Positions 1 to 57,952 of a stretch of 57,952 nucleotides of DNA are shown here, piece by piece. The notes below the pieces were generated by a model. That model was not told where the DNA came from. It ran no database searches and saw only the letters and a list, made by a program, of their open reading frames with translations. The DNA comes from a virus. Its lineage: Duplodnaviria; Caudoviricetes. Numbering within the stretch: position 1 is the stretch's first letter; every line of letters begins with the position of its first letter. Location of the stretch: the IMG/VR virus record IMGVR_UViG_3300005099_000473, positions 1 to 57,952 of that record, one strand, 5' to 3'. The translations under genes were made by a program, and so were the position numbers.

Positions 1-162
1 AATGAGTTTAATGGTGATACAGGGAGTGTCAATATTTATGAGGTTGGAATATTTAACAGTAAGATGGGCGGTCAGATGTTAATGAGGGTAGTGTTTGATT
101 CGCCAGAGTATAAGTCAAATACGATTGAAAAGACAATTGATGTAAAGTTGAAGTTATGGTGA
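1..162 (+). CDS. 3' end of a tail/baseplate or tail-collar fibre-type protein (partial)
   Basis: Frame 1 is open from base 1 to TGA at 160-162: NEFNGDTGSVNIYEVGIFNSKMGGQMLMRVVFDSPEYKSNTIEKTIDVKLKLW. The EVGIF...G.ML...F....K pattern is typical of phage tail-collar/baseplate proteins, and the next gene is a lectin fibre. Confidence 0.55.
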   Translation, partial: NEFNGDTGSVNIYEVGIFNSKMGGQMLMRVVFDSPEYKSNTIEKTIDVKLKLW

Positions 163-168
163 TGGTGT

Positions 169-1194
169 ATGACGTTGGATTGGATGAAGAGTGTTATTGA
201 TGGTGAGCCATTGTATAGTGGGCATTTGTTGGCATTATTGCAGGCTATTAGGGGAAGGTATGTAGTAAGTGGTTGTGATGTCGTGCCTGGTTCTGGATTG
301 GAGGTTATTGTTAATAGTGGTGTAGTGTATTATATGGGTGAGTTTCATGATGTTGAGCAGACTGCTTTGTCAATTGCAAGTAATAGTAGTGGACATGTAA
401 GGGGAGATTTAGTAGTTTGGAATTATGGTAGTAAGAGCTTATTGGTTAGGCAAGGAAGTGGGTATGCAGTAGTTGAAGGGTCTGAAGTTCCAGTATTTCC
501 AAGGCCAGAAGATGATGATATTCCGTTAGCATTGGTTGTGGTTGATGATGGAGCAACAGAGTTTGTTACTGATGACATTAAGGATATTAGGGTAAATGGT
601 GTTGGCAATTTTATGTTTGACCCGTTGTTGGTTTATGAAGATTTTAAGGTAAGTCCGACTGGAACATTGAAGGGGGATGCATATTATGATAATGAAAATG
701 ATTATTTGGTTTTGACGGAAGCTGTTGATGGTCAGAGTGGTCAGTTAGAGTATCAGATAAATCCAATGTCATGTTGGTTTGCAGAATTTGAGTATTATGC
801 TGGTCTTGGTGATGGTGCAGATGCAACGTATTTGTATGTATATTGTGAGAGCACGCCAACGACAGAGGATAGTGCAAGTGGTGGTTATGTTATTGCATTG
901 GATGAGTATCAGAATGAGATTCAGATACTGTATGATGGTAGTAAGATAACTGCAGTAACGCCAACGTATCAGATTGATGATGGGCAGTGGCATAAGGTTT
1001 TTATAGTTTTCGAAAAAAGAAGAATTAGAGTATGGGTAGATGGAGTGTTGCAGTTAGATTTTACTGATACGCAAAGAGATTTAAGTGGAATGTTAATGGG
1101 TGTTGGTGCAAGGACAGGTGGTAAGAATAATGAGCATAGAATAAGATATTTGAAGATAAGTAAGTTTGCTGGAATATTGCCTGTATATGTTTGA
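169..1194 (+). CDS. Tail fibre/receptor-binding protein with a C-terminal L-type (ConA/legume-like) lectin domain
   Basis: N-terminus is like a phage tail-fibre anchor (SGLEVIVNSG...RGDLVV...IPLALV...IKDIR). C-terminus has lectin-like motifs GDAYY..LVLTEA..GQSG, GDGAD, DDGQWHKV, VWVDG and GARTGG.NNEH. Confidence 0.75.
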   Translation: MTLDWMKSVIDGEPLYSGHLLALLQAIRGRYVVSGCDVVPGSGLEVIVNSGVVYYMGEFHDVEQTALSIASNSSGHVRGDLVVWNYGSKSLLVRQGSGYAVVEGSEVPVFPRPEDDDIPLALVVVDDGATEFVTDDIKDIRVNGVGNFMFDPLLVYEDFKVSPTGTLKGDAYYDNENDYLVLTEAVDGQSGQLEYQINPMSCWFAEFEYYAGLGDGADATYLYVYCESTPTTEDSASGGYVIALDEYQNEIQILYDGSKITAVTPTYQIDDGQWHKVFIVFEKRRIRVWVDGVLQLDFTDTQRDLSGMLMGVGARTGGKNNEHRIRYLKISKFAGILPVYV

Positions 1195-1206
1195 AGGTGG
1201 TTGATA

Positions 1207-2172
1207 ATGGCGTTTACATGGTCAAGTTTGAATAAGGGTAATGTTCCCAAGAAGGCTGATATTGATGAGATTAAGAGTAAGATAAATCAGATATTGGATA
1301 GTCTTGATAAGGGTTTGTCAATGCCATATAGTGAATTTGCTCAGAGAGGAGGAATGTATGAGTATGATAAGTTTGTTGCATTGAGACAAGTTATTGATGA
1401 TTTGGATGCTATAAAATGTAATGATTGTGATAGTTATAATGCGTATGAGAAGAGTGCTGCTTGTCCATTAGCGAAAATGGGATATTGTTCAGCAGATTAT
1501 GAAGTTGCATTAGCTGTCGATAATGTAGGTGAAGATACGACATATAATGAGGCTTATAATGATAATGAATTGTCTGCAAATAATGATACAGTAGACGGAG
1601 TAGTTTATTCAGGTGAAAAATCAGGTTTTTATGATGCACATAATGGTATGGATGATGCTTCTGAGAATTATTCAGCAAATAATGGAGAAGACAATTCAGT
1701 ATATAGTGCGGATGGTGCTTGTAGTAGTGACGACGTAGGTGTTCATAGTGGATATAATAGTAGTGTTGATAGTGGGCATGATATTTCATATTGTAATACT
1801 GTTTATGATAGTCAGAATTCAACATATTATACTGGTGAAAAATCTGCTGATAATTCTGGTGTTGATGCCAATCATAATGTAACGTACTATGCTGGTGATG
1901 ATAATGGATATGATTCGAGTGTGAATTCAGGTAATTTGTTTGGTGATTATGATAGTCATTTTAATAATCAGTATTCTGTAGATGGTAGTTGTTCAGGTGA
2001 TAATAGTGGATATGATAGTACATATAGGTATGGTTATGATTCGACTTATTATAGTAGTGAAGATAAGCCACATGATAGTGGTGTGAATGATACGAATAGG
2101 TCTGGATATGATGGAACGTATGATAGTGGTGTTGATGGGACATATAATAGTGGAGTAAATTCGAGTAATTGA
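1207..2172 (+). CDS. Repeat protein A: fibre-like N-terminal anchor plus D/N/S/G/Y-rich tetrapeptide repeats; putative radical SAM substrate
   Basis: ATG at 1207 follows AGGTGG. N-terminus FTWSSLNKG...KADIDEIK is paralogous to the next ORF. About 220 aa with 4/8-residue periodicity (e.g. GYDSTYRY GYDSTYYS; GYDGTYDS GVDGTYNS) and scattered Cys. Confidence 0.75.
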   Translation: MAFTWSSLNKGNVPKKADIDEIKSKINQILDSLDKGLSMPYSEFAQRGGMYEYDKFVALRQVIDDLDAIKCNDCDSYNAYEKSAACPLAKMGYCSADYEVALAVDNVGEDTTYNEAYNDNELSANNDTVDGVVYSGEKSGFYDAHNGMDDASENYSANNGEDNSVYSADGACSSDDVGVHSGYNSSVDSGHDISYCNTVYDSQNSTYYTGEKSADNSGVDANHNVTYYAGDDNGYDSSVNSGNLFGDYDSHFNNQYSVDGSCSGDNSGYDSTYRYGYDSTYYSSEDKPHDSGVNDTNRSGYDGTYDSGVDGTYNSGVNSSN

Positions 2173-2184
2173 GGTGGTCTGTAT

Positions 2185-2946
2185 ATGGGATTTACTTGGA
2201 GTACATTAAGGAGGGGTGATTTGATACAGAAGGCACATGTTGATGAGATGCGAGATAATGTAGATAGTATAGATAATACTAAGTGTACGGCTGATTATGC
2301 AACTTATAATAAATATGAACATTCGTTTGCGTATGGAGATTATTATTTGGATGATTTAAGTTCAGCACAGGCATCGTATTGTTTGTCATACAATTCTAGT
2401 GTTGATTCTAATGATAATGTAACGCATTATTCTGGTGATGATGGGGGATACAATAGTGATGTTTATTCAAGCGAATATACTGTGGTGGATAGTACAGAAA
2501 AAGTTTCGAATTTGCTTGGTCATGATAGCGCTATATATGGTACGAATGATGATGGTGATTATTCACAGGTATATGGTGCTGAAGACTCTGGGTTTAATTC
2601 ACAGAATTATGCTTTTGACAAGGAAGATAATGTATCGTATTATAGTGATGTTGATAGTTCAGATAATGAAACGTATTATGGTAGTGAGAATGTAAATGTG
2701 GATAGTGGGGCTAATGCTACATACTGCGGTGCGGATTATGGAGTATATTATAGCGGTGTAGATAAAAATGACCATGGAACTTATTATAATAATGAACATG
2801 GAACTTATAAATCTGGATATGATAGTTCAGTATATAGTGGTGAGGATGGAGTTTATTATAATGATGAACATAATGTGTACAATTATAATGAGCATAATAC
2901 GTATGAGAGTGGGCATGATAGTGGGGTATATAGTATATTTGCATAA
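2185..2946 (+). CDS. Repeat protein B: paralog of repeat protein A
   Basis: FTWSTLRRGDLIQKAHVDEMRDNVDSIDNTKC, then periodic repeats (NDHGTYYN NEHGTYKS GYDSSVYS GEDGVYYN DEHNVYNY NEHNTYES GHDSGVYS). RBS GAGGTGG upstream. Confidence 0.75.
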   Translation: MGFTWSTLRRGDLIQKAHVDEMRDNVDSIDNTKCTADYATYNKYEHSFAYGDYYLDDLSSAQASYCLSYNSSVDSNDNVTHYSGDDGGYNSDVYSSEYTVVDSTEKVSNLLGHDSAIYGTNDDGDYSQVYGAEDSGFNSQNYAFDKEDNVSYYSDVDSSDNETYYGSENVNVDSGANATYCGADYGVYYSGVDKNDHGTYYNNEHGTYKSGYDSSVYSGEDGVYYNDEHNVYNYNEHNTYESGHDSGVYSIFA

Positions 2947-2963
2947 TATGGGAGGTGTTAAGT

Positions 2964-4311
2964 ATGAAAAGTATGTTAGTTGCGAGTGAGGTTTTGACAT
3001 CTGGATGGTGTCCACTTCAATGTAGTTATTGTTATATTCCAAAAACGAAGGAAATGAAGGATTTGCATTTGGAGATTATTAAAGAGTTAAAGACAAGGAA
3101 TAGGATTGAAAGAATGAAAGAAATGAAAAAGAAATATGGAGTTAGGCTTGAACATTTGGGAGCTTGGGGAACTGAACCTTTATTGACAATGAGATATATT
3201 GATTTAAGGGAATGGAAAAAAGAATTTCCAGAGCTAAAGACGTTTGCATATTCAACAAGTATGATGTTAAAGCCTGTCCCAGTAATTGATGAAAAAGTTA
3301 AAGAGGCAAAGGATTTAAGAATATCAATAAAGAATCAGGTTAGTTTAGACGGCCCGAAGTGGATTACTGATAAAAATAGGGTTGGTGGTAGCACGGATGG
3401 GATTATTAAGAATACGAAGTGGTTAGTTGAGGAGTTGAATAAAATTGATTTTGATACATATTTTGAGATTAGTTTCAAGGCAACATGGAGTATAGACAAT
3501 ATTAGGCAAATGGTTGAACATCCAGAACTGATACATGAAGTGTTTGAGTTTTTTAGTAATTTAGTTAATGAATTGAGAAAGAAGAATAAAAAGAAGAATG
3601 TTGTGATAAGGGATTTTGCAGGCGGAACGTTAGTAGTGCCTGGCAAATATACAAGTGAAGACGGTAAGGTTTTGGCTAAGTTTTTTGAATATTTGTATAA
3701 GTTTGGGTATCCGAATAATTATACGTATAGATTGATGAGAATATTGGACTGGGGAAAGGAGTTGCATAAAGTAAGAATGTTCACATGTTCTGCAATGGAC
3801 AGTCAGTTTGGATTTGATGATGAAGGATGAAGGTGCAGTTCATATGTGTCATAGAACGTATTACTTCAATAAAGAGAAGTATATTAAGTCAGTAATGAGT
3901 ATGGATAAGTATAAGAATTGGGATGTTTCAGTAATGGAAGAGGGTAGGATGAGAGAAATCAATAAGTATTATATTGTTCCGTATGATGATGAGTTTGAAA
4001 TGTGGAGACTGTATTATGTAATGCGTGGATACCATGATTTTTGGAGATTTAGGGTTGGATATACTGTGAATATGATGAGGATGTTAGCATTGGCTGGTCA
4101 AGCAGAGGAAAGATTTTTGAAGAATAAAGATTATACAGTATTGTTTGCATATTTTATTAATTCAGCGTTCAGTTGTCCAATGGAGAATTTATTGAATACT
4201 GGTTGTGTACATTTGACACCAGTAAGTATATTGAGATATTTAGGCAATGGTGCTTTTGAGTGGATAGTAAGGGATGCATATAGGATATATAAGAGGAATG
4301 GGGTGTTGTAA
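2964..4311 (+). pseudogene. Radical SAM enzyme 1 (SPASM/twitch type), split into two ORFs (2955-3830, 3808-4311) by a 7-bp tandem duplication
   Basis: CPLQCSYC (CX3CX2C) and WGTEP. Removing one GATGAAG copy at 3819-3832 joins the frames into a 446-aa protein reading FTCSAMDSQFGFDDEGAVHMCHRT, which aligns with GCSVQAMLYVRLSDLAIVPCHRT of the downstream paralog. Confidence 0.85.
3819..3832 (+). repeat. Perfect 7-bp tandem duplication (GATGAAG)2 causing the frameshift
   Basis: Read directly: ...gatttgat GATGAAG GATGAAG gtgcagtt... Confidence 0.9.
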
Positions 4312-5631
4312 ATGATAACGTTTCAGGAAGAGAATGATAAGTTTATGGAGATGTTTATTGAAAAGACGTTTATTGAAGGATATAAGAGAAGGTTTCCGAA
4401 CTGGGATAGATTGGAGTTAATGTTAGATACAAGTTGTACGTTAGGATGTAGATATTGTTATTACAATAATCCAAAACATGATAAGTATCTGTATCCAGTA
4501 AGGTTAAAGAGACCTGAGGAGTATGTTAAGAATGCTAAAATGTTATTTGAGTGGTTGTATTATGAGAAAGGTGTAGTGCCAAGAGGTATTGATATATTTG
4601 GGGGAGAAGTTACTGTAAAGCCAGAGTTTTATGGAATATTGGATGCTATTGATGACGTGTTTGGAAAAGATGCAGAAAGAATATCAGTTGTTGTTCCAAG
4701 TAATTATTCGTTTTTGTTAAGTGAATATTGGACTAATAAAATGGAAGAATACTTAAAGAAAAGTAAAGTTAGACTTGCTCTGAGTGCGAGTATAGATGGT
4801 AAGTATTTGGAGACTATGAATAGGCCGTTAATTGATAATCCAGAGAAAGACCCAAGGAATGATGAATGGTATGATAGATTATTTGAATTCAATAAGAAGT
4901 ATGGATTTGGATTTCACCCAATGATATATGCGAGTGGTATTGAGTTATGGAAGAAGAATTTCTTATGGTTTCAGTCAATGTTTGATAAGCATAAGATACC
5001 ATGGTGGAGTATATATTTGTTAGAAGTAAGAAATCCAGAATGGACAAAGGAACAGATAAGAATATTTGGAGATTTTGTTGAGTTTTTAGTAAAGTGGACA
5101 TTTAAGAATAGATTGAAAGAAGATGTGCGTAGGTATGTTCATTTTACGTTTAAGTTAAGGGGATATAATATATTGAATCCGTTTAGTGGTGTTGGTAGAG
5201 GTTTGGGCTGTAGTGTTCAGGCAATGTTATATGTTAGATTGTCTGATTTGGCAATAGTGCCTTGTCATAGAACAAGTTATGATGAGTTCGTATATGGTTA
5301 TTTCAAAACTGAGAATGATAAAATAATAGGGGTGAAAGCTAAGAATATAGAATTGTTGAATGCAGTATATAGTTTTGTGGCAGAAAACCAGCCATATTGT
5401 GAATATTGTCCAATTAAGGAAGTATGCAGTAAGGGATGTCTTGGAGCACAGTATGAATTTAATGGTGATTTGTTTACACCAATACCAACTGTATGTGCAT
5501 TAGAGCATGAGAAGATAAAAAGAATAATAAAGGCAACGAAAGATATTGGAGTATATGAATATATTGTTAATGAATTACATAGGGAAAGACAATTGGTTTG
5601 GAGAAGGATTGAGGAAGCTTTGGGGGTGTGA
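4312..5631 (+). CDS. Radical SAM enzyme 2 with a full SPASM domain (putative peptide/protein maturase)
   Basis: CTLGCRYC, FGGE and SIDG motifs; C-terminal GC...PCHR...CEYCPIKEVCSKGC...PTVC cysteine pattern. Confidence 0.9.
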   Translation: MITFQEENDKFMEMFIEKTFIEGYKRRFPNWDRLELMLDTSCTLGCRYCYYNNPKHDKYLYPVRLKRPEEYVKNAKMLFEWLYYEKGVVPRGIDIFGGEVTVKPEFYGILDAIDDVFGKDAERISVVVPSNYSFLLSEYWTNKMEEYLKKSKVRLALSASIDGKYLETMNRPLIDNPEKDPRNDEWYDRLFEFNKKYGFGFHPMIYASGIELWKKNFLWFQSMFDKHKIPWWSIYLLEVRNPEWTKEQIRIFGDFVEFLVKWTFKNRLKEDVRRYVHFTFKLRGYNILNPFSGVGRGLGCSVQAMLYVRLSDLAIVPCHRTSYDEFVYGYFKTENDKIIGVKAKNIELLNAVYSFVAENQPYCEYCPIKEVCSKGCLGAQYEFNGDLFTPIPTVCALEHEKIKRIIKATKDIGVYEYIVNELHRERQLVWRRIEEALGV

Positions 5632-5634
5632 TAT

Positions 5635-6183
5635 ATGGATAGGAATGAGTATTTGAAAATTAGAGGTATTGTATTAAAAATGTTAAATTCGCAAGATTTT
5701 AGAAGAGAGTTTGGTAAAGGTGAAAGGATTAAAGTTGCAGTAGATACAATGGTAAAGAGTTTAGATATAGTTGCTAAAGGCGGTAGGACTGGTGTTGGAC
5801 AGAATATGATGAGTAATGTAATGAATGGAACGAAGGTAGTAATGGAGTTTGTAATATATCATAGACTTGGAAAGTTTACAACAAGTTTTGCATTGGCTTA
5901 TGCAGACTTATTAACAGTCTTCAATAAAGAGCTTGCATACAATTTTGATTTTGATATAATGGCAGATGCTATTAGAGCAATAGTTCGAAGTCATTTAACA
6001 ATAATGGAAGCAATTGATGTAATGAGGAATTTATTGGATAGAGCAGAAAGGTATATGAAGTTAGAACCGCCTGCTTATGGTGTTAGTAGGCATTTTACTG
6101 AAATGGTTTGGAAGAAGCTTGAGAAAGGTGAAGAAGTAGGTGATTATCCAAATAAGGCTGTGGAGGTTAAGAAGAAAGAATGA
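5635..6183 (+). CDS. Hypothetical helical protein closely linked to the radical SAM pair
   Basis: 182-aa ORF starting 3 bp after radical SAM 2, with RBS GGGGGTG; no recognisable motif. Confidence 0.6.
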   Translation: MDRNEYLKIRGIVLKMLNSQDFRREFGKGERIKVAVDTMVKSLDIVAKGGRTGVGQNMMSNVMNGTKVVMEFVIYHRLGKFTTSFALAYADLLTVFNKELAYNFDFDIMADAIRAIVRSHLTIMEAIDVMRNLLDRAERYMKLEPPAYGVSRHFTEMVWKKLEKGEEVGDYPNKAVEVKKKE

Positions 6184-6198
6184 TAAAGGTGGTAAATA

Positions 6199-6357
6199 TT
6201 GACTAAGATTGAGGTCGATATTGAAAAATTAGATTTTATAAGATATTTGGTTAAGAGAGCATACAATGAACAGATTAATAGTAATTATTACGAAGTCTTG
6301 GACATATTGTTTGAATTAAGAGAAATATTGGACGAAATAATGGGGGATGAAGAATGA
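6199..6357 (+). CDS. Small hypothetical protein (52 aa, not in the ORF track)
   Basis: TTG start after AGGTGG; MTKIEVDIEKLDFIRYLVKRAYNEQINSNYYEVLDILFELREILDEIMGDEE; its stop overlaps the next ATG (ATGA). Confidence 0.55.
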   Translation: MTKIEVDIEKLDFIRYLVKRAYNEQINSNYYEVLDILFELREILDEIMGDEE

Positions 6358-6839
6358 AATGTTTGTTTAAGTTTTTCTTTAAAGTTTTCAATCGTGTAAG
6401 AATAAAGAATATTTATGAAATGGGGTGGTTTAGGCTCAGAGAAATGTTAAAACAGAGAAGTAGTATAAAGACAGTAGTGCTTTGGGATGGTGCGTATAAG
6501 TTTACTGATTTTGAAACAATGATGAGAATAATTAAATATGATATGGTCAAGTGGCATAAGTATAGATTAGAAGAATATGATTGTGACAATTTTGCGATGA
6601 CATTTGCAGGGTTAGTTCCATTTATGTATGGCATAAATAATGTTGGTATAGTAATTGGTAAAATAATTAGTGATAGTGGGAAAGTAGGATATCATGCCTG
6701 GAATGTTTTTATTGTAATGAAAAGTAATAATGAACCAGAGTTATATATGTATGAACCGCAGTTAGGTAAGTTTACAACGTATAGAAATGGTAGAATTGGT
6801 AATTGGAGGTATGAGCCAGAGTATGTGATTTGGGGGTGA
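6354..6839 (+). CDS. Papain/transglutaminase-like cysteine protease domain protein
   Basis: YDCDNFA (Cys), HAWNVF (His) and YEPQ (Glu) form a Cys-His-acid triad pattern. Confidence 0.65.
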   Translation: MKCLFKFFFKVFNRVRIKNIYEMGWFRLREMLKQRSSIKTVVLWDGAYKFTDFETMMRIIKYDMVKWHKYRLEEYDCDNFAMTFAGLVPFMYGINNVGIVIGKIISDSGKVGYHAWNVFIVMKSNNEPELYMYEPQLGKFTTYRNGRIGNWRYEPEYVIWG

Positions 6840-6888
6840 TGAAACAAAAATATTAAATTGATTGAGTATTAATTTTCAAATAGAGGTG

Positions 6889-7203
6889 ATGATATTGTTA
6901 TATGATGGTAAAGATGTTATCATTTACATACCAAAGGGTAAAAATAAGTTGTATATATGGAAGGAGAAGTCAAATCAAAGAAAAGGTGATACTGTTAAGT
7001 CAGATAAAATAGTATTTTGTATTAAGGGTTCAGATGTAGAGGCAAGAATAAAATTGGAAATTGAGGATGTGTTTTATATTACTGAAGTGTTAAGACATGA
7101 AGCTCTGAGAAGTTATGATGAAATGAGAGAGTTAAGTTTATTGTTAAAGCAAAAATTTTTAGAGAAGGAAAAAGCGAATGATGATGATAGGTCATACTTA
7201 TAG
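6889..7203 (+). CDS. Hypothetical protein
   Basis: ORF 6862-7203; likely start after GAGGTG; a TATA-like AAACAAAAATATTAAA lies upstream at about 6842. Confidence 0.55.
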   Translation: MILLYDGKDVIIYIPKGKNKLYIWKEKSNQRKGDTVKSDKIVFCIKGSDVEARIKLEIEDVFYITEVLRHEALRSYDEMRELSLLLKQKFLEKEKANDDDRSYL

Positions 7204-7217
7204 TGGGGGTGAAGAAT

Positions 7218-9044
7218 ATGGGAGTTTTGGATTACTTTAAGAAGTCAAATAATGTTGGTTCAGACTCATTGAATAAGTTATTTTTAAGGCCAGTCGATGA
7301 GGGTTATGTTAAGACTGGAATTTTGGATGTAACAAGAATACCGTTTGTGCCGTTGGGTTTTAAGTATGTGGAGAATTTGTATTATAATAGTGATGTTTTG
7401 AGGACAGTTGTTAGAAGTTTAGTTTGGGAGACGTTTAGGAATGGAATTTATATTGAAGAAGCATTTCAGTTTAAATGTGTAAGGTGTAAGACTACTTTTG
7501 ATGAACCAGTTGAAGTCTGTCCAGTTTGTGGTTCTGCAGAGTTAAGACCGCCTAATAAGATGCAGAGGAAATTTTTAGAGCAATTATTGGAAAGAGCAAA
7601 TTTGAATGGGCAGTCATTTTTGGAAGTTTTACAGGATATTGATTTTGATTTGAACATTTTTGATAATGCGTATGTTATAGTAAGGAAAGAATATAAGTAT
7701 AATGAGGATGGTAGAATAATTGGAGCAACACCAATTGAAGTGGTTAAGGGTAGTGTTCATAATATTAGATTGGTTTTAAGTAATGATGGTAGGTTAGGTA
7801 TTAGTCCAGATGGAACGCATATGGTTTTTGTATGTCCAGAGCACAGGGAAAATGCAGAATTGATTCCAGTCGGTCAAGTTGACCCAAATAACCCACCTAA
7901 ATGTAAGAAATGTGGCAGAGAAATGATAGTTGCTCATGCAGAATATAGGAAGTCAAGTAAGAAAGTATATTTAGGTGCAGGTGAAGTATTACATGTAAAG
8001 AAATTTACGCATGGAATTGGTTATGGATATCCAATGCCTCTGACTCTGGCAATGAAGTTGTTGATTTTAATGAAAATGGACTATTATGTGTTAATGGCAT
8101 ATCATGTTCAAAGACCACCAAAGGGAATATTGATTTTAAGAGCAAATAGGGATGCAGTTGCTAAGGCTTGGCAAACTATTGAAGAAGCAAGTAGGGTTAA
8201 TCCATGGAGGATAATACCGTTAGTAATTGAAGGAACTGAAAGGTTAGGTGCTAAAAGGGTTGCAGAATGGATTGATATGTCGTTTAGAATGGATGAGACT
8301 GCAATGATGAGTTATAGAGATGAATTGAGAAGAAGTGTAGGTTCTGCTTATGGTGTCAGTCCGATATTTCAAGGTGATGTGTCAGTCGGTGCAGGTTTGG
8401 CTAATGAAGGTTTGCAGATTACAGTTACGAATAGGGCAGTTGAAAGGGAACAGTCAATATTTAATGAGAAGATTATTCCATGGATAGTTAAGCAATATGG
8501 TGTGACTGATTATGAAATTAAATTAAAGCCACATGAAGAGAAAGATATGACTGCCCAGTTACAGAGGGTGCAGATGAGAATACAAATTGCACAACAGTTA
8601 ATGCAAATGGGATATAAGGTTAAGTTAAAAGAAGGTGCTGATGGTATTGAGTTTGATGTTGAAGAAATGGATGTTAATGCCGAGTTAATGTTCATATTAA
8701 CACAGTGGTTGAAGCAAAATAATATTGAAATGAAGCCAGAGGAAGTTGTTCAGTTAGTGCAATTGGCTCAACAAGCTGGTGGTGTTCAGGCATTAATGCA
8801 AATGATACAGTCTCAGCAAGGAATGGTTGGTGGAATGCCAGTCCCAGCTGGTCAAGAAACTGGTAATGAATTAAGTCAAATGTTACAGGAAGTTTTTAGT
8901 GAAGGACAAGAAAGTCCATTACCAGAAGAAAAAAGAGAAAGTGTTGAAGAGAAAGAGCAAAGATTTGAAGGCGAACCTGCACATAGTAAGCCAAGGAAAA
9001 ACGAACAAAGGTTTGAAGGAGAACCAACTGGGGTGCGACGTTAG
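7218..9044 (+). CDS. Portal protein with zinc-ribbon insertions
   Basis: Portal-like motifs D.DLNIFDNAY, GYG.P and AYGVSPIF; inserts CVRC...CPVC and CPEH...CKKC; heads the capsid module. ATG at 7218 follows GGGGGTGA. Confidence 0.8.
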   Translation: MGVLDYFKKSNNVGSDSLNKLFLRPVDEGYVKTGILDVTRIPFVPLGFKYVENLYYNSDVLRTVVRSLVWETFRNGIYIEEAFQFKCVRCKTTFDEPVEVCPVCGSAELRPPNKMQRKFLEQLLERANLNGQSFLEVLQDIDFDLNIFDNAYVIVRKEYKYNEDGRIIGATPIEVVKGSVHNIRLVLSNDGRLGISPDGTHMVFVCPEHRENAELIPVGQVDPNNPPKCKKCGREMIVAHAEYRKSSKKVYLGAGEVLHVKKFTHGIGYGYPMPLTLAMKLLILMKMDYYVLMAYHVQRPPKGILILRANRDAVAKAWQTIEEASRVNPWRIIPLVIEGTERLGAKRVAEWIDMSFRMDETAMMSYRDELRRSVGSAYGVSPIFQGDVSVGAGLANEGLQITVTNRAVEREQSIFNEKIIPWIVKQYGVTDYEIKLKPHEEKDMTAQLQRVQMRIQIAQQLMQMGYKVKLKEGADGIEFDVEEMDVNAELMFILTQWLKQNNIEMKPEEVVQLVQLAQQAGGVQALMQMIQSQQGMVGGMPVPAGQETGNELSQMLQEVFSEGQESPLPEEKRESVEEKEQRFEGEPAHSKPRKNEQRFEGEPTGVRR

Positions 9045-9057
9045 GGGGTGGTAAGAT

Positions 9058-10314
9058 TTGCTTGACTTTAAGAAAATTGAAGGTGAAGATGTAGTATTGG
9101 TAGTTGATACGAATTTGGGTTTGGAACATGCAAGACGTTTAGGTGCCGACGGTTATATGACTTATTATGCAGTAGTTCATGCAGACCCGTATCCAAGGTT
9201 AGAGGATGAAGTATGTGGTTTGGGATTTAATGAAGTTAAGAAGGTATGGGACTGGGGTGAAGGTTTAGAACAAGGGGCAAATATTATTGTATTTACTGAT
9301 AGTGGGTTTGGTGGTTTGGCAAATTGGCTTAGAAAAGAAGGATATTATGTATTTGGTGCTGATGCAATTTCAGAGAGATTAGAACTGGACAGGGTTTATG
9401 TTAGAAGAGTTTTGAAGAAGTTAGGTGTTGATGTGCCACCTGCAGATGTAGTTCAGGGAATTAATGCTGTGGTTGATGTTATTGCGAATAGTGGTGGTAA
9501 AAAGAGGTATGTTAAAGTCAGTAGATTTAGAGGTGGCGTTGAAACTTTTGGAACTTCAGACCCACATGAAGCCGAAATATTGTTAAAGCAAGGTGGTTTC
9601 AGTATAGTTGGTAATGATGCATGGTTTGTAGTTGAACAGAGTTTAGAAGGAATGGTTGAGATTGGAATTGATACATGGTTTAATGGAACAGAATTTCAAC
9701 CGATAGTGGCTGAAACTATTGAGATGAAAGGGGCAGGTAATGTTACAAAGTTTGTGAGGTATGAAAGTAGTGTATGGTATAATGTTTTAGAAAAGTTAAG
9801 ACCGTATTTGGCAAGGAATGGTTATAGGGGAATGTTCTGTTTAGAAGGATTTTATGACGGTAGTAAGATTTATGTAACTGATGTGACTCCGAGGTGGCCA
9901 TATATCTGTAGTTATGCATATCCTAAGATAATTAGGAATTTTAATGAATTGATAATTGGAACAGCTAAAGGCGAATTAGTTGAACCGCAAGTAATGCTTG
10001 AATATAGTGCCCAAATTGGCGTTTATACTGATGATATAGCAAAATGGAGGATAATTAGATATGGCAGAAATGATAATGAGTGGATAGCATACAGAAGAGT
10101 AATTAAGAAAGATGGTAATGTTTGGTTTGTGCCTGGGGATTATGTAGTTGCAGTTGGTATTAGTGAAAGTAATAGTTTGTTAAGGGCAATAAAATTAGCG
10201 ACAATAAGGGCTGAGGCAGTTTCAGCACCGAGTATTTATAGTCAGGGTAGAGAATTGTTAGCGTATATTGAAGAAACAAGAGAAAAGTTAGAACAGTTAG
10301 GTTATGTGTTCTAA
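9058..10314 (+). CDS. ATP-grasp fold enzyme, PurD (GAR synthetase)-like architecture
   Basis: VFG...ERLELDRVYVRRVLKKLGVDVP resembles the PurD LE.SK..K.....GIP segment; also YVK, VVEQ...G.EI and GYRGMF..E...VTDVTPRW. Confidence 0.65.
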   Translation: MLDFKKIEGEDVVLVVDTNLGLEHARRLGADGYMTYYAVVHADPYPRLEDEVCGLGFNEVKKVWDWGEGLEQGANIIVFTDSGFGGLANWLRKEGYYVFGADAISERLELDRVYVRRVLKKLGVDVPPADVVQGINAVVDVIANSGGKKRYVKVSRFRGGVETFGTSDPHEAEILLKQGGFSIVGNDAWFVVEQSLEGMVEIGIDTWFNGTEFQPIVAETIEMKGAGNVTKFVRYESSVWYNVLEKLRPYLARNGYRGMFCLEGFYDGSKIYVTDVTPRWPYICSYAYPKIIRNFNELIIGTAKGELVEPQVMLEYSAQIGVYTDDIAKWRIIRYGRNDNEWIAYRRVIKKDGNVWFVPGDYVVAVGISESNSLLRAIKLATIRAEAVSAPSIYSQGRELLAYIEETREKLEQLGYVF

Positions 10315-10327
10315 TGGAGGTGAGGTA

Positions 10328-11887
10328 ATGGAGTTCAGAAAGCAAGATGTCCCACCAGAGAGAAGGTTGTATATTTCAATTTATGATGTTCCAAAGTATC
10401 AGCAGCTTGGTGTTAGGGTGTATGTTGGGAGAAAAGGAGGGTTATATATTGATAAAATAGAGGCAAAGAAAAAAGGAGTAGATGTAGAGGCTGAGGAGAG
10501 AAAGAAGAAAGAACAATTTTCTGGTGTTGTTCAAGATTTGAGGACAGCGATTGAAGAAGTAGGTGTTGTTGGACAGATGAAGGAAGAATTGAAAGATTTA
10601 ATGTCGAATAATGATGAAGTTGCAGTTGAAGCATATTATAGGATTAGAGGAATAATGCGTAGAATGGAGAAAGAAGGTATAATAAAGAAAGATGTGAAAT
10701 ACCAATTGATTGAAAAGCTAAGAGAATATTTTCTTAGTAAGTTTGGTTATAGACCGTCAGAAGAGAAATTGAAAGAGTATGAGAGTATGCAAGAAGAGAA
10801 GGAAAAGAAAGAGGATAGTAAGTTGAAAGTTCAAGAAGATTTAGTTAGTGGATTGACTGAGTTGTTTAGAATTGCATCAAGTAAAGCCAAAGAGAAAGGA
10901 TATGAGTTTGATGGAGAGTACGTTTTGTATAAGGGTAAGAAAATTGCAAAGATTGAAGGAACAAAAATTGTTAATTTAAAGACAGGAGAGTATTTTGAGT
11001 TGCCAATTGAGTTTTTGAAATGGGTTGTTGAAAAAGAAAGGAAAGATGGTACAGGTTTTAATAAGTTTATAGATAATATTGATGCATATATTGTTAGGTG
11101 GCAAAGTTTAGGAATGCGTAAGATGAATGAAGAGTTGTTAAAGAATTATGAAGAACGTTTAAATGGAATTATTAAATTTGCTAATGAGTTTGAACCGGAG
11201 TATAGGGTTGTTGGTGAAGATTATGGGAAGTATTCGAAAAAAATGGGGTTGAAAGTTTGTACAAATAGTGAATTATTTGAAAAATATTTTACAGATTATT
11301 TGCCGTTAAGTAATGCGTGGTATAATGGAGATTTTGGATTGTTTGCGCCTTTGATTCCAGCTATCAAAGATATTTTGGACGGGAAAGAAGATATGAAAAA
11401 TATATTTGTACCACAACTGAATTTATTGATATCTGCATCAAGGATAGTTGCGGAAAGGTTTGGTTCAGAGTATGTGTATAGAGGAGAGACGAATATTGAA
11501 AGAGCACAAAGAATAATCAGAGAGTTGTTTGAGAGAGGCGAAAGTGAGTATGGTGATAGAATAGTTTCGTTTACAGAGAATGAGAATTTAGCACGCTGGT
11601 ATGCAGTAGTTCATGAACAAATGACGCCGCGTAGTGAAGTTACAGTTTCTAATGTTCTTGTTCGAGTGTCTAAATCAAAGTATTTAGACAGTGTAGTGTT
11701 TGATTATAGGGTAACACAAGACCCTTTGCATCCAGAGCAAGAGATTACATTAAGAATGAAAGGTATAAGATTGACAGTTGATGATGTTCTTGTATATTTA
11801 GAGAAGGAACGTAAATGGGTAACAGTTAAAGAATGTATAGAGAAAGGATACAAGTTTGAAGATATAGTCGGTCAAATGAAAAGGTGA
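10328..11887 (+). CDS. Head-associated protein: shared N-terminal module plus C-terminal R-S-E ADP-ribosyltransferase-like domain
   Basis: YRG (11477), SFT..E.LA..YA and EQE (11735). The N-terminal ~140 aa are homologous to segments of the MuF protein and of the 16985 ORF. Confidence 0.65.
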   Translation: MEFRKQDVPPERRLYISIYDVPKYQQLGVRVYVGRKGGLYIDKIEAKKKGVDVEAEERKKKEQFSGVVQDLRTAIEEVGVVGQMKEELKDLMSNNDEVAVEAYYRIRGIMRRMEKEGIIKKDVKYQLIEKLREYFLSKFGYRPSEEKLKEYESMQEEKEKKEDSKLKVQEDLVSGLTELFRIASSKAKEKGYEFDGEYVLYKGKKIAKIEGTKIVNLKTGEYFELPIEFLKWVVEKERKDGTGFNKFIDNIDAYIVRWQSLGMRKMNEELLKNYEERLNGIIKFANEFEPEYRVVGEDYGKYSKKMGLKVCTNSELFEKYFTDYLPLSNAWYNGDFGLFAPLIPAIKDILDGKEDMKNIFVPQLNLLISASRIVAERFGSEYVYRGETNIERAQRIIRELFERGESEYGDRIVSFTENENLARWYAVVHEQMTPRSEVTVSNVLVRVSKSKYLDSVVFDYRVTQDPLHPEQEITLRMKGIRLTVDDVLVYLEKERKWVTVKECIEKGYKFEDIVGQMKR

Positions 11888-14800
11888 TGAGTATGGTTGT
11901 TAGAATTGATATGGGAATAGATGAGCCAAATATAAAAAGATTGAATAAAAATGAACTTGTTCAGATGATTGAACAAATGGATGAAAATATAGCAAGTAAA
12001 GTTTTTGATTATAGTATTGAAAAATCATTAGTTAATGAGTTTGAGAATATTACAACTGTTGTTGATGATTATGATTTACAGTTGTTGGAGTTAGGCTTTC
12101 AGAAGATACAGAGAAGATTTGCTCGTTGGGCAAGAAAGTATCCAAAGTCAATGGTGTATCAAGCACTTATTGAAGGTGAAATGTGGAAGAATTATAAGGG
12201 TTTGTCTAAGAAGGATTGTGAAAAGATAAATGACATTTTGGTTAAGAGCATATTAGAAGGAAAATATACAAAGCCTGAATTGGTTGCTAAAAGAATTGAA
12301 AAAGAAGTTAGACTGCCATACAATAGGGCATTATTGATTGCTAAAACTGAACTGGCAAATATGGCAAATAAAGCAAGGGAATTGGCATATAAGTCAATGA
12401 CAAAAGTTCAGAAGTTTGTGTGGATTACAGAAAGAGATAGTAAAGTTTGTGAAAAGTGTAAAGAAGTAGCAAGGAGAAGTCAAAATGGTGTTAGTTTAGA
12501 AGAATTAAAGAGAATTATTAAGGAGGTTGCCCCAGATACTGCAAGAGAATTGTTAGTGCATCCAGGTTGTAGGTGTAGTGTATATAGATATTATCCAGAT
12601 AAGAGATATGTTAGATGGTGGGAAAAGGCAGATGTACCACCAGAAAGAAGAATATATATTAAGCCTGAAGAAGTGTCAGCATATCAGCAGGAAGGAATTA
12701 GAGTATATAGAGGTGTAAAAGGAGGATATTATATTGATAAAGAAGAGTTAAGGCAGAAAAAAGGAACTGAAGCAGAAAGGCAAATAGAAAGGAGAAGTGA
12801 ATTGGTTCAGCGTGCAGTTACGAATTTGGTTAGAAGGGTAGAGCGTTTAGGTTTAAGAGATAAGTTAGAAAGTGAGTTGAAAAATGTTTTTGAAGGTAAT
12901 GAAGAGGAAGCATTTGAATCATATTTTAAAGTAAGAGGAATATTTAGAAAGTTAAAGAAGAGTGGTGCGGTAGATAGAAGGGAATATAATGGTCTGACGA
13001 CTGGTTTAAGGGAAATATACAGAAGAAGGTTTGGATATTTGCCAGGTGTTAAAGCAATGAATGAAGTGATTAGTCAAGAAAAGGAGGAAGTTGAACGAAA
13101 GCCAAGGGAAATTAATATTAAAGAGTTTGTTCGTAATGTAAAAGAGATGTCGTATATGGATTGGATTGCTGAATATAAAGAGATGAGTAGTTTAATTAGG
13201 AAGGTTGGTGGGAATGACGCAAAAATTTTGTCTAATGTGCTTGATGTTGTAGATAAGTCTTTTGGTGGTAAATTGTATTTTAATGAAGGAGATGCATGGG
13301 TAGTATTGTCAGGTTTGTATATCTTTAAAAAATATGCAGAAAGTTTGAAAGATAGGAAACTTAAAAAAGAATTTGAGAAGAGATTAAATGCGATGTTAAG
13401 ATTAATGGGTTTGGATTTAAGTCAGTTAGATTATATGGCAGATAAGGTGTTAGTATTAGATGAAAAGAAAGTTTTAGATATAATTAATGAGATTAAGGTT
13501 GATAATGTTATAGCAAGGTTTGGTAATGAGTCAGTTTATCAGTTAAATAAATTTGTAAATGTAATAAAGTCTATAATGGGGAAGTATGGTTTGCCAATTA
13601 GTGGGAAAGTGTATTATCCTTATACGAATTTAAGAATAATGATAATGAGGAATATTAATTTTGCAGGGTTGGAGGATGAGGTTTTAGATGATTTGGTTGA
13701 AGGTAGTTTGGAAATATTGGATGATAATGATTTTGAGGAATATATTGGTGAATATCAGAATGTTTTGACAAGGATAGATAGAGTTTTTGGTTTAAGAATT
13801 ATGGATGATGTTCGGTCAGCATTTAGGGATATTGGAAAAATAAGACCATACCTGAAGCTTTTCAATAGAAATAATGCAAAAGATATTAATATTGATGACT
13901 TTGGTATAAATGCTAAACAGTTTGTTAAGTTAAGTAATATAATTAAAGCTTATGGAGATAAAGAGGATGTTTTGGGAAATAAAATAATGACGTTTCAGAA
14001 CTATGCAGAACGTTATGGAGAGGATAGATATATAGATGAGATTGTGGAGCGAAAACTTGGTGTGGCAGTTGGTATGGTATTTAGAATGGCTAAGTTTTTT
14101 GAGCATGTCGGTTTTGATAGAAAAACTGCAATGGCTTTAGCAAAAGGTTGGGAAGTTATGCGTTCATGGACATTATCAGATTTTAAGAAATATACTGGGC
14201 ATATTGAGGAGTATGTTCATAGAATAAGGGGCAATAGTAGACCAAAACGTGCCAAGCAGAGTATTGAGAAAGAATCGTTTAAGAAATTGTTTGAAGCTAC
14301 AGCGCCTGAAGAAGTTAGTTTGTATAGGAAGTTTACTGAAGATTTTGTTAGTGGATATTATGGTGATGAAGTTAAGGTGTATAGAGGAGTTTCAGATTTT
14401 GAATTTATACAGATAGTTAGGGCTATGTTTAAGCAGAAGACAAGGAATGTAAAGTTGAAAGCGACTCTGGTTTCGACATCATTGGCTGTTGATATAGCTG
14501 AGGAATTTGCATCTTGTAATACAATAATTAGAGCTAAAATCAGGCCAGAACAAGTTTGGGGTGGTTGGTGGAATGCCAGTCCAGCGTATGAACATGAAGA
14601 AGAATTTATTGTAGAATTTCCAGAGGAAGGCATGGATGTTGAGTTAGTAAGGACACTTGAAGATTTTGAAGAGGCATATGATTTGTATGCTTATGTATTT
14701 GAGGAGGGTGCTCTTATTTATAATAGTTCAGAATGGGAACATTATGTGTATGCAACTGCAGATGGGTTTAATCTTATTGGTGAGAAGGTTTTAAAGTCTT

Positions 14801-15054
14801 TGGAAATGGTTAAGAATAAAGAAATTTTTAAGCCAATAGTGAAAGATATAGTTGATGTTTGGTCAGATATTTATGACAAAATGGTTGAGAGTTTAAGGAA
14901 TTTAGAAGGAGTTTCTGAAGATAGTAAAGATAGATTTTTCACAAGGTTTGAAGCAATTTTGATAGATTTAAATGGGGAGTTTGGTGATATTGAAGGTGTT
15001 AAAGAGTTTTATGAGAAAGTCAAGAAAGATAAAAAAGAATTTTTAGGAGGATGA
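11884..15054 (+). CDS. MuF/SPP1 gp7-like minor head protein fused to the shared module and an ADP-ribosyltransferase-like domain (MuF polymorphic-toxin architecture)
   Basis: MuF motifs IAKTE, WIT..D.KVC..C and HPGCRC; ART motifs YRG (14380), STS.....A..FA and EEE (14596). Confidence 0.8.
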   Translation: MMSMVVRIDMGIDEPNIKRLNKNELVQMIEQMDENIASKVFDYSIEKSLVNEFENITTVVDDYDLQLLELGFQKIQRRFARWARKYPKSMVYQALIEGEMWKNYKGLSKKDCEKINDILVKSILEGKYTKPELVAKRIEKEVRLPYNRALLIAKTELANMANKARELAYKSMTKVQKFVWITERDSKVCEKCKEVARRSQNGVSLEELKRIIKEVAPDTARELLVHPGCRCSVYRYYPDKRYVRWWEKADVPPERRIYIKPEEVSAYQQEGIRVYRGVKGGYYIDKEELRQKKGTEAERQIERRSELVQRAVTNLVRRVERLGLRDKLESELKNVFEGNEEEAFESYFKVRGIFRKLKKSGAVDRREYNGLTTGLREIYRRRFGYLPGVKAMNEVISQEKEEVERKPREINIKEFVRNVKEMSYMDWIAEYKEMSSLIRKVGGNDAKILSNVLDVVDKSFGGKLYFNEGDAWVVLSGLYIFKKYAESLKDRKLKKEFEKRLNAMLRLMGLDLSQLDYMADKVLVLDEKKVLDIINEIKVDNVIARFGNESVYQLNKFVNVIKSIMGKYGLPISGKVYYPYTNLRIMIMRNINFAGLEDEVLDDLVEGSLEILDDNDFEEYIGEYQNVLTRIDRVFGLRIMDDVRSAFRDIGKIRPYLKLFNRNNAKDINIDDFGINAKQFVKLSNIIKAYGDKEDVLGNKIMTFQNYAERYGEDRYIDEIVERKLGVAVGMVFRMAKFFEHVGFDRKTAMALAKGWEVMRSWTLSDFKKYTGHIEEYVHRIRGNSRPKRAKQSIEKESFKKLFEATAPEEVSLYRKFTEDFVSGYYGDEVKVYRGVSDFEFIQIVRAMFKQKTRNVKLKATLVSTSLAVDIAEEFASCNTIIRAKIRPEQVWGGWWNASPAYEHEEEFIVEFPEEGMDVELVRTLEDFEEAYDLYAYVFEEGALIYNSSEWEHYVYATADGFNLIGEKVLKSLEMVKNKEIFKPIVKDIVDVWSDIYDKMVESLRNLEGVSEDSKDRFFTRFEAILIDLNGEFGDIEGVKEFYEKVKKDKKEFLGG

Positions 15055-15058
15055 TAAA

Positions 15059-15334
15059 ATGGAGATAGTTCCGTATGAGTATTATGTTGATGGCAGTTTA
15101 GATTGGTTAAGGGTAGTTAGAAGAATAAGGGAAGCTATTGATGGTAGTAGTATTCCAAGGTCAAGAAGGTTATATGTAAAGAGTAAAATGGTAATTGCAG
15201 TATTGCCGTTAGATGTAAGGTTGTATAAAGATGAGAATGGTAAATTGTTTGTGGATGAGAAAGATATAAGTAATTGGGATGGTTTTGATGAATATGAAAG
15301 AATGTTTGATAAAGTATCGAAAAATATAAAATAA
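15059..15334 (+). CDS. Small protein with a degenerate copy of the shared motif; sits where MuF-toxin immunity genes usually are
   Basis: IPRSRRLYV...VRLYKDENGKLFVD versus VPPERRLYI...VRVYVGRKGGLYID. Confidence 0.55.
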   Translation: MEIVPYEYYVDGSLDWLRVVRRIREAIDGSSIPRSRRLYVKSKMVIAVLPLDVRLYKDENGKLFVDEKDISNWDGFDEYERMFDKVSKNIK

Positions 15335-15372
15335 ATGGGACAATAAAATTTAAATAATGGGGGTGAAGTAAA

Positions 15373-16956
15373 ATGGAACTTGTTGAAATTAATAAGCAGT
15401 TAGATAAAGAATTTAAGCTCAGTGTGGTTAATGAGGATGAGCGATTGATTGCAGGATGGGCAAGTGTTGAAGTTATTGATAAACAGGGTCAGTATGTTGA
15501 TGTTGATACTTTGGCTAAGGCAATGTTAAAGTTTATGGATAGAGGTGGTTTTGTAAATTACGGTCATGAAAATAAACCAATTGGTAAAGTATTGCAATGG
15601 GAAATTAGAAAGCATCCGAATACGGGGCAGTTAGGAGTTTGGATTATTGCAAAGATAAATAAGGGATATAAGTTAGATGATATTGTTTGGAATTTGATTA
15701 AGTCAGGAAAGTTAAAGGGGTTCAGTATTGCAGGGCTTGGTAATTTAGAAAAAAGAATTATGAAGTCAGATGATGGTCAAGAAAGAGAAGTTGAGGTTTT
15801 GAAAGATGTTGAATTGACTGAGATTAGTATTGTTGATGAACCAGCCAACCCGTATGCACTTATTGAAGAAGTAAGTGTTTTTGCTAAGGGTTCAGTTAAA
15901 GAGATTATGAAAACTGATTATGTTCAGGGTTTGGTTGATGTTTTGTGGGAAAGAATTGATGACATTTTAAGAAAGTATAATATTAGTAAGTCACAAGTTA
16001 TTGCGGATGAAATAGCAGATGAAGTTGAAAAGCATTTTGAAGAGTATGTTAGTTATGTTCAGAAATTCTTTAAGAAAGAAGATGATTTAGAGCATGTTAG
16101 GGATAAGGGTAGGTTGATTGCAACGTTTGATAATAAGGCTGAGGCAGAGAGTTATGCTAAAGAGAAAGGATATGAAGTATTTGAGACAAAGTCTGGTAGA
16201 TGGGCAGTTGTTGAAGTTCAGAAGGCCGAAGGTGCGATTACTACAGAGACTGAGGGTATGATGAATCCGACGTATGGTGATAAAGTTGAAAAACCAAAAG
16301 AAAAGAAAAAAGAAGATGAAGAAGAGGATGTTGAGAAGAAGTATGTAATAAGGGATTTAGAAGGTTTAGAAAGGTTAGAAGTAATGAAATCTGAAGACGG
16401 TTATATTGTTAAAGACTTAAAGACAGGTGAAGAAGTTAAAGTATTTGAAAAGGTATTGACCGAGTTTAAGAAACCAGAAGATTTAAGACCGCCTAAGGAA
16501 TGGTGGGAGAGATGTGTTGAAGAAACAGGCAGGCCAGGGCTTTGTGGTTGGGTGTATTATCATCATTTGAAACCAGAGAAGCCAGCAGGAAAGAAGGATA
16601 AGCCACATACCAGAACGGCAAGACAAAGAAAGAAGAAATGGTTAAAGGAGAAAAAGTCAGGTGAAGTTAAACTCAAAATTGAAGAGTTAAGAAAAACAGT
16701 TAAAGAATTAAAGAAGGCGTTAAATATTGAAGGTACAGTTGAAATAAGAAAGCCATTTGCAGGATTTAAGGATTGGGATGATTGTATAAAGAAAATGAAG
16801 GAACAAGGGTATAGTGAAGAAAGTGCAAAGAGAATTTGTGGTAAGTTAAAAGCAGAGTATGAAAAGGCGCTAATAAGAAAGAGAATGACAAAAACAAAGA
16901 GAATACTAAAGGGAATTGAAATAAAGAAGAAAATAAAAAGACTTTTGAAGAATTAA
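15373..16956 (+). CDS. HK97-type prohead (maturation) protease with a long C-terminal extension
   Basis: IAGWAS.E.IDKQG, YGH...PIGK, KGFSI.G and EISIVDEPANP. The extension has two W..C...CG mini-domains. Confidence 0.88.
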   Translation: MELVEINKQLDKEFKLSVVNEDERLIAGWASVEVIDKQGQYVDVDTLAKAMLKFMDRGGFVNYGHENKPIGKVLQWEIRKHPNTGQLGVWIIAKINKGYKLDDIVWNLIKSGKLKGFSIAGLGNLEKRIMKSDDGQEREVEVLKDVELTEISIVDEPANPYALIEEVSVFAKGSVKEIMKTDYVQGLVDVLWERIDDILRKYNISKSQVIADEIADEVEKHFEEYVSYVQKFFKKEDDLEHVRDKGRLIATFDNKAEAESYAKEKGYEVFETKSGRWAVVEVQKAEGAITTETEGMMNPTYGDKVEKPKEKKKEDEEEDVEKKYVIRDLEGLERLEVMKSEDGYIVKDLKTGEEVKVFEKVLTEFKKPEDLRPPKEWWERCVEETGRPGLCGWVYYHHLKPEKPAGKKDKPHTRTARQRKKKWLKEKKSGEVKLKIEELRKTVKELKKALNIEGTVEIRKPFAGFKDWDDCIKKMKEQGYSEESAKRICGKLKAEYEKALIRKRMTKTKRILKGIEIKKKIKRLLKN

Positions 16957-16984
16957 TCTAAATTAACTATAGAGGTGATGAAAA

Positions 16985-18427
16985 TTGGATAAGCTGAAGG
17001 TAGACAAGGTTATATTGAAAGCATTGAATTTGAGTAATAAGATTGAATTAATAAAGGATGGTTGGAGATACATTAAGCCAGAAGATGTTCCAAAGTATAA
17101 GGCAAGGGGTTATATAGTCGAAAGAGGCCCCAGAGGAGGTTGGAGAGTTAAAGTAAGTGATTCAGGCCGTCCAGTTAAAGAAGGAAAGAAACCAAGTGGA
17201 ATAACGTTCGACCGTAGTATTCAGAACTTTATAAGAAGTGCAGAATTGTTTGGCGTTAAAGATAAGTTAGTAAATGAGCTTAAGGATTTTATGTCTGATA
17301 ATGAGGATAAGTCAAATGAGGCGTACTTTAGGATACGCCAAATGCTTAGGGACATGAAAAGGGAAGGTCATATTGATAGTAAACAGTATAATCGTTTGGC
17401 AAATGGTATAAGAGATGCATATAAGAGAAAGTTTGGAGAATTACCAGCAAAGAAAAAGTTAAAAGAAGCGAAAGAGAAAATAAAACCAAAAGAAGAGAAA
17501 AAACCAAAGAAAAAAATTGATTGGTCAGATTGGGGTAAGTATGATAGAGGTGATTCGTATGATAAAGTATATAGTGAGTTTATTAATTTTGTAGAAGATT
17601 TGCTTAAAGAAGATGCGGAGTCATATACTCTAGAAGGCGATAAGTTTACGTGTAGAGTATTTGAAGTTGGCGGTAAAGAGTTTAGGGTAGTAAAATCAAG
17701 AACGAGTCAAGGTTGGACTGATTATTGGATTGAGTCAGAAGATATGCATGATGAAGATTTACCGTTTAGTCATATAATTATTGCAAGAATTGGACATCCG
17801 TTAGGATGGAGAGGTGGCGGAGGAGGTGCGTTATATTGGCGTGGATATCCAGAGCTATTTAGGAAAATAAAGGAGTTATATTATCAAAAGGGAGAATCAA
17901 AAGAGTTAAAGTTAGATTCTTGGCAAAAAGAAGAGGAAGAAATTAAAAGATTAAAAGATTCAGTTAAGTGGCCAGGTGACCCAATAACGTATGATAGGTA
18001 TGTTCAAGAGAAAGTTTACAAGTATTATGAAGAGAAGTATCCGGGCAAAGGTGAATTTAAATCGTTAGAAGATTTCAAGAGCGCAATAAAGCAAAGTTCA
18101 GATAGATTCAGGAAGATACATAACAGATACTGGACAGGAGAGTTTGATACTACATTTACGATAGTGCAGGTTGGTAATAGAAAGTTTGGTGTGTTTTATA
18201 ATGATGGTAAATATAGAGGAGATAGATATATTGAGTTGTTTGTGGCGAATGAGAATGGGCAGAAAGTTTATTCGATAAAAATGATTAACAATAAAGTAGA
18301 TGAGAAAGGTAGTAATAATTTGGCTTCGTATATTGTTAGAAAGATATTGGACGGTGAAGCGAAAGTTCTGAAGAATGAAATGAATCGTGTTAATCCAAAA
18401 TCAGGCGGTATATATGCAGTTGTTTGA
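16985..18427 (+). CDS. Head-associated protein: shared module plus unknown C-terminal cargo domains
   Basis: YIKPEDVPKY...GPRGGW and GVKDKL..ELKD....NE....EAYFRIR...KFGELP match the module in the 10328 and 11884 ORFs; lies between protease and scaffold. Confidence 0.65.
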   Translation: MDKLKVDKVILKALNLSNKIELIKDGWRYIKPEDVPKYKARGYIVERGPRGGWRVKVSDSGRPVKEGKKPSGITFDRSIQNFIRSAELFGVKDKLVNELKDFMSDNEDKSNEAYFRIRQMLRDMKREGHIDSKQYNRLANGIRDAYKRKFGELPAKKKLKEAKEKIKPKEEKKPKKKIDWSDWGKYDRGDSYDKVYSEFINFVEDLLKEDAESYTLEGDKFTCRVFEVGGKEFRVVKSRTSQGWTDYWIESEDMHDEDLPFSHIIIARIGHPLGWRGGGGGALYWRGYPELFRKIKELYYQKGESKELKLDSWQKEEEEIKRLKDSVKWPGDPITYDRYVQEKVYKYYEEKYPGKGEFKSLEDFKSAIKQSSDRFRKIHNRYWTGEFDTTFTIVQVGNRKFGVFYNDGKYRGDRYIELFVANENGQKVYSIKMINNKVDEKGSNNLASYIVRKILDGEAKVLKNEMNRVNPKSGGIYAVV

Positions 18428-18459
18428 GGTAGTTTATTGTGAAAGTTTTGCTTAAATGG

Positions 18460-18478
18460 TCGAAAAATATATAAATAG
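18460..18478 (+). promoter_or_regulatory. Archaeal BRE/TATA-like promoter upstream of scaffold and capsid genes
   Basis: TCGAAAAATATATAAATAG in an intergenic gap about 60 bp before ATG 18540; a similar TCGAAAAATATAAAATA lies at about 15318, before the protease gene. Confidence 0.55.
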
Positions 18479-18539
18479 TCGTTAAGAAAAATAATATAGG
18501 ATAGCTGATTTGTTTGGTTAAATAAGGGGGTGTTTAAAT

Positions 18540-19100
18540 ATGGTTGAGAAAGAAGTTAAGAAACAAGAAGAGATTAGAGATGAGCCTGCCGTGCCAGAAG
18601 AGCCTGTTCCAGAAGAGCCAGTTCCGGAGAATGATACTGCAAGTCTTATTGATGAACTTCAAGATATTCTTGCCGAATTAACTGATATTGTTGCTCAGCT
18701 TGCATCACAAGTTAAAGCTACTTCAGAGATTAGAGAAGGAATTGCTGAGAGTTTGAAAGGGTTTAAGGAAGAGGTAATTAAAGAAGTTAGAGAAGTAGTT
18801 AAAGAAAGTTTAGCTAAGCCTGAGGATGAAGATAAGAAGAGAGAGGCAGAATGGGAGAAGAATCCAAAGAGTGTTAAGCCAAGTGGTGTTGGTGAAGAAG
18901 TTAAAGTTCCAGAGAGTAAAGTTAATGAAATGCAGCCAGGAGTACAGACACTTCAAGAGGCAATGAATGTAGCTAAGGCTGAAAGGCCAGTCGAAGTTAA
19001 AAAGGCAGTTGAAGAGGATGACATGGCAAACATTATTGACGCTATTCTAAAAGGTGAAGTTAAGGGAACTGCCGATTTAAGGAGGTTTAGAAAGGTTTAA
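18540..19100 (+). CDS. Capsid scaffolding-like protein
   Basis: Acidic coiled-coil protein directly upstream of the MCP; EEPVP tandem repeat near the N-terminus. Confidence 0.65.
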   Translation: MVEKEVKKQEEIRDEPAVPEEPVPEEPVPENDTASLIDELQDILAELTDIVAQLASQVKATSEIREGIAESLKGFKEEVIKEVREVVKESLAKPEDEDKKREAEWEKNPKSVKPSGVGEEVKVPESKVNEMQPGVQTLQEAMNVAKAERPVEVKKAVEEDDMANIIDAILKGEVKGTADLRRFRKV

Positions 19101-19116
19101 ATAAGGTGGTGGTAAA

Positions 19117-20295
19117 ATGAGTTGGTTTAGATTAACTATGGCTGATATTGAGGCATTCTATAAGGGACTTGGCGGACATCCGTTCTTTACAATAGAAGAC
19201 CTTTATGAGTTTGCTAAAGCTCAAGGTTCAATAACCAGTACAACTACAGGATATAGAAATCCGATTTACGGTGCATTGATTTGGAGACAATTGAATACAG
19301 AAGCTAATGTGTTCGGTGCATTACCAAAGACAAATTGGCCAAGGTCAGGATGGCGTGTAAAGACTGGCTGGTCTGTTAATGCAGCTTCTGACTTATCGAT
19401 AGCTGAGACTGGAACATTGCCAGAGACAGTTTACCCACCAATAACTACAGTTAAGGCAACACCAAAAGTATTGACAATTAACTTTGAGATTTCAGAAGTA
19501 ATGGAAGCATTGGCTGAAGTCAGTAAGGATGATATATGGGGTGCAGTTGACCAAGTTAGGGCTGACATTGGTGTGGAATTCATTAAAATGATTAACAAAC
19601 AATTATTGACTAAAGCTATTGGTAGAAATGATGGTGAATCAAGTTCAAGTGATGGAATTAATTTGACTGCACTTGATAGAATAGTTTCAAGTACTGCTGA
19701 AGTTACTGCATTTTCAGTTACTGCGGGTTCTGAGGACATTTATGATATTGACAGAAGTGCTGCATCATGGTCTCAGCCAGTTGTAAAATATGCAGCTGAT
19801 GGTCAAGAATTAACTGATGAACTTATAAGAAATACGCTTGCAGATGCAAGAGAAAAAGGTGCTAATACGAACATAATAATTACTGGTTATGATACTTATG
19901 CTAAGATACAGGGTCTGTATATGAACTTCATAAGGTATGTGCCACTTGCAGAGACAAAAGTTCAGTTCGGTATTAATGGTATAGAATCAGCAGTAGGTAT
20001 GGACTTAGGTATTAATGTATCTGCATTGTATGGTATTCCAGTTATTCAGGCGGTTGATACGCCCGGCGATGGCGATGGGTATGTAAGTAGAATTTATATG
20101 CTTGATGCAAGTGACCCAGAAGGATATGGTATTCCAAGACTTAGTATGTCTGTACTTAGACCAGTTGAGTACTTTGAGACAAGAGATTATGCATTGCTCC
20201 AGAAGTTTGCAGTTAGAGGTGTGTACAGATTTGCAGGTGAAGTTACAGCCAGATACTTGCCAGGACAAGCCAAGATTAGAGACATACTTGCTTGA
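19117..20295 (+). CDS. Major capsid protein (HK97 fold, archaeal head-tail virus type)
   Basis: 392 aa, after protease and scaffold; NPIYG..IW.QLN.EAN.F..LPK..W..SGWRV motif that I recognise from archaeal tailed-virus capsid proteins; C-terminal GEV......QAKIRDI. Confidence 0.85.
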   Translation: MSWFRLTMADIEAFYKGLGGHPFFTIEDLYEFAKAQGSITSTTTGYRNPIYGALIWRQLNTEANVFGALPKTNWPRSGWRVKTGWSVNAASDLSIAETGTLPETVYPPITTVKATPKVLTINFEISEVMEALAEVSKDDIWGAVDQVRADIGVEFIKMINKQLLTKAIGRNDGESSSSDGINLTALDRIVSSTAEVTAFSVTAGSEDIYDIDRSAASWSQPVVKYAADGQELTDELIRNTLADAREKGANTNIIITGYDTYAKIQGLYMNFIRYVPLAETKVQFGINGIESAVGMDLGINVSALYGIPVIQAVDTPGDGDGYVSRIYMLDASDPEGYGIPRLSMSVLRPVEYFETRDYALLQKFAVRGVYRFAGEVTARYLPGQAKIRDILA

Positions 20296-20317
20296 AGTCT
20301 TTAATTTTCTTTATTTC
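20296..20317 (+). terminator. Putative archaeal oligo-T terminator after the MCP gene
   Basis: AGTCTTTAATTTTCTTTATTTC immediately after the stop codon. Confidence 0.4.
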
Positions 20318-20337
20318 AAAAATAAGGGGGTGTTGAT

Positions 20338-20610
20338 ATGGTTACTCCGGATTTGCCATCACTTAAGAAAATAACTGGCAGTCAAACAGTCAGTTCTGTA
20401 GATGCTGGTGCAAGTAAGGATGCTACGGTTACATTGTCAAGTAATTATGTTATTGTGGGTGTTCCAGAAGTTAGTACAGATACTGAGAATGCAGACGTTG
20501 TATTGATTAGTGGTGGTAAGAATTCGTTTAAGGTAAGGGCAACAAATAATGCGGGGTCTGCTCAAGATATTGTAGTTGATTATACAGTTTATGTAATTGC
20601 AGATATCTGA
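20338..20610 (+). CDS. Small beta-rich virion protein (capsid decoration/head fibre candidate)
   Basis: 90 aa, S/T/V-rich, immediately after the MCP; RBS GGGGTG. Confidence 0.5.
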   Translation: MVTPDLPSLKKITGSQTVSSVDAGASKDATVTLSSNYVIVGVPEVSTDTENADVVLISGGKNSFKVRATNNAGSAQDIVVDYTVYVIADI

Positions 20611-20639
20611 TGCTTTTCAATATTTTCCAGGAGGTGCGA

Positions 20640-21026
20640 GTGTTGGGTGAAAAGCGCATTGCCGAGTTAGAGCAACGTGTAGCAGTATTAGAATCAAGAA
20701 TGAATGACGGATTTAAAAGTTTGGAATTATTGTTAGATACGAAGTTTCAGCATATTGAGGATATTATTGATAGTTTGACAAGTTCAGTTGATAATTTGAG
20801 GTATGAAGTTCAGGAGTTAAGTGGGAGACTGGATGTAAGTCAGGTAAAGTATAATGGTTATTCTGAAAAGTTTGCTACAAAGCTTGAGTTGAGTGAAGTT
20901 CGTAGTGAGGTTGAGCAAATTAAAGCTAAAGACCAGGGTGTAATGGCATTTTTGAATAAATGGGGAACAGTTCTTGCAATAATATGGTCGGCAGTTGCGA
21001 TTTTGGTTGCGTTTGGTGTTATGTAG
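20640..21026 (+). CDS. Coiled-coil protein with one C-terminal transmembrane helix (holin-like candidate)
   Basis: Heptad-like region, then WGTVLAIIWSAVAILVAFGVM; GTG start after GGAGGTG. Confidence 0.5.
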   Translation: MLGEKRIAELEQRVAVLESRMNDGFKSLELLLDTKFQHIEDIIDSLTSSVDNLRYEVQELSGRLDVSQVKYNGYSEKFATKLELSEVRSEVEQIKAKDQGVMAFLNKWGTVLAIIWSAVAILVAFGVM

Positions 21027-21049
21027 TGTTTATTTTTATTTTTAATTTT
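21027..21049 (+). terminator. Putative oligo-T terminator
   Basis: TGTTTATTTTTATTTTTAATTTT directly after the stop codon. Confidence 0.45.
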
Positions 21050-21075
21050 GAGGATACAGTAGGAGGTGTGAGTCA

Positions 21076-21729
21076 GTGGTTGATTTGAATAAGTTATATG
21101 TCACAGCTCAAGAAATAAGGAATTATCTTGGTGTTGAACAGGAGAAATATTCTGATACTTTTCTACAGTCGCTGATAATAGAGAAAATGGAGTATGTGGA
21201 TAGATTGTCAAATACAACTTGGAATGGAAGAGTAAAGAGAGCAAGAATAAAGCACGATGCCACAAGATGGAAAGGTGGTTTTTGGTATGGTGCAGGTATT
21301 CCAGTTACTTTAGGTCATGCATACATTAGGCAAGTTGAAAGCATTGAAGTTCAGTGGTTAGGTGGAACAGAAGATTGGGTTCAGACTAAGACTGAAGGAC
21401 GTAATACTGGAAGTTATTGGGTTGATTATGATAATGGTGTTTTGTATTTACAGTCATGGGTGATATATCAAGGTGGTAAGGAAGTTACAGTTACATACAC
21501 ATATGGTAGGGATGATTTGCCAAGTACGATTAAGGAGTTGACAAGATTATTGGTGATTAGGGATTTGATTGCTAATGAACGTAGGTTGTTTGCATTACCA
21601 GAAGGTGGTTCGGGTATTAGTTTTTCAGAGTATATGAAGTATTTGGATGAAAGAATTGAAATGTTAGAAGAGTTGCACAGAGCAATAAAACCGGCGTTTA
21701 CTGTTGTTAGAGAATTGGGAGAGGTATAA
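21076..21729 (+). CDS. Head-tail adaptor/head completion protein
   Basis: YVT..EIR.YLG N-terminus, Y.VD...G.L and VTVTYTYG...LP..IKE motifs typical of gp6-like adaptors. Confidence 0.75.
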   Translation: MVDLNKLYVTAQEIRNYLGVEQEKYSDTFLQSLIIEKMEYVDRLSNTTWNGRVKRARIKHDATRWKGGFWYGAGIPVTLGHAYIRQVESIEVQWLGGTEDWVQTKTEGRNTGSYWVDYDNGVLYLQSWVIYQGGKEVTVTYTYGRDDLPSTIKELTRLLVIRDLIANERRLFALPEGGSGISFSEYMKYLDERIEMLEELHRAIKPAFTVVRELGEV

Positions 21730-21732
21730 TGA

Positions 21733-21748
21733 CCAAAAACTTTAAAAA
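21733..21748 (+). promoter_or_regulatory. BRE/TATA-like promoter at the start of the replication operon
   Basis: CCAAAAACTTTAAAAA, a variant of the AACAAAAAACTTTTAAAG element. Confidence 0.55.
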
Positions 21749-21795
21749 TAAAGAAACGTAAAAATATAATGACAAATATGGAGGGGGAATGGAAA

Positions 21796-22929
21796 ATGGT
21801 TGGTTGGAAGGTTAAGAAAGTAGGAGAAAAGGTTTTAGTAAAGCCTATTTTGGCAGGCAATGCGAAGGGAAATGTTTGGTTCAAGAAAGTAAAAGAGATT
21901 GACTGGAGTAAAGATAATGGATATGCTTTTATTGGTGAGTTTATGCCATGGTGGTTGTGGTCAGAGGTAGTAGATGGTGATATTGTTTTGTATGTAGATA
22001 AAAGGACAGGAGAAGCTCAAGTGTATAAGTTTGAAAATGAGAAAATGAATTTGGTTGGTAGGTATGATTATAAGTCAGCTTTTGAAATGTTAAGAAAAGG
22101 AATTGATAGAATATTGACTGGGGGTGAGGTTGAAGTTAAAGAGGAAGTTCAAGAAGTTAATGAAGATGAAGTTGAGAAATTAGTAGTTGAATTCGGAGTT
22201 GAAAAGACAGTTAAGCATGAATATGGGTATGCAGAAAAGTATCTAAAGTTCAGAGGAGAGAAAATACCATACAAAGCAATATTAAAGAATGGAAGTTTAT
22301 TGGCTATAGTTAGTAGAGGATACCATTTGGTTGAGAATGAAAGGTTAGAAGAGATAGTTAGGAAGTATGCTAATGAGAAAGGATATTTGGCTGATGTAGT
22401 CTGGAAGTCATTAAGAAGAATTCATATGTTTGTAAAGCCAAATGAAGAATCTGATATAGCGGCAGTTATCCATAATAGTGTTGATGGTTCTATGGCACTT
22501 CGTATAGACCTGGCAATTAAGTTAAATGGAGTTTATACTGTTTTTAAGGTTAGAAGGTTTCAGCAAGTCTATAAGAGGCATACGAAGAATGTGGAGAAGT
22601 TTATTAATGAATTGACAAATGCTATTGATGTAATATTGGGAGAAGCAGAGGAGTATAAGAAGTTTATTGAACAGTTAGGCAATTTTAAGATTAAGGATAT
22701 GGAGCAGGATGTCAGAGATTTTATTGAGGCAGGATTTCCAAAGAAACATTGGGAACCAGTCTGGTATAAGTATAAGAAGGGTGAAGTTATGACATTGAAA
22801 CAGATGTATGAAGAATTAGCAAAGAAGGTTTGGCAAGATAATAGATTAGATTTTAAGACGAAAGTTGATAGGTTTGATAAGTTGAATGAAATAATGGTGA
22901 TATTGAGCAGATATAGTGGTGAGCTTTAA
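21796..22929 (+). CDS. DUF932-like phage/plasmid protein with an extra N-terminal domain
   Basis: IVSRGYHLVENE, HNSVDGS.AL and KRHTKN match the VS..Y..V.N / NS.DGS / RHT pattern of DUF932. Confidence 0.65.
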   Translation: MVGWKVKKVGEKVLVKPILAGNAKGNVWFKKVKEIDWSKDNGYAFIGEFMPWWLWSEVVDGDIVLYVDKRTGEAQVYKFENEKMNLVGRYDYKSAFEMLRKGIDRILTGGEVEVKEEVQEVNEDEVEKLVVEFGVEKTVKHEYGYAEKYLKFRGEKIPYKAILKNGSLLAIVSRGYHLVENERLEEIVRKYANEKGYLADVVWKSLRRIHMFVKPNEESDIAAVIHNSVDGSMALRIDLAIKLNGVYTVFKVRRFQQVYKRHTKNVEKFINELTNAIDVILGEAEEYKKFIEQLGNFKIKDMEQDVRDFIEAGFPKKHWEPVWYKYKKGEVMTLKQMYEELAKKVWQDNRLDFKTKVDRFDKLNEIMVILSRYSGEL

Positions 22930-22961
22930 TCATTTTAGTTTTTGAATAAGGGGGTGAATGA

Positions 22962-23300
22962 ATGAGGTATGTATTAGTGCCTTGCTTTGTTAAATTTGAT
23001 GTTAGTAAGGAAGTTTCTGTAACGTTTGATGATGGTGAGCCATTTGAGATAGTTTGGATGGCAGATAATGTAATTACGAATTATGCAAGTGCACCGCAGA
23101 TTGTAGCTTTAAAGGAGAAAGTAAATGAAAGGATTGCTGAATTAATGAGTAGATTGACTGAGGATGATGAAATATATTTGATTACGAGTGGGTCAGCATT
23201 TCATAATGCATTGGTAAGTAGAATGTTAGTTGAGGCAGGTGTTCCGTTTAAGTTTTTGGTTTATGAACGTAGAATTAAGAAGTATGCGATTGTGGGGTGA
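22962..23300 (+). CDS. Small alpha/beta (Rossmann-like) hypothetical protein
   Basis: DEIYLITSGSAFHN...FLVYERRIKKY; RBS GGGGGTGA. Confidence 0.5.
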   Translation: MRYVLVPCFVKFDVSKEVSVTFDDGEPFEIVWMADNVITNYASAPQIVALKEKVNERIAELMSRLTEDDEIYLITSGSAFHNALVSRMLVEAGVPFKFLVYERRIKKYAIVG

Positions 23301-23304
23301 TTAA

Positions 23305-23571
23305 ATGGAAATGCCAGAAAATATTGATTTTGTTGAAGTTCAGTTTGTTGCGGAAAAATTATTGAGTTTATATTCTATTGTTGGTAAGTATGGTGGTGTT
23401 GCAGTTCTATATGCTAATGGTGATAATGTTTATATGGGTTATGTGCCTACAAAGGAAGCTTTAAATGATTTGGTTAAGAAGGTTGAGACTGAAGCGGAAT
23501 GGGCAGATTTAGAAAAAATGGAGGAAGATGTTAAAGAGGTTGAAAGTAAGTTAAATGAAGTGTTTAAGTAG
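23305..23571 (+). CDS. Hypothetical protein
   Basis: 88-aa ORF with RBS GGGGTGA. Confidence 0.55.
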   Translation: MEMPENIDFVEVQFVAEKLLSLYSIVGKYGGVAVLYANGDNVYMGYVPTKEALNDLVKKVETEAEWADLEKMEEDVKEVESKLNEVFK

Positions 23572-23583
23572 GTAGGGAGGCAA

Positions 23584-24765
23584 ATGGGGAAGGATAAAGA
23601 AATAAATGTAAGGGAATTGTATTTATTGCCATATCATGGTATGGTAAGTGCGGTAGTTCAGGGTAGTCAAGGTCTGTATATGACAGTGTATGATTATTGG
23701 CATGATGAAGGATATTGTGATTGTATTGGATTTAGGGTATATAAGAGATGTAAACATTTAAAATGGTTAAAATCAGAAGTTGATAGGAGGTGGAATGATT
23801 TGGCGATTTCAATAGGGGAGACTGAAAGTGTGTTTAGAGAGTTTCCAAGTAGTTTAGAATGTTTGAATGAAATGTTCGGTGGCAGTCCGTATAGTTCTGG
23901 TGAGTTATTTGCAATTTACAGTCCGCCGAATCGTGGTAAGACGTTATTTTCTGTTCAGGAGACAGTATACTTGATAAGTCAAGGATATAAAGTGTTGTAT
24001 GTTGAAACTGAGGGTTCAGGCGAAAAAATGATTAGAAAATGGGCTCCGATTTTTGCTAAGCGGTTTGGAGCTAATTTGAAAGACTTGTATTTTGAAAGTA
24101 GAAGAACGTTAGAGACATTGGCTCAGTATCTTGGTTTTGAAGTTAAGTTTGTTACAAAGCAAGTTAGTGAGGAAGAATTACAGCCAGAGGCATTAGTGAA
24201 GGAAGGTAAGAAAAAGAAGAAAAAGAAAAAAGAGAAAGGGGCTAAAATAGAAGTCATATATAGGCCGTTGGATTTATCGTTAATTGAACAAGATATTCAG
24301 AAATATAAGATTGACTTTATAATTTTGGACAGTTTAAGTAATCCGATAAGAAGTGCATTTCCGCCTGACCAGCAAAATAATCCAGCTAAGAGTTTTATTG
24401 AGGGTAGAATTTTACAGAAGTTAATTGAACTGCAAGAGAAGTATAGAGTTGGAGTGTTGATTGTTTTGCATGCAAGTTTTAATCCAGCTAATCCGTATGA
24501 AACTCAGATTGGATTTAGAGGTGGTTTGTCAGTTGCACATAATGTTAAGAGAGTAGTATATATTGCTCAAAGGGGAGGTGCTGATTGGATTGCATATAGA
24601 AAGTTTTGGTTAATAAGAAGTGAAGATGCAGTACCATGGAGTAAATATGCAGTTGCTAAGATTAATGAAATGGGATTTATTGATGTTCCTAAAGAAGAAT
24701 GGCAGAATGTCTTGACAGATTCAGAATTAAAGAGATTAAAGAAGTTACAGGAGGAGCAAGAATGA
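23584..24765 (+). CDS. RadA/RadB-like RecA-fold ATPase with an N-terminal SWIM zinc finger
   Basis: CDC......CKH (SWIM); Walker A SPPNRGKT; YVETEG; Walker B IILDS. Confidence 0.8.
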   Translation: MGKDKEINVRELYLLPYHGMVSAVVQGSQGLYMTVYDYWHDEGYCDCIGFRVYKRCKHLKWLKSEVDRRWNDLAISIGETESVFREFPSSLECLNEMFGGSPYSSGELFAIYSPPNRGKTLFSVQETVYLISQGYKVLYVETEGSGEKMIRKWAPIFAKRFGANLKDLYFESRRTLETLAQYLGFEVKFVTKQVSEEELQPEALVKEGKKKKKKKKEKGAKIEVIYRPLDLSLIEQDIQKYKIDFIILDSLSNPIRSAFPPDQQNNPAKSFIEGRILQKLIELQEKYRVGVLIVLHASFNPANPYETQIGFRGGLSVAHNVKRVVYIAQRGGADWIAYRKFWLIRSEDAVPWSKYAVAKINEMGFIDVPKEEWQNVLTDSELKRLKKLQEEQE

Positions 24766-25847
24766 TATTAGAAGATGAGATAGATATATGGTTAAGAGCA
24801 AATACGTTAGGTAGAATATTTCCAAGGGAAGTTAATTTAAGGAGGTATGTTGTTAAGGATGAAGTAGAGTTTTATGATTATTTGTTTACGAATAAGTGGA
24901 CTGATGTATATGCTAATGTATTTGCACAGTGGCAGAAGTCATATAGTAAGTTTGATACAGTTTTTGTAGATATTGATATTCATGAAGGAAATGAATATTG
25001 GAGCCAGATAGAGGAAAGTTATGAAGAAATGCAGAAAGTTAGAGATGTTCTGGAGAAAGAAGGATTGGCTGGTAGATGGTATTTTACAGGCAGATGTTTT
25101 CATGTTTATATTGATTTTCCAGTAACGCATTTGGAGTATTATTCAGATATTATTAGATATCAATGGGCAGTGGATGTTTTCAGAAATATTGATAGTATTG
25201 ATACAAGGGTAGTTGGTGATAAGAATAGAATGGCTCGAATTGTTGGAAGTATTCATGGTAAGACTAAGTTACATATGATTAGGATTGAACCTGAATGGGA
25301 GTTAGATAAGATAGTGATAAATAGTATGGATAAAAAGTTTGAGGCAGAAGTTCAGAATTGGATTGTTAATAATACATGGTTTGCCGAGTTTTTAAAGGAA
25401 ATGGATAAGGAGTATATTGAGAGGGTGCAACAATCAAATGAATATGTGGTAAGTGATGAAAGACAGAAGTTAGTATATGAATTTGTTAAGGAACATTCGA
25501 ATAGTTTTGATTTGTTACCGCCCTGTATTAAGAAAGGAATTGATTTGATTCTGGAGACTGGAGAATTGTTTCATGAGTGGAGGTTTCATTTAGCAACGTA
25601 TTTATTGAGGGTTTGGGATAAGGCAAGTGTTGAACAGTTGTTTAGTTTGGCAAACGATTATAATCCAAGTCTGACTGAGTATCAGTTAAATTACATTTTG
25701 AAAAGGGGTATGTATCCGTATAGTTGTAAGAAAGCCAAATTGTATGGAATATGTCAGTTTGATGACCAAAGGAAATGTCCGTTTCATGAATTACTATGGG
25801 GATGGATTGGCGGGATTTTTAAGGACATTGAGAAAGGAGGTGTTTAA
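24762..25847 (+). CDS. Archaeo-eukaryotic primase, PriS catalytic domain fused to a PriL-like C-terminal Fe-S domain
   Basis: FVDID, FTGRCFHVY and RMARIVGS; C-terminal LPPCI...H..RF...YSC.....GIC....CP. Confidence 0.8.
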   Translation: MILEDEIDIWLRANTLGRIFPREVNLRRYVVKDEVEFYDYLFTNKWTDVYANVFAQWQKSYSKFDTVFVDIDIHEGNEYWSQIEESYEEMQKVRDVLEKEGLAGRWYFTGRCFHVYIDFPVTHLEYYSDIIRYQWAVDVFRNIDSIDTRVVGDKNRMARIVGSIHGKTKLHMIRIEPEWELDKIVINSMDKKFEAEVQNWIVNNTWFAEFLKEMDKEYIERVQQSNEYVVSDERQKLVYEFVKEHSNSFDLLPPCIKKGIDLILETGELFHEWRFHLATYLLRVWDKASVEQLFSLANDYNPSLTEYQLNYILKRGMYPYSCKKAKLYGICQFDDQRKCPFHELLWGWIGGIFKDIEKGGV

Positions 25848-28478
25848 ATGTCATATTCAGTTCAGGGAATAGTTCGTTATGATTTTGATAATGTAGGTCA
25901 GTTAATTTTGAAAGGAATAATAAATGGAAGATTACAAACTGTTCTGTCGCCTGCATATCCTTATGCGTTTGTTGAACGAAAATCGGGGGTTGTAAATGTT
26001 CTGTCAAGTATAGAAGAAGTTATTAATTGGGAAGAAGTAGATTTGAAAGCTTCTGATACTGGAATGGAGGTAATTAAGTTTTTTACGAAAAGCCCGAAGC
26101 ATATACCAGTAGTAAGAGAGAAGTTAAATGATGCTGGATATAAGACGTATGAGTCTGATATTCCGTTTATTAGAAGATTATTGCATGATAAGAAGTTAAT
26201 AATTGATTATGATAGGTCAAATATTGCATATCTGGATATTGAGGTTGATGATAGTAAAAGTTTTCCGTCTGAGTATGGTAAGTATGAGATTGTTTCAGTT
26301 GCAGTTTATGATGGAAATGGAAATGGAGAGTGGTTTTTTATAGACAATTATAATGACGAAGTGGAAATGTTAGGTGATATGGTTGCATACTTAATGGAAA
26401 AGGAAATGACAGTTATTGTTGGTTGGAATGTTCAGTTTGACTATAACCATTTGTTAGAAAGGTTAAGAATGAAAAAGATGTTTTGGGAATTGGAATGGTT
26501 AAGGCATTGTAACGTTATTGATTTAATGCACGAGTATATGTTTGCTGTTAAGGGTTTAAGTAGTTATAGTTTGGAAGAGGTTAGTCGGCATGAGGGTTGG
26601 AAAATCAAACATAAGAGTAAGGCAATTCATGAAATGAGAAAAATGCCAAAAGAACTTGAAGAGTATAATATGTATGATTCTGAATTATTGTATATGATTG
26701 ATAAGAAGTATGGTTTTACAGATGTTAAGTTTGAGATTGCTCGACAGACAAATTTGACGCTTGACATATTGACACAGTCAAGAATAGGTGATGCACTTAT
26801 AATATGGAGACTTAGAGAATTAGGTTATGTTGCGATTGATAAGGTGAAGAAACAAAAGGAAAAGTATAAAGGGGCATTTGTTATTGAACCAGAGCCAGGA
26901 TTGTATAAGTATGTTGGATATTATGATGTTAATAGTCTGTATCCGAATGTAATAATTCATAAGAATATTGACATTGATGGCTTTAATGGTGAAGTAATGC
27001 CATACATTGAAAGGCAGTTGTTAGAGGACAGGGCAAAGTATAAAAAGTTGTATAAAGAGACTAAAAATCCAAAGTATAATGTTATGCAAAATGCAAAGAA
27101 AATATTGGCTAATGGTTTGTATGGTTTGTTTGGTTCGCCCAGTTTCAGATATTATAATAGAGAAAAGGCAGAGGCAATAACGACTGGGGGAAGAGAAGTA
27201 CTAATGAGAATGAAAACATTTATAGAGAATGATTTGGCTTTAAAAGTGTTGTATGGCGATAGTGTAACAAAGGATACAAGAGTTAGATATTATACGTTGT
27301 CAGGAAATGAACGAGTAGAGGCAATTGAAGACTTGTGGAATAGATATAGTAAGTATGCTAAAGTTAGACCAGATGGGAAAGAAGAAATATATCTAAAAAA
27401 TATGCATTTATTGACTTATGCAGTTAGTGATGATTTGAAGGTTGGTTTAAAAGAGATTGTTCGTGTGGTTAGGCATAAAGTAAAGAAAAAAATATATGAG
27501 ATTATTACAGAATCAGGGAAGTCAGTTAAAGTTACAGAAGACCATTCAGTTATGGTTTTGTCAAATGATGGCCAAAGATTAGTAATTAAAAGACCAAAAG
27601 ATTTGAGTATAAATGTAGATATGTTGTTAGTTAAAAGTAATAACGGAAGGGGTAGTAGTTCGTTTGAACGTGTCGTCAAAGTCAAAGAGGTTACAGACTA
27701 CATTGGATATGTTTATGACTTAGAAGTTGAAGAATATCATACGTTTTTTGCAAATGATATTTTAGTGCATAATACTGACTCTATGTTCTGTCATTTAGGT
27801 ATTGCTTTTGATAATGAAATTGAGCCTGATATTGATGCCGTGGTTCAGTTTGCAGAATTCGTTAAGGATGAAATAAATAAGGAGATTGCACCGTTTCAGG
27901 TAAAGCTTGAATGTGTCTTAACAGGAATGCTGTTTTTGAAAGGAGGTGATAGGGGTGGAGCAAAGAAAAGATATGTAGGTTTAAAGACAACTGGTGAATA
28001 TATTGTAAGAGGTTTGGAAGTAAGACGGTCTGATTGGTCTGAGCTTAGTAAAGAAGTTTTATGGAAAGTTATTGATTTGATTTTGAAGGAGGGTAAAACA
28101 AAGAAGGATGTAATGAAATATTTAGGTGAAGTTAAGAGGAAGTTATATAGTGGAGAATATAATGATAAGATTGTTATGGCAAAGTCGTTAAGTAAAAGAA
28201 TTTCAGAATATAGTAATGCTCCGCCTCATGTAAGGGCGTATGTTAAGGCAAAGGAAAAAGGGTATGATTTTGCAGGTCAGAAAGTTACGTTTGTCTGGGT
28301 AAAAGGAGGTGATGTTGAGCCAGTCTATCCAGGAGTTGATTTAAGTAAGATTCCAGTAGATTATGATGCGATTTGGGAAAAACAGATAATGGCGCCAGTA
28401 AAAAGAATCTTGGATAGTATTGGGGCAGGTAGAAATATGAAGTTAGATGTTTTCTTTAAGATGAATAAAAAATCTTAA
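25848..28478 (+). CDS. polB: Family B DNA polymerase with a mini-intein
   Basis: ExoI DIE, ExoII GWN..FD, ExoIII YNMYD; DVNSLYP; KILANGLYG; YGD/TDS split by the intein; KKRY; C-terminal PIP-like NMKLDVFF. Confidence 0.95.
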   Translation: MSYSVQGIVRYDFDNVGQLILKGIINGRLQTVLSPAYPYAFVERKSGVVNVLSSIEEVINWEEVDLKASDTGMEVIKFFTKSPKHIPVVREKLNDAGYKTYESDIPFIRRLLHDKKLIIDYDRSNIAYLDIEVDDSKSFPSEYGKYEIVSVAVYDGNGNGEWFFIDNYNDEVEMLGDMVAYLMEKEMTVIVGWNVQFDYNHLLERLRMKKMFWELEWLRHCNVIDLMHEYMFAVKGLSSYSLEEVSRHEGWKIKHKSKAIHEMRKMPKELEEYNMYDSELLYMIDKKYGFTDVKFEIARQTNLTLDILTQSRIGDALIIWRLRELGYVAIDKVKKQKEKYKGAFVIEPEPGLYKYVGYYDVNSLYPNVIIHKNIDIDGFNGEVMPYIERQLLEDRAKYKKLYKETKNPKYNVMQNAKKILANGLYGLFGSPSFRYYNREKAEAITTGGREVLMRMKTFIENDLALKVLYGDSVTKDTRVRYYTLSGNERVEAIEDLWNRYSKYAKVRPDGKEEIYLKNMHLLTYAVSDDLKVGLKEIVRVVRHKVKKKIYEIITESGKSVKVTEDHSVMVLSNDGQRLVIKRPKDLSINVDMLLVKSNNGRGSSSFERVVKVKEVTDYIGYVYDLEVEEYHTFFANDILVHNTDSMFCHLGIAFDNEIEPDIDAVVQFAEFVKDEINKEIAPFQVKLECVLTGMLFLKGGDRGGAKKRYVGLKTTGEYIVRGLEVRRSDWSELSKEVLWKVIDLILKEGKTKKDVMKYLGEVKRKLYSGEYNDKIVMAKSLSKRISEYSNAPPHVRAYVKAKEKGYDFAGQKVTFVWVKGGDVEPVYPGVDLSKIPVDYDAIWEKQIMAPVKRILDSIGAGRNMKLDVFFKMNKKS
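27261..27773 (+). mobile_element. 171-aa mini-intein in PolB motif C (YGD|TDS)
   Basis: Starts with Ser (SVTKDT); block B VTEDHS; block F VYDLEV; ends HN followed by Thr; no LAGLIDADG motif. Confidence 0.92.
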
Positions 28479-28516
28479 AAATTTTGGAGTAAAAAACATT
28501 AAAGGGGTGTGTGAAA

Positions 28517-28771
28517 ATGGCAAAATCGTTTGGTGAATATAGTTTTGGAAAGAAGCTGACTGAGATTAGAAGATTTGGAAAAGATGATGGTTCGTATAAG
28601 ATAATGGAAGTGTCTGTAGATGAGAATGCAATATATATTGTGATTAGTATAGGTAAGAAAGGTGCTGAAAGAACAAGAGGAGTTTTCAAGTTGAGTATTA
28701 ATGAGGCTCTGGAACTTGAAAAGGTTTTGCATGAAGCAGCAACGTATCTTGTTAGAAATAAAATGCGTTGA
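28517..28771 (+). CDS. Hypothetical protein
   Basis: ORF with RBS GGGGTG; promoter-like AAAAAACATTAAAG at about 28491. Confidence 0.55.
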   Translation: MAKSFGEYSFGKKLTEIRRFGKDDGSYKIMEVSVDENAIYIVISIGKKGAERTRGVFKLSINEALELEKVLHEAATYLVRNKMR

Positions 28772-28786
28772 AAGTAATGTTTAGAG

Positions 28787-28981
28787 GTGAAATTAATGTC
28801 AGTTTTGGGAATTGGGGGATGCGATAGTTTTGGTAATGACGCAAAGTTAATAGTGGAAAGGGGTCAGGAAGGGGCTTCTTTCCGTATTTTGATTTTTGGA
28901 GAGAAAGGAGTGGAGTATGATATTTCTATGAGGATTGATGATGAAGACGTTAAGAAATTGGTAAAGTTTTTAATGGGGTGA
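28787..28981 (+). CDS. Hypothetical protein
   Basis: 64-aa ORF with RBS GAGGTGA. Confidence 0.5.
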   Translation: MKLMSVLGIGGCDSFGNDAKLIVERGQEGASFRILIFGEKGVEYDISMRIDDEDVKKLVKFLMG

Positions 28982-28985
28982 TAGA

Positions 28986-29144
28986 ATGAAGTTGATATGG
29001 TATTATGCACATGTAAGTACGACGAATGGAGAAGAATATCTATTAGGTTGCGATGAGGATGGTGGAACTGGAGATGTTCATGTTTTAAAAATTAGTAAAG
29101 ATTTTGGCTATAAGGAGGTGTTTAAAAATGAAAGAGCCAACTGA
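28986..29144 (+). CDS. Small hypothetical protein (52 aa, not in the ORF track)
   Basis: ATG after GGGGTGA; MKLIWYYAHVSTTNGEEYLLGCDEDGGTGDVHVLKISKDFGYKEVFKNERAN. Confidence 0.45.
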   Translation: MKLIWYYAHVSTTNGEEYLLGCDEDGGTGDVHVLKISKDFGYKEVFKNERAN

Positions 29145-29916
29145 GGAAGAATTGAGAAAATTTATGAAAGAAAATTATGGAAGCGAGTGGGAAGACAAAT
29201 TGGAATTGGCTAAATTGCTCTGGCAAAAGAGGTATGGAGGACGATATGTTGTAGATTCTAATGAATACCCAAAGGTAAAGATATGTGATTTACAGAGAGG
29301 TGCGAGGTTTTCAATTGAAGGAATTGTTATTAATGTTGAAAAGTCTCAGTATCAGGGTTGTCCGATATGTAAGCGTTCGGTAAGAAATCCATGTGAACAT
29401 ATTAAGAATAAGCAGACAAGTCCAGTGTTTTTGACAAGGTTGGTATTTACTGTTTCTGATGGAACTGGCGAAGTGAAGGTCGATGGAGTATTTACTGATG
29501 ATGCTCCAGATGTTCAGTTAGGTGATTTGGTTCTGGTAAAGGGGTTTGTATCAACAAGGGCGTTAGATATGAGAATGGTATATAATGGTCATGATTTAAA
29601 GAAGAGGATAGAAAGTAATGGGTCTTCAGAGAATAATGTTCAAGAGGTGGTAGTTCAAAATGAAGTAAGAAAAGTAGACCTTTTGGATGATTTTGGTTGG
29701 TCATCTGAGAATGATTCTGGAGTTGTTATGTCTCAGAAAGTTTACAATATTTTGCAGTTTATTAAGAGGGTTGGTAGTATGGCAGAAAGTCCATTAAAAA
29801 GAATGGCAAAGCATGAAGGTATTGAATGGGATGAACTGGTAGAATATTTAGAGGTTAATGATGGTAAGTATAAAGTAAAGTCTGATATAGATTTAAATAA
29901 GGTTAAATTGAGGTGA
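29128..29916 (+). CDS. RPA-like OB-fold ssDNA-binding protein with a zinc finger
   Basis: YQGCPICKRSV..C, followed by FTVSDGTGEV and GDLVLVKG. Confidence 0.75.
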   Translation: MKEPTEEELRKFMKENYGSEWEDKLELAKLLWQKRYGGRYVVDSNEYPKVKICDLQRGARFSIEGIVINVEKSQYQGCPICKRSVRNPCEHIKNKQTSPVFLTRLVFTVSDGTGEVKVDGVFTDDAPDVQLGDLVLVKGFVSTRALDMRMVYNGHDLKKRIESNGSSENNVQEVVVQNEVRKVDLLDDFGWSSENDSGVVMSQKVYNILQFIKRVGSMAESPLKRMAKHEGIEWDELVEYLEVNDGKYKVKSDIDLNKVKLR

Positions 29917-29920
29917 TAAT

Positions 29921-30751
29921 TTGTCTGGTTTAGGTAAATTCATAGAGAAAAGATACATTGATAGACTGTTTGATGAAATAAGTGGTTCAGATAGGTCAGG
30001 AATTCATGTTACGGATTTGGTTTCGCCTTGTCTTCGGCAAATTTTTTATAATTTGAAAATGAAGGAAATGTCGAATGGTCAAGAGAGGGATTTAACATTA
30101 GAGCAAGCACATACGTTTTGGTTAGGGCACAAGTATCATTCAATTATTGTTAGTAATGTTGCAATTAATGAGAATGGCTGGTTTGTAATACCTGATTTAA
30201 GGGATGTTAGAATTGAGAAAGGTGAGGATGATAAGTATTATGTTTTTGATAAAAATGATATGATGTTAGGTGTGCTTGGGTATGAATTGCCAATTGAACA
30301 TTACGGTATAAAGGGTCAGATAGATGAAATTGTTGAGTATAATGGAGAAGTTGCTATAGTAGATAAGAAAAGTACGAGTTATATTCCTTCACAGCCGTAT
30401 GGTAATCATGTAAGGCAAGTTGAGATGTATTCAGTATTGTTTTGGCGAGAGTATGGAATTGTTCCGAAGTATGGTTCAGTTTTGTATATTTTAAAGCAAC
30501 ATGAGAAAGATAAAGATGGTAAGAAGAAGTTTAAAGTTAAAGCATATGTCTGGGAGTTAAGACCGTTGGAAGAAATTGAGAAAGAAATGCTGGATAGGTT
30601 AGAAAAAATTAAGACTGCTTTGGAAAAGAATGAACTGCCACCTGCAACGCCAAATGCCTTGTGCAAATGGTGTTTATGGAAAGATTTATGCAGAGACAAT
30701 TTGGCAGAAATAAAGGTTAAGCGTCAGATAAAGTTAGATTTTTGGTGGTGA
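29921..30751 (+). CDS. Cas4-like PD-(D/E)XK exonuclease
   Basis: PCLRQ, G...H, GQID, VDKKST, Q...Y and C..C....C; C-terminal PIP-like QIKLDFWW. Confidence 0.82.
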   Translation: MSGLGKFIEKRYIDRLFDEISGSDRSGIHVTDLVSPCLRQIFYNLKMKEMSNGQERDLTLEQAHTFWLGHKYHSIIVSNVAINENGWFVIPDLRDVRIEKGEDDKYYVFDKNDMMLGVLGYELPIEHYGIKGQIDEIVEYNGEVAIVDKKSTSYIPSQPYGNHVRQVEMYSVLFWREYGIVPKYGSVLYILKQHEKDKDGKKKFKVKAYVWELRPLEEIEKEMLDRLEKIKTALEKNELPPATPNALCKWCLWKDLCRDNLAEIKVKRQIKLDFWW

Positions 30752-30755
30752 TGTA

Positions 30756-31490
30756 ATGTTAATTATTGATAATAGTGAGTACAATGCGTTTAAGCGTGCA
30801 TTATCAAGGCGAAAGAAAAATAGTATATTGGAAAAGTTAAACGAATTGATTGACAGAGTAGAAGATATTGGAGTTGACTTCATTATTATTGGTAATCAGA
30901 GAATATATGTTATTGAGAGAAAGACATTGACTGATATGTTGAATAGTATTCATGGTCAAGAAAGTAAGGCTGGTGGTAGGTTTTGGAAACAGTTAGATAG
31001 AGTTAAGTTAGTTGCAGAGGATTTGTCTAATCAGTATGATGTTCCCGCATACGGGTTAGTCATTTTGGAGGGTAGTGTTTTTCAGAGGTATAAGGCAAGA
31101 TATGCTAAGTTAAGACCACAGCAATGGTTTGGTATTCAGGCTGAGATTGCAGAGAAAGGAATTGGTTTAATCAGAACATGGAATAGAAATGAGACTGTTT
31201 TGGCGTTAGAAAGATTGAAGGATAGGGCAGGTAAAGAAAAGCAGAAGTTAATGCCAATGGCAATCAAGAAAGAATTAAGAACTGAAAAAGAAGAAGCAAT
31301 GCATATGTTGTTCGCTGTGTCTGGCATAGGACTGAAAAAAGCAGCTAAAGTACTTGATAAATATGGTTCAGTTAAGGCGGTAATTAATTTAAGTGAAGAT
31401 AGGTTGATTTCAGAATTGGGGCAGAAGATTGGTAAGCATTTTTATGAGATTGTAAGTAAAGATTGGAGAAAAGAGAAGGTGTTTGAATGA
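30756..31490 (+). CDS. ERCC4/XPF-like structure-specific nuclease with HhH motifs
   Basis: IERKTLTDMLNSI (ERKX3D), GRFWKQL, ILEG, VSGIG..KA. Confidence 0.85.
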   Translation: MLIIDNSEYNAFKRALSRRKKNSILEKLNELIDRVEDIGVDFIIIGNQRIYVIERKTLTDMLNSIHGQESKAGGRFWKQLDRVKLVAEDLSNQYDVPAYGLVILEGSVFQRYKARYAKLRPQQWFGIQAEIAEKGIGLIRTWNRNETVLALERLKDRAGKEKQKLMPMAIKKELRTEKEEAMHMLFAVSGIGLKKAAKVLDKYGSVKAVINLSEDRLISELGQKIGKHFYEIVSKDWRKEKVFE

Positions 31491-31765
31491 GCGATAGGTT
31501 AGAAGATTTGGCTGAAATTTTGAATTCGTATAAGAATGACATTTCGAAAATAATTCAGCAGTATTATAGTGAAATGGGGAATGACATTAAAGAGGTTATT
31601 GATTTGGATGTTAGGTCAAGGGAGTTTGGTCAAATGGTCAGACAAGTTGATAGTAAATATGAGCAGATAGTGTTATTGAGGAAGGCAATGTTAAAGATTG
31701 ATGAAATTTTTAAGGAGATGATGTTTGTGGAAGATGTGTTAAAGAAAATGGAGGTGGAGAGATAA
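31487..31765 (+). CDS. Hypothetical coiled-coil protein
   Basis: 92-aa ORF overlapping both neighbours. Confidence 0.5.
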   Translation: MSDRLEDLAEILNSYKNDISKIIQQYYSEMGNDIKEVIDLDVRSREFGQMVRQVDSKYEQIVLLRKAMLKIDEIFKEMMFVEDVLKKMEVER

Positions 31766-32079
31766 TGGATAGTAAAGCTAAGATAAATTTGAATTTGGGT
31801 TGGTTAGGTTTGTTAGTAATTGCATTTGCCTTAATTGAAGCATGGAAGTTAGGAGTGCCGTGGTATGTTGGTCTGGGTGTAGGATTGTTGGCAGTAGTAT
31901 TTGCATTGTTAGGAATGGTGCCAATTGTTGGGCAAGCGGTATATTATATTGGATTTAAGTGGTTGTTAGTATCTAAGATTGGAGTATGGATGGCCTGGAC
32001 GTTCTGGTTAGGATTTGTAGTTTCAGTAGTAGTTTCAATAGTAATAGGGTTAATGTTGTTAATAGTGTTGAGTAGATAA
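31765..32079 (+). CDS. Small integral membrane protein
   Basis: Three to four hydrophobic segments. Confidence 0.6.
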   Translation: MDSKAKINLNLGWLGLLVIAFALIEAWKLGVPWYVGLGVGLLAVVFALLGMVPIVGQAVYYIGFKWLLVSKIGVWMAWTFWLGFVVSVVVSIVIGLMLLIVLSR

Positions 32080-32096
32080 AAGGAGGTAGGAAAGTA

Positions 32097-32798
32097 ATGA
32101 ATGAAAGGATAAAAGATAAAATTCCAGTAGTTGAAATATTTGAAAGCTTTCAAGGTGAAGGAAGGTTTATGGGACAAAGGGCTTTGTTTGTTAGGTTTGC
32201 AGGATGTAATTTGGTCGGTAAATGTAAATATTGTGATACTGATTTCAGAGTAAGAAAGTTAATGACAGTAAATGAAATTACAGTTGAAGTATTGAAGTAT
32301 TTGGCAAGCAATGGTAAGTTAGTAGTATTTACTGGCGGAGAGCCAATGATATACCAAGATGTGATGATAGAAATAATGAGGAAGTTAGAAGGGACTGGTA
32401 AGGGTCTGTTTCAGATTGAGACGAATGGAACAATAAAGCCCATGCCAGATTTTTTATTGAAGATTGATAAAATTGTGGTAAGTCCTAAAAGAGGATATGA
32501 AAAGAAGGCATATAAGAATTTTGTAAATAATGAATTGGTTGACTGGAAATATGTAGTTGGAGATGTTCCAGAGGACAGTGCGTTTTGGTCGTATGATAGA
32601 ATAAGACCTGAAGTTAGATGGTTAGTTGAAGTATATGGAGTATCACAGAATAATATTTGGCTAATGCCGTATGGTGCAACTAAAGAGGAACTTGAAAAGA
32701 ATGCAGTTAAAGTTTGGCAGTTAGCTAAGGAATTGGGAGTGAATGTTTCCGACCGTCTTCATGTTCGGGTATTTGGGAAAAGTATGATGGGAGTGTGA
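32097..32798 (+). CDS. queE: 7-carboxy-7-deazaguanine synthase (radical SAM)
   Basis: EIFESFQGEG...FVRFAGCNL...CKYCDT, TGGEP, IETNGT, VSPK, RLH. Confidence 0.9.
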   Translation: MNERIKDKIPVVEIFESFQGEGRFMGQRALFVRFAGCNLVGKCKYCDTDFRVRKLMTVNEITVEVLKYLASNGKLVVFTGGEPMIYQDVMIEIMRKLEGTGKGLFQIETNGTIKPMPDFLLKIDKIVVSPKRGYEKKAYKNFVNNELVDWKYVVGDVPEDSAFWSYDRIRPEVRWLVEVYGVSQNNIWLMPYGATKEELEKNAVKVWQLAKELGVNVSDRLHVRVFGKSMMGV

Positions 32799-32802
32799 GC
32801 AA

Positions 32803-34234
32803 GTGGACGTTGTCTTAATGAAGTTTATAGTGTTGTATATATTGGTAGTAATAGTTTTGTATGTGATGTTATCAAGTATTATGGATTTGGAAGAAAGTGA
32901 ATTAGAAAAGACGTTAAGAAAGCTTTCGGATAGGATGTGGAAAAGTTAAGGGGTGGTATGTATGGAAAAGTTTTGGAAATTGATTATTGTTGATAAAGGT
33001 AGAACGCAAGTGTATGAAGGTAAGGAATGGAATATTGTAGTTGCAAGTGTAAGGAGAATAAAGAAAGGTGTATTAAGAGGTTTTATTTTTGATGCATATG
33101 AAAATTATTCAAGTATGTCAGATGATGAATTAATTAAGAAATTTGGGGATGAGATAGTATTGAGGGTGCATGAATGGAAGGAGGATTGATAAAAATGTTT
33201 GGGTTTGGAAAAAGAAAATGGAAGTCATCTGTAGAGAAATGGTATAAGGATATGGTTAGAAAGTATAATATTACGGAAGAGGAAGAGTTAGAATATTTAA
33301 ATGAGTTGGCAGATGAATTGAACAAGACACCATTGTCTGCGTCAGCTTTGTTAGTGTTTTTGGTATTGTTAGGGTTAGTGCTATTGTCAGCAGGAATTGG
33401 AATATTAATACTATTGTTTGCTTTTTGGTGGGCATCAAAAATGGATAAGGATAGGGCAAATGAGGCTGAGAAGAAGTTTTTAATGTGGAGAATGTCAAGG
33501 AGGGGTTGAAAATGATATTGGATGTTTTGAAGTTGAAGGATGAAGTTAAAGAATTAAAAGATGAGATTAAGAAAATGAAAGAGGAAATGGTTTATTTAAA
33601 AGGTGTTACGAAAGAACTTTTGGAAAGGTATAACAGATTATTAGATGAGCATGCAAGACACATTAGTGCATATTATGCGTCTGCAAGTGATATGTTTGGT
33701 ATAGTACTTCTTGATACAAAAAATAAAATTGTTTTTATTGATAAAGACAAGATGTTCAAGGATTGGAAAGTATATTATTTGTCAAAGAAACCTGAGGATG
33801 AAGAAATAAATGAATGATATTAAATAGTTTAAGGAGTGATGTAGTATGGAGGTTGATGAGAAGATTATTAGGTATGTAGCTGATTTAATTAGAGACGTTG
33901 AAGGAGAAATTTATGAGAAGCAATTAGCAGATAAATTGGATGAATATGATAAACTTGTTGAGGTATTAATGATATTAGATGGTTTAGGGGGTGATGAAGA
34001 ATGAAAGAGTTAAAGATAGGTGATAAAGTATATGTAGAGGCTGAATATATTGGTTTGTCTCCAGAAGGTTTGAAAAAGTTTTATGTAATAACTGGGACAG
34101 GAATTAAAGTTGAAGTAAGATGTAAAGAAGGATACTATTTCAGTAAGGAAGAAGTTTGTGAGGAATTAGTTAAGAAATTAAAGCCAAAGAAGAAAGTAAG
34201 GAGAAGAAAGAAAAAGGAAGGTGAAGAAAAATGA
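32803..34234 (+). other. Run of six small hypothetical genes (32803-32949 membrane peptide, 32953-33189, 33195-33509 membrane protein, 33512-33817, 33846-34004, 34001-34234)
   Basis: Tightly packed + strand ORFs, most with an RBS. 33846-34004 has GEIYEKQLADKL, similar to the wHTH-like GEVIWSDEIADKL of 52624-52950. Confidence 0.5.
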
Positions 34235-34692
34235 GGGTTTGGAGAGTAAAAAGAAAAATATATTGGTCTGATAGTTTTGACAGTGCTCATTTTTTAATTT
34301 TGCCGTATAGTAGTAAATGCTTGAACATTCATGGGCATGAGTATAAAGTAGAGGTGGAGATAGAAGGACAGTTAGATGATAATGGAATGATTTTTGACTT
34401 TAATCATTTAAAGACAATAGTTAAGAAGTTAGACCATGCTGTTATTGTACCAAAGGATGCAATAAAGTTTGAACAGGGGTTGGTTGAGGTTGAAACGTTA
34501 AATGGTAGTAAAATGATTTTGAATAAAGGGCAGTATATAGTTATTGAGGGTAATGCAACAGCTGAAAATATTGCAGAATATATTGCTGGTCAGATAGTTA
34601 AGAATGCAAATGATAATATTGAGAAAGTTAAAGTTAAGGTATGGGAAGATTCAAGAAGTTATGCAGAAATTGAGTTAAATAACAACCATTAG
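34231..34692 (+). CDS. queD: 6-carboxy-5,6,7,8-tetrahydropterin synthase
   Basis: FDSAH, C.NIHGH.Y.VEV, DF..LK...LDH, TAENIA, V.VWE. Confidence 0.9.
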   Translation: MRVWRVKRKIYWSDSFDSAHFLILPYSSKCLNIHGHEYKVEVEIEGQLDDNGMIFDFNHLKTIVKKLDHAVIVPKDAIKFEQGLVEVETLNGSKMILNKGQYIVIEGNATAENIAEYIAGQIVKNANDNIEKVKVKVWEDSRSYAEIELNNNH

Positions 34693-34781
34693 AAAATTCG
34701 AGGTTATTATTCATAAAACAACCATTAAGATTTTCAACAGTTGTTTTACAAAAGGCTGTATGATTACTTGAGGTGATAATA

Positions 34782-35375
34782 ATGGTGAGTTGGAGTAAAA
34801 TTGAGGATAAGATTCAAGAACTGATTGAAATATTGCATGATGAATTGGGTTGGTTTAATGAGGAAGAATTAGAGAATACTGCAAGTAGAATAGTAAAGTT
34901 TTATGAGGAATGGCATGAGAATAGTCAGTATGATAGGTTTACGTTATTTGATAATGGTGGTGATAGAGGAACAGTTTATAAGTATGACCAGTTAGTAATA
35001 TTAAAGAATATAACGTTGCATAGTATGTGCAGTCATCATATGTTGCCGTTTTTTGGAGTAGCTCATATTGTATATTTGCCAGGTGAAAAGGTGATTGGAG
35101 TAAGTAAATTGGCAAGGGTAGTTAGAAAGTTTGCGAGTAAACCTCAGATTCAGGAACAGTTAACAGAAGAAATAGCGGACTATTTGTTTAAAGTTTTAAG
35201 ACCAAGATTTTTAATGGTTGTTATTGAGGCAAGGCATACTTGTATGATAATTAGGGGAGTTAGAGAACATGAAAGTACAATGGTTACAAGTGCGATAAGG
35301 TATGATAAACAAAGTTTTGAAAAAGGTATTGGTAGTTTAAAAGATGAGGCTTTGAGGTTGATTTATGGGAGGTGA
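34782..35375 (+). CDS. folE: GTP cyclohydrolase I
   Basis: SMCSHHMLPFFG, GVSKLARVV, QIQEQLT, H.CM..RGV. Confidence 0.93.
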   Translation: MVSWSKIEDKIQELIEILHDELGWFNEEELENTASRIVKFYEEWHENSQYDRFTLFDNGGDRGTVYKYDQLVILKNITLHSMCSHHMLPFFGVAHIVYLPGEKVIGVSKLARVVRKFASKPQIQEQLTEEIADYLFKVLRPRFLMVVIEARHTCMIIRGVREHESTMVTSAIRYDKQSFEKGIGSLKDEALRLIYGR

Positions 35376-35713
35376 TGAGAATGTTTGAAAAGATTAATAT
35401 TGGAGATTATAAGAAAATTATAGTAAAATTGAATGATGGAATTGGATATATGATAACAAAGTTTGAGAACCATGGAGATAAAGTAGTATTGTATAAGAGG
35501 AATGAAGTAATTGATGAAATAGTTAAAAAGTATTTGCAATCAGATAGTAAATGGGAAGAGGTTATGGAAATGACAGTGGAGAAAGCAAATGAAATTTTGG
35601 AAGGATATATGGATGTGGCAAAGAGAATGAAGCAAGTAGTAGGAGAAAAGGCAAGTATTAAGTTTGAAGAAAAGGACAATAATTTGTATATTGTGTTGGA
35701 TGTGGAAAGGTGA
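35372..35713 (+). CDS. Hypothetical protein
   Basis: 113-aa ORF overlapping both neighbours. Confidence 0.5.
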   Translation: MMRMFEKINIGDYKKIIVKLNDGIGYMITKFENHGDKVVLYKRNEVIDEIVKKYLQSDSKWEEVMEMTVEKANEILEGYMDVAKRMKQVVGEKASIKFEEKDNNLYIVLDVER

Positions 35714-36399
35714 TAAGGGTGGTCAGAGTACTATTTGTCAGTGATTTACATATTGAAGAAGATAATAAATATGGTCAGTTAAATTGGTTAAAAGCGTTAG
35801 TTAGAAAGTATAGGCCAGATATGTTGTTATGTGCTGGTGATAGTGGAGAATTAAGACCAGAAGATATTGAAGGTTTGGAAGTTCAGTTTTATACAATTTA
35901 TGGTAATCATGATAGGCCAGAGTTTGTTCAGTCCGATAAAGCATTAAGTAAGTATTGGTTGGCAGACGGTTTGCATGTGTTTTATAATGGGTTGAGAATA
36001 TTGGTATGGAATGGCATTTTTGGATTTAGAACAGATAGAAAGAGGAAATGGTATCATAGAAGTTTGGATGATGCAGTTCGTTTGGCTTTCAAGCATCAGA
36101 GGTCAAAAGTAGATATTTTTATAAGTCATGAAGTGCCATGGTATCAGTTTGGTAAGAAAAGAACGCAAGAGTATTTGGCAGTAATGAATTTTATTGTTAA
36201 AATGGTTAAACCAAAGGTTTGGTTGAATGGACATATGCATTTGCCTGAGCCAGTTACGTATGATGTGAAAACATTTAAACCAACAGTTTATGTAAGAGTT
36301 GATAGTAGAGTATGTAGTCATGGTTATGCAGTTATTGATTTTAAAGGGGATGATTTTAAGGTTAAGTTAGGAGGTGTTAAGCAATGTTCATTGTTTTGA
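35710..36399 (+). CDS. Calcineurin-like metallophosphoesterase
   Basis: SDLH, AGD, GNHD, SHE, GHMH. Confidence 0.85.
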   Translation: MIRVVRVLFVSDLHIEEDNKYGQLNWLKALVRKYRPDMLLCAGDSGELRPEDIEGLEVQFYTIYGNHDRPEFVQSDKALSKYWLADGLHVFYNGLRILVWNGIFGFRTDRKRKWYHRSLDDAVRLAFKHQRSKVDIFISHEVPWYQFGKKRTQEYLAVMNFIVKMVKPKVWLNGHMHLPEPVTYDVKTFKPTVYVRVDSRVCSHGYAVIDFKGDDFKVKLGGVKQCSLF

Positions 36400-36984
36400 A
36401 AGGAAATTTTCTGCATTTCATAATGGAGAGACCAGAACTGATTGATGTTATTAAGTTTGATAATATGGCCGATGTAGAGAAGTGGATAGAGGATGAGCAT
36501 TGGAATGTCATTAAGAAAATTGAAGTTGAAGGTAAAGTATTGTATGTAGTTAATGATGGCTTTAATGAGTTTGAAGTTTTAGTGTTGGAGGTTTGAGTAT
36601 GCCAGTGGTAATTGTTGAATATGCGCTTAAGTTTAGTAGTGAGGAAGAGTATTATGAGTTTAGAGATATGATTGAAGCTTTAAAGAAGTTAGGAGTGTTT
36701 GATTTTGAAAAGTGCGTAATAGGGAAGAAAGTCCATGTTAGAGAGGATGGTGGTTTTGAGTCTCAGGTAAATAGTTTTCCGCCTGCGTATGATAGTACAG
36801 AGTGGAAATGGAAATGGACAACTGAGGGGTGGCCAAGATGAAAATATACTTAAATAGGAGTAAGATTGAAATAAAGAAGGAGATTGAGAGACTGAAGAAA
36901 GTTTTGGAGAATGAGAATGTGCCGATAGTTAGAGTGTATATTAAAAGTAAGATTGAAGAGTTAGAGAAGGAGTTAGTAAGATAA
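36384..36984 (+). other. Three small hypothetical genes (36384-36596, 36593-36841, 36838-36984)
   Basis: Overlapping start/stop codons and RBS-like sequences; no motifs. Confidence 0.45.
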
Positions 36985-36992
36985 GTAAAATT

Positions 36993-37008
36993 AACAAAAC
37001 TTTATAAA
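36993..37008 (+). promoter_or_regulatory. BRE/TATA-like promoter upstream of the first DpdA-like gene
   Basis: AACAAAACTTTATAAA. Confidence 0.55.
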
Positions 37009-37024
37009 GGATTTATATAGGAGG

Positions 37025-38104
37025 TTGATGCTATTGAGTGATTTGGTTTTGTTTTATTCAGGGTTTGACAGTACTGACAGGTTAAAGAGATTGATAGAGG
37101 TAATGGAGAATGGGTTTAATGTTTCAGGAGTTTTGGTGACGTTTATTGGTCTTGAAGGTAGTGTGATGAAATATTTAAAGTTATTGAAGAAAGAGTATGA
37201 TGTTAAGTTAATGTTGGATAGTGGTGCGTTTAGTTTTAATAAAGCGTTATGGTGGATGAATGGAATAGTGAAGTTTGAGCCTTCTGAGAAAGTTTTACAA
37301 ATTATGAAGTATAAGAGATATGACTGGTATTTTAGAAAATATCTAAGATTTTTAAAGAGAAATATTGATTTGTTTGATGTTTATGCTGAGTTAGATTTAC
37401 AGTTAGTTGTTGGAACAGAGAAAGTTAATGAGTGGAGAGAGATGTTCATTAAAGAAGGTCTGGAGCCTGTTTTGGTTTGGCATGGGGAAAATGAAAAAGG
37501 AGTAATTGAAATGTTGCAGTATGGGGATAAGTTTGGATTTCCTTGGAAACAGTTAGATAAAAGACCAGAGGATATAATGCAGTTAGTTAGGTTTGTTAAG
37601 AAGAATGGTGCAAAATGGATACATTGGTTTGGTATGACTCGTTGGAATGTTTTGAGACAGTTATCATTGGAGAAAATATTGAATAGTGCTGATAGTACTG
37701 CTTGGGCATCTGCTCAGAGATATGGTGTTGTATATGTTATAGATGGGGAAAGTCAAGTAAGAAGTCTTCAGATTTCGTTTAATAGTAAGAGAGGTACAGA
37801 TGATAAGAAGAAGGTTGTGGCAAGTCAGTATAGAAAGTTTTTAGAACAAAATAAAGAAAAGATAATTGAGCTTGGGTTAGATTATGAGAAAATATTTGGT
37901 TTGAAAGACTGGAGAGAAGTGTCTTTTATGAATTTATTGGTATTTCAATGGGGTTTAGAAGAATTAAATAAGGAGCTTAAATCTGGCAAAAGGTTTAAAT
38001 ATTTGGATTTAGAAAAACATATGAGGAATGGGGATGGAGTATTTGATAATATAAGATTAAAGCCAAAAAGAAAAGATATTGATTTGGGGAGGTGGTTGAG
38101 TTGA
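37025..38104 (+). CDS. DpdA/TGT-like transglycosylase 1 (7-deazaguanine insertion into DNA)
   Basis: LMLDSGAFS, AELD, PVLVWHG, IHWFG and SADSTAW are TGT-barrel motifs; located in the que cluster. Confidence 0.75.
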   Translation: MMLLSDLVLFYSGFDSTDRLKRLIEVMENGFNVSGVLVTFIGLEGSVMKYLKLLKKEYDVKLMLDSGAFSFNKALWWMNGIVKFEPSEKVLQIMKYKRYDWYFRKYLRFLKRNIDLFDVYAELDLQLVVGTEKVNEWREMFIKEGLEPVLVWHGENEKGVIEMLQYGDKFGFPWKQLDKRPEDIMQLVRFVKKNGAKWIHWFGMTRWNVLRQLSLEKILNSADSTAWASAQRYGVVYVIDGESQVRSLQISFNSKRGTDDKKKVVASQYRKFLEQNKEKIIELGLDYEKIFGLKDWREVSFMNLLVFQWGLEELNKELKSGKRFKYLDLEKHMRNGDGVFDNIRLKPKRKDIDLGRWLS

Positions 38105-38547
38105 AAGTTACATATTTGGATTATGGGAAAGTGTATGAAATGCTTCTGCAATTGGAAGGTATTGATAAATATGATAGAATTGTTGGTATTGGAAGAGCAG
38201 GAATTATTCTGGCTGGAATGCTTGCAACGATGCACGATAAGAGATTGTCCTATGTTGTTTTGGGAAAGGAGAATGGGGTATATCCAGTTCCTGATAAGTC
38301 AGAGAAAATATTGTTAGTAGATGATGTGCTTGCAACTGGTAAGACAATGAAAATTGTTGAGGAAATGTTCAAGGGATATGATTATGACATTTATGTTATT
38401 GTTGATGGTATTGATAGGGCAAAATATAGACCGGAGAAGTATATGTGTTCGATAGTAGCAGAGGAAAGTAATTGGATATTGTTTCCTTGGGATTTGATAG
38501 ATTTTGTTATAGGAGAAAGAAAAAGTTATTCAAGGTGGAGAGTATGA
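38092..38547 (+). CDS. Type I phosphoribosyltransferase
   Basis: GIGRAG, LLVDDVLATGKTM (PRPP-binding loop), W.LFPW. Confidence 0.85.
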   Translation: MVELKVTYLDYGKVYEMLLQLEGIDKYDRIVGIGRAGIILAGMLATMHDKRLSYVVLGKENGVYPVPDKSEKILLVDDVLATGKTMKIVEEMFKGYDYDIYVIVDGIDRAKYRPEKYMCSIVAEESNWILFPWDLIDFVIGERKSYSRWRV

Positions 38548-38852
38548 GGGAAAGAAAGATTTATGCTTTTGATTTAGATGGTGTGCTCTGTGAAGAAGGT
38601 GATTGGAGACCAGGAGGAATGATAAAGAGAAAACCAATTAAAGAAAATATTGAGAAAGTAAATAAGTTGTTTGATATGGGTAACATTATTGTAATATTTA
38701 CTGCCCGTCTTGAGGAAGACCGTCCAGTAACTGAAGCTTGGTTAAAGTTGAATGGTGTAAAGTATGATTATCTAATAATGGGAAAGCCAAGATTTGATGT
38801 GTATGTGGATGAAAGAAGGAAAGTGATAGGAATTGAGGATTTGGAGGTGTGA
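38544..38852 (+). CDS. Small HAD-family phosphatase
   Basis: FDLDG, FTAR, MGKP..D.YVDE. Confidence 0.82.
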   Translation: MRERKIYAFDLDGVLCEEGDWRPGGMIKRKPIKENIEKVNKLFDMGNIIVIFTARLEEDRPVTEAWLKLNGVKYDYLIMGKPRFDVYVDERRKVIGIEDLEV

Positions 38853-38855
38853 TGT

Positions 38856-39656
38856 ATGAGTATTTGGGAACATACTGTTCCGTATAAAAGGTATAAGCTT
38901 GCCATAATGTGGTCAGGAGGTATGGATACGACAATTGCTTGGTTTTATGCTATGAAGAATGAATATAAGCCCGAGGATGTAGTTATGATACATTTGGCGA
39001 TTGGTGAGCCATATGAGGAGAAGCAACAGAAAGCGATTAAGATGTTAAGTCCGTATATTGAGAGTGATATTTTAATGTTTGATTTTGACCTTTTGAGAAA
39101 AGAAATTGGGAATGTTCCGACGCCAGATAAACAGATTGTTCCAGGCAGAAATTTATTGATTGCATATCTTGGAGCATTTTTTGCGGATAGGGTCTGGTTA
39201 GGAGCTTTGGATGGTGAAATGCATAGATATATGCCTGATAAGAATATGGTGTTTTTCCAATTGACAAGTGGAATATTGTCGTATATTATGGATAAAGATA
39301 TTGTGGTTGAAACTCCGTTTGCTACAATGAGTAAGTCGGAAGTTTTGAAATGGATGGTTGATATGTATGGAAAAGAATATACTGAGGAAGTTATTTCTAA
39401 GACTGTTACTTGTTATGACCCTGATGAATGGGCATGTGGAAAGTGTTCGACTTGTTTCAAGAGATGGATAGCGTATGTTAATGCAGGTTTGGATTGGAGT
39501 AAGTATTGGAAAGTTAATCCAGCTGAGAGTGAGGTAGCTAAGAGTTTAGTGAGGAAGTATAAAGAGGCTGAAAGAAAAGGAGAATATAGTCATTACAGTA
39601 GAAAAAGAATAAGAGAGACGTTTGAAGCATTAAGAAAAATGGGGGTTGAGATATGA
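38856..39656 (+). CDS. queC: 7-cyano-7-deazaguanine (preQ0) synthase
   Basis: SGGMDT, VPGRN, TP.....K, TCY....CGKCSTC.KR. Confidence 0.88.
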   Translation: MSIWEHTVPYKRYKLAIMWSGGMDTTIAWFYAMKNEYKPEDVVMIHLAIGEPYEEKQQKAIKMLSPYIESDILMFDFDLLRKEIGNVPTPDKQIVPGRNLLIAYLGAFFADRVWLGALDGEMHRYMPDKNMVFFQLTSGILSYIMDKDIVVETPFATMSKSEVLKWMVDMYGKEYTEEVISKTVTCYDPDEWACGKCSTCFKRWIAYVNAGLDWSKYWKVNPAESEVAKSLVRKYKEAERKGEYSHYSRKRIRETFEALRKMGVEI

Positions 39657-40846
39657 AGGTGTTTTTGGCAGGTGCTGAGTCTTTTATTGATTTGGTAAAG
39701 AAAGTTCAGCCAAAGTATGTTCTTATGTCTTTTTATTATTTGAAAGAAAAGAATATTGATATCAGTGATTTGTATGATTTGGGAGTTAGTATTTTTATTG
39801 ATAGTGGTGGTTTTACGTTCAGGACAAAACATAAAGTAGATTCTGTTCCAATGACATATATTGATGAGTATGCTCAGTGGTTGCTTGAGAATGAAAAGTA
39901 TTTATTTGCGTATGCTAATGTTGATGTTTTAGATGTAAATGAAACTAAAAGAAATCAAGAATATTTAGAGGATGAATATGGGTTAAGGCCTGTCCCTGTC
40001 TGGCATTATGGAGAAAGTGATGATATTATGAGAGAGTATGTTGAAGTTTATGATTATGTTGCTTTTGGTGGTTTTGCCGGTGGAAATGATAAAGTTTTTG
40101 TAAGAGATAGGGTTTTGAATTCGTTAAGAAAAGCTAAGAGGTTTAATGAGGATGTTAAAGTTCATGTGTTTGGATATGCGGGTGATTTGAGAAGTATAGC
40201 TGGTTTGGCATATAGTTGTGATGTTACTTCTTGGATTGCAGGGAGATATGGTAAAGTTAGTTTGTTCAGAAACAATATTGTTGAAATGGTACATTGGAAA
40301 GAGGGTCAGATAATTTTAAAGAGTAAAGCTGAAGAGTATGGTTTTGATTTTGAAAAGATTAAGAAAGGAGATTATCATGTTCTGAATGAACTGTCTATGT
40401 GGGAGTGGAAGAAAGCTCAAGAGTTTTATGAGGATTATGAGGTGAATATTGGTATGGCGCAGTCAGATATAGATGATTTAATTGAGCAAATTAAGATAAA
40501 ATATGGTGTAAGTCTTGAAATAGAAGAAATAATGAGGTTTTTAATAGATGAAAAGTTTAAACGATATGTATTTGCAAGGAAGTTAGAAGAGCAACAGGGA
40601 ATTATTGATAGGTCAGTAACGCAGTTAGAGGATAGTCTGGCTCAGTTAATTGAGAAGTATATGAAGATAAAGTATCCAGAAAGGTTTAGAACTGTTCGTA
40701 TTAGAGAAGAGAAAGTAAATGAAGAAAAAGAAGCATACTTATGGGAAGAAAAGCTTCAGAGAATTGAAAAGATATTTGCTCGGTCTGTTTCTGAGGAAGA
40801 GGAAGAGGATGAGGAAAGTAAAGTTCCAGTTGTGGTTGAGGAGTAA
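39653..40846 (+). CDS. DpdA/TGT-like transglycosylase 2 fused to a C-terminal helical domain (terminase small subunit candidate)
   Basis: IFIDSGGFT, ANVD, PVWHYG, KVHVFG, SCDVTSW; in-frame internal RBS GAGGTGA (40439-40445) with ATG at 40454; immediately upstream of TerL. Confidence 0.7.
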   Translation: MKVFLAGAESFIDLVKKVQPKYVLMSFYYLKEKNIDISDLYDLGVSIFIDSGGFTFRTKHKVDSVPMTYIDEYAQWLLENEKYLFAYANVDVLDVNETKRNQEYLEDEYGLRPVPVWHYGESDDIMREYVEVYDYVAFGGFAGGNDKVFVRDRVLNSLRKAKRFNEDVKVHVFGYAGDLRSIAGLAYSCDVTSWIAGRYGKVSLFRNNIVEMVHWKEGQIILKSKAEEYGFDFEKIKKGDYHVLNELSMWEWKKAQEFYEDYEVNIGMAQSDIDDLIEQIKIKYGVSLEIEEIMRFLIDEKFKRYVFARKLEEQQGIIDRSVTQLEDSLAQLIEKYMKIKYPERFRTVRIREEKVNEEKEAYLWEEKLQRIEKIFARSVSEEEEEDEESKVPVVVEE

Positions 40847-40857
40847 GGTGGTGAAAT

Positions 40858-42243
40858 GTGAATATTGAATATGTTAAAGAAAAGTTAAGAGAATTGAGTA
40901 AGAAGTATCCGATTGGTTTTGCTGAGTGGATTAGTGGATTTAAATTGTTTCCGTATCAGAGAAAGTTTTTGGCTGACCAGAGTAAGAGGTTGATATTTGT
41001 TGCAGGGCGTCAGATTGGAAAAAGTACGATTGTTGCATTAAAGGCTCTGTGGAGAGCTTGGACACATGAAAATCAAGTGATTTTAGTAATTGCTCCGACA
41101 TTTAGACAATCAAAAATATTGTTCGATAAAATAAGGAGTTTTTTGATGAATGAGGATTTGATAATGAATGATGTGGTAAGATTGACAATGCATGATATTG
41201 TTTTTAAGAATGGAAGTAGTATTCATTGTTTGCCTGCGGTTCAGGAGAATATTCGTGGTTATACTGCTGATATGATAATTGTTGATGAGGCCGCGTATGT
41301 TCCAGATGAGGTTTTTACAGCAATTGAACCGTCTCTGGCAGTTAAAGATGGGACATTGATATTATTGGGCAGTCCATATACGCCTAGTGGATATTTCTAT
41401 AGAGCATGGACAAGTTCAGACTGGAGTAAGTATCATGTTAGTTCGTATAAGAATCCATTGATTAGAAAAGAATGGATTGAAAAGTATAGGGCAAGTCATA
41501 CAGAAATTGAATTCAGACGTGAGATTTTAGGTGAGTTTGTTGAAGAGACTGAAGAAGGATTGTTCAGTTTGGATGCAGTTCGTAGGGCAATGAAGTTAAA
41601 GAGAACTGGCAGTCCTGTTCCGGGGTATCGTTATTTTATGGGAGTTGATTTGGCAAGATTCGGTAAAGATATGACTGCGGTTGTTCTTATTGGTGTTAAA
41701 GAAGGTGATGAGGAAGCTCCGTTTGAGATGCATGCTTTGTATTATAGACAGAAAAGACCGTTAAATGAGACAATTGGTTGGTTATTGGATTTGAATATGA
41801 AATGGAAACCAGAAAAGATTTTTGTTGATGCGAATGGACTTGGAGCCGGTGTTTATGATGTATTGGTTGAGAAATTGGGAAGTATGGTTAATGATGTAAA
41901 AGTAAGTGGCAGGGAAAGAGTAGAAATGTATATGACAACAAAGAGGTTGCTTGAAGAAGGCAAATTATTGTTGATAAATGATAGTAAGTTATTGGAGCAT
42001 TTCTTGAATTACGAAGTTAAGTATACAAGTAGTGGTAAGATTAGAGTAATAAAGAAGCCAGAAGGTCATGATGATATTTCAGATGCGACAGTTTATGCAG
42101 TTTATGGTGCAGTTATGACGTTAGGTTATGGTCAGAGAGTATATGCAGCCAGTTTTGATTTAGATGAATTAACTGATAAGATTACAGAGATTGAAACGAA
42201 AGCTTATGGTGATGTTGGTTACGAAAGATATTGGGGGTGGTGA
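40858..42243 (+). CDS. terL: Terminase large subunit
   Basis: PYQ, AGRQIGKS (Walker A), IIVDEAA (Walker B), GVDLARFGKD and HDDISDA nuclease motifs. Confidence 0.93.
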   Translation: MNIEYVKEKLRELSKKYPIGFAEWISGFKLFPYQRKFLADQSKRLIFVAGRQIGKSTIVALKALWRAWTHENQVILVIAPTFRQSKILFDKIRSFLMNEDLIMNDVVRLTMHDIVFKNGSSIHCLPAVQENIRGYTADMIIVDEAAYVPDEVFTAIEPSLAVKDGTLILLGSPYTPSGYFYRAWTSSDWSKYHVSSYKNPLIRKEWIEKYRASHTEIEFRREILGEFVEETEEGLFSLDAVRRAMKLKRTGSPVPGYRYFMGVDLARFGKDMTAVVLIGVKEGDEEAPFEMHALYYRQKRPLNETIGWLLDLNMKWKPEKIFVDANGLGAGVYDVLVEKLGSMVNDVKVSGRERVEMYMTTKRLLEEGKLLLINDSKLLEHFLNYEVKYTSSGKIRVIKKPEGHDDISDATVYAVYGAVMTLGYGQRVYAASFDLDELTDKITEIETKAYGDVGYERYWGW

Positions 42244-42244
42244 A

Positions 42245-43447
42245 ATGGCAGTTTTAGTTAAAGTAAAAAGATATTATAATGATGATTATGGTAGAGAACG
42301 TGATGATGAGTTTGAAGTAAGTATTACAGTATTTGGGTTAGATGAAATTATAGTTAATGACATTTTGAATGACATGGACTTTGAGTATATTGTGGGTTAT
42401 GACGAATGGAGAATTACTGGCGATGATGGTATGGAGTATGTGGTTGAAGTTGAGGAAATAGATGAAAGTGATACAGTTTTGGTTGGAGATGAAAAGGCAG
42501 TCTTAATGATGTTAGAAGGGTTAATTAAGAAGTTAATTTCTGAAGAGTGGGATGAGTAAGGTGATAGTTATGTCATATGAATTGATTTTAAAGATTTTTA
42601 CGTATGTTGGTTTTGTAGTAGTTAGTGCAGTACTGTTATTGTTAGCAAGTTTTATGTGTTGGTTGGCATTTGAAATGTTCAAAACAGTATTTGAAAGGAC
42701 AAAGATATATAAGACAGTGATTGAATTTGCCAAAGAGAATGAGGAATATATTTATGAATGGAAAGAAAGAAAAAGAAAGGAGCGTGATAATCATGGAGAA
42801 TAGATTTGAAGGTTGTAAAGTTTTGTGGGGAAAGAGATATAGGGGAACAGTTTCAAGAGTTATTAGATATGCAGAAGCAGTTATTGAAACAAAAGATGGA
42901 AAACTTTATTATGTCGATGCGAGTCTTGACTTTGGCGAATGGGAAGTTGATGTTTCAGTGAATGTTCATTTGGTTGAGAAGTTTGATAAAGAAACGAAGC
43001 AAGTTAAGAGAAAAAGAGGTTTTGTCGCAATCAATTCGAAAGAGTGGGAGTATCTTGAAAAATTGTTATTAAGTGAGTGTGATAGTAATGCCCAAGATAG
43101 CTGAAGAAAAAAGAAAAATAAAGACGTTTTATTGGAGTAGTACAGAGCAGGGTTTGTTAGATGAAGTCAGGGATTTATTGATAAAAATAGACAAGGAAAA
43201 GTATGGCTGGAAATATGTAAAGGCTGAACTGGACAAGAAAAATAAAGGAAAATACTCTGACAGTATGATAATGAGGTTTATAATAGAAAAGGCTGGCGGA
43301 TTGACGTTAAAGATGTTAAGTGAGGAATTGGAAAGTTTAAGAAAAGGCAAAAAGAAGAAAAAGCCGGAGAAAACCCCAAATCCGATAGAACGGATTGTAA
43401 AGGACGTTAGCGACAGAAGTGACTTATATTGGTTGCAGGCGGAATAA
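42245..43447 (+). other. Four hypothetical genes (42245-42559, 42552-42803 with a TM helix, 42793-43104, 43088-43447)
   Basis: Overlapping + strand ORFs; no clear family. Confidence 0.5.
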
Positions 43448-43464
43448 TAAAAATAAAAAGGTGA

Positions 43465-43851
43465 ATGAACATGAATCTGGAAAAGGAAAGAAAAAGAAAG
43501 TTAAGATTGAGATTAAGACCATTTGACATAACTGATGATAGAAGAAGTAGAATTGGGAATAAAATGTGTATATTCTGTGGAACAACTGACCTACTGGATA
43601 CAGCCAGAGGATTTTATTTATGTGATGACCATTTTAGGAGACTGCCCTCTTATATTGGAGTAAAGGCAAAACCGATAATTCCATTAGGCTCTGAGAAATG
43701 CATTGTCTGTGGCAAGTTATTATGGACTGACTTCATAACTAAATACAAGTATGGCTGGTATATTATTGAAGCTCCGGTATGTATAAGATGTATGTGGCGT
43801 ATATTGGGAAGACAAAGAAAGCCATTAAAGGCCAATGACGAAAGGATATGA
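43465..43851 (+). CDS. Zinc-finger protein
   Basis: CIFC...CDDH and CIVC...CIRC. Confidence 0.6.
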   Translation: MNMNLEKERKRKLRLRLRPFDITDDRRSRIGNKMCIFCGTTDLLDTARGFYLCDDHFRRLPSYIGVKAKPIIPLGSEKCIVCGKLLWTDFITKYKYGWYIIEAPVCIRCMWRILGRQRKPLKANDERI

Positions 43852-44071
43852 ATTTGTGTCAAATAGGCCACCTATTTTAAGGCAAATTGGACTGAAAAAT
43901 GAAACCCAGTGTAAATGGACTGCTCTAAAGGCTTGTATAAACGAAAAGAACTGCTCTGAATCCAGATTTAAAATACTCTGTCTCCTTTCTGGTTTTTTGA
44001 AAAGAAAGCCTCTAAACTGCCCTTTCAGGAATATTGTCTGGAAAATGCCTATACTGGACTGGAAATTCTGA
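43835..44071 (+). CDS. Small Cys-rich hypothetical protein
   Basis: Five Cys in 78 aa; atypical base composition, so coding status is less certain. Confidence 0.4.
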   Translation: MTKGYEFVSNRPPILRQIGLKNETQCKWTALKACINEKNCSESRFKILCLLSGFLKRKPLNCPFRNIVWKMPILDWKF

Positions 44072-44130
44072 TATATTAATATAAGAATACAATATATGAA
44101 TATGAGAATATGATTTTATGGTATGTATTT

Positions 44131-44244
44131 TTATTAAGTTGTAAACTAAACTATTTTTATGATAGAACTTAAAAACAAAAAATTTATTAAGTTATAAACT
44201 AAAAAAGACATAAAGAATTGTAAGTTATTAAGTTGTATCCTAAA
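44131..44244. repeat. Three 20-bp direct repeats in an AT-rich intergenic region
   Basis: TTATTAAGTTGTAAACTAAA (44131-44150), TTATTAAGTTATAAACTAAA (44184-44203), TTATTAAGTTGTATCCTAAA (44225-44244). Confidence 0.85.
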
Positions 44245-44259
44245 AAAGAGGTGGTAATA

Positions 44260-44613
44260 ATGAAAAGGATAGTTGCTATAGTTAATAAGGCCAATATTGA
44301 TATGGTAAGAAAAGAACTGGGCAGGAAAAGAATACCAAGTAAGCTTTGGGAGGATATATTGGTTGATTGGTCGGTTAGTCGGGTTGATGAAAGTAAGAAG
44401 TATGAGCCAGTTCAGGTGATTATTCAGGTTAATGATGATGTTTATGAGATTTTCAAGGAAGCAGTTAGGTATGTTTATGGGAATAAAAAGGGTTCAGTCA
44501 GCAAGGCAGTCCAGGAGGCTTTATTGAAGTATTTAAATGATAAAGTAAAGACAAATGAGAATAAGAAAAAGGCTGTTAAAGAATATTTTGAACAAAAAAC
44601 TTTTAAAGGATGA
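44260..44613 (+). CDS. Putative ribbon-helix-helix DNA-binding protein
   Basis: VQVIIQVNDDVYEIFKEAV...GSVSKAVQEALLKYL fits a strand-helix-helix pattern; ATG after GAGGTGG. Confidence 0.6.
   Translation: MKRIVAIVNKANIDMVRKELGRKRIPSKLWEDILVDWSVSRVDESKKYEPVQVIIQVNDDVYEIFKEAVRYVYGNKKGSVSKAVQEALLKYLNDKVKTNENKKKAVKEYFEQKTFKG
44591..44608 (+). promoter_or_regulatory. Conserved 18-bp viral promoter element, copy 1
   Basis: AACAAAAAACTTTTAAAG (A-rich BRE-like part plus TTTTAAA box). Confidence 0.7.
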
Positions 44614-44653
44614 AAACGAATTGCATATTGAGGAATTTAAGGAGGGAATTGAG

Positions 44654-46776
44654 ATGAGAAAAGTAAGAAAAATTGGGAAAGGCAGGAAGAAAGTCAAAGT
44701 GGAGATTTTATTAAGTCCTGATGGAGGATACGAAGTGTACGTGGAAGGGAACAGGGTAATGAACGAGTATATTGAGAATGAAATTGTATGGCTTGTTAAG
44801 GAAAGTAATGAAGGAAAGCCCTATTTTGACTGAGGAGGGGGAAAAAGAAATGAAAGTCAGGAAGATTAAGAAGGATGGTTGGGTTGGCAAGGAAGTTATG
44901 ATTGTCAAGCCCTATAAGAGGTTTAGTAATTTTAAGAAGGCAGTCAAACAGGCAGTCAGAGCAGTTTTTGATGGTTATGATGATTTATTGTGGATTGTGG
45001 TTAGTGCTTTTGATTTGGGCTATAGAAGGGTAGGCGAGGAAAGTCAAGTATTGAGTTTGTCCAATGATGCAATTAAGGAGTTTAAAGGGATGGGTGAAAT
45101 GACACTTGGGGAAGTTATTGATAAGTTTGGTGAAGTCAGTTTCAGTTGGGGAGGTAAGGATTGGAAACAGGGAATAGATGTAAAGTTTGATGACTTGTCC
45201 AGTAGGATTTATGTGTATGACATGTGGAGGGATGAAGAATGAAGGAGATAAGAGGAAAGAAGTATAAGGTTGGATGGATAGTTTGGGACTGTATTGCCCA
45301 GAAGCCAGCAACAGGGATTTTTGAATTTAAGAAAACTGCCCAGAAATGGATAAATGACTGTTTTGACGAGGAAATGAAAAGCACGTTTCAGGTTGTAAAG
45401 GTGTTATTGGAGGTATGAAGAATGAAGTTTGTAGTATTGTTTAGAAAAGGAGGAAGTCTCTTTAAGAAGGTTGTAAAGGCGAATGGCTATAAGAGTGCGG
45501 AGTGTAAGATTGAAGGAAAGATAATATTGATAAGGAGGGTTGAGGCATGAAATGTTTTGTTCAGGTCGGAAATAAGAAGGTGGAAGTACCGGATTGGCTC
45601 TTGGATAGTATGCTCGACATGGGAATTGAACTTTTGGAGAATGAGATTGAAGAGGGAAAAGATTTTGGTAAGTTAAGAAAAGCTCTCAGTGAGTTAAGGA
45701 GGGTTTTGAATGAATGAAGTTCAGGAATTGTATTTGGAACTGGTCAAGAAGTCAAGGGTTGGGGAAGTAGTTGCCAAGGATTTGTTAAAGCACAAAGACC
45801 TTTGGGATTCAGTGTTTATGATGCCGACTGGAGTAACGCTCAGGGACATTCCAAAGGGCATTAATAATGTGGACACGTTGTACATACTGACTGACAAAAA
45901 GAGACTGCCCAAGTTAAAGGAAGTGGCAAAGGAATGGGATTATGACCTGTTTGAAGTAATTGAAGACATAGAGGCTTTATTGTTTCTGGGTCAGTCAACA
46001 GAGGATGAGGTTGTTGTAGTAATATGGTGGGATTGACCATGAATGAGGTAGTCAGTATTAAGTTGATTGTAGATGAGTTAGTAAAACTGGCATTTGATGA
46101 AGAATACAGTAAAGCAAGGAGTGTTGCATTCAAGGTTGTAATGGGATATAGGGTCAGTAAGGATGAGATTGAACAGGCCTTCAGTTACTTATGGCAGTTA
46201 AAGGGTAGGCTCACAGGATACAAGTTAAGGTTAGAGTCATTGACTTATGATAAGGGACTGTCAAAGTATGTCAGGAGAAATGCAGTTAGGTTAAAGTCAG
46301 ATGTAGAATTGGAGATTTTGGATATTGATGACTACTTGGAGATGCTCAGAAATGAATGAGATAGTAAGCACAGTATTATTGACGTTGTTTGTAATGAGTC
46401 CAGCAATAGTGTTAGAATTAGTTTGTGATTATGTTATGTGGAAAGAAAGGAGGTGTAGAAATTGAATGTTTTTGAACTCTGGGGTATAATTGGGAATGCA
46501 ACTATTGAGGAGGAAATTGTCAATGAGGAGGGAGAGTTCAGGAGTAATGACCATTGGGCAGTAGTAAGAACAAGAAATTATGTGGTTAGTGTAATTTGGC
46601 AGACTTTTGACAAGGCAATATTGGCAGTGGGTAAGAAAGGTGATGAATTGCCAATAGTCGTTTATGAACTGTTCAAATATGGAGAGTTAGAGGAAGTTAA
46701 GGAGCTGGTTTCTGGGCGAGTGAATATTGGGGAAGTAATTAATGAGGTCAAGGGGGTTTTGAATGGTAATTGTTAA
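44654..46776 (+). other. Cluster of small hypothetical, probably early genes (44654-44833, 44850-45242, 45239-45418, 45422-45550, 45547-45717, 45710-46036, 46024-46359, 46462-46776)
   Basis: Contiguous + strand ORFs with RBS and overlapping stop/start codons. The first two share a M(R)KVRKI N-terminus. Confidence 0.5.
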
Positions 46777-49700
46777 AACTGACTACTTAAGTCATTGGCG
46801 ATACAATAAGGAGAAGGATACTAACTTGTTATATGTTGGTTATGTATGGAAGAAAGCCCGTAATGGGTTCTGGATACCGCACAGTAAGAGTATAAGACTC
46901 AGTTCAATAGAGTTTTACAGGGAGTTTAGCCTCAAGATATTAAGACCACAAGTTTTGGTAACTATTAGGGAATTAATGGAATTGGACAAGGATGAAGTAC
47001 TGTATATTGTATGTGATGAAAAGGAAGAGAATGGCTGTTCAAGGCAGTATTATGCGAATTATTTTGACAACATATTGAACACAAGAAAATTAACTGGGGA
47101 TGCGGAAAGGCTAATAAAGAAAATGACAGAACTCAAGGAAAAGAGTAATGGAAGGCATGCGTTTGTTGTGGTTGGTAATAGGGTTGTGGTTAAGGATTAT
47201 GAGACTAAGAAGATTGCAGAGTATAAGGTTGTAGGTAGTAAGATTTACAAGCTTTATGATTGGGGGTTAAGTGAGGAAGAATTGGTAAACATTTTATTGG
47301 ATTTACTGGTGGGTTGAAATGGACGGTATTGATGATTATGTCTGGATTTATAATAGGGCATTGACTGATGAAGAGATTTATGGAATGTACAGTAAGTTTT
47401 GTATGGACTTTTGGCAGGTTGGAACTCAGGTCAGGGACGGCATAAAGGCAGAGCTAATAGAATTGTTTGTAAAGAAGTTAGACCACAGGGGTTTGAGAAT
47501 TGGAAAGTTCAGGGTGGTTAAGGTTCTTGGCGATATTTATTGGATGACTGAGAATTATGGAATGACTGAATTAGTAATGACAATGAGGATTGACATTGTA
47601 AAGACAAAAAAGAAGAAAATGGCAATAATTAATGTGGCTTATGTTAATGGATATAGGGTGGCAAAGTTATTGGAGACAGTTCCAGGTTTGATAATGGAGA
47701 AGGTAGTAGATATAATAATTGATTCTGCGGTTGAACAGGTGGTTTGAGTTGCTAAGTCAGTTAGATGAAATACTGGCTGAGTTTAGGAAGAATGCGGTTT
47801 ATGTTGAAGTAACTAGTGGGGAAATGGAGTTAATTAGGCTGTTAATGAGTAAGTTATCAAATGGAGAACCAAGAAGGTTTGGTAGGGATGTCTGTATGAA
47901 ATGGAGGAACCAAATTATAATAATGTATGGCCATAAGGCTGATATTGTATTGGTGGAGGATGGTAAGTTGTATATAGTGCCGTTAGCATATAGTGTTCAG
48001 GAGATAAAGGAAAAGTTAATTGATTATGCCCTGGAAGTTATTAGGGGGTGATGTGGAATGGACTGGATGAGGATGAGAATGGAGGAGGTTTTAGGGAATT
48101 TTAATGGTAAATGGGATTATGGTATTCAGGTCAGGAATGAAATGGAAATTGAATTACTGGAGTTATTCAAGGAAGGTGTGGATGGTTATGGTAATGATTG
48201 GTATAGATTTAAGCGGGTTGGCGAAAATATTGGATTGTTCTTTAAGTTCGGTTATAATCCAGTATTGATAATGCGGATTAATATTGTGAATACAGGAAAA
48301 AAGAAGGTTGCAGTATTGAACATTAAGATGATTGACATAAGGTATGACATTGGCAATATAAAGAGGTTTCTTAATAGTTTAATTGACTGGATTATTGAAA
48401 ACATGGTGGTGAAAGGTGACTAAATGGGACAAGGAAATCCAAATTAAGGACAGTGTGGAGGTTGAGATATTGGAGATGTTTTTCAGTAAGTTAGAGAAAA
48501 GAAGAATGGTTGTTGGTAGAAGTAAAGAAGTAAAGAAGTTGTTCGATGTGGATTACTTGGGTTTTGAAGAGAATTTTGGTATTGTGGATGTGTTTGCCCG
48601 TTGTGAGTATTCATGGTTATGGTTTCCGTTGTTTAGAATAATGTTAAAGGATGATAAGTTAAGAATAAAGAAGTATGGTGATTATGATGTAAAGGATAAG
48701 GAATTATTGGAGTGTTTACTTGAAATGGCAATAGAAGTGGCATTATAGTTTTATACATTATGGATTTATGGAGGTAAGGAAATGAGGAATGTTAAGGAGT
48801 TTGTAAGGTCAATGAGTTGGGTTATAGGACTGTTAGTAGTTCTGGTATGTACTGTAATGTCATGTTTTGTGGGATGGTATGTGTTTGTGTTTAATTTGAT
48901 GATTTTCATAGTTACTTTGGTGTTTGTTAAGAAAATGTTAGGCGGTTTGAGGATTATTGTGTTCAGGTATGATAATGCGGATGAGGTGTATGACTTTATT
49001 GAAGTAGGAAGTAAAAAGGAAATGTGGGCAGGTGCTTGGCATTTAGGAACTGATTGTAATGGTAAGCCGTATGTTGTTTATGACATGTTTTATGTTGATA
49101 AAACAATAGGAGAAATGTATGTTTACAATATAATGTCATTTGGAGGTTGGTTAGTATTTTGGACTTTGGACGGTAATAAAGCAGCCGAAGTAATGAAGAA
49201 TAATTTAAGTGATTTATTGAATAAGATTCTGGAGGTGATAGTATTATAGGGAAAGGATTTGGTTATGCCAGTGCAAGTACAGTAGTTAGGGATGAGAAGG
49301 TAATTGAGTTATTGAAGTTAGTAGCTAAGGCTGTTAGTGAAAAGGAGTATATAATGTATGGTAGTATTAAGTTAGTAAATGTTTGTATGGCAGGTCAGCA
49401 GATAATCAGGTGGAAAGTCAAAGGGTATAATGTGATGGATATGCAGATTGAAGCTCTTAATGATGGTTCTGTGATTGTCAAAATTGAAGGATTGTTCAGT
49501 AATGTGAATGAAGCTCAGGAGTATGTTAAGAGGTTTATAGAGATTATGGAGGATATTGCAATAAATGTGATTGTGGGAGGTTGAGGAATGGCCGGTAAAC
49601 CATTATTAATTACTGATACTGAGGTTGATATGTTGGAGTTGTTTTTAGAGAAGTTACGTCAAAAGCAGGTGATATGGCATGGGAACTACATGTTTATATT

Positions 49701-50301
49701 TAGTGGTTTGAGTAAGATACTGATTATGTATATATGTAGTTCTGAGTGTAATGCGAATAATGTCGCAAGTCCAGATGTTGTTGCTAATATTAAATTTGAG
49801 ATTGTTCCAGCTCAAGTAATCGGAAAGGAAAAGGCTAAGTTGATTATAATAAAGGAGATTCAGTTACAGTGGCCGTATTATGTTTTCTTTAAGGATAGTT
49901 TAGAGCCTACGAAAGAGTTTTTGCCAGGGAGAGTTATGGAAGTTATTCAGGAAATAGTTCTGGATATATTAGTGGAGGAATGAGAGATGAAAGAAATAAA
50001 GTTTACAGGTGTAAGACTTGAATTGTTTGATTTGTTTTTGAGAATGTTAAAAAATGAATGGTATTTGAGTTTAGGGAATTATACTTTTGCGCTTGCGGAA
50101 AATAGATTGCTTGTTATGTTATGGAATGGCAATATGGTGCTTGGTCAGCTTGAGTTTGATATTGTCCCAGTTGGTAAAGAGAATGTGGTTGCGAAAGTAT
50201 TAGTATTAAAGAAAAAGGTTAGTTATGGGAGATTTAATATTGAAGATATGATAAAGACAATTGAAGAGTTTGCTTTGGATAATTTAACAAAAAACTTTTA
50301 A
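46763..50301 (+). other. Tandem array of about 8-9 divergent paralogous small genes (46763-47317, 47319-47747, 47719-48051, 48058-48423, 48416-48748, 48782-49249, about 49246-49584, 49588-49983, 49987-50301)
   Basis: Shared N-terminal E-L/I-L/I-E-L-F helix and C-terminal amphipathic helix; pairwise matches such as MRIDIVKTKKKKMAIINV / MRINIVNTGKKKVAVLNI and GNYMF..FEIVP / GNYTF..FDIVP. Confidence 0.6.
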
Positions 50302-50303
50302 AG
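50286..50303 (+). promoter_or_regulatory. Conserved 18-bp viral promoter element, copy 2
   Basis: AACAAAAAACTTTTAAAG, identical to 44591-44608. Confidence 0.7.
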
Positions 50304-50330
50304 ATTAAATTCGAAAAACAAAATGGAGGG

Positions 50331-50920
50331 ATGTTAGGGATGTCTGACCCGTATATGGAGATTGATATTAATGACAGTAGGTTTGAGGATTTAGTTTGGG
50401 AATGGTTACAGAAAGAATGTAATGCGAAAATGGTGTTATATTCACTTATGGACGAATACTGGGAAGATGTTGAGAATGAAGTAGTTAGTGTAATTAGGGG
50501 TAATTTTGATGATTATGCAAGTTTTGAGTTCAGTAAGGAGATTAATAAATATGTTACTGACAATATTGGTTTTATTATGGAAGATATAAAGAGAAGTAAT
50601 AAAGTGTTATATAAGGAATTTTTGGAAAAGGTATTGGAATTGGAGTATGAGAAAGTTCTGGAGTTTGTATTGAACAAGATTAGTGGAGGTAGGTAAAGAT
50701 GTTGTATGAGATTGATAGGGAAATTGTAATGGCGTTTGCTGATAGGATTGGCAATGGGATGTGGATAGTGTATGGTAAGGAGGCTAGTGTTGGATATGTA
50801 ATGATGTTTGATACTAAGGAAGACAAGTTTACGTTTATAGTTGTTGAAAGTTCAGAAGATGTCGATAAGCTAATAAAAGGATTTGAAAAATTAAAGGAGA
50901 GAATGGAGGTAAATGAATGA
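50331..50920 (+). other. Two hypothetical genes (50331-50696, 50699-50920)
   Basis: ORFs with RBS downstream of promoter copy 2. Confidence 0.5.
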
Positions 50921-51453
50921 TTGTATATAGAATAATGTCAGAAAAAGAGTATATGAACTGGAAAAATAATGGCGTTAGGGGATTGTTTAGTAAAAATGGG
51001 AGGACAAAAAGGATGGTTTGGTTTGCAACTGACATTGCGTACATTGGGACAATATTAATGAGGAAGGTGTATAATAATAGGCCAGTTGGGGAAGCATACA
51101 CTAAGGTTGTAATGTTTGATTTAACGTTAAGTCAGGAGGTTGAAGTAAAGTTAAAGCCGGAGAATGGGTTTGTGAATATTGGAATTAAGGCAAAATACAT
51201 GGATATGGTAAAGTTAAAGGAATTAGGATGTTGTGAAATTGATTTTCATATAAAGTTGTGTTTGAAAAGGGAAATTAGGCCGTTAATGTATTATTGGAAT
51301 AGGGAAGGTAAGGGTCTGGAAGTGGTAAGGAAGAAAGATGTTAAGAATTTGATTTGGAATGGTAATTTGAGGAAAAGGGCATGGTTTATGAGGGCAGATG
51401 TGTATGGGCTGTATATGAAAATGATTAACGAAAAGGTGATAGATTATGGTTGA
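50917..51453 (+). CDS. Hypothetical protein with a possible ADP-ribosyltransferase-like N-terminus
   Basis: MIVYRIMSEKEY...G.F.......WFATD resembles the YR.MS..E / WF pattern of small ART-fold toxins; weak match. Confidence 0.4.
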   Translation: MIVYRIMSEKEYMNWKNNGVRGLFSKNGRTKRMVWFATDIAYIGTILMRKVYNNRPVGEAYTKVVMFDLTLSQEVEVKLKPENGFVNIGIKAKYMDMVKLKELGCCEIDFHIKLCLKREIRPLMYYWNREGKGLEVVRKKDVKNLIWNGNLRKRAWFMRADVYGLYMKMINEKVIDYG

Positions 51454-54065
51454 AATTGGCAATAGAGTATATTGGGTTGAGTTTGACAAAGTCCGAAGTG
51501 GAGTTATTGTTAAAAAGAGTTGGTTAAGGAAGAAAGTGTGGATTAAAACTGATGATTCTGATTTTGTTTTTGAAGTTCCAGCAAGTAGCATAGAATATAG
51601 ATATTTTACAACGAAAGAAGATGCAATTAAGAAGATAATTGAGATATTGAAGAATGAACTGTTTTTTGCAGAGCACGAATGCGAAAGAATTCAAGGAATT
51701 AAGGAAGCAATTTCATATTGGAAAATGAAATTAAAGGAGTGTGATGACCGTGGCTGAAGATAAAATTATTGTCTTGAAGGAAGGAGAACACATCTACGTA
51801 GAGATAGATAACCCATATCGCCAGACAAAGAAGGTATATCGCATCGAGAACGTCGAAGGAAAGTTAGAGTATGTCGAAGTTGGGAAAGTCAGAAAGTTGT
51901 AAAACAGGAGCGTAATGAAAAATGTTTAAGGGGTTAGAGCAGTATATTTGGGGTTTGTATAATTATTTTGATAAGAAGAGGAAAAGGAAGTTTACAAGAA
52001 TCAAAGAGTATTGGTTGGAAATTGAGTATTATGACAATGGTGGGGCATGGATTGGAATGGGGAAAGATGTAATATTGTTAGAGGTTTTGGTTAGTAAGGA
52101 TAAGATTGAGTATGTTTGTATTAGTGATTGGGAGAAGTTTAAGGAGATGTATAAAGAAACCAGGAAGGAGGTATGGGATTGAGTATGTATAAGTTAAAGT
52201 ATTCGTTAGATGAAGTTGAGAAAATGATAAATGAATGGGAAGTAAGAGGTTGGAGTATGTATGTAGTTTATGTTCAATTGGTTTTGGCTGAGGCAGAAAT
52301 TAAAGGGAAAGATATATACCTTGCAGAAGATACAGCAAATGAGTTGGAAGAATTTCTTAAAAGTATTGAAATTATGAGGTGATGAATATGGCTAATGCGG
52401 TAATAAAGGATATGTTTAAGATTGGTAAGTTTAGGATTGAGGTTAAGTATAATGTGATTGATGATACATGGAGGTTTGGTTTTATTCCGACGGAAGAGTA
52501 TGAGTTTAAGGGGGATGATGGTAGGAGAGTGTATTACATGTTGTGGAGAATGGAGTGCCTACAAGATGAAATTGAAAAATTGTATAGTGAGATTGAAGAA
52601 GTAAGAAAAAATAATGAAAGGGAGTGGTAAGAATGGCGGTAAGATGTTGGAGAAGGAATTGTAAGTTTAATAAAGGAGGTTGGTGCGAATTAACTTATTG
52701 GGAGATTGATGAGGATGGCGTATGTACTGAGTTTGAACCTAAGCCAAATGATGTAATAATGGTTAGAGAAGTGCCATATAAAGAAGCAAAAAGAATGGTA
52801 ATGGACTATATTGCTAAAAAGATTGGTGAAGTGATATGGTCAGATGAGATTGCAGATAAATTGCGATTGCCGTATGAGCAGGTTCATATGATAATTTTAG
52901 ACCTTATTGATGAAGGAAAAATTGAAATTGTTAGGGGTGAAATGAAATGAAGGAGAATGAATTATTGTGTTTTGTGTTGAAGGAGGATGGAATTTGGGTT
53001 AGAACAAATATGGTAGAAATATTGAATATGGACAGTAAAGATTTTTATGAATTATTGGAGAATATTGAATATGCAAAGTTTAGGCTTATGAGGTTAAGGT
53101 TTTCAAAAGAAAATGAAAGTGTTGGCAAATGCTTTAAAGTTCAGAGGAAATGAGAATGTTAATGTCAAGTGAGGTGAAGAAAAAATGGTTGGAATAAGTG
53201 GAATTAAAGACAGGCAAATTCAGTTGTTTAAGGATAAGTATGGTAATGATGTTATTGTGTTTGGTGGTTGGGAGAACTGGGAGAAATATTATGAGAAATA
53301 TTTAGACCAGAAGTTATTTCCGAATGAACAATGGCAGTGGAAACAGAATTATCCAGAATTAGTAGTTGAAGATTTAGTTGAAATATTTGGAACTTCATTG
53401 TACGATTGGTGGAGTGAAGAAGATATAAGAGATATAGGATATGCAGAATTGTTAAAGAGAGGAGTGAACAAGTGGTTGTTTGTTAGGTATATGCTAATAA
53501 GATACAAGAAGTTAGTTGCAGACTGGAGGAATGGTGCATGGGATAGGTATATAAGATGGAAAAGTTTATATGATATGGCATATCCGAGAAGATTTGAAAT
53601 GTCAGCTAATGAATGGGGAAGAATTAATTATATGAAGGGATACTGGAAAGGATATTATGACGCAATGCGAAAAGTTAGGGCAGACTTGAAAACGTTATGT
53701 TGCAGTCCGAGGTATGTAGTGTGGAATGGTTCAAGACCTGGTTTTGTTGTAGATAAAAAGGTTAGTAAAGGTTGGTTGAGGTTAATTCAGGAATTGTATG
53801 ATGTAAGGTTTGAAAAATGAGGTGAGGTAGAATGAGAAGACAGCCAGTAGTAATTAGGGATTATGGTGATAAGTTGATTGTACCATATGAGGATTACTTT
53901 ACAGTAGTTGATAAGGTTGTAATTATTTTGGATGATAATAGGAAGATTGAAATTGTAAATGGTGGTATAACGAAAGTAAAATTAATGGATAAGAGTAAGA
54001 AAAGTCCAGATGTTAAATTGATTTCGGATGGTAATATTGTTCATTTGTTTTTTAAGAATGAGTAA
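51446..54065 (+). other. Run of small hypothetical genes (51446-51757, 51750-51902, 51922-52182, 52173-52382, 52379-52630, 52624-52950 Cys motif plus wHTH, 52947-53153, 53185-53820 Trp/Tyr-rich, 53832-54065)
   Basis: Contiguous ORFs with RBS. 52624-52950 has C....C.FN..G.C...C followed by SDEIADKLRLPYEQV...L..EGKI. Confidence 0.5.
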
Positions 54066-54081
54066 CAAAAGACTTTTAAAG
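54064..54081 (+). promoter_or_regulatory. Conserved 18-bp viral promoter element, copy 3 (one mismatch)
   Basis: AACAAAAGACTTTTAAAG. Confidence 0.68.
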
Positions 54082-54106
54082 ATTGAAACGAATTTACAAA
54101 TGAGAG

Positions 54107-54502
54107 GTGGTGTTAAATATGGGATTAAGGGGAAGGTTGGTATGTCCAGATTGTGGAAAGGTAATGATTGTAGTAAAGAATGGAGTTGTAGTTAGAATGG
54201 GAGGATACAGTGGGTATTTTAAGGCAGATTTGTTTCAATGCCCAAAATGTGGAAAGCAGATTTTGGCTGGATTTGGGTCAGAGTTTTTTGAGTATGATGG
54301 AAAGGTTGATTATAACTTTAAGGAGGGAAGAAAAATGAGAGGTTTGAATGAGGTAATGGTGTTTATGACTTTTAGGAAGATTGGTGGTAAGTGTCCGTTT
54401 TGTGGCAAGCAGTTAATGAAGGGTCAGAATGGGTTTTACTGTAGTTGCGCAAAGTGGAATTCAGTGCAGGAGGAAGCATATAGAGAGGGTCTGATAGACT
54501 GA
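54107..54502 (+). CDS. Zinc-ribbon protein
   Basis: CPDCG, CPKCG, CPFCG...CSC. Confidence 0.6.
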   Translation: MVLNMGLRGRLVCPDCGKVMIVVKNGVVVRMGGYSGYFKADLFQCPKCGKQILAGFGSEFFEYDGKVDYNFKEGRKMRGLNEVMVFMTFRKIGGKCPFCGKQLMKGQNGFYCSCAKWNSVQEEAYREGLID

Positions 54503-54513
54503 GGTGAGGAATA

Positions 54514-54837
54514 ATGTTAGGTTTGTTTAAAAGAAAAAAGATAAAGTTTAAGCATGATGAAAGGTGTATGAATGTAGCTTTGGGAATAAGTAATGAACGT
54601 GCAATTGAGTTAGCAAAATTGGTTAGTCTTGAATGGAGTAATTTTGTAAATAGTAATGATATGAGAATAAGTCAGGTTTTAGAGAATAGTTTAAGGCATG
54701 CAAAGAATGATGCTGAAGTAGTTTATGTTTCGTTTGTAATTGGACAGTTATCAGAAAATTATCGAATTGGAATAGAAATATTAAGTGCGGTTGCGGAGAA
54801 TATTAATAATGTAGAGACTGATAGAGGAATTGGGTAA
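54514..54837 (+). CDS. Hypothetical protein
   Basis: 107-aa ORF with RBS GAGGTGA. Confidence 0.5.
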   Translation: MLGLFKRKKIKFKHDERCMNVALGISNERAIELAKLVSLEWSNFVNSNDMRISQVLENSLRHAKNDAEVVYVSFVIGQLSENYRIGIEILSAVAENINNVETDRGIG

Positions 54838-54839
54838 AA

Positions 54840-54857
54840 AACAAAAAACTTTTAAAG
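54840..54857 (+). promoter_or_regulatory. Conserved 18-bp viral promoter element, copy 4
   Basis: AACAAAAAACTTTTAAAG, identical to copies 1 and 2. Confidence 0.7.
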
Positions 54858-54890
54858 TATGAATTCCAAAAGTATATTGAGGTGGTTTGA

Positions 54891-57113
54891 ATGTCAAGGG
54901 AGGAGTATATTGAGTTGTTTTCGGAAGCAAGTAAGAAGTTTAAAGAATTAAAGAAGTCTGGTAAAGATGAGGAAGCAAGTAAATTGGCTGAAGTTATGAA
55001 TAAGTCAACAGAGTTATTTAGGAGTGGAAAGGTTAGTAAAGCAGTTAAGGTATTGAAAGGTGTGTTAAGGAATAAAGGTTTGGAGGGGTGGTTAAAATGA
55101 CAAGTTTATTGGCAAAGATAAGGCAGTTTGATGACGAAGAATTGGCGTTAGTCATTAATGTTAAGAATTCAATGGAAGAAGTTCAGTTTTTATCGGAGTT
55201 AGATGAATTATTGAATAAGCATGGTAAGGAGGTTAAGGTTGTTAGGGTTGTGGAGTTCTGAGGTGGTTTTCAGTGGAAATAGTTAAGGATGAGATTGATT
55301 TTCAGTCAGTGTATAGATTGGTGATTAATGATGAAGTTAAAGAGAAGTTTGACTATTTGGCGCTAAAGTCTCAGAATCAGGAAATATTGTATTTTAATGG
55401 TTTGTTTGCAGTTAAATTTTTTAAGAATTATAAGACAATGACAGTTTTTGTGTGGAAAGGCAAACAGATTATGCGATTTGGAATGGATAAAATGTCTGGA
55501 GAATGGTGCATAATTAATCCTTGGGCAATTGAAAATTACAGTTTAATGAAAGAGGCTTTGGAGACAGTAGTTAGCGATATTGACTATATTGTATGTCAAG
55601 TAATGTTTGAAGAATATGTGATTCCAGGGAGGGATATAAGAAATGAATGAAAACGATTTGCCTTTTGAGTATAGTTTGAGGAATGAGTGGATTGGAGGAG
55701 TGCCATATGTAGATTTTGTTGTTGATGTTTTTGTAGGGAAAATGAATATAGGAAGTTTGACTTTTCCAGTTTTTGTTAAGGCGAAAGGCAGTGGTTGTCT
55801 TGATAGTTTACGTTATTACGATATAAGAGTTTATGTGTATGATGGTATTGAAGAAATATTAATGGGTCGGTTACCGCCAAGTTTTTCGTTTTCGGAAATA
55901 GGGTTAGAAGAGGTTTTAGATAATGTTTTAGAAAAGGTTAGTAATGCTCAAAAGCAATGGTATGAAAAGTTGTTAAAAGAGATAGAGACTGGGTTTAATG
56001 TAAAAGTTAGTGATTTGACTAAGGAGTATATAGTTAAGTATGGTAGTTTTAGAAGAAAAGTTAAGGTATATGAGTTTGGTTTTGAGAAAGATGGTTGGCA
56101 GTATAATTATGTTTTGAAAGATGATGAAATACGGAGTACATTGGAGGTAAAGAATCAAGATGGAGTGGAGTTTGAGATTAGAAATAGGTCATCAAGACCA
56201 TTAGAGAGGTTGTCAATTATTGATACGATAAAAATTGGGATGTTTGTAATTGAAAATTACATTAACAAAAGAAGAGAGTTTGGTATTGATTTGGATGAGA
56301 TTAGAAATGATTTGAAAATAATCGAAAAGATTACTGAAGGACTTGATGATGTTTACAGAATTAAAGATTCTGTTAATGTTATTATGGATGATTGGAGAAT
56401 TAAGGTAATGTGGGATAGATTGGAGATTGATGGTAGGGGAATTAATATTAAAGTTCCTGGTGTTTTAAATGAGACTGGTCAAATAGCTAATGATATTTTG
56501 AAGTTTGTTAGTGAATTAGAAGAATTTGTTAAAAACTTGATTTTTGGTGGTGAGGTATGAAGGTAGTAGTAATATATTTAGATGATGACGGTATTGAGTG
56601 TTACAGAGAAGTGTTGAATGAGAAGGAAGCAAGAAAGATATATGGTAATTTTATTGACAAAATGGTGAAGGCAGGAAAATGGTATGATATGGTAGGTGAT
56701 AAAGTAATAATGTTGGAAAGGTGATAAATATGACTGTTAGTGAAGCAACTTTAGTTAAAATGGAAAAATATGGCGGTTCATTTGTAAGAAATTTGGCAGT
56801 GTTGTATAGAGTTGCGGATTGGCAAAATAAGAAAAAGATTGAGAAAGTTTTCAAGGAGTATTTTGATAGGTATGAGAAGTTTAATGAAAGAGTAATATTA
56901 AAGGGGTGATGTAATTTGCCGATATGTCCATATTGTGGAAAGTATCATAAGAAAAGTCATCATAGAAGGCATGTTAGGACTTGCATATATTGGGATAATC
57001 CAGCGTTAGAGCATTTGATTAAGAGTAAAGGTACTGGTGCAAAGGATTATAAGGCTAAGCAGGCACAGTTGAAAAAGGAAAGATTAAAGAAACTTGGAAT
57101 TGTGAGGGATTGA
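54891..57113 (+). other. Small hypothetical genes (54891-55100, 55097-55261, 55273-55650, 55643-56560, 56557-56724, 56721-56909, 56916-57113 with CPYC...H...C)
   Basis: Contiguous + strand ORFs with RBS and overlapping stop/start codons. Confidence 0.5.
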
Positions 57114-57116
57114 TAA

Positions 57117-57446
57117 ATGAAGGATATAGTAGTTCAGGCATTGACTGAGGAAGAAGTTAAGAAAGTATTTAAGGAGGAGTTTGCAAAAGAGTTAATTGAA
57201 GAAACAGGTTGGTGGTTTAGTGATGGTAGAATTTTAATTATTGACCAGAAAAATGAGTTAGAGAATGCAAAAGTAATGATTCATGAGGTTGTTGAATATA
57301 TTGTAGAAATGATTTTAGGATTAAGTCATAAGGATGCGCATGAAATAGCTAATGCTGTTGAAAGAGAGTTTGAAATAATGATAAAAGCTAAAGGGGTGGT
57401 AAGTAATGAAGAAATATCGTGTAAGGAAAGGAAATTGGAATATTGA
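57117..57446 (+). CDS. Small zincin-like (HExxE...H) protein
   Basis: VMIHEVVEYIVE...SHKDAHEIA. Confidence 0.45.
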   Translation: MKDIVVQALTEEEVKKVFKEEFAKELIEETGWWFSDGRILIIDQKNELENAKVMIHEVVEYIVEMILGLSHKDAHEIANAVEREFEIMIKAKGVVSNEEISCKERKLEY

Positions 57447-57952
57447 TATTGAAAAGATTTTTGAGGCAGAAGCAATAGCGTTACTTGAGATAGTTATTGA
57501 TAAGAATGAGGCGTTAGATAAAGACAATATTATTGAATTGGCAGATGCTTTAGAGTTTAGAACGTTTGTTAGATTAGTTCAAGAGAATGATAAGTGGTGG
57601 AGGAAATATATTGAATTAGTTGAAGACTGGTTTGAAGAAGTTTCAGTTGAAGATATTTAGGGGTGGTAAAATGGCAATGAAGTTTAAGTTAAAGAATGGT
57701 ACAGGAGTTTGGACTTGGATAGTTCCAGAAGAGTATGAAGAGTTTGTTAAGTGGATGATTAAGAGAGGATATAGTGCTCAGTCGGCATATGCAGCGGTAA
57801 CTGGTTTGGAGCATGTTAAGAAAGGAATACCAGTTGAAAGTTACTACATTAGGCGTAAGATTAATTATGGTTTGAGGAAGTGGAATGAGTTTTTAAGAGA
57901 TTATTGTAAGGAGTGTGAGGTAAATGGGGGTGGAGTATTTTTTAGTGGTTAA
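57406..57952 (+). other. Two hypothetical genes (57406-57660, 57671-57952)
   Basis: ORFs with GGGGTGG RBS. Confidence 0.5.

Follow-up and report, generated by a model that had tools for sequence, protein, structure and literature searches.

The window analysed here is 57,952 nt of DNA from an archaeal-type tailed virus (IMG/VR record IMGVR_UViG_3300005099_000473), and its positions 1207–6183 hold a five-gene cassette: a pair of genes for paralogous repeat proteins, two for radical-SAM enzymes and an open reading frame (ORF) of 182 aa (Table 1). The gaps between rep1, rep2, rSAM1, rSAM2 and the 182-aa ORF are 12, 8, 0 and 3 bp, in agreement with the spacing of less than 20 bp given in a first-pass annotation made from the sequence alone. 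The ORF program placed the rep1 start at TTG 1201, and MAFTWS is encoded from the ATG at 1207. The lectin fibre that had been annotated directly upstream of the repeat paralogs is indeed there, as an ORF with Pfam Laminin_G_3 and 3keto-disac_hyd domains. Its PHROG tail-fibre and virion matches are weak, its N-terminus did not match the profile of the repeat protein N-terminal domain (N-domain) (E 0.26), and it is context that lies outside the conserved cassette. The protein encoded after the cassette, the Lectin_C_term/Agglutinin_C-like domain of which presumably has a papain-like fold, is an occasional neighbour with homologues in only six loci, L006 and L058 being one contig. The base bias of the genome is extreme (7.7% C).

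Table 1 Features of the cassette and its immediate surroundings
Feature	Positions	Strand	Evidence
Lectin-type (ConA/LamG-like) fibre protein, 341 aa	169..1194	+	Pfam 3keto-disac_hyd 1.4e-7, Laminin_G_3 8e-7, both above cut-off
Repeat protein A (rep1), 323 aa	1207..2172	+	N-domain HMM residues 5-38, E 9e-11
Repeat protein B (rep2), 253 aa	2185..2946	+	N-domain HMM residues 3-38, E 6e-15; alignment A4
rSAM1 N-terminal fragment, 291 aa	2955..3830	+	Pfam Radical_SAM 2.9e-8, above cut-off
rSAM1 C-terminal fragment, 167-aa ORF, +1 frame	3808..4311	+	89% identity to L001 rSAM1 C-terminus
Tandem duplication GATGAAG-GATGAAG	3819..3832	+	Sequence reading
rSAM2, 439 aa, radical-SAM with canonical 7-Cys SPASM	4312..5631	+	TIGR04085; invariant Cys in A1
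Partner protein (182-aa ORF), all-helical, conserved NWN and PPAFELSKHYL motifs	5635..6183	+	Iterated HMM family; alignment A2
161-aa protein, Lectin_C_term/Agglutinin_C-like domain	6354..6839	+	Pfam PF18022 2.4e-7, 31.6 bits (cut-off 27.1)

The N-terminal segment described at first pass as shared by the two repeat proteins is present at the start of both, with the family consensus MAFxWxxxIxxGxxIxxxxIxEIRxNxDxIxDNxxC. In rep1 this N-domain is followed by a Cys-bearing linker and then by ~218 aa of acidic tetrad/octad repeats; rep2 contains one N-domain, which ends at Cys34, and ~188 aa of tetrad/octad repeats. The rep1 orthologue in L001, an 88%-identical relative, shows 58% identity. AlphaFold2 predicts an extended segment and a helix (residues 16–38) for rep2 residues 1–38 with pLDDT values of 88–96, while the unmodified repeats are without a predicted fold (pLDDT ~40). 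A search with the N-domain recovered 1089 cluster representatives at E ≤ 1e-3, and in 138 of the 150 best matches at least 50% of the tail consisted of D/N/S/T/G/Y/H. The N-domain is thus nearly specific to tails of this composition. It also occurs in tandem and internally in large extracellular- or adhesin-type proteins with LamG or TSP1 domains, and in L023 a LamG lectin domain is inserted into repeat protein A.

Periodicity was assessed by residue-class and identity autocorrelation of each repeat region against 2000 shuffles. Residue-class autocorrelation at lags 4, 8 and 12 gave z scores of 7.1, 4.7 and 5.5 for rep1 and 2.3, 5.4 and 4.3 for rep2, and lags 2, 6 and 10 were strongly depleted (z of −3.9 to −6.9). 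Residue identity was strongest at lag 8 (z of 5.7 and 4.0, values reached by none of the 2000 shuffles). The four-residue period reported at first pass therefore exceeds chance, but it is not near-strict, as the register slips often; the better repeat unit is an octad of two tetrads. The tetrad itself is Ω-[D/N]-[S/T/A]-[G/S/T], with Y, V or H at Ω in most cases. Its most regular positions are Ser/Thr and Gly, enriched 2.0–2.6-fold at lag 4 and 0.12–0.30 at lag 2, and this regularity together with a 1.6–2.0-fold enrichment of aromatic residues at lag 4 points to an Ω-x-S triad. In many tetrads Ω is occupied by V, A, D or E, and aromatic residues are almost absent from the repeats of some relatives (L022, L024).

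The two radical-SAM enzymes are distant paralogues. Of the two SPASM-type genes proposed at first pass, the assignment holds for rSAM2, which has invariant C42, C46 and C49 (alignment A1), seven SPASM Cys (C300, C318, C363, C366, C372, C376 and C395) that are invariant in 25 sequences, a conserved 35-aa N-terminal helix region and a score of 27.8 bits against TIGR04085 (cut-off 27); 652 homologues were found at E ≤ 1e-3. It does not extend to rSAM1, which retains CX3CX2C but only three conserved C-terminal Cys, as in a "twitch" domain (conserved columns include C292 and C401; alignment A3), and the gene for which is split in this genome. The split, missed at first pass, results from a tandem duplication of GATGAAG (3819–3825 and 3826–3832) that shifts the frame by +1, creates a TGA stop at 3828–3830 and leaves two fragments, 2955–3830 and 3808–4311. 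The first, 89% identical to the intact L001 gene, holds the radical-SAM core, CX3CX2C and the first conserved C-terminal Cys, and the second holds the other two (CHR and CP.EN motifs). In L001, rSAM1 is one intact 445-aa gene that reads ...GFDDEGAVHLCHRT... in a single frame across the duplication site, and the contigs of relatives are without the 7 nt at 3819, at full depth, in all four runs examined (X1, X2, X3 and X5). As the duplication is private to this genome, the cassette may be non-functional in this virus, or the extra 7 nt may stem from faulty assembly.

The top NCBIfam matches of both enzymes were PapB, CefB, YhhB, GrrM/OscB, SCIFF and QhpD, and the best matches of the rSAM1 N-terminal fragment were peptide maturases, all far below their cut-offs. 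Profile matches in the PDB were 5wgg, 9gm3 (ChlB), 4k37 (anSME) and 6efn (SkfB) across both enzymes, with 5wgg, 8vpo and 9gm3 matched by rSAM2. We take 5wgg, entitled "Radical SAM domain protein", to be the thioether-forming SCIFF maturase CteB and, from its name alone, 9gm3 to be the ChlB of the triceptide work discussed below. Similarity to nucleotide- or cofactor-modifying radical-SAM families was limited to the generic core (viperin models, ≤21 bits). The grouping with cofactor or nucleotide clades that the first-pass annotation had named as evidence against its reading was thus absent: the nearest named families and structures are peptide and protein maturases, and by sequence both enzymes resemble PapB, CteB, ChlB and anSME rather than nucleotide or cofactor enzymes. 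Because the family scores fall far below the curated cut-offs (best 45 bits versus 340), the chemistry of known families cannot be transferred.

To examine conservation of the linkage, 49 IMG/VR loci were retrieved via rSAM2 alone. Of these, 47 contain rSAM1 and 47 the partner family (the 182-aa ORF, by iterated HMM); N-domain repeat proteins are present in 39, and N-domain or period-4 D/N/S/T/G/Y/H-rich proteins lie within 5 kb in 45, counts that lean towards our definitions since the N-domain and partner HMMs were built from the same loci and the N-domain seeds were chosen by a motif-plus-composition filter. Two of the four loci without repeat proteins have less than 30 bp of upstream sequence. 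The enzyme pair, the 182-aa family and the repeat proteins therefore occur together in 45–47 of the 49 viral loci, which supports the functional unit suggested at first pass. In most loci the repeat genes precede those of the enzymes; in L013, L015, L017 and L024 they sit between the two, and in L026, L028, L030, L031 and L071 they come after both. TGA encodes Trp in L027, L032 and L042, and TAG is recoded in L047. The linkage thus survives rearrangement and stop-codon recoding.

The partner was predicted by AlphaFold2 to form seven helices (pLDDT 92); it had no match among PDB folds (best E 0.36) and no family in Pfam, NCBIfam, PHROG or PADLOC. Its earlier description as an accessory factor fits both its near-constant presence and the four loci (L013, L015, L017 and L024) that carry two partner genes, one after each enzyme.

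A link to the bacterial His-Xaa-Ser (HXS) system, which the first-pass annotation had missed, was found in two Saccharibacteria contigs, L061 and L072. In both, an rSAM1–rSAM2–partner trio comes immediately after HxsD (64 and 62 bits against a cut-off of 50), and HxsB (514 and 500 bits; cut-off 370) and an HxsA3-like repeat protein (55.6 bits; cut-off 65) likewise precede it. No HxsC above cut-off was present in these loci, and the viral-type trio occupies its place. According to the HXS report (Li et al., Nat Commun 2026, PMC13128918; HxsA, HxsB, HxsC and HxsD are NCBIfam TIGR03976–03979), HXS is a proven case of radical-SAM enzymes and a small partner maturing a repeat protein; it is an anti-phage system, 99.7% of canonical systems are in Pseudomonadota, and 77% of the hxsA-D operons in E. 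coli map outside predicted prophages, which the others therefore overlap. The viral cassette resembles HXS, as described there, in its periodic x-Ser repeat protein, its two radical-SAM enzymes, a small partner (which in HXS binds one enzyme) and a substrate of protein size. It differs in that the HxsB model (cut-off 370) gives rSAM1 and rSAM2 only 19.5 and 24.8 bits, neither enzyme has an HxsC match at E ≤ 0.1, and the viral partner has no HxsD match. Moreover, the viral substrates carry the N-domain rather than a signal sequence or peptidoglycan-binding part, their repeats are acidic with Y/V/H at the first position whereas HXS repeats are basic with His, they contain tens of tetrads versus five, and the cassette resides in tailed viruses of archaeal, DPANN and CPR type.

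As to chemistry, triceptides are RiPPs with three-residue cyclophanes that 3-CyFE radical-SAM/SPASM enzymes form on Ω1-X2-X3, examples being ChlB on native YDR, HaaB on HAA and HtkB on HTK (PMC11499958). The viral substrates likewise have repeated aromatic-x-x triads (YDS, YNS, HDS), the best PDB profile match of rSAM1 is 9gm3, "ChlB radical SAM domain" (1.8e-11), and the cyclophane-forming YhhB, GrrM/OscB, AmcB, FxsB and XyeB are among the weak NCBIfam matches. However, all scores are far under cut-offs, the 9gm3 match spans only the rSAM1 radical-SAM core (positions 12–163), many viral tetrads are missing the aromatic residue, and the cassette has two enzymes and a partner, rather than one maturase, and substrates that are 100–500-aa proteins of viruses. 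PapB, which joins Cys and the Asp Cβ within repeated CX3D motifs, provides the best NCBIfam model for both enzymes (PapB/freyrasin, NF047865; rSAM2 45.1 bits, nearly end to end, and rSAM1 37.8 bits), but the 340-bit cut-off is not approached. Among proteins with a Cys in residues 26–110, a junction Cys followed by D/N at +3 or +4 is retained in 37 of 64 from the loci and in 88 of 141 from the database. The tails contain a median of 2 Cys per protein, and a thioether therefore cannot be the repeated modification. PoyD-type epimerases, the analogy drawn at first pass, also iterate along one polypeptide, and no epimerase family was matched in the NCBIfam and PDB profile searches of the enzymes; as judged from these searches, nothing appears to favour epimerisation over crosslinking.

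Together, we consider it rather probable that positions 1207–6183 encode a viral cassette for HXS-like protein maturation that targets Ω-[D/N]-[S/T]-x tetrads and whose product is probably located on the virion tail. We infer that the two radical-SAM enzymes and their helper most likely modify the repeat proteins chemically, and that the cassette is most likely a previously undescribed viral cousin of the bacterial HXS system; a literature search found no paper on it. The substrates would be the two paralogues, each with a ~40-aa N-domain (extended segment plus helix, conserved Cys near its end) and a long acidic tail. The partner would dock on an enzyme much as HxsD binds HxsC and would help to present the substrate, and repeated hydrogen abstraction along the tail would modify every tetrad or every other one. 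The most likely chemistry would be a side-chain crosslink over Ω-x-S, possibly, by analogy, a triceptide-like bond between an aromatic ring and Cβ; the V, A, D or E at Ω and the near absence of aromatic residues in L022 and L024 indicate that an aromatic cyclophane is not the universal modification. A PapB-like thioether may connect the junction Cys with an Asp or Asn close by. The product would most likely be a fibre or adhesin carried by the virion tail. PHROG tape-measure, tail or tail-fibre matches were obtained for proteins flanking the cassette in L001, L004, L013 and L048; tail annotation was found for only two of the ten large upstream proteins examined, and the upstream proteins of L048 and L001 have weak tail matches.

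The closest experimentally studied relative is a defence system rather than a structural one, and the HXS link thus opens a non-structural reading, such as defence or superinfection exclusion. In that case the cassette would be a virus-carried HXS-like conflict system whose repeat proteins act in the infected cell or its envelope, excluding superinfecting viruses or countering a host function, by analogy with matured HxsA, which keeps phage DNA from entering E. coli. We regard this as unlikely, albeit with several observations in its favour. The trio lies within HxsD/HxsB/HxsA3-like loci of the two Saccharibacteria contigs, and the cassette sits where the tail module ends, a position in which accessory, non-structural genes are classically found. 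The flanks vary among viruses, in line with a mobile accessory module: the window and L001 are the only loci with a portal gene after the cassette, and the flanking families present in more than six loci, a ~313-aa family of unknown function (26), a glycosyltransferase (16) and a ~398-aa family (11), are common to no more than 26. Yet HxsB occurs in only 2 of 73 loci, PADLOC returned no system match for the cassette, and no signal peptide or membrane anchor was found in the viral repeat proteins, unlike the HxsA3-like proteins of L061 and L072. In addition, the strongly acidic composition of the viral repeats (D+N 23%, K+R 3.7%) means that the electrostatic DNA binding proposed for basic HxS repeats cannot apply, and the lectin domain in the L023 repeat protein and the tandem N-domains of LamG/TSP1 adhesin-like proteins also speak against this reading.

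It is improbable that the repeat proteins are classical RiPP precursors, in which the N-domain would be a cleaved leader and the tail, released whole or as many small crosslinked peptides, would act as a diffusible toxin, metal binder or signal. The arrangement of leader and repetitive core does resemble multi-core precursors such as TvgA, the TVGG repeats of which are modified by TvgB to poly-cyclopropylglycine (PMC9062424). There too, a radical-SAM/SPASM-family enzyme acts repeatedly on a tetrapeptide repeat, but the likeness is one of description only, as the motif differs and TvgB is a single enzyme that works with an oxidase and transporters on a small bacterial peptide. Tail lengths range widely, from about 20 to more than 300 aa, and a papain-like protein follows the cassette in six loci. 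Nevertheless, no protease or exporter was conserved with the cassette among the flanking families examined, some repeat proteins reach 500 aa (L007, L020), and the tandem and internal N-domains of large extracellular-type proteins are easier to reconcile with a structural domain than with a leader.

DNA hypermodification is a known role of radical-SAM enzymes in phages, and the C-poor genome could hint at unusual DNA chemistry; even so, it is very improbable that the repeat proteins are unmodified, disordered or trimer-folded fibres and that the pair acts on DNA, nucleotides, a cofactor or another virion protein, given the repeat-protein linkage through rearrangements and code changes, the purely generic similarity to nucleotide and cofactor families, the canonical SPASM domain and HXS hybrid loci, which both indicate a protein substrate, and the match of Gp5_trimer_C to none of 27 repeat proteins, against which stands one weak T4 gp5 beta-helix match in the tail of a relative (P0138, E 0.0058).

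Matches in metagenome-assembled genomes belong mostly to DPANN archaea and CPR bacteria. As regards the thermostability suggested at first pass, the relatives derive from vents but also from groundwater and lake CPR/DPANN bins.

The window carries its long ORFs almost all on the + strand of a 57,952-bp record and, judging from several marker genes, is an archaeal-type tailed virus: its portal is most similar to those of haloarchaeal tailed viruses and a Methanomassiliicoccales virus, and a prohead protease, a major head protein (assigned by PHROG), an intein-bearing family B DNA polymerase and a PriL-like primase subunit are encoded as well. Behind a lectin fibre gene lie two genes for paralogous repeat proteins (A and B), two for radical-SAM enzymes (rSAM1 and rSAM2) and one for a 182-aa partner protein. 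The first-pass annotation had put the spacing of these genes below 20 bp, and indeed the successive gaps from repeat protein A to the partner ORF are 12, 8, 0 and 3 bp. Next after the cassette comes a gene whose 161-aa product contains a Lectin_C_term/Agglutinin_C-like domain (31.6 bits, above the cut-off), a domain type with a papain-like fold; it lies 3' of the cassette in the window, in its 88%-identical relative L001 and in L006/L058, and near it in L009 and L019. The portal was rejected as a fixed cassette neighbour, being seen only in the window and L001.

Features of the window and recovery of the cassette components among 49 viral loci (N-domain, shared N-terminal domain of the repeat proteins)
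Feature	Window position	Viral loci	Loci lacking it
ConA/LamG-type lectin fibre	169-1194		
Repeat protein A	1207-2172		
Repeat protein B	2185-2946		
rSAM1, now two pieces	2955-3830 and 3808-4311	47/49	L022 (600 bp upstream sequence), L041
Tandem duplication in rSAM1	3819-3832		
rSAM2	4312-5631		
Partner (182-aa ORF and family)	5635-6183	47/49	L008 (227 bp downstream), L049
N-domain repeat proteins, usually paired		39/49	
N-domain or period-4 D/N/S/T/G/Y/H-rich proteins, <=5 kb		45/49	L027, L046 (<30 bp upstream), L036, L041
161-aa papain-like protein	6354-6839		
Portal	7203-9044		
PriL-like primase subunit	24699-25847		
Family B DNA polymerase	25848-28478		

A database entry for the window's rSAM2 places it on an 80,782-base contig, and thus the 57,952-base record may be a portion of some longer assembly existing elsewhere; the window lacks the tail genes that would be expected before position 1. 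The primase gene adjoins that of the polymerase, whose intein spans residues 528-642 (Pfam Intein_splicing, 2.5e-16). The + strand contains 7.7% C versus 26.7% G, with a GC skew of ~0.36-0.68 in every 2-kb bin, and C occupies the third position in 13 of 440 rSAM2 codons; the skew is 0.40 in L001 and has a median of 0.12 across the other loci.

The earlier expectation that repeat ORFs accompany the radical-SAM pair was borne out across 49 viral loci, obtained by an IMG/VR scan with an alignment of rSAM2 homologues and with ORFs called per locus: N-domain or period-4 proteins are present in 45/49. A caveat applies to the counts: components were sought by BLAST and by two HMMs whose training sequences came from the very loci being scored, and the N-domain seeds had been picked by a motif-plus-composition filter. 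One of the loci lacking them, L041, encodes a divergent repeat protein beginning MAFTW that falls below the thresholds used. Gene order varies; the repeat genes are 5' of the enzymes in most loci, between them in L013, L015, L017 and L024, where two partner genes occur, one behind each enzyme, and 3' of them in L026, L028, L030 and L031. The genetic code was assigned from each locus's own rSAM2 gene as TGA=Trp in L027, L032 and L042, where most in-frame TGA codons align with Trp of rSAM2, and as TAG read-through in L047, which has six in-frame TAG codons.

A scan of 185,579 species genomes yielded 24 further loci, every one from metagenome-assembled genomes (MAGs). Most belong either to DPANN archaea, Iainarchaeum being closest (56% identity), followed by Woesearchaeota, Nanohalarchaeota and Nanoarchaeia, or to CPR bacteria (Parcubacteria, Paceibacterota, Colwellbacteria and Saccharibacteria); L055, L058 and L064 are on the same contigs as the viral loci L003, L006 and L016, respectively. 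With L068 and L074 dropped, as neither has a full rSAM2 ORF, the N-domain pair is present in 14/22 remaining MAG loci, and six of the eight without it have <500 bp of upstream sequence. The cassette is standard and widely spread in uncultured tailed viruses (652 rSAM2 homologues in the database at E<=1e-3; 1089 cluster representatives matching an N-domain-only profile at E<=1e-3 among 1.84 billion proteins), occurs in TGA=Trp and TAG-recoding viruses and is enriched in DPANN and CPR bins. Radical-SAM genes of Campylobacter phages (24% identity) belong to a different cassette, because the neighbours in CP220 match neither the N-domain nor the partner, and a 50,697-record phage collection held no homologue above 24% identity.

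Radical SAM superfamily membership was assigned from a CX3CX2C motif together with a PF04055 score above the gathering cut-off. rSAM1 scores 34.5 bits (cut-off 29.5), with C16, C20 and C23 invariant in 29 sequences, while rSAM2 scores 21.2 bits, below the Pfam cut-off, with C42, C46 and C49 invariant in 25 homologues (44-88% identity to the window protein) and PF04055 precomputed for many homologues. Both enzymes had been called SPASM-type, for which we used the pattern C..GX4C..CX2CX5CX3C..C and a score above the TIGR04085 cut-off. The designation holds for rSAM2, which is canonical (27.8 bits, cut-off 27; seven invariant SPASM cysteines, including C363-X2-C366-X5-C372-X3-C376), but not for rSAM1, which lacks the seven-Cys motif, has no TIGR04085 match and is split in the window. 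Of its C-terminal cysteines, only two (C274 and C292) never vary and a third, C401, is conserved in at least 90% of 29 sequences; a weak match to the "twitch domain-containing" model NF033640 (26 bits, cut-off 170) fits a reduced auxiliary-cluster domain.

The interruption of rSAM1 is caused by a tandem GATGAAG-GATGAAG duplication, which shifts the reading frame; the L001 enzyme is one uninterrupted 445-aa protein. The seven nucleotides are absent at full depth from the contigs of relatives with 80-97% identity in 4/4 runs compared. A search for the window's own reads found no sequencing run with >0.18 of the sampled words. The duplication is private to the window and reflects either genuine damage to the gene or a fault of assembly.

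The two enzymes are remote paralogues that share 18% identity (hhalign probability 98%). We looked for affinity to clades that modify nucleotides or cofactors, which had been named as the outcome that would count against a maturase role, and found affinities to peptide/protein maturases throughout: the NCBIfam matches of both enzymes are to PapB first, followed by CefB, YhhB, GrrM/OscB, SCIFF, QhpD and anSME, all with scores far below the curated cut-offs, and sequence profile searches of the PDB returned 5wgg, 8vpo, 9gm3 (ChlB), 4k37 (anSME) and 6efn (SkfB). Entry 5wgg, listed as "Radical SAM domain protein", is presumably the SCIFF maturase CteB.

A common domain of ~40 residues begins both repeat proteins and gives way to D/S/N/Y/G-rich sequence, for which a near-strict four-residue periodicity had been described. 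When each repeat region was shuffled 2000 times, residue-class autocorrelation in the native sequences showed maxima at lags 4, 8, 12 and 16 (z=7.1 at lag 4 for repeat protein A; z=5.4 at lag 8 for repeat protein B) and depletion at lags 2, 6 and 10, and residue-identity autocorrelation was strongest at lag 8 (z=5.7 and 4.0). Thus, the periodicity is real when compared with shuffled sequence, but its unit is an octad of two tetrads and slips of register are frequent. Over a set of 70 distinct repeat proteins the tetrad reads [V/Y/...]-[D/N]-[S/A/T]-[T/G/S]; without anchoring on Asp its most regular positions are Ser/Thr and Gly (enriched 2.0-2.6-fold at lag 4, against 0.12-0.30 at lag 2), and aromatic residues are enriched 1.6-2.0-fold at lag 4. 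The tails span ~20 to >300 residues and are acidic (D+N 23%, K+R 3.7%), with His accounting for only 4.6% of residues. A Cys occurs within residues 26-110 in 64/70 locus proteins, mostly at the junction of N-domain and repeats in the proteins whose context was inspected, with D/N at +3 or +4 of the Cys in 37 of the 64.

The N-domain of repeat protein B (residues 1-38) is predicted by AlphaFold2 as an extended segment followed by a helix (pLDDT 88-96), and its repeats gave no fold (pLDDT ~40). D/N/S/T/G/Y/H-rich tails follow the N-domain in 138 of the best 150 of the 1089 matches; in the few exceptions among these 150, the motif stands in tandem beside LamG or thrombospondin-type domains. Moreover, repeat protein A of L023 (4989-6194), like that of L025, holds a ConA-like lectin domain (Laminin_G_3, 3e-16) between two N-domain copies, with the tetrad tail after them. 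The shared N-terminus had been proposed as leader and/or anchor. Because of the tandem copies and the L023 lectin insertion, a structural, surface-exposed role fits better than a disposable leader. An N-domain common to the lectin fibre and the repeat proteins was unsupported (E 0.26 in the window; 0.01 in L001). A match of the relative P0138 to T4 Gp5_trimer_C (17 bits) suggested beta-helical tails, yet 0/27 repeat proteins matched, and it was dropped as evidence.

The partner family matches no Pfam, NCBIfam, PHROG or PADLOC model. It conserves the motifs NWN and PPAFELSKHYL and is predicted as seven helices (pLDDT 92), a model with no usable match among PDB folds (best E 0.36). A TPR/BTAD-like fold, raised by an Atlas structure search (TM ~0.5, from a poor Atlas model with pLDDT 0.56), was rejected, as all matches were below the bar. 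Complex prediction of rSAM2, the partner and residues 1-80 of repeat protein B scored 0.00 and was uninformative either way.

The closest studied system to the cassette is the His-Xaa-Ser (HXS) system, comprising the repeat protein HxsA, the radical-SAM enzymes HxsB and HxsC and the small partner HxsD. According to PMC13128918, HxsA of E. coli is matured by HxsB and HxsC with HxsD, to which HxsC binds; during maturation the N-terminus is processed and an SHRSS motif changes in mass by +8 Da, and matured HxsA prevents the entry of phage DNA. Two of our loci, L061 and L072, both on Saccharibacteria contigs, have no N-domain proteins and carry rSAM1, rSAM2 and the partner directly behind HXS genes. 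HxsD scores 64 and 62 bits in the two contigs (cut-off 50) and HxsB 514 and 500 bits (cut-off 370), true HxsB being found in these two loci only. L061 (3183-9846) runs from HxsD and HxsB through a membrane protein and then a signal-anchored HxsA3-like repeat protein (55.6 bits, cut-off 65) to rSAM1, rSAM2 and partner; in L072 (2862-9780) a TPR protein lies behind HxsB, HxsD sits elsewhere on the contig, beyond the region retrieved, and the likewise signal-anchored HxsA3-like protein has a D/S/Y/G-rich tail resembling the viral tails. The genomes holding L061 and L072 gave no HxsC match above the cut-off (TIGR03977, 267.9), a model that finds matches below this cut-off in all 14 control genomes. 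Since the canonical order is HxsD-HxsB-HxsC-HxsA, as given in PMC13128918, the trio of rSAM1, rSAM2 and partner stands at the place of HxsC. The contig of L061 contains five more radical-SAM genes, scoring 89-108 bits on the HxsC model.

The window proteins themselves fail every HXS membership score, and the cassette is therefore an HXS-like variant and not an HXS member. On the HxsB model (TIGR03978, cut-off 370 bits) the rSAM1 fragment reaches 19.5 and rSAM2 24.8 bits; no window protein matches HxsC at E<=0.1 or any HxsA model; and the 182-aa protein, set against the HxsD cut-off of 50 bits (TIGR03976), has only a chance 17-bit NCBIfam match, the L061 partner having none at E<=0.001. The tetrads of the window read Ω-[D/N]-S-x, where Ω is mostly Y, V or H; repeats of HxsA type are His-Xaa-Ser.

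Other known systems are more distant. Models of cyclophane-forming maturases (XyeB, GrrM/OscB, FxsB, YhhB and AmcB) gave at best 11.8-27.9 bits against cut-offs of 310-450, and the PapB ranthipeptide model (NF047865, at least 340 bits) gave 45.1 bits for rSAM2 and 37.8 bits for the intact L001 rSAM1. Triceptide pathways are defined by Ω1-X2-X3 motifs in the precursor and a -2 Da aromatic-to-Cβ crosslink; motif-like triads (YDS, YNS and HDS) are frequent in the tails, although V, A, D or E frequently stand at the Ω position. The cassette probably also lies outside a strict RiPP definition, which asks for leader removal by a dedicated protease and export of the product: its conserved neighbours include neither a protease nor a transporter family, and the papain-like neighbour is found in only six loci. 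PADLOC-DB 2.0, a library that presumably predates the HXS paper, reported no defence system, only generic matches to pVip radical-SAM (viperin-like core) models at 20.6 and 15.6 bits. None of the four cassette protein families has its own Pfam or NCBIfam model, and a literature search found no viral cassette of radical-SAM enzymes and repeat proteins; the supplements of PMC13128918 and of the triceptide network may list variants. We rate the radical-SAM maturation of repeat proteins as known, and the setting and the four unmodelled families as new.

Alongside the observed linkage, family affinities and hybrid loci, we infer a route in which the partner would present the repeat proteins, as putative substrates, to rSAM1 and rSAM2, and modification would be iterated along the tail. 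The favoured chemistry would be a crosslink across the Ω-x-S triad. A triceptide synthase named ChlB forms a Tyr-to-Cβ crosslink on a YDR motif (PMC11499958), and rSAM1 has its best solved relative in a PDB entry likewise called ChlB. Because aromatic residues are missing from many tetrads and all but absent from some relatives, an additional or another reaction, on Asp/Asn or Ser, is likely, two enzymes being available.

The viral tail is the tentatively favoured location of the repeat proteins because of the upstream lectin fibre, the lectin domain within the L023 repeat protein and PHROG tape-measure, tail or tail-fibre matches in the flanks of L001, L004, L013 and L048; most cassette-flanking proteins have no annotation. 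The cassette may instead act in defence or exclusion, a role suggested by its kinship with HXS. On the tail-borne reading, it is possible, if somewhat doubtful, that tailed viruses of DPANN, CPR and other uncultured hosts carry a fibre or adhesin whose long acidic tetrad shaft is covalently stitched, at one residue after another, by the two virus-encoded radical-SAM enzymes with a chaperone-like partner. Radical-SAM/SPASM maturases have so far been described for small bacterial peptides and, since 2026, for the HXS defence effector; here the putative substrates are proteins of 100-500 aa among tail genes. A stitched shaft would be, within the literature searched, the first case of RiPP-type radical chemistry maturing a structural protein of a virion, and the first sign that a viral structural module draws on the same enzymatic toolkit as the HXS defence family. 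Modified repeats would likewise constitute a new class of post-translationally crosslinked viral protein, and the enzymes a new family, whose chemistry on Asp/Asn-Ser tetrads may be new too. In evolutionary terms, the cassette also connects a phage-defence system with a viral module.

Two further families recur beside the cassette. One, of ~313-365 aa (L004:4729-5814) with N-terminal CxxC pairs, occurs in 26 loci by BLAST clustering, has no Pfam match and only chance PHROG matches, and lies directly upstream of repeat protein A in L004, L005 and L006, the loci inspected. The other, a GT-B glycosyltransferase (Glycos_transf_1), is found by BLAST clustering in 16 loci and adjoins the cassette at L003:9275-10213, L007:9897-10883 and L044:5365-6324; the Ser/Thr-rich tails might also be glycosylated.

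Follow-up and report, generated by a model that had tools for sequence, protein, structure and literature searches.

A DpdA-family gene fused to a terminase small subunit-like module directly upstream of terL in a Caudoviricetes virus

Introduction

DpdA enzymes have been described as post-replicative modifiers of phage DNA, and the subfamilies DpdA1-4 have been defined (PMC10516641). Modification levels lie anywhere between 0.1% and 100% of guanines. The locus studied here holds a DpdA-like enzyme fused to a short helical domain in the position of the small terminase subunit (TerS). The gene lies in a 57,952-nt stretch of DNA from a Caudoviricetes virus (IMG/VR record IMGVR_UViG_3300005099_000473), which we call the window. 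An earlier note, made from the letters of the window alone, proposed that this gene makes both a free TerS-like subunit and a DpdA-TerS fusion. Here we examine the C-terminal domain (CTD) of the fusion, its homologs, and the candidate start codon at its boundary.

Results

A DpdA barrel and a helical module in one reading frame

The preQ0 pathway genes FolE, QueD, QueE and QueC are co-located with dpdA in the window, as judged by Pfam and PDB sequence matches. The features of the locus are as follows.

32097..35375, + strand: preQ0 pathway genes QueE, QueD and FolE, together spanning this interval
32097-32798, + strand: QueE (PDB sequence match to 7-carboxy-7-deazaguanine synthase, 7.9e-11)
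34231-34692, + strand: QueD (PDB sequence match to PTPS/CPH4 synthase, 7.7e-10)
34773-35375, + strand: FolE (PDB sequence match to GTP cyclohydrolase I, 1.6e-33)
37025..38104, + strand: divergent second DpdA-like gene that has no CTD (paralogue 1; PHROG 887, 8.9e-20)
38856..39656, + strand: QueC-like gene (Pfam QueC, 1.4e-20), with a 4-nt overlap with the dpdA start
39653..40846, + strand: whole fused ORF, 397 aa, DpdA barrel plus TerS-like helical module (frame also in contig L019)
39653..40438, + strand: DpdA / TGT-fold barrel, aa 1-262 (PHROG 887, AF2, Foldseek, invariant residues)
40847..40857, + strand: 11-nt spacer with the terL ribosome-binding site GGTGGTGA
40858..42243, + strand: terL, large terminase, 461 aa, start GTG 40858 (Pfam Terminase_6N 1.4e-16, Terminase_6C 1.9e-6; PHROG 2, 1.3e-55)

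The fused ORF stops with TAA at 40844-40846 and the terL GTG follows 11 nt further on; the ORF, the motif GAGGTGA, ATG 40454, the 130-aa product and the 11-nt gap to terL all lie where the earlier note had placed them. The window TerL is 31.8% identical to that of Halogranum tailed virus 1 (HGTV-1), and the portal gene is 32 kb from terL.

By profile and model comparison, the N-terminal module (aa 1 to about 262) is a member of the DpdA, TGT-fold enzyme family, as had been proposed. The barrel matches PHROG 887 at 6.2e-39 over aa 1-269 and PHROG 7068 at 2.5e-11, is without a match in a Pfam search, and by tblastn matches annotated DpdA/TGT genes in 185 phage records. Its AF2 model has a pLDDT of about 85-95 over aa 1-260, and every one of the top 50 Foldseek matches is a tRNA-guanine transglycosylase (E 1e-6 to 1e-5, probability 1.0). 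Alignments of 6 and 7 sequences show that the family-invariant residues D50 (DSGGF), D91, H171, S188, D190 (CDVTSW) and W194 are kept. D50, D91 and D190 are candidates for the catalytic acidic residues of TGT enzymes.

The remainder of the protein is a real, autonomous domain that is separable from the barrel.

40454..40846, + strand: CTD, 130 aa plus stop (profile search, alignments, AF2 pLDDT 82)
40520..40672, + strand: core helical hairpin, CTD residues 23-48 and 53-73, region of the conserved R..E..GG..D motif (pLDDT about 97)
40721..40813, + strand: long C-terminal helix, CTD residues 90-120 (AF2 model)
40790..40843, + strand: acidic tail SEEEEEDEESKVPVVVEE, its end predicted to be disordered (sequence, AF2 model)

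The product from ATG 40454 begins MAQSDIDDLIEQ and has a stretch of acidic residues at CTD positions 113-121; the free-standing homologs P0139 and P0013 carry the acidic tail as well. The AF2 model of the CTD, built on 35 sequences, runs in the order helix, hairpin, long helix with no clear helix-turn-helix, and replaces the corresponding part of a full-length model from 7 sequences, in which the CTD had a pLDDT of only 40-64. Within the hairpin, R304, E312, G316 and D319 are invariant in the alignment. The window CTD is without the CxxCx5C(P)x7-8C cluster that most family members carry; in those other members, this cluster could bind DNA or metal.

Foldseek of the CTD model against the PDB gave a best E of 1.6, with no solved TerS or other structure matched, and a PDB sequence-profile search gave no match. 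The full-length protein had a single match among PDB sequences (E 0.028), which we judged to be spurious. Against BFVD, Foldseek returned only family members and weak matches, the best being a protein of an uncultured archaeal virus (E 1e-3); a "Terminase small subunit" of Gordonia phage Jumbo was matched with a probability of 0.94 but an E of 0.7. The window CTD was without a usable match in the ESM Atlas, and its relative P0031 retrieved viral hypothetical clusters there. One further cluster retrieved with P0031 has Terminase_4 on 19% of its members and scores 0.86, under the 0.9 line, and we note it as a lead only.

The fusion is present in independent contigs

It is very improbable that the fusion is an artefact of assembly or sequencing in which a stop codon or frameshift between two genes went unnoticed, and nothing was found in favor of this; a missed stop codon before 40454 is what the earlier note had named as a finding that would undo its proposal. 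The same 397-aa frame is present in L019, an independent metagenome contig that is 99% identical, and related viruses (L007 and L020) carry a 391-aa fused homolog. Contigs from other runs over this stretch, which are short and of low depth and so speak to presence only, are free of insertions and deletions. A single piece of 223 nt (40274-40496) runs across the domain boundary with substitutions only, among them a synonymous T>C at 40447 that leaves the Shine-Dalgarno (SD) motif and the ATG intact. Finally, fused homologs number in the hundreds.

The domain occurs fused, split and alone

To define the CTD family we used a profile built from 4 CTDs with a threshold of E<=1e-3, which retrieved 695 proteins (191 at E<=1e-10). 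Among the best 150 of these 695 matches, 44 are under 300 aa and many are whole free-standing proteins, for example P0139 (133 aa), which is 42% identical to the window CTD and has the same acidic tail. Most top-scoring matches are CTD-DpdA fusions, and a custom HMM finds a DpdA barrel in at least 89 of 105 long matches; some of the remaining 16 are divergent DpdAs. We examined the DNA context of the CTD in about 17 lineages. The CTD stands as a separate gene adjacent to a barrel-only dpdA, or 1-2 kb behind it, in Bacteroides phage BS162P1, in L010-L013 and, with an HNH domain, in L037-L040. Among short family members, 32 of 35 match the C-terminal part of PHROG 887, the DpdA family. In all four longer viral records checked (G004-G007), terL is 14-53 kb from the CTD. 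It is also distant in BRock-like phages: in Streptomyces phage GiJojo the CTD is about 75 kb from the terminase gene. Outside the window's clade, then, the CTD tracks DpdA rather than terL, to judge from gene content and order. Several narrower searches returned nothing: a word-based search for the window CTD in short form, tblastn of the window CTD, P0013 and P0101 against a phage collection, and locus searches for P0135 and P0123 in viral contigs and for A5 in genome contigs.

Within the window's clade, whose TerLs are 38-44% identical, the CTD is just upstream of terL in all four distinct members. In the window and L019 it is fused to DpdA and separated from terL by the 11-nt spacer. In L007 (the same member as L020) the fused homolog overlaps terL by 4 nt. 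In L021 (the same member as L022) the CTD is fused to another N-terminal part, and a 61-aa ORF stands between the fusion and terL; this N-terminal part resembles DpdA paralogue 1 by eye, with no similarity test behind the likeness, and N-termini of this kind, again recognized by eye only, are fused to the CTD in P0035 (from L021), P0137 and P0143. In the fourth member (represented by L008, L009, L023 and L025) the CTD is a free-standing gene of 128-133 aa whose stop overlaps the terL start. Homologs upstream of terL occur both fused and split, a point that the earlier note had proposed to check. No Que/DpdA cassette is present at this place in the fourth member, and none is found in the 18.7-kb viral record of this virus (L008/L023). 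The main text of the paper on the 55,906-nt genome of this virus mentions no transglycosylase or queuosine genes. Searching by TerL did not bring up any longer viral contig of the L023 virus.

Is the domain a small terminase subunit?

Homology to proteins in the TerS position of other phages supports the gene-order evidence. Using hhalign, we find that the domain profile matches Gordonia phage Kvothe gp9 (probability 95.9%, E 5e-9, aa 287-392 of 465) and Tsukamurella phage TIN4 Orf1 (95.8%, E 8e-9, aa 305-407 of 484), with the core hairpin as the aligned region. Both proteins are annotated as terminase small subunit, and in both phages the gene overlaps terL, which is followed by portal; these labels of actinophage proteins are annotations, probably assigned by position. 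The N-terminus of Kvothe gp9 has no match to the DpdA profile. In addition, 5 of 35 CTD family members match PHROG 6902, "terminase small subunit" (best 2.8e-8), while the window CTD alone matched no TerS family in Pfam or PHROGs. The CTD profile has no similarity to the annotated TerS of HGTV-1, the nearest cultured TerL relative, and the TerS and neighbor comparisons with HGTV-1 gp3 and gp4 and with Thermus phage Riverbug gene 33 were all negative, as was that between the Riverbug TerS and the window ORF 42191-42559.

No rival TerS was detected in the window by HMM search, in line with the earlier remark that none is obvious near terL. None of 64 window ORFs of 60-260 aa matched a terminase small subunit in PHROGs (14 families were matched), none of the ten neighboring ORFs matched a TerS family, and no TerS is among the 25 families covered of the 52 Pfam families matched. 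Elsewhere, the 285-290-aa ORF upstream of terL in G004/G007 has no PHROG or Pfam match. TerS proteins are often undetectable by homology, and the lack of another TerS is weak evidence for this reason.

With respect to fold, the CTD, at 130 aa and with a hairpin of pLDDT 97, fits a TerS core in size and shape, though a helical hairpin by itself is not diagnostic of TerS. A TerS-like fold would combine an N-terminal helix-turn-helix with a helical oligomerisation core; we find no recognizable helix-turn-helix in the CTD, and its best PDB match is the one at E 1.6 given above. We also predicted the complex of TerL with the CTD, as the earlier note had suggested, using custom alignments. The score is 0.36 (0.36, 0.36 and 0.30 in separate runs) versus 0.00 for the best of 3 controls, with contacts agreeing to at least 54% between runs and a partner pLDDT of at least 59. 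In calibration, 58 of 80 solved complexes passed the mark, as did 2 of 110 mismatched pairs. At scores of 0.60 or below, only 7 of those 80 complexes passed, together with both passing mismatches, and a prediction in this band tends to be false rather than true unless the pairing was probable from the outset. The separation from the controls lends weak support to an interaction, and the score band counts against it.

Based on gene position and profile homology, we consider it a credible but slightly doubtful reading that the CTD is a TerS-like subunit of the packaging enzyme in this virus. The competing explanation is that the CTD is a partner domain of DpdA only. It would bind DNA or oligomerise, would carry an Fe-S or Zn cluster in the majority of the family, and would help the enzyme on double-stranded DNA while having no packaging role; its place beside terL would then be an accident of the cassette site, and the true TerS an unrecognized small ORF. 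We regard this explanation as a substantial though lesser possibility. It accords with the dominant linkage to DpdA described above, in which long members are mostly fused, split forms remain beside dpdA, short members still match the end of PHROG 887, and terL is distant in BRock-like phages and G004-G007. The poor detectability of TerS proteins also fits, as do mycobacteriophage deazaguanine cassettes, which adjoin terminase genes for other reasons (PMC10484667). It does not readily account for the free CTD that overlaps terL in L008/L023, where neither that place nor the 18.7-kb record has a DpdA/Que cassette and the main text on the 55,906-nt genome names no such genes. In Gordonia and Tsukamurella phages the same domain stands at the end of TerS-slot proteins that have something other than DpdA at the N-terminus. 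Moreover, two types of TGT paralogue (one recognized by eye) are fused to the CTD within the clade while the adjacency to terL is constant.

A candidate internal start at the domain boundary

The earlier note drew its free subunit from a ribosome-binding site inside the fused gene.

40439..40445, + strand: in-frame SD-like GAGGTGA, also coding Glu-Val (1 of 3 internal sites with a match of >=7 nt)
40454..40456, + strand: candidate internal start ATG (Met268), 8 nt after GAGGTGA (putative initiation)

To place this site in context we scored, in our own gene call of 102 + strand ORFs, how well the SD core is matched 4-11 nt ahead of annotated and internal start codons. Matches of at least 6 nt precede 29 of the 102 annotated starts and 14 of 912 internal in-frame ATG/GTG/TTG codons; matches of at least 7 nt precede 3 of the 912, including ATG 40454. 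The motif is therefore rare within genes but not unique. What sets GAGGTGA-ATG apart is that it falls right on the domain boundary and is conserved in L007/L020, where GAGGTG-N6-ATG stands at the boundary at which the window has GAGGTGA-N8-ATG, although the two fused genes are about 47-52% identical and the linker otherwise differs in length and content. It is the sole ATG/GTG candidate with an SD in the C-terminal half of both the window and L020 genes; the L020 gene has one weak TTG too. The fusions in L021, L014 and L015 have no internal SD+ATG site.

We lean slightly towards the view that only the full-length fusion is made and that GAGGTGA-ATG is either left over from the start of a once separate gene or a Glu-Val-...-Met that arose by chance. 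The genome is purine-rich and has 14 comparable internal sites, and the SD is itself part of the coding sequence. The third fused clade member (L021) and the fusions L014 and L015 do without the site, and most family members are plain fusions. Set against this, the site is kept in position and sequence between genes so diverged, it is among the 3 strongest of 912, and free-standing homologs of the same length and tail exist (P0139 and P0013). Internal initiation at Met268 is on this evidence plausible but somewhat doubtful.

Discussion

The gene combines DpdA with a TerS-like module, which supports the proposal of the earlier note in part. We propose that module 1 would exchange guanine in double-stranded DNA for a 7-deazaguanine base supplied by the neighboring FolE-QueD-QueE-QueC genes, and that module 2 (aa ~268-397), with its helical hairpin, long helix and acidic tail, would act from the TerS slot before terL. 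Because DpdA is fused to a module that holds the TerS position in sister viruses, DNA modification and packaging may be physically linked. If the CTD is taken to be a TerS-like subunit, the fusion would tie an enzyme that modifies DNA to the protein by which viral DNA is marked for packaging. The internal ribosome-binding site and ATG might also yield free module 2, in which case free and DpdA-bearing subunits could form mixed oligomers. The further suggestion that the fusion reads the modified base or acts as a quality-control step is pure speculation.

A broader version of this model is that the CTD of many phage DpdAs, in the long PHROG 887 forms and the split neighbors alike, is a TerS-type DNA-binding ring module. 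The modifying enzyme would then be tethered to or assembled with TerS across unrelated phages and archaeal viruses, and modification would be aimed at the DNA being selected for packaging, with one gene in this clade giving, from two starts, a plain TerS subunit and one that bears DpdA. We think this generalization is unlikely.

Whichever reading holds, a previously unannotated domain of several hundred viral proteins is named and bounded here. That the CTD occurs joined to DpdA, as a gene separate from it, or by itself in the TerS slot may help explain DpdA targeting and modification levels, and the domain offers a concrete entry point for testing a possible link between modification and packaging. 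It is accessible in culturable phages of Gordonia, Tsukamurella, Streptomyces, Bacillus cereus (BCD7) and Bacteroides. If the CTD is only a DNA-binding aid for DpdA, this would still be new for the enzyme family, though of specialist interest. We found no description of a DpdA-TerS fusion in the literature on DpdA with terminase/TerS or on DpdA3/DpdA4, in the portions covered, and the covered part of PMC10516641 on DpdA subfamilies mentions neither a DpdA C-terminal domain nor a terminase link.

Comparison with known systems

Ring-forming small terminase subunits have been solved for P22, Sf6, SF6, T4-like 44RR and PaP3, among others. The CTD resembles them in its small size, central helical hairpin, C-terminal tail and a gene before terL, but differs in being without a fold or sequence match in the PDB and without an evident N-terminal helix-turn-helix.

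The mycobacteriophages Bipper and PenguinLover67 and the rosebushviruses (PMC10484667) likewise have a deazaguanine cassette wedged directly upstream of terminase. Gene 1, which is ParB-like or DNA-binding, comes first there, dpdA and the que genes follow, and terminase comes after them. Their DpdA is barrel-only, however, with no module 2 in the matches, which covered only query aa 8-249.

Among phage DpdAs of PHROG 887, the window protein shares the TGT-fold barrel with its invariant residues and the surrounding preQ0 synthesis cluster, and long members of about 500 aa (Streptomyces phage BRock gp36, GiJojo gp181) already have the same C-terminal domain. Unlike these, the window CTD is without the Cys cluster, is preceded by an internal SD+ATG, and adjoins terL.

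The TerS-slot proteins of Gordonia phages (gene 9 of Kvothe, Katyusha and Demosthenes) and Tsukamurella phages (Orf1 of TIN2-4) have a homologous Cys-cluster and hairpin domain near the C-terminus, and their genes overlap terL. They are longer (465-484 aa), and their N-terminal part is without similarity to DpdA. In these phages portal follows terL, whereas the window portal is 32 kb off, and their TerS function is at the level of annotation.

A free-standing homolog is present in the uncultured archaeal virus JdFR1000234 (P0101, protein _13; PMC5340873). It is a separate gene of 128-133 aa that keeps the Cys cluster and has no Que/DpdA cassette at that place, yet it is 34% identical to the window CTD, has the same position ahead of terL, whose product is 44% identical, and is followed by the same downstream RHH and zinc-finger genes.

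DpdA and its C-terminal domain

The gene in front of terL joins an N-terminal DpdA to a 130-aa C-terminal domain (CTD). The features of this region are as follows.

37025-38104: DpdA-like 1, a second, divergent DpdA-like gene without a CTD
38092-38547 and 38472-38852: phosphoribosyltransferase and small HAD-like ORF, both kept in a relative (loci L007/L020)
39653-40846, + strand: fused gene, 397 aa, followed by 11 nt and terL
40858-42243, + strand: terL, GTG start; Pfam Terminase_6N (1.4e-16) and Terminase_6C (1.9e-6)

Residues 1-269 of the fused protein match PHROG 887 (6.2e-39), AF2 predicts a confident barrel whose Foldseek matches are tRNA-guanine transglycosylases (E ~1e-6), and the family-invariant D50, D91, H171, S188, D190, and W194 are all present; this part is a DpdA. 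By tblastn, annotated DpdA/TGT genes were found in 185 phage records. The window also carries a complete preQ0 pathway (QueC, QueD-like, FolE, QueE). The phosphoribosyltransferase (Pfam 1.4e-8) and the HAD-like ORF (weak Pfam matches only) lie between DpdA-like 1 and QueC.

The remainder of the gene encodes a domain that is both autonomous and widespread. P0002 (391 aa), the closest relative, shares this C-terminal part and has a Cys cluster in addition, and the CTD is common to distant DpdAs of 500-550 aa (P0005, P0007, and those of Streptomyces phages BRock and GiJojo), which match PHROG 887 over their whole length. R304, E312, G316, and D319 are invariant across the window, P0002, and these long DpdAs. 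Run against 1.84 billion representatives, a profile built from four CTDs matches 695 proteins at E<=1e-3, of which 191 reach E<=1e-10 and 3 reach E<=1e-30. Among the best 150 of the 695, 106 are at least 300 aa long and 44 are shorter. A barrel HMM finds DpdA in 89 of the 105 long proteins in this set (P0002 left out); the 16 that it misses include P0024, a divergent BRock-type DpdA, and six with an HNH nuclease. The N-termini of P0035 (locus L021), P0137, and P0143, also among the 16, resemble DpdA-like 1 by eye only; if this resemblance holds, two types of TGT paralogue would have been joined to one partner domain. Pfam searches of 25 members of odd length find HNH in 7, inteins in 5, and LAGLIDADG in 4, the last two in proteins of 860-1000 aa.

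Some short matches are fragments and many are whole proteins (P0139, P0013, P0066, P0101, P0117). P0139 (133 aa) is 42% identical to the window CTD and has the same acidic tail. The family consensus is CxxCx5C(P)x7-8C, a helix, E..GG..D, a helix, a short strand, and G.LS.LFG; its cysteines are missing from the window CTD and P0139. An AF2 model from 35 sequences (pLDDT 82) places helices at 3-17, a hairpin at 23-48/53-73 (pLDDT ~97), a long helix at 90-120, and a loose acidic end. Searches of the PDB by fold and by sequence profile found no solved structure resembling the CTD. In contigs from two runs (X2, X3), the match to the window starts at 40537 and a different sequence lies upstream, suggesting either a mosaic joint in the module or a strain or relative whose CTD diverges in its N-terminal part.

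A candidate internal start

The earlier note had proposed that one gene yields both a free TerS-like subunit and a DpdA-TerS fusion through an internal start. The positions it relied on are correct: GAGGTGA (40439-40445) lies in frame, 8 nt before ATG 40454, opening a 130-aa reading. Such sites are rare: among 912 internal in-frame start codons, 14 are preceded at 4-11 nt spacing by an SD match of at least 6 nt and 3 by one of at least 7 nt; at annotated starts, 29 of 102 have at least 6 nt. Within the C-terminal half of the gene there is no candidate besides the boundary site, whose SD and ATG are intact in a strain variant. In L007/L020, GAGGTG-N6-ATG occupies this boundary too, and a weak TTG is the one further candidate; its fused protein is 47-52% identical to that of the window, with a linker of unequal length. 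No site of this kind occurs in the fusions of L021, L014, and L015. Separate translation of the candidate 130-aa product is thus plausible in the window's lineage and is not a family trait. That the start is actually used we consider possible but somewhat doubtful.

Position of the domain relative to terL and dpdA

The window's clade has four distinct members (TerL 38-44% identical), and in all four the domain stands directly before terL. The window and L019 (99% identical) count as one member. The second, L007=L020, has the Que cassette as in the window and a fused gene whose stop overlaps terL. The third, L021=L022, again has a fused CTD; the N-terminal part resembles DpdA-like 1 by eye (no barrel HMM match), and the order is fused gene (L021 4089-5291), 61-aa ORF, terL. 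The fourth, L008=L009=L023=L025, has a free-standing domain gene of 128-133 aa, its stop overlapping the terL start; an ERCC4-like nuclease and a methyltransferase-like ORF (by eye) lie ahead of it. The 18.7-kb viral record of this virus shows no DpdA. NCBI names the free-standing protein "JDFR1000234_13 [uncultured archaeal virus]"; in the main text of the paper on that 55,906-nt genome (PMC5340873), transglycosylase, queuosine, and archaeosine go unmentioned. One 10-kb region is present in two copies (L023, L025), 55,906 bp apart, on a 96,147-bp contig, which we therefore read as a concatemer of a ~55.9-kb genome, in accord with the published length.

The terL of the closest relative encodes 782 aa (L007 8243-10591; L020 5243-7591), against 461 aa in the window. 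Its best TerL-HMM stretch covers aa 485-769 only, suggesting a large insertion, possibly an intein. Downstream of terL, all clade members have a small RHH-like ORF and a CxxC...CxxC zinc-finger ORF, both by eye (window 43465-43851; L007 11627-11995; L008 9840-10214).

Outside the clade the domain accompanies DpdA. It is fused to DpdA in L014-L016 and in five Streptomyces BRock-like phages, adjoins dpdA as a separate gene in Bacteroides phage BS162P1, and follows a barrel-only dpdA by 0.6-1.3 kb in L010-L013 (in L010 as a matching stretch without an intact frame). The earlier note suggested checking whether homologs occur both fused and split; both forms do occur, as fusions, as separate genes beside dpdA, and as a solitary gene before terL in one clade member. 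The distance to terL is 14, 14, 15, and 53 kb in the four longer records checked and ~75 kb, to the terminase gene, in GiJojo. An HNH::CTD gene directly follows a barrel-only dpdA in L037 (5046-7047), L038=L040 (5031-7047), and L039 (5040-7026); the HNH sits at the N-terminus exactly at the dpdA junction, as might result from the insertion of a mobile HNH element into a formerly fused gene. L010 (6001-6582) and L035 (G006:C1:10500-15500) show no long open frame under code 11 despite tblastn or HMM matches, and these phages may have a reassigned stop codon.

Genome layout

The window covers the entire 57,952-bp record and is a tailed virus, with all 102 called ORFs on the + strand.

7203-9044: portal
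15373-16956: protease-like gene
19117-20295: major head protein
25848-28478: family-B-type polymerase

Given the position of the portal, terL lies ~32 kb away, outside a classic terS-terL-portal block. Among cultured viruses, the archaeal Halogranum tailed virus 1 (HGTV-1) has the closest TerL (31.8% identity, E 6e-61), and several small ORFs match Pfam families of haloarchaeal small zinc-finger proteins. Upstream of the portal, ORFs 2955-3830 and 4312-5631 have CxxxCxxC motifs of radical-SAM type (by eye, from translations). Cytosine is very scarce on the + strand (C 7.7%, G 26.7%), with a GC skew of ~0.36-0.68 in each 2-kb window. L007/L020, with the same Que/DpdA cassette, is as extreme (C 6.7-6.9%), and the shortage is milder in L008/L023 and L021 (C 13-15%). 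Low C goes with the cassette, a correlation of two lineages versus two.

A possible role in the TerS slot

Two facts about the domain pull in opposite directions, namely that it is DpdA's steady companion across the family, yet forms a gene of its own before terL in a sister virus. The first would fit a domain that serves DpdA as an accessory and has no part in packaging, which we hold to be a lesser but serious possibility. The domain also terminates TerS-slot proteins of actinophages that have no DpdA barrel. A tblastn search with the related protein P0122 matches Orf1 of Tsukamurella phages TIN2-4 and gene 9 of Gordonia Kvothe-like phages, both annotated as terminase small subunit and both overlapping terL, with the portal next. 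Aligned to the two proteins by hhalign, the domain profile scores 95.9% (E 5e-9) and 95.8% (E 8e-9), with alignments that span the Cys cluster and the hairpin; the first 290 residues of these proteins show no match to the DpdA profile. They belong to PHROG 6902, which is matched by 5 of 35 short family members (best 2.8e-8) at positions 290-396 of 469. By these alignments, they appear to be an independent lineage carrying the domain without DpdA.

Profile searches of ten neighboring ORFs and of 64 window ORFs of 60-260 aa gave no TerS family match in PHROGs or among the 25 of 52 Pfam families listed, in agreement with the earlier note. The CTD shows no similarity to the annotated TerS of HGTV-1. 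Folding TerL with the CTD from purpose-made alignments scored 0.36 (runs 0.36, 0.36, and 0.30) versus 0.00 for the best of three controls, graded as weak support: 58 of 80 solved complexes and 2 of 110 mismatches attain the mark, but only 7 of the 80 do so at 0.60 or below, as do both mismatches that pass. The runs agreed in at least 54% of contacts, with a partner pLDDT of 59 or more.

The simplest account covering both the companionship with DpdA and the TerS-slot occurrence is a TerS-type DNA-binding or oligomerizing module that often has DpdA attached to it or assembled with it, and that in this clade is the TerS-slot gene itself. We tentatively propose this role, at slightly below an even chance; other roles take up what probability remains. 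Self-recognition, quality control, and reading of the modified base, also raised in the earlier note, are speculative. In the literature searched we found no published recognition of the CTD as a separate family and no account of its homology to proteins of the TerS slot, its occurrence in fused, split, and solitary form, or a conserved internal start. DpdA, TerS, and the long DpdA forms in databases are already known.
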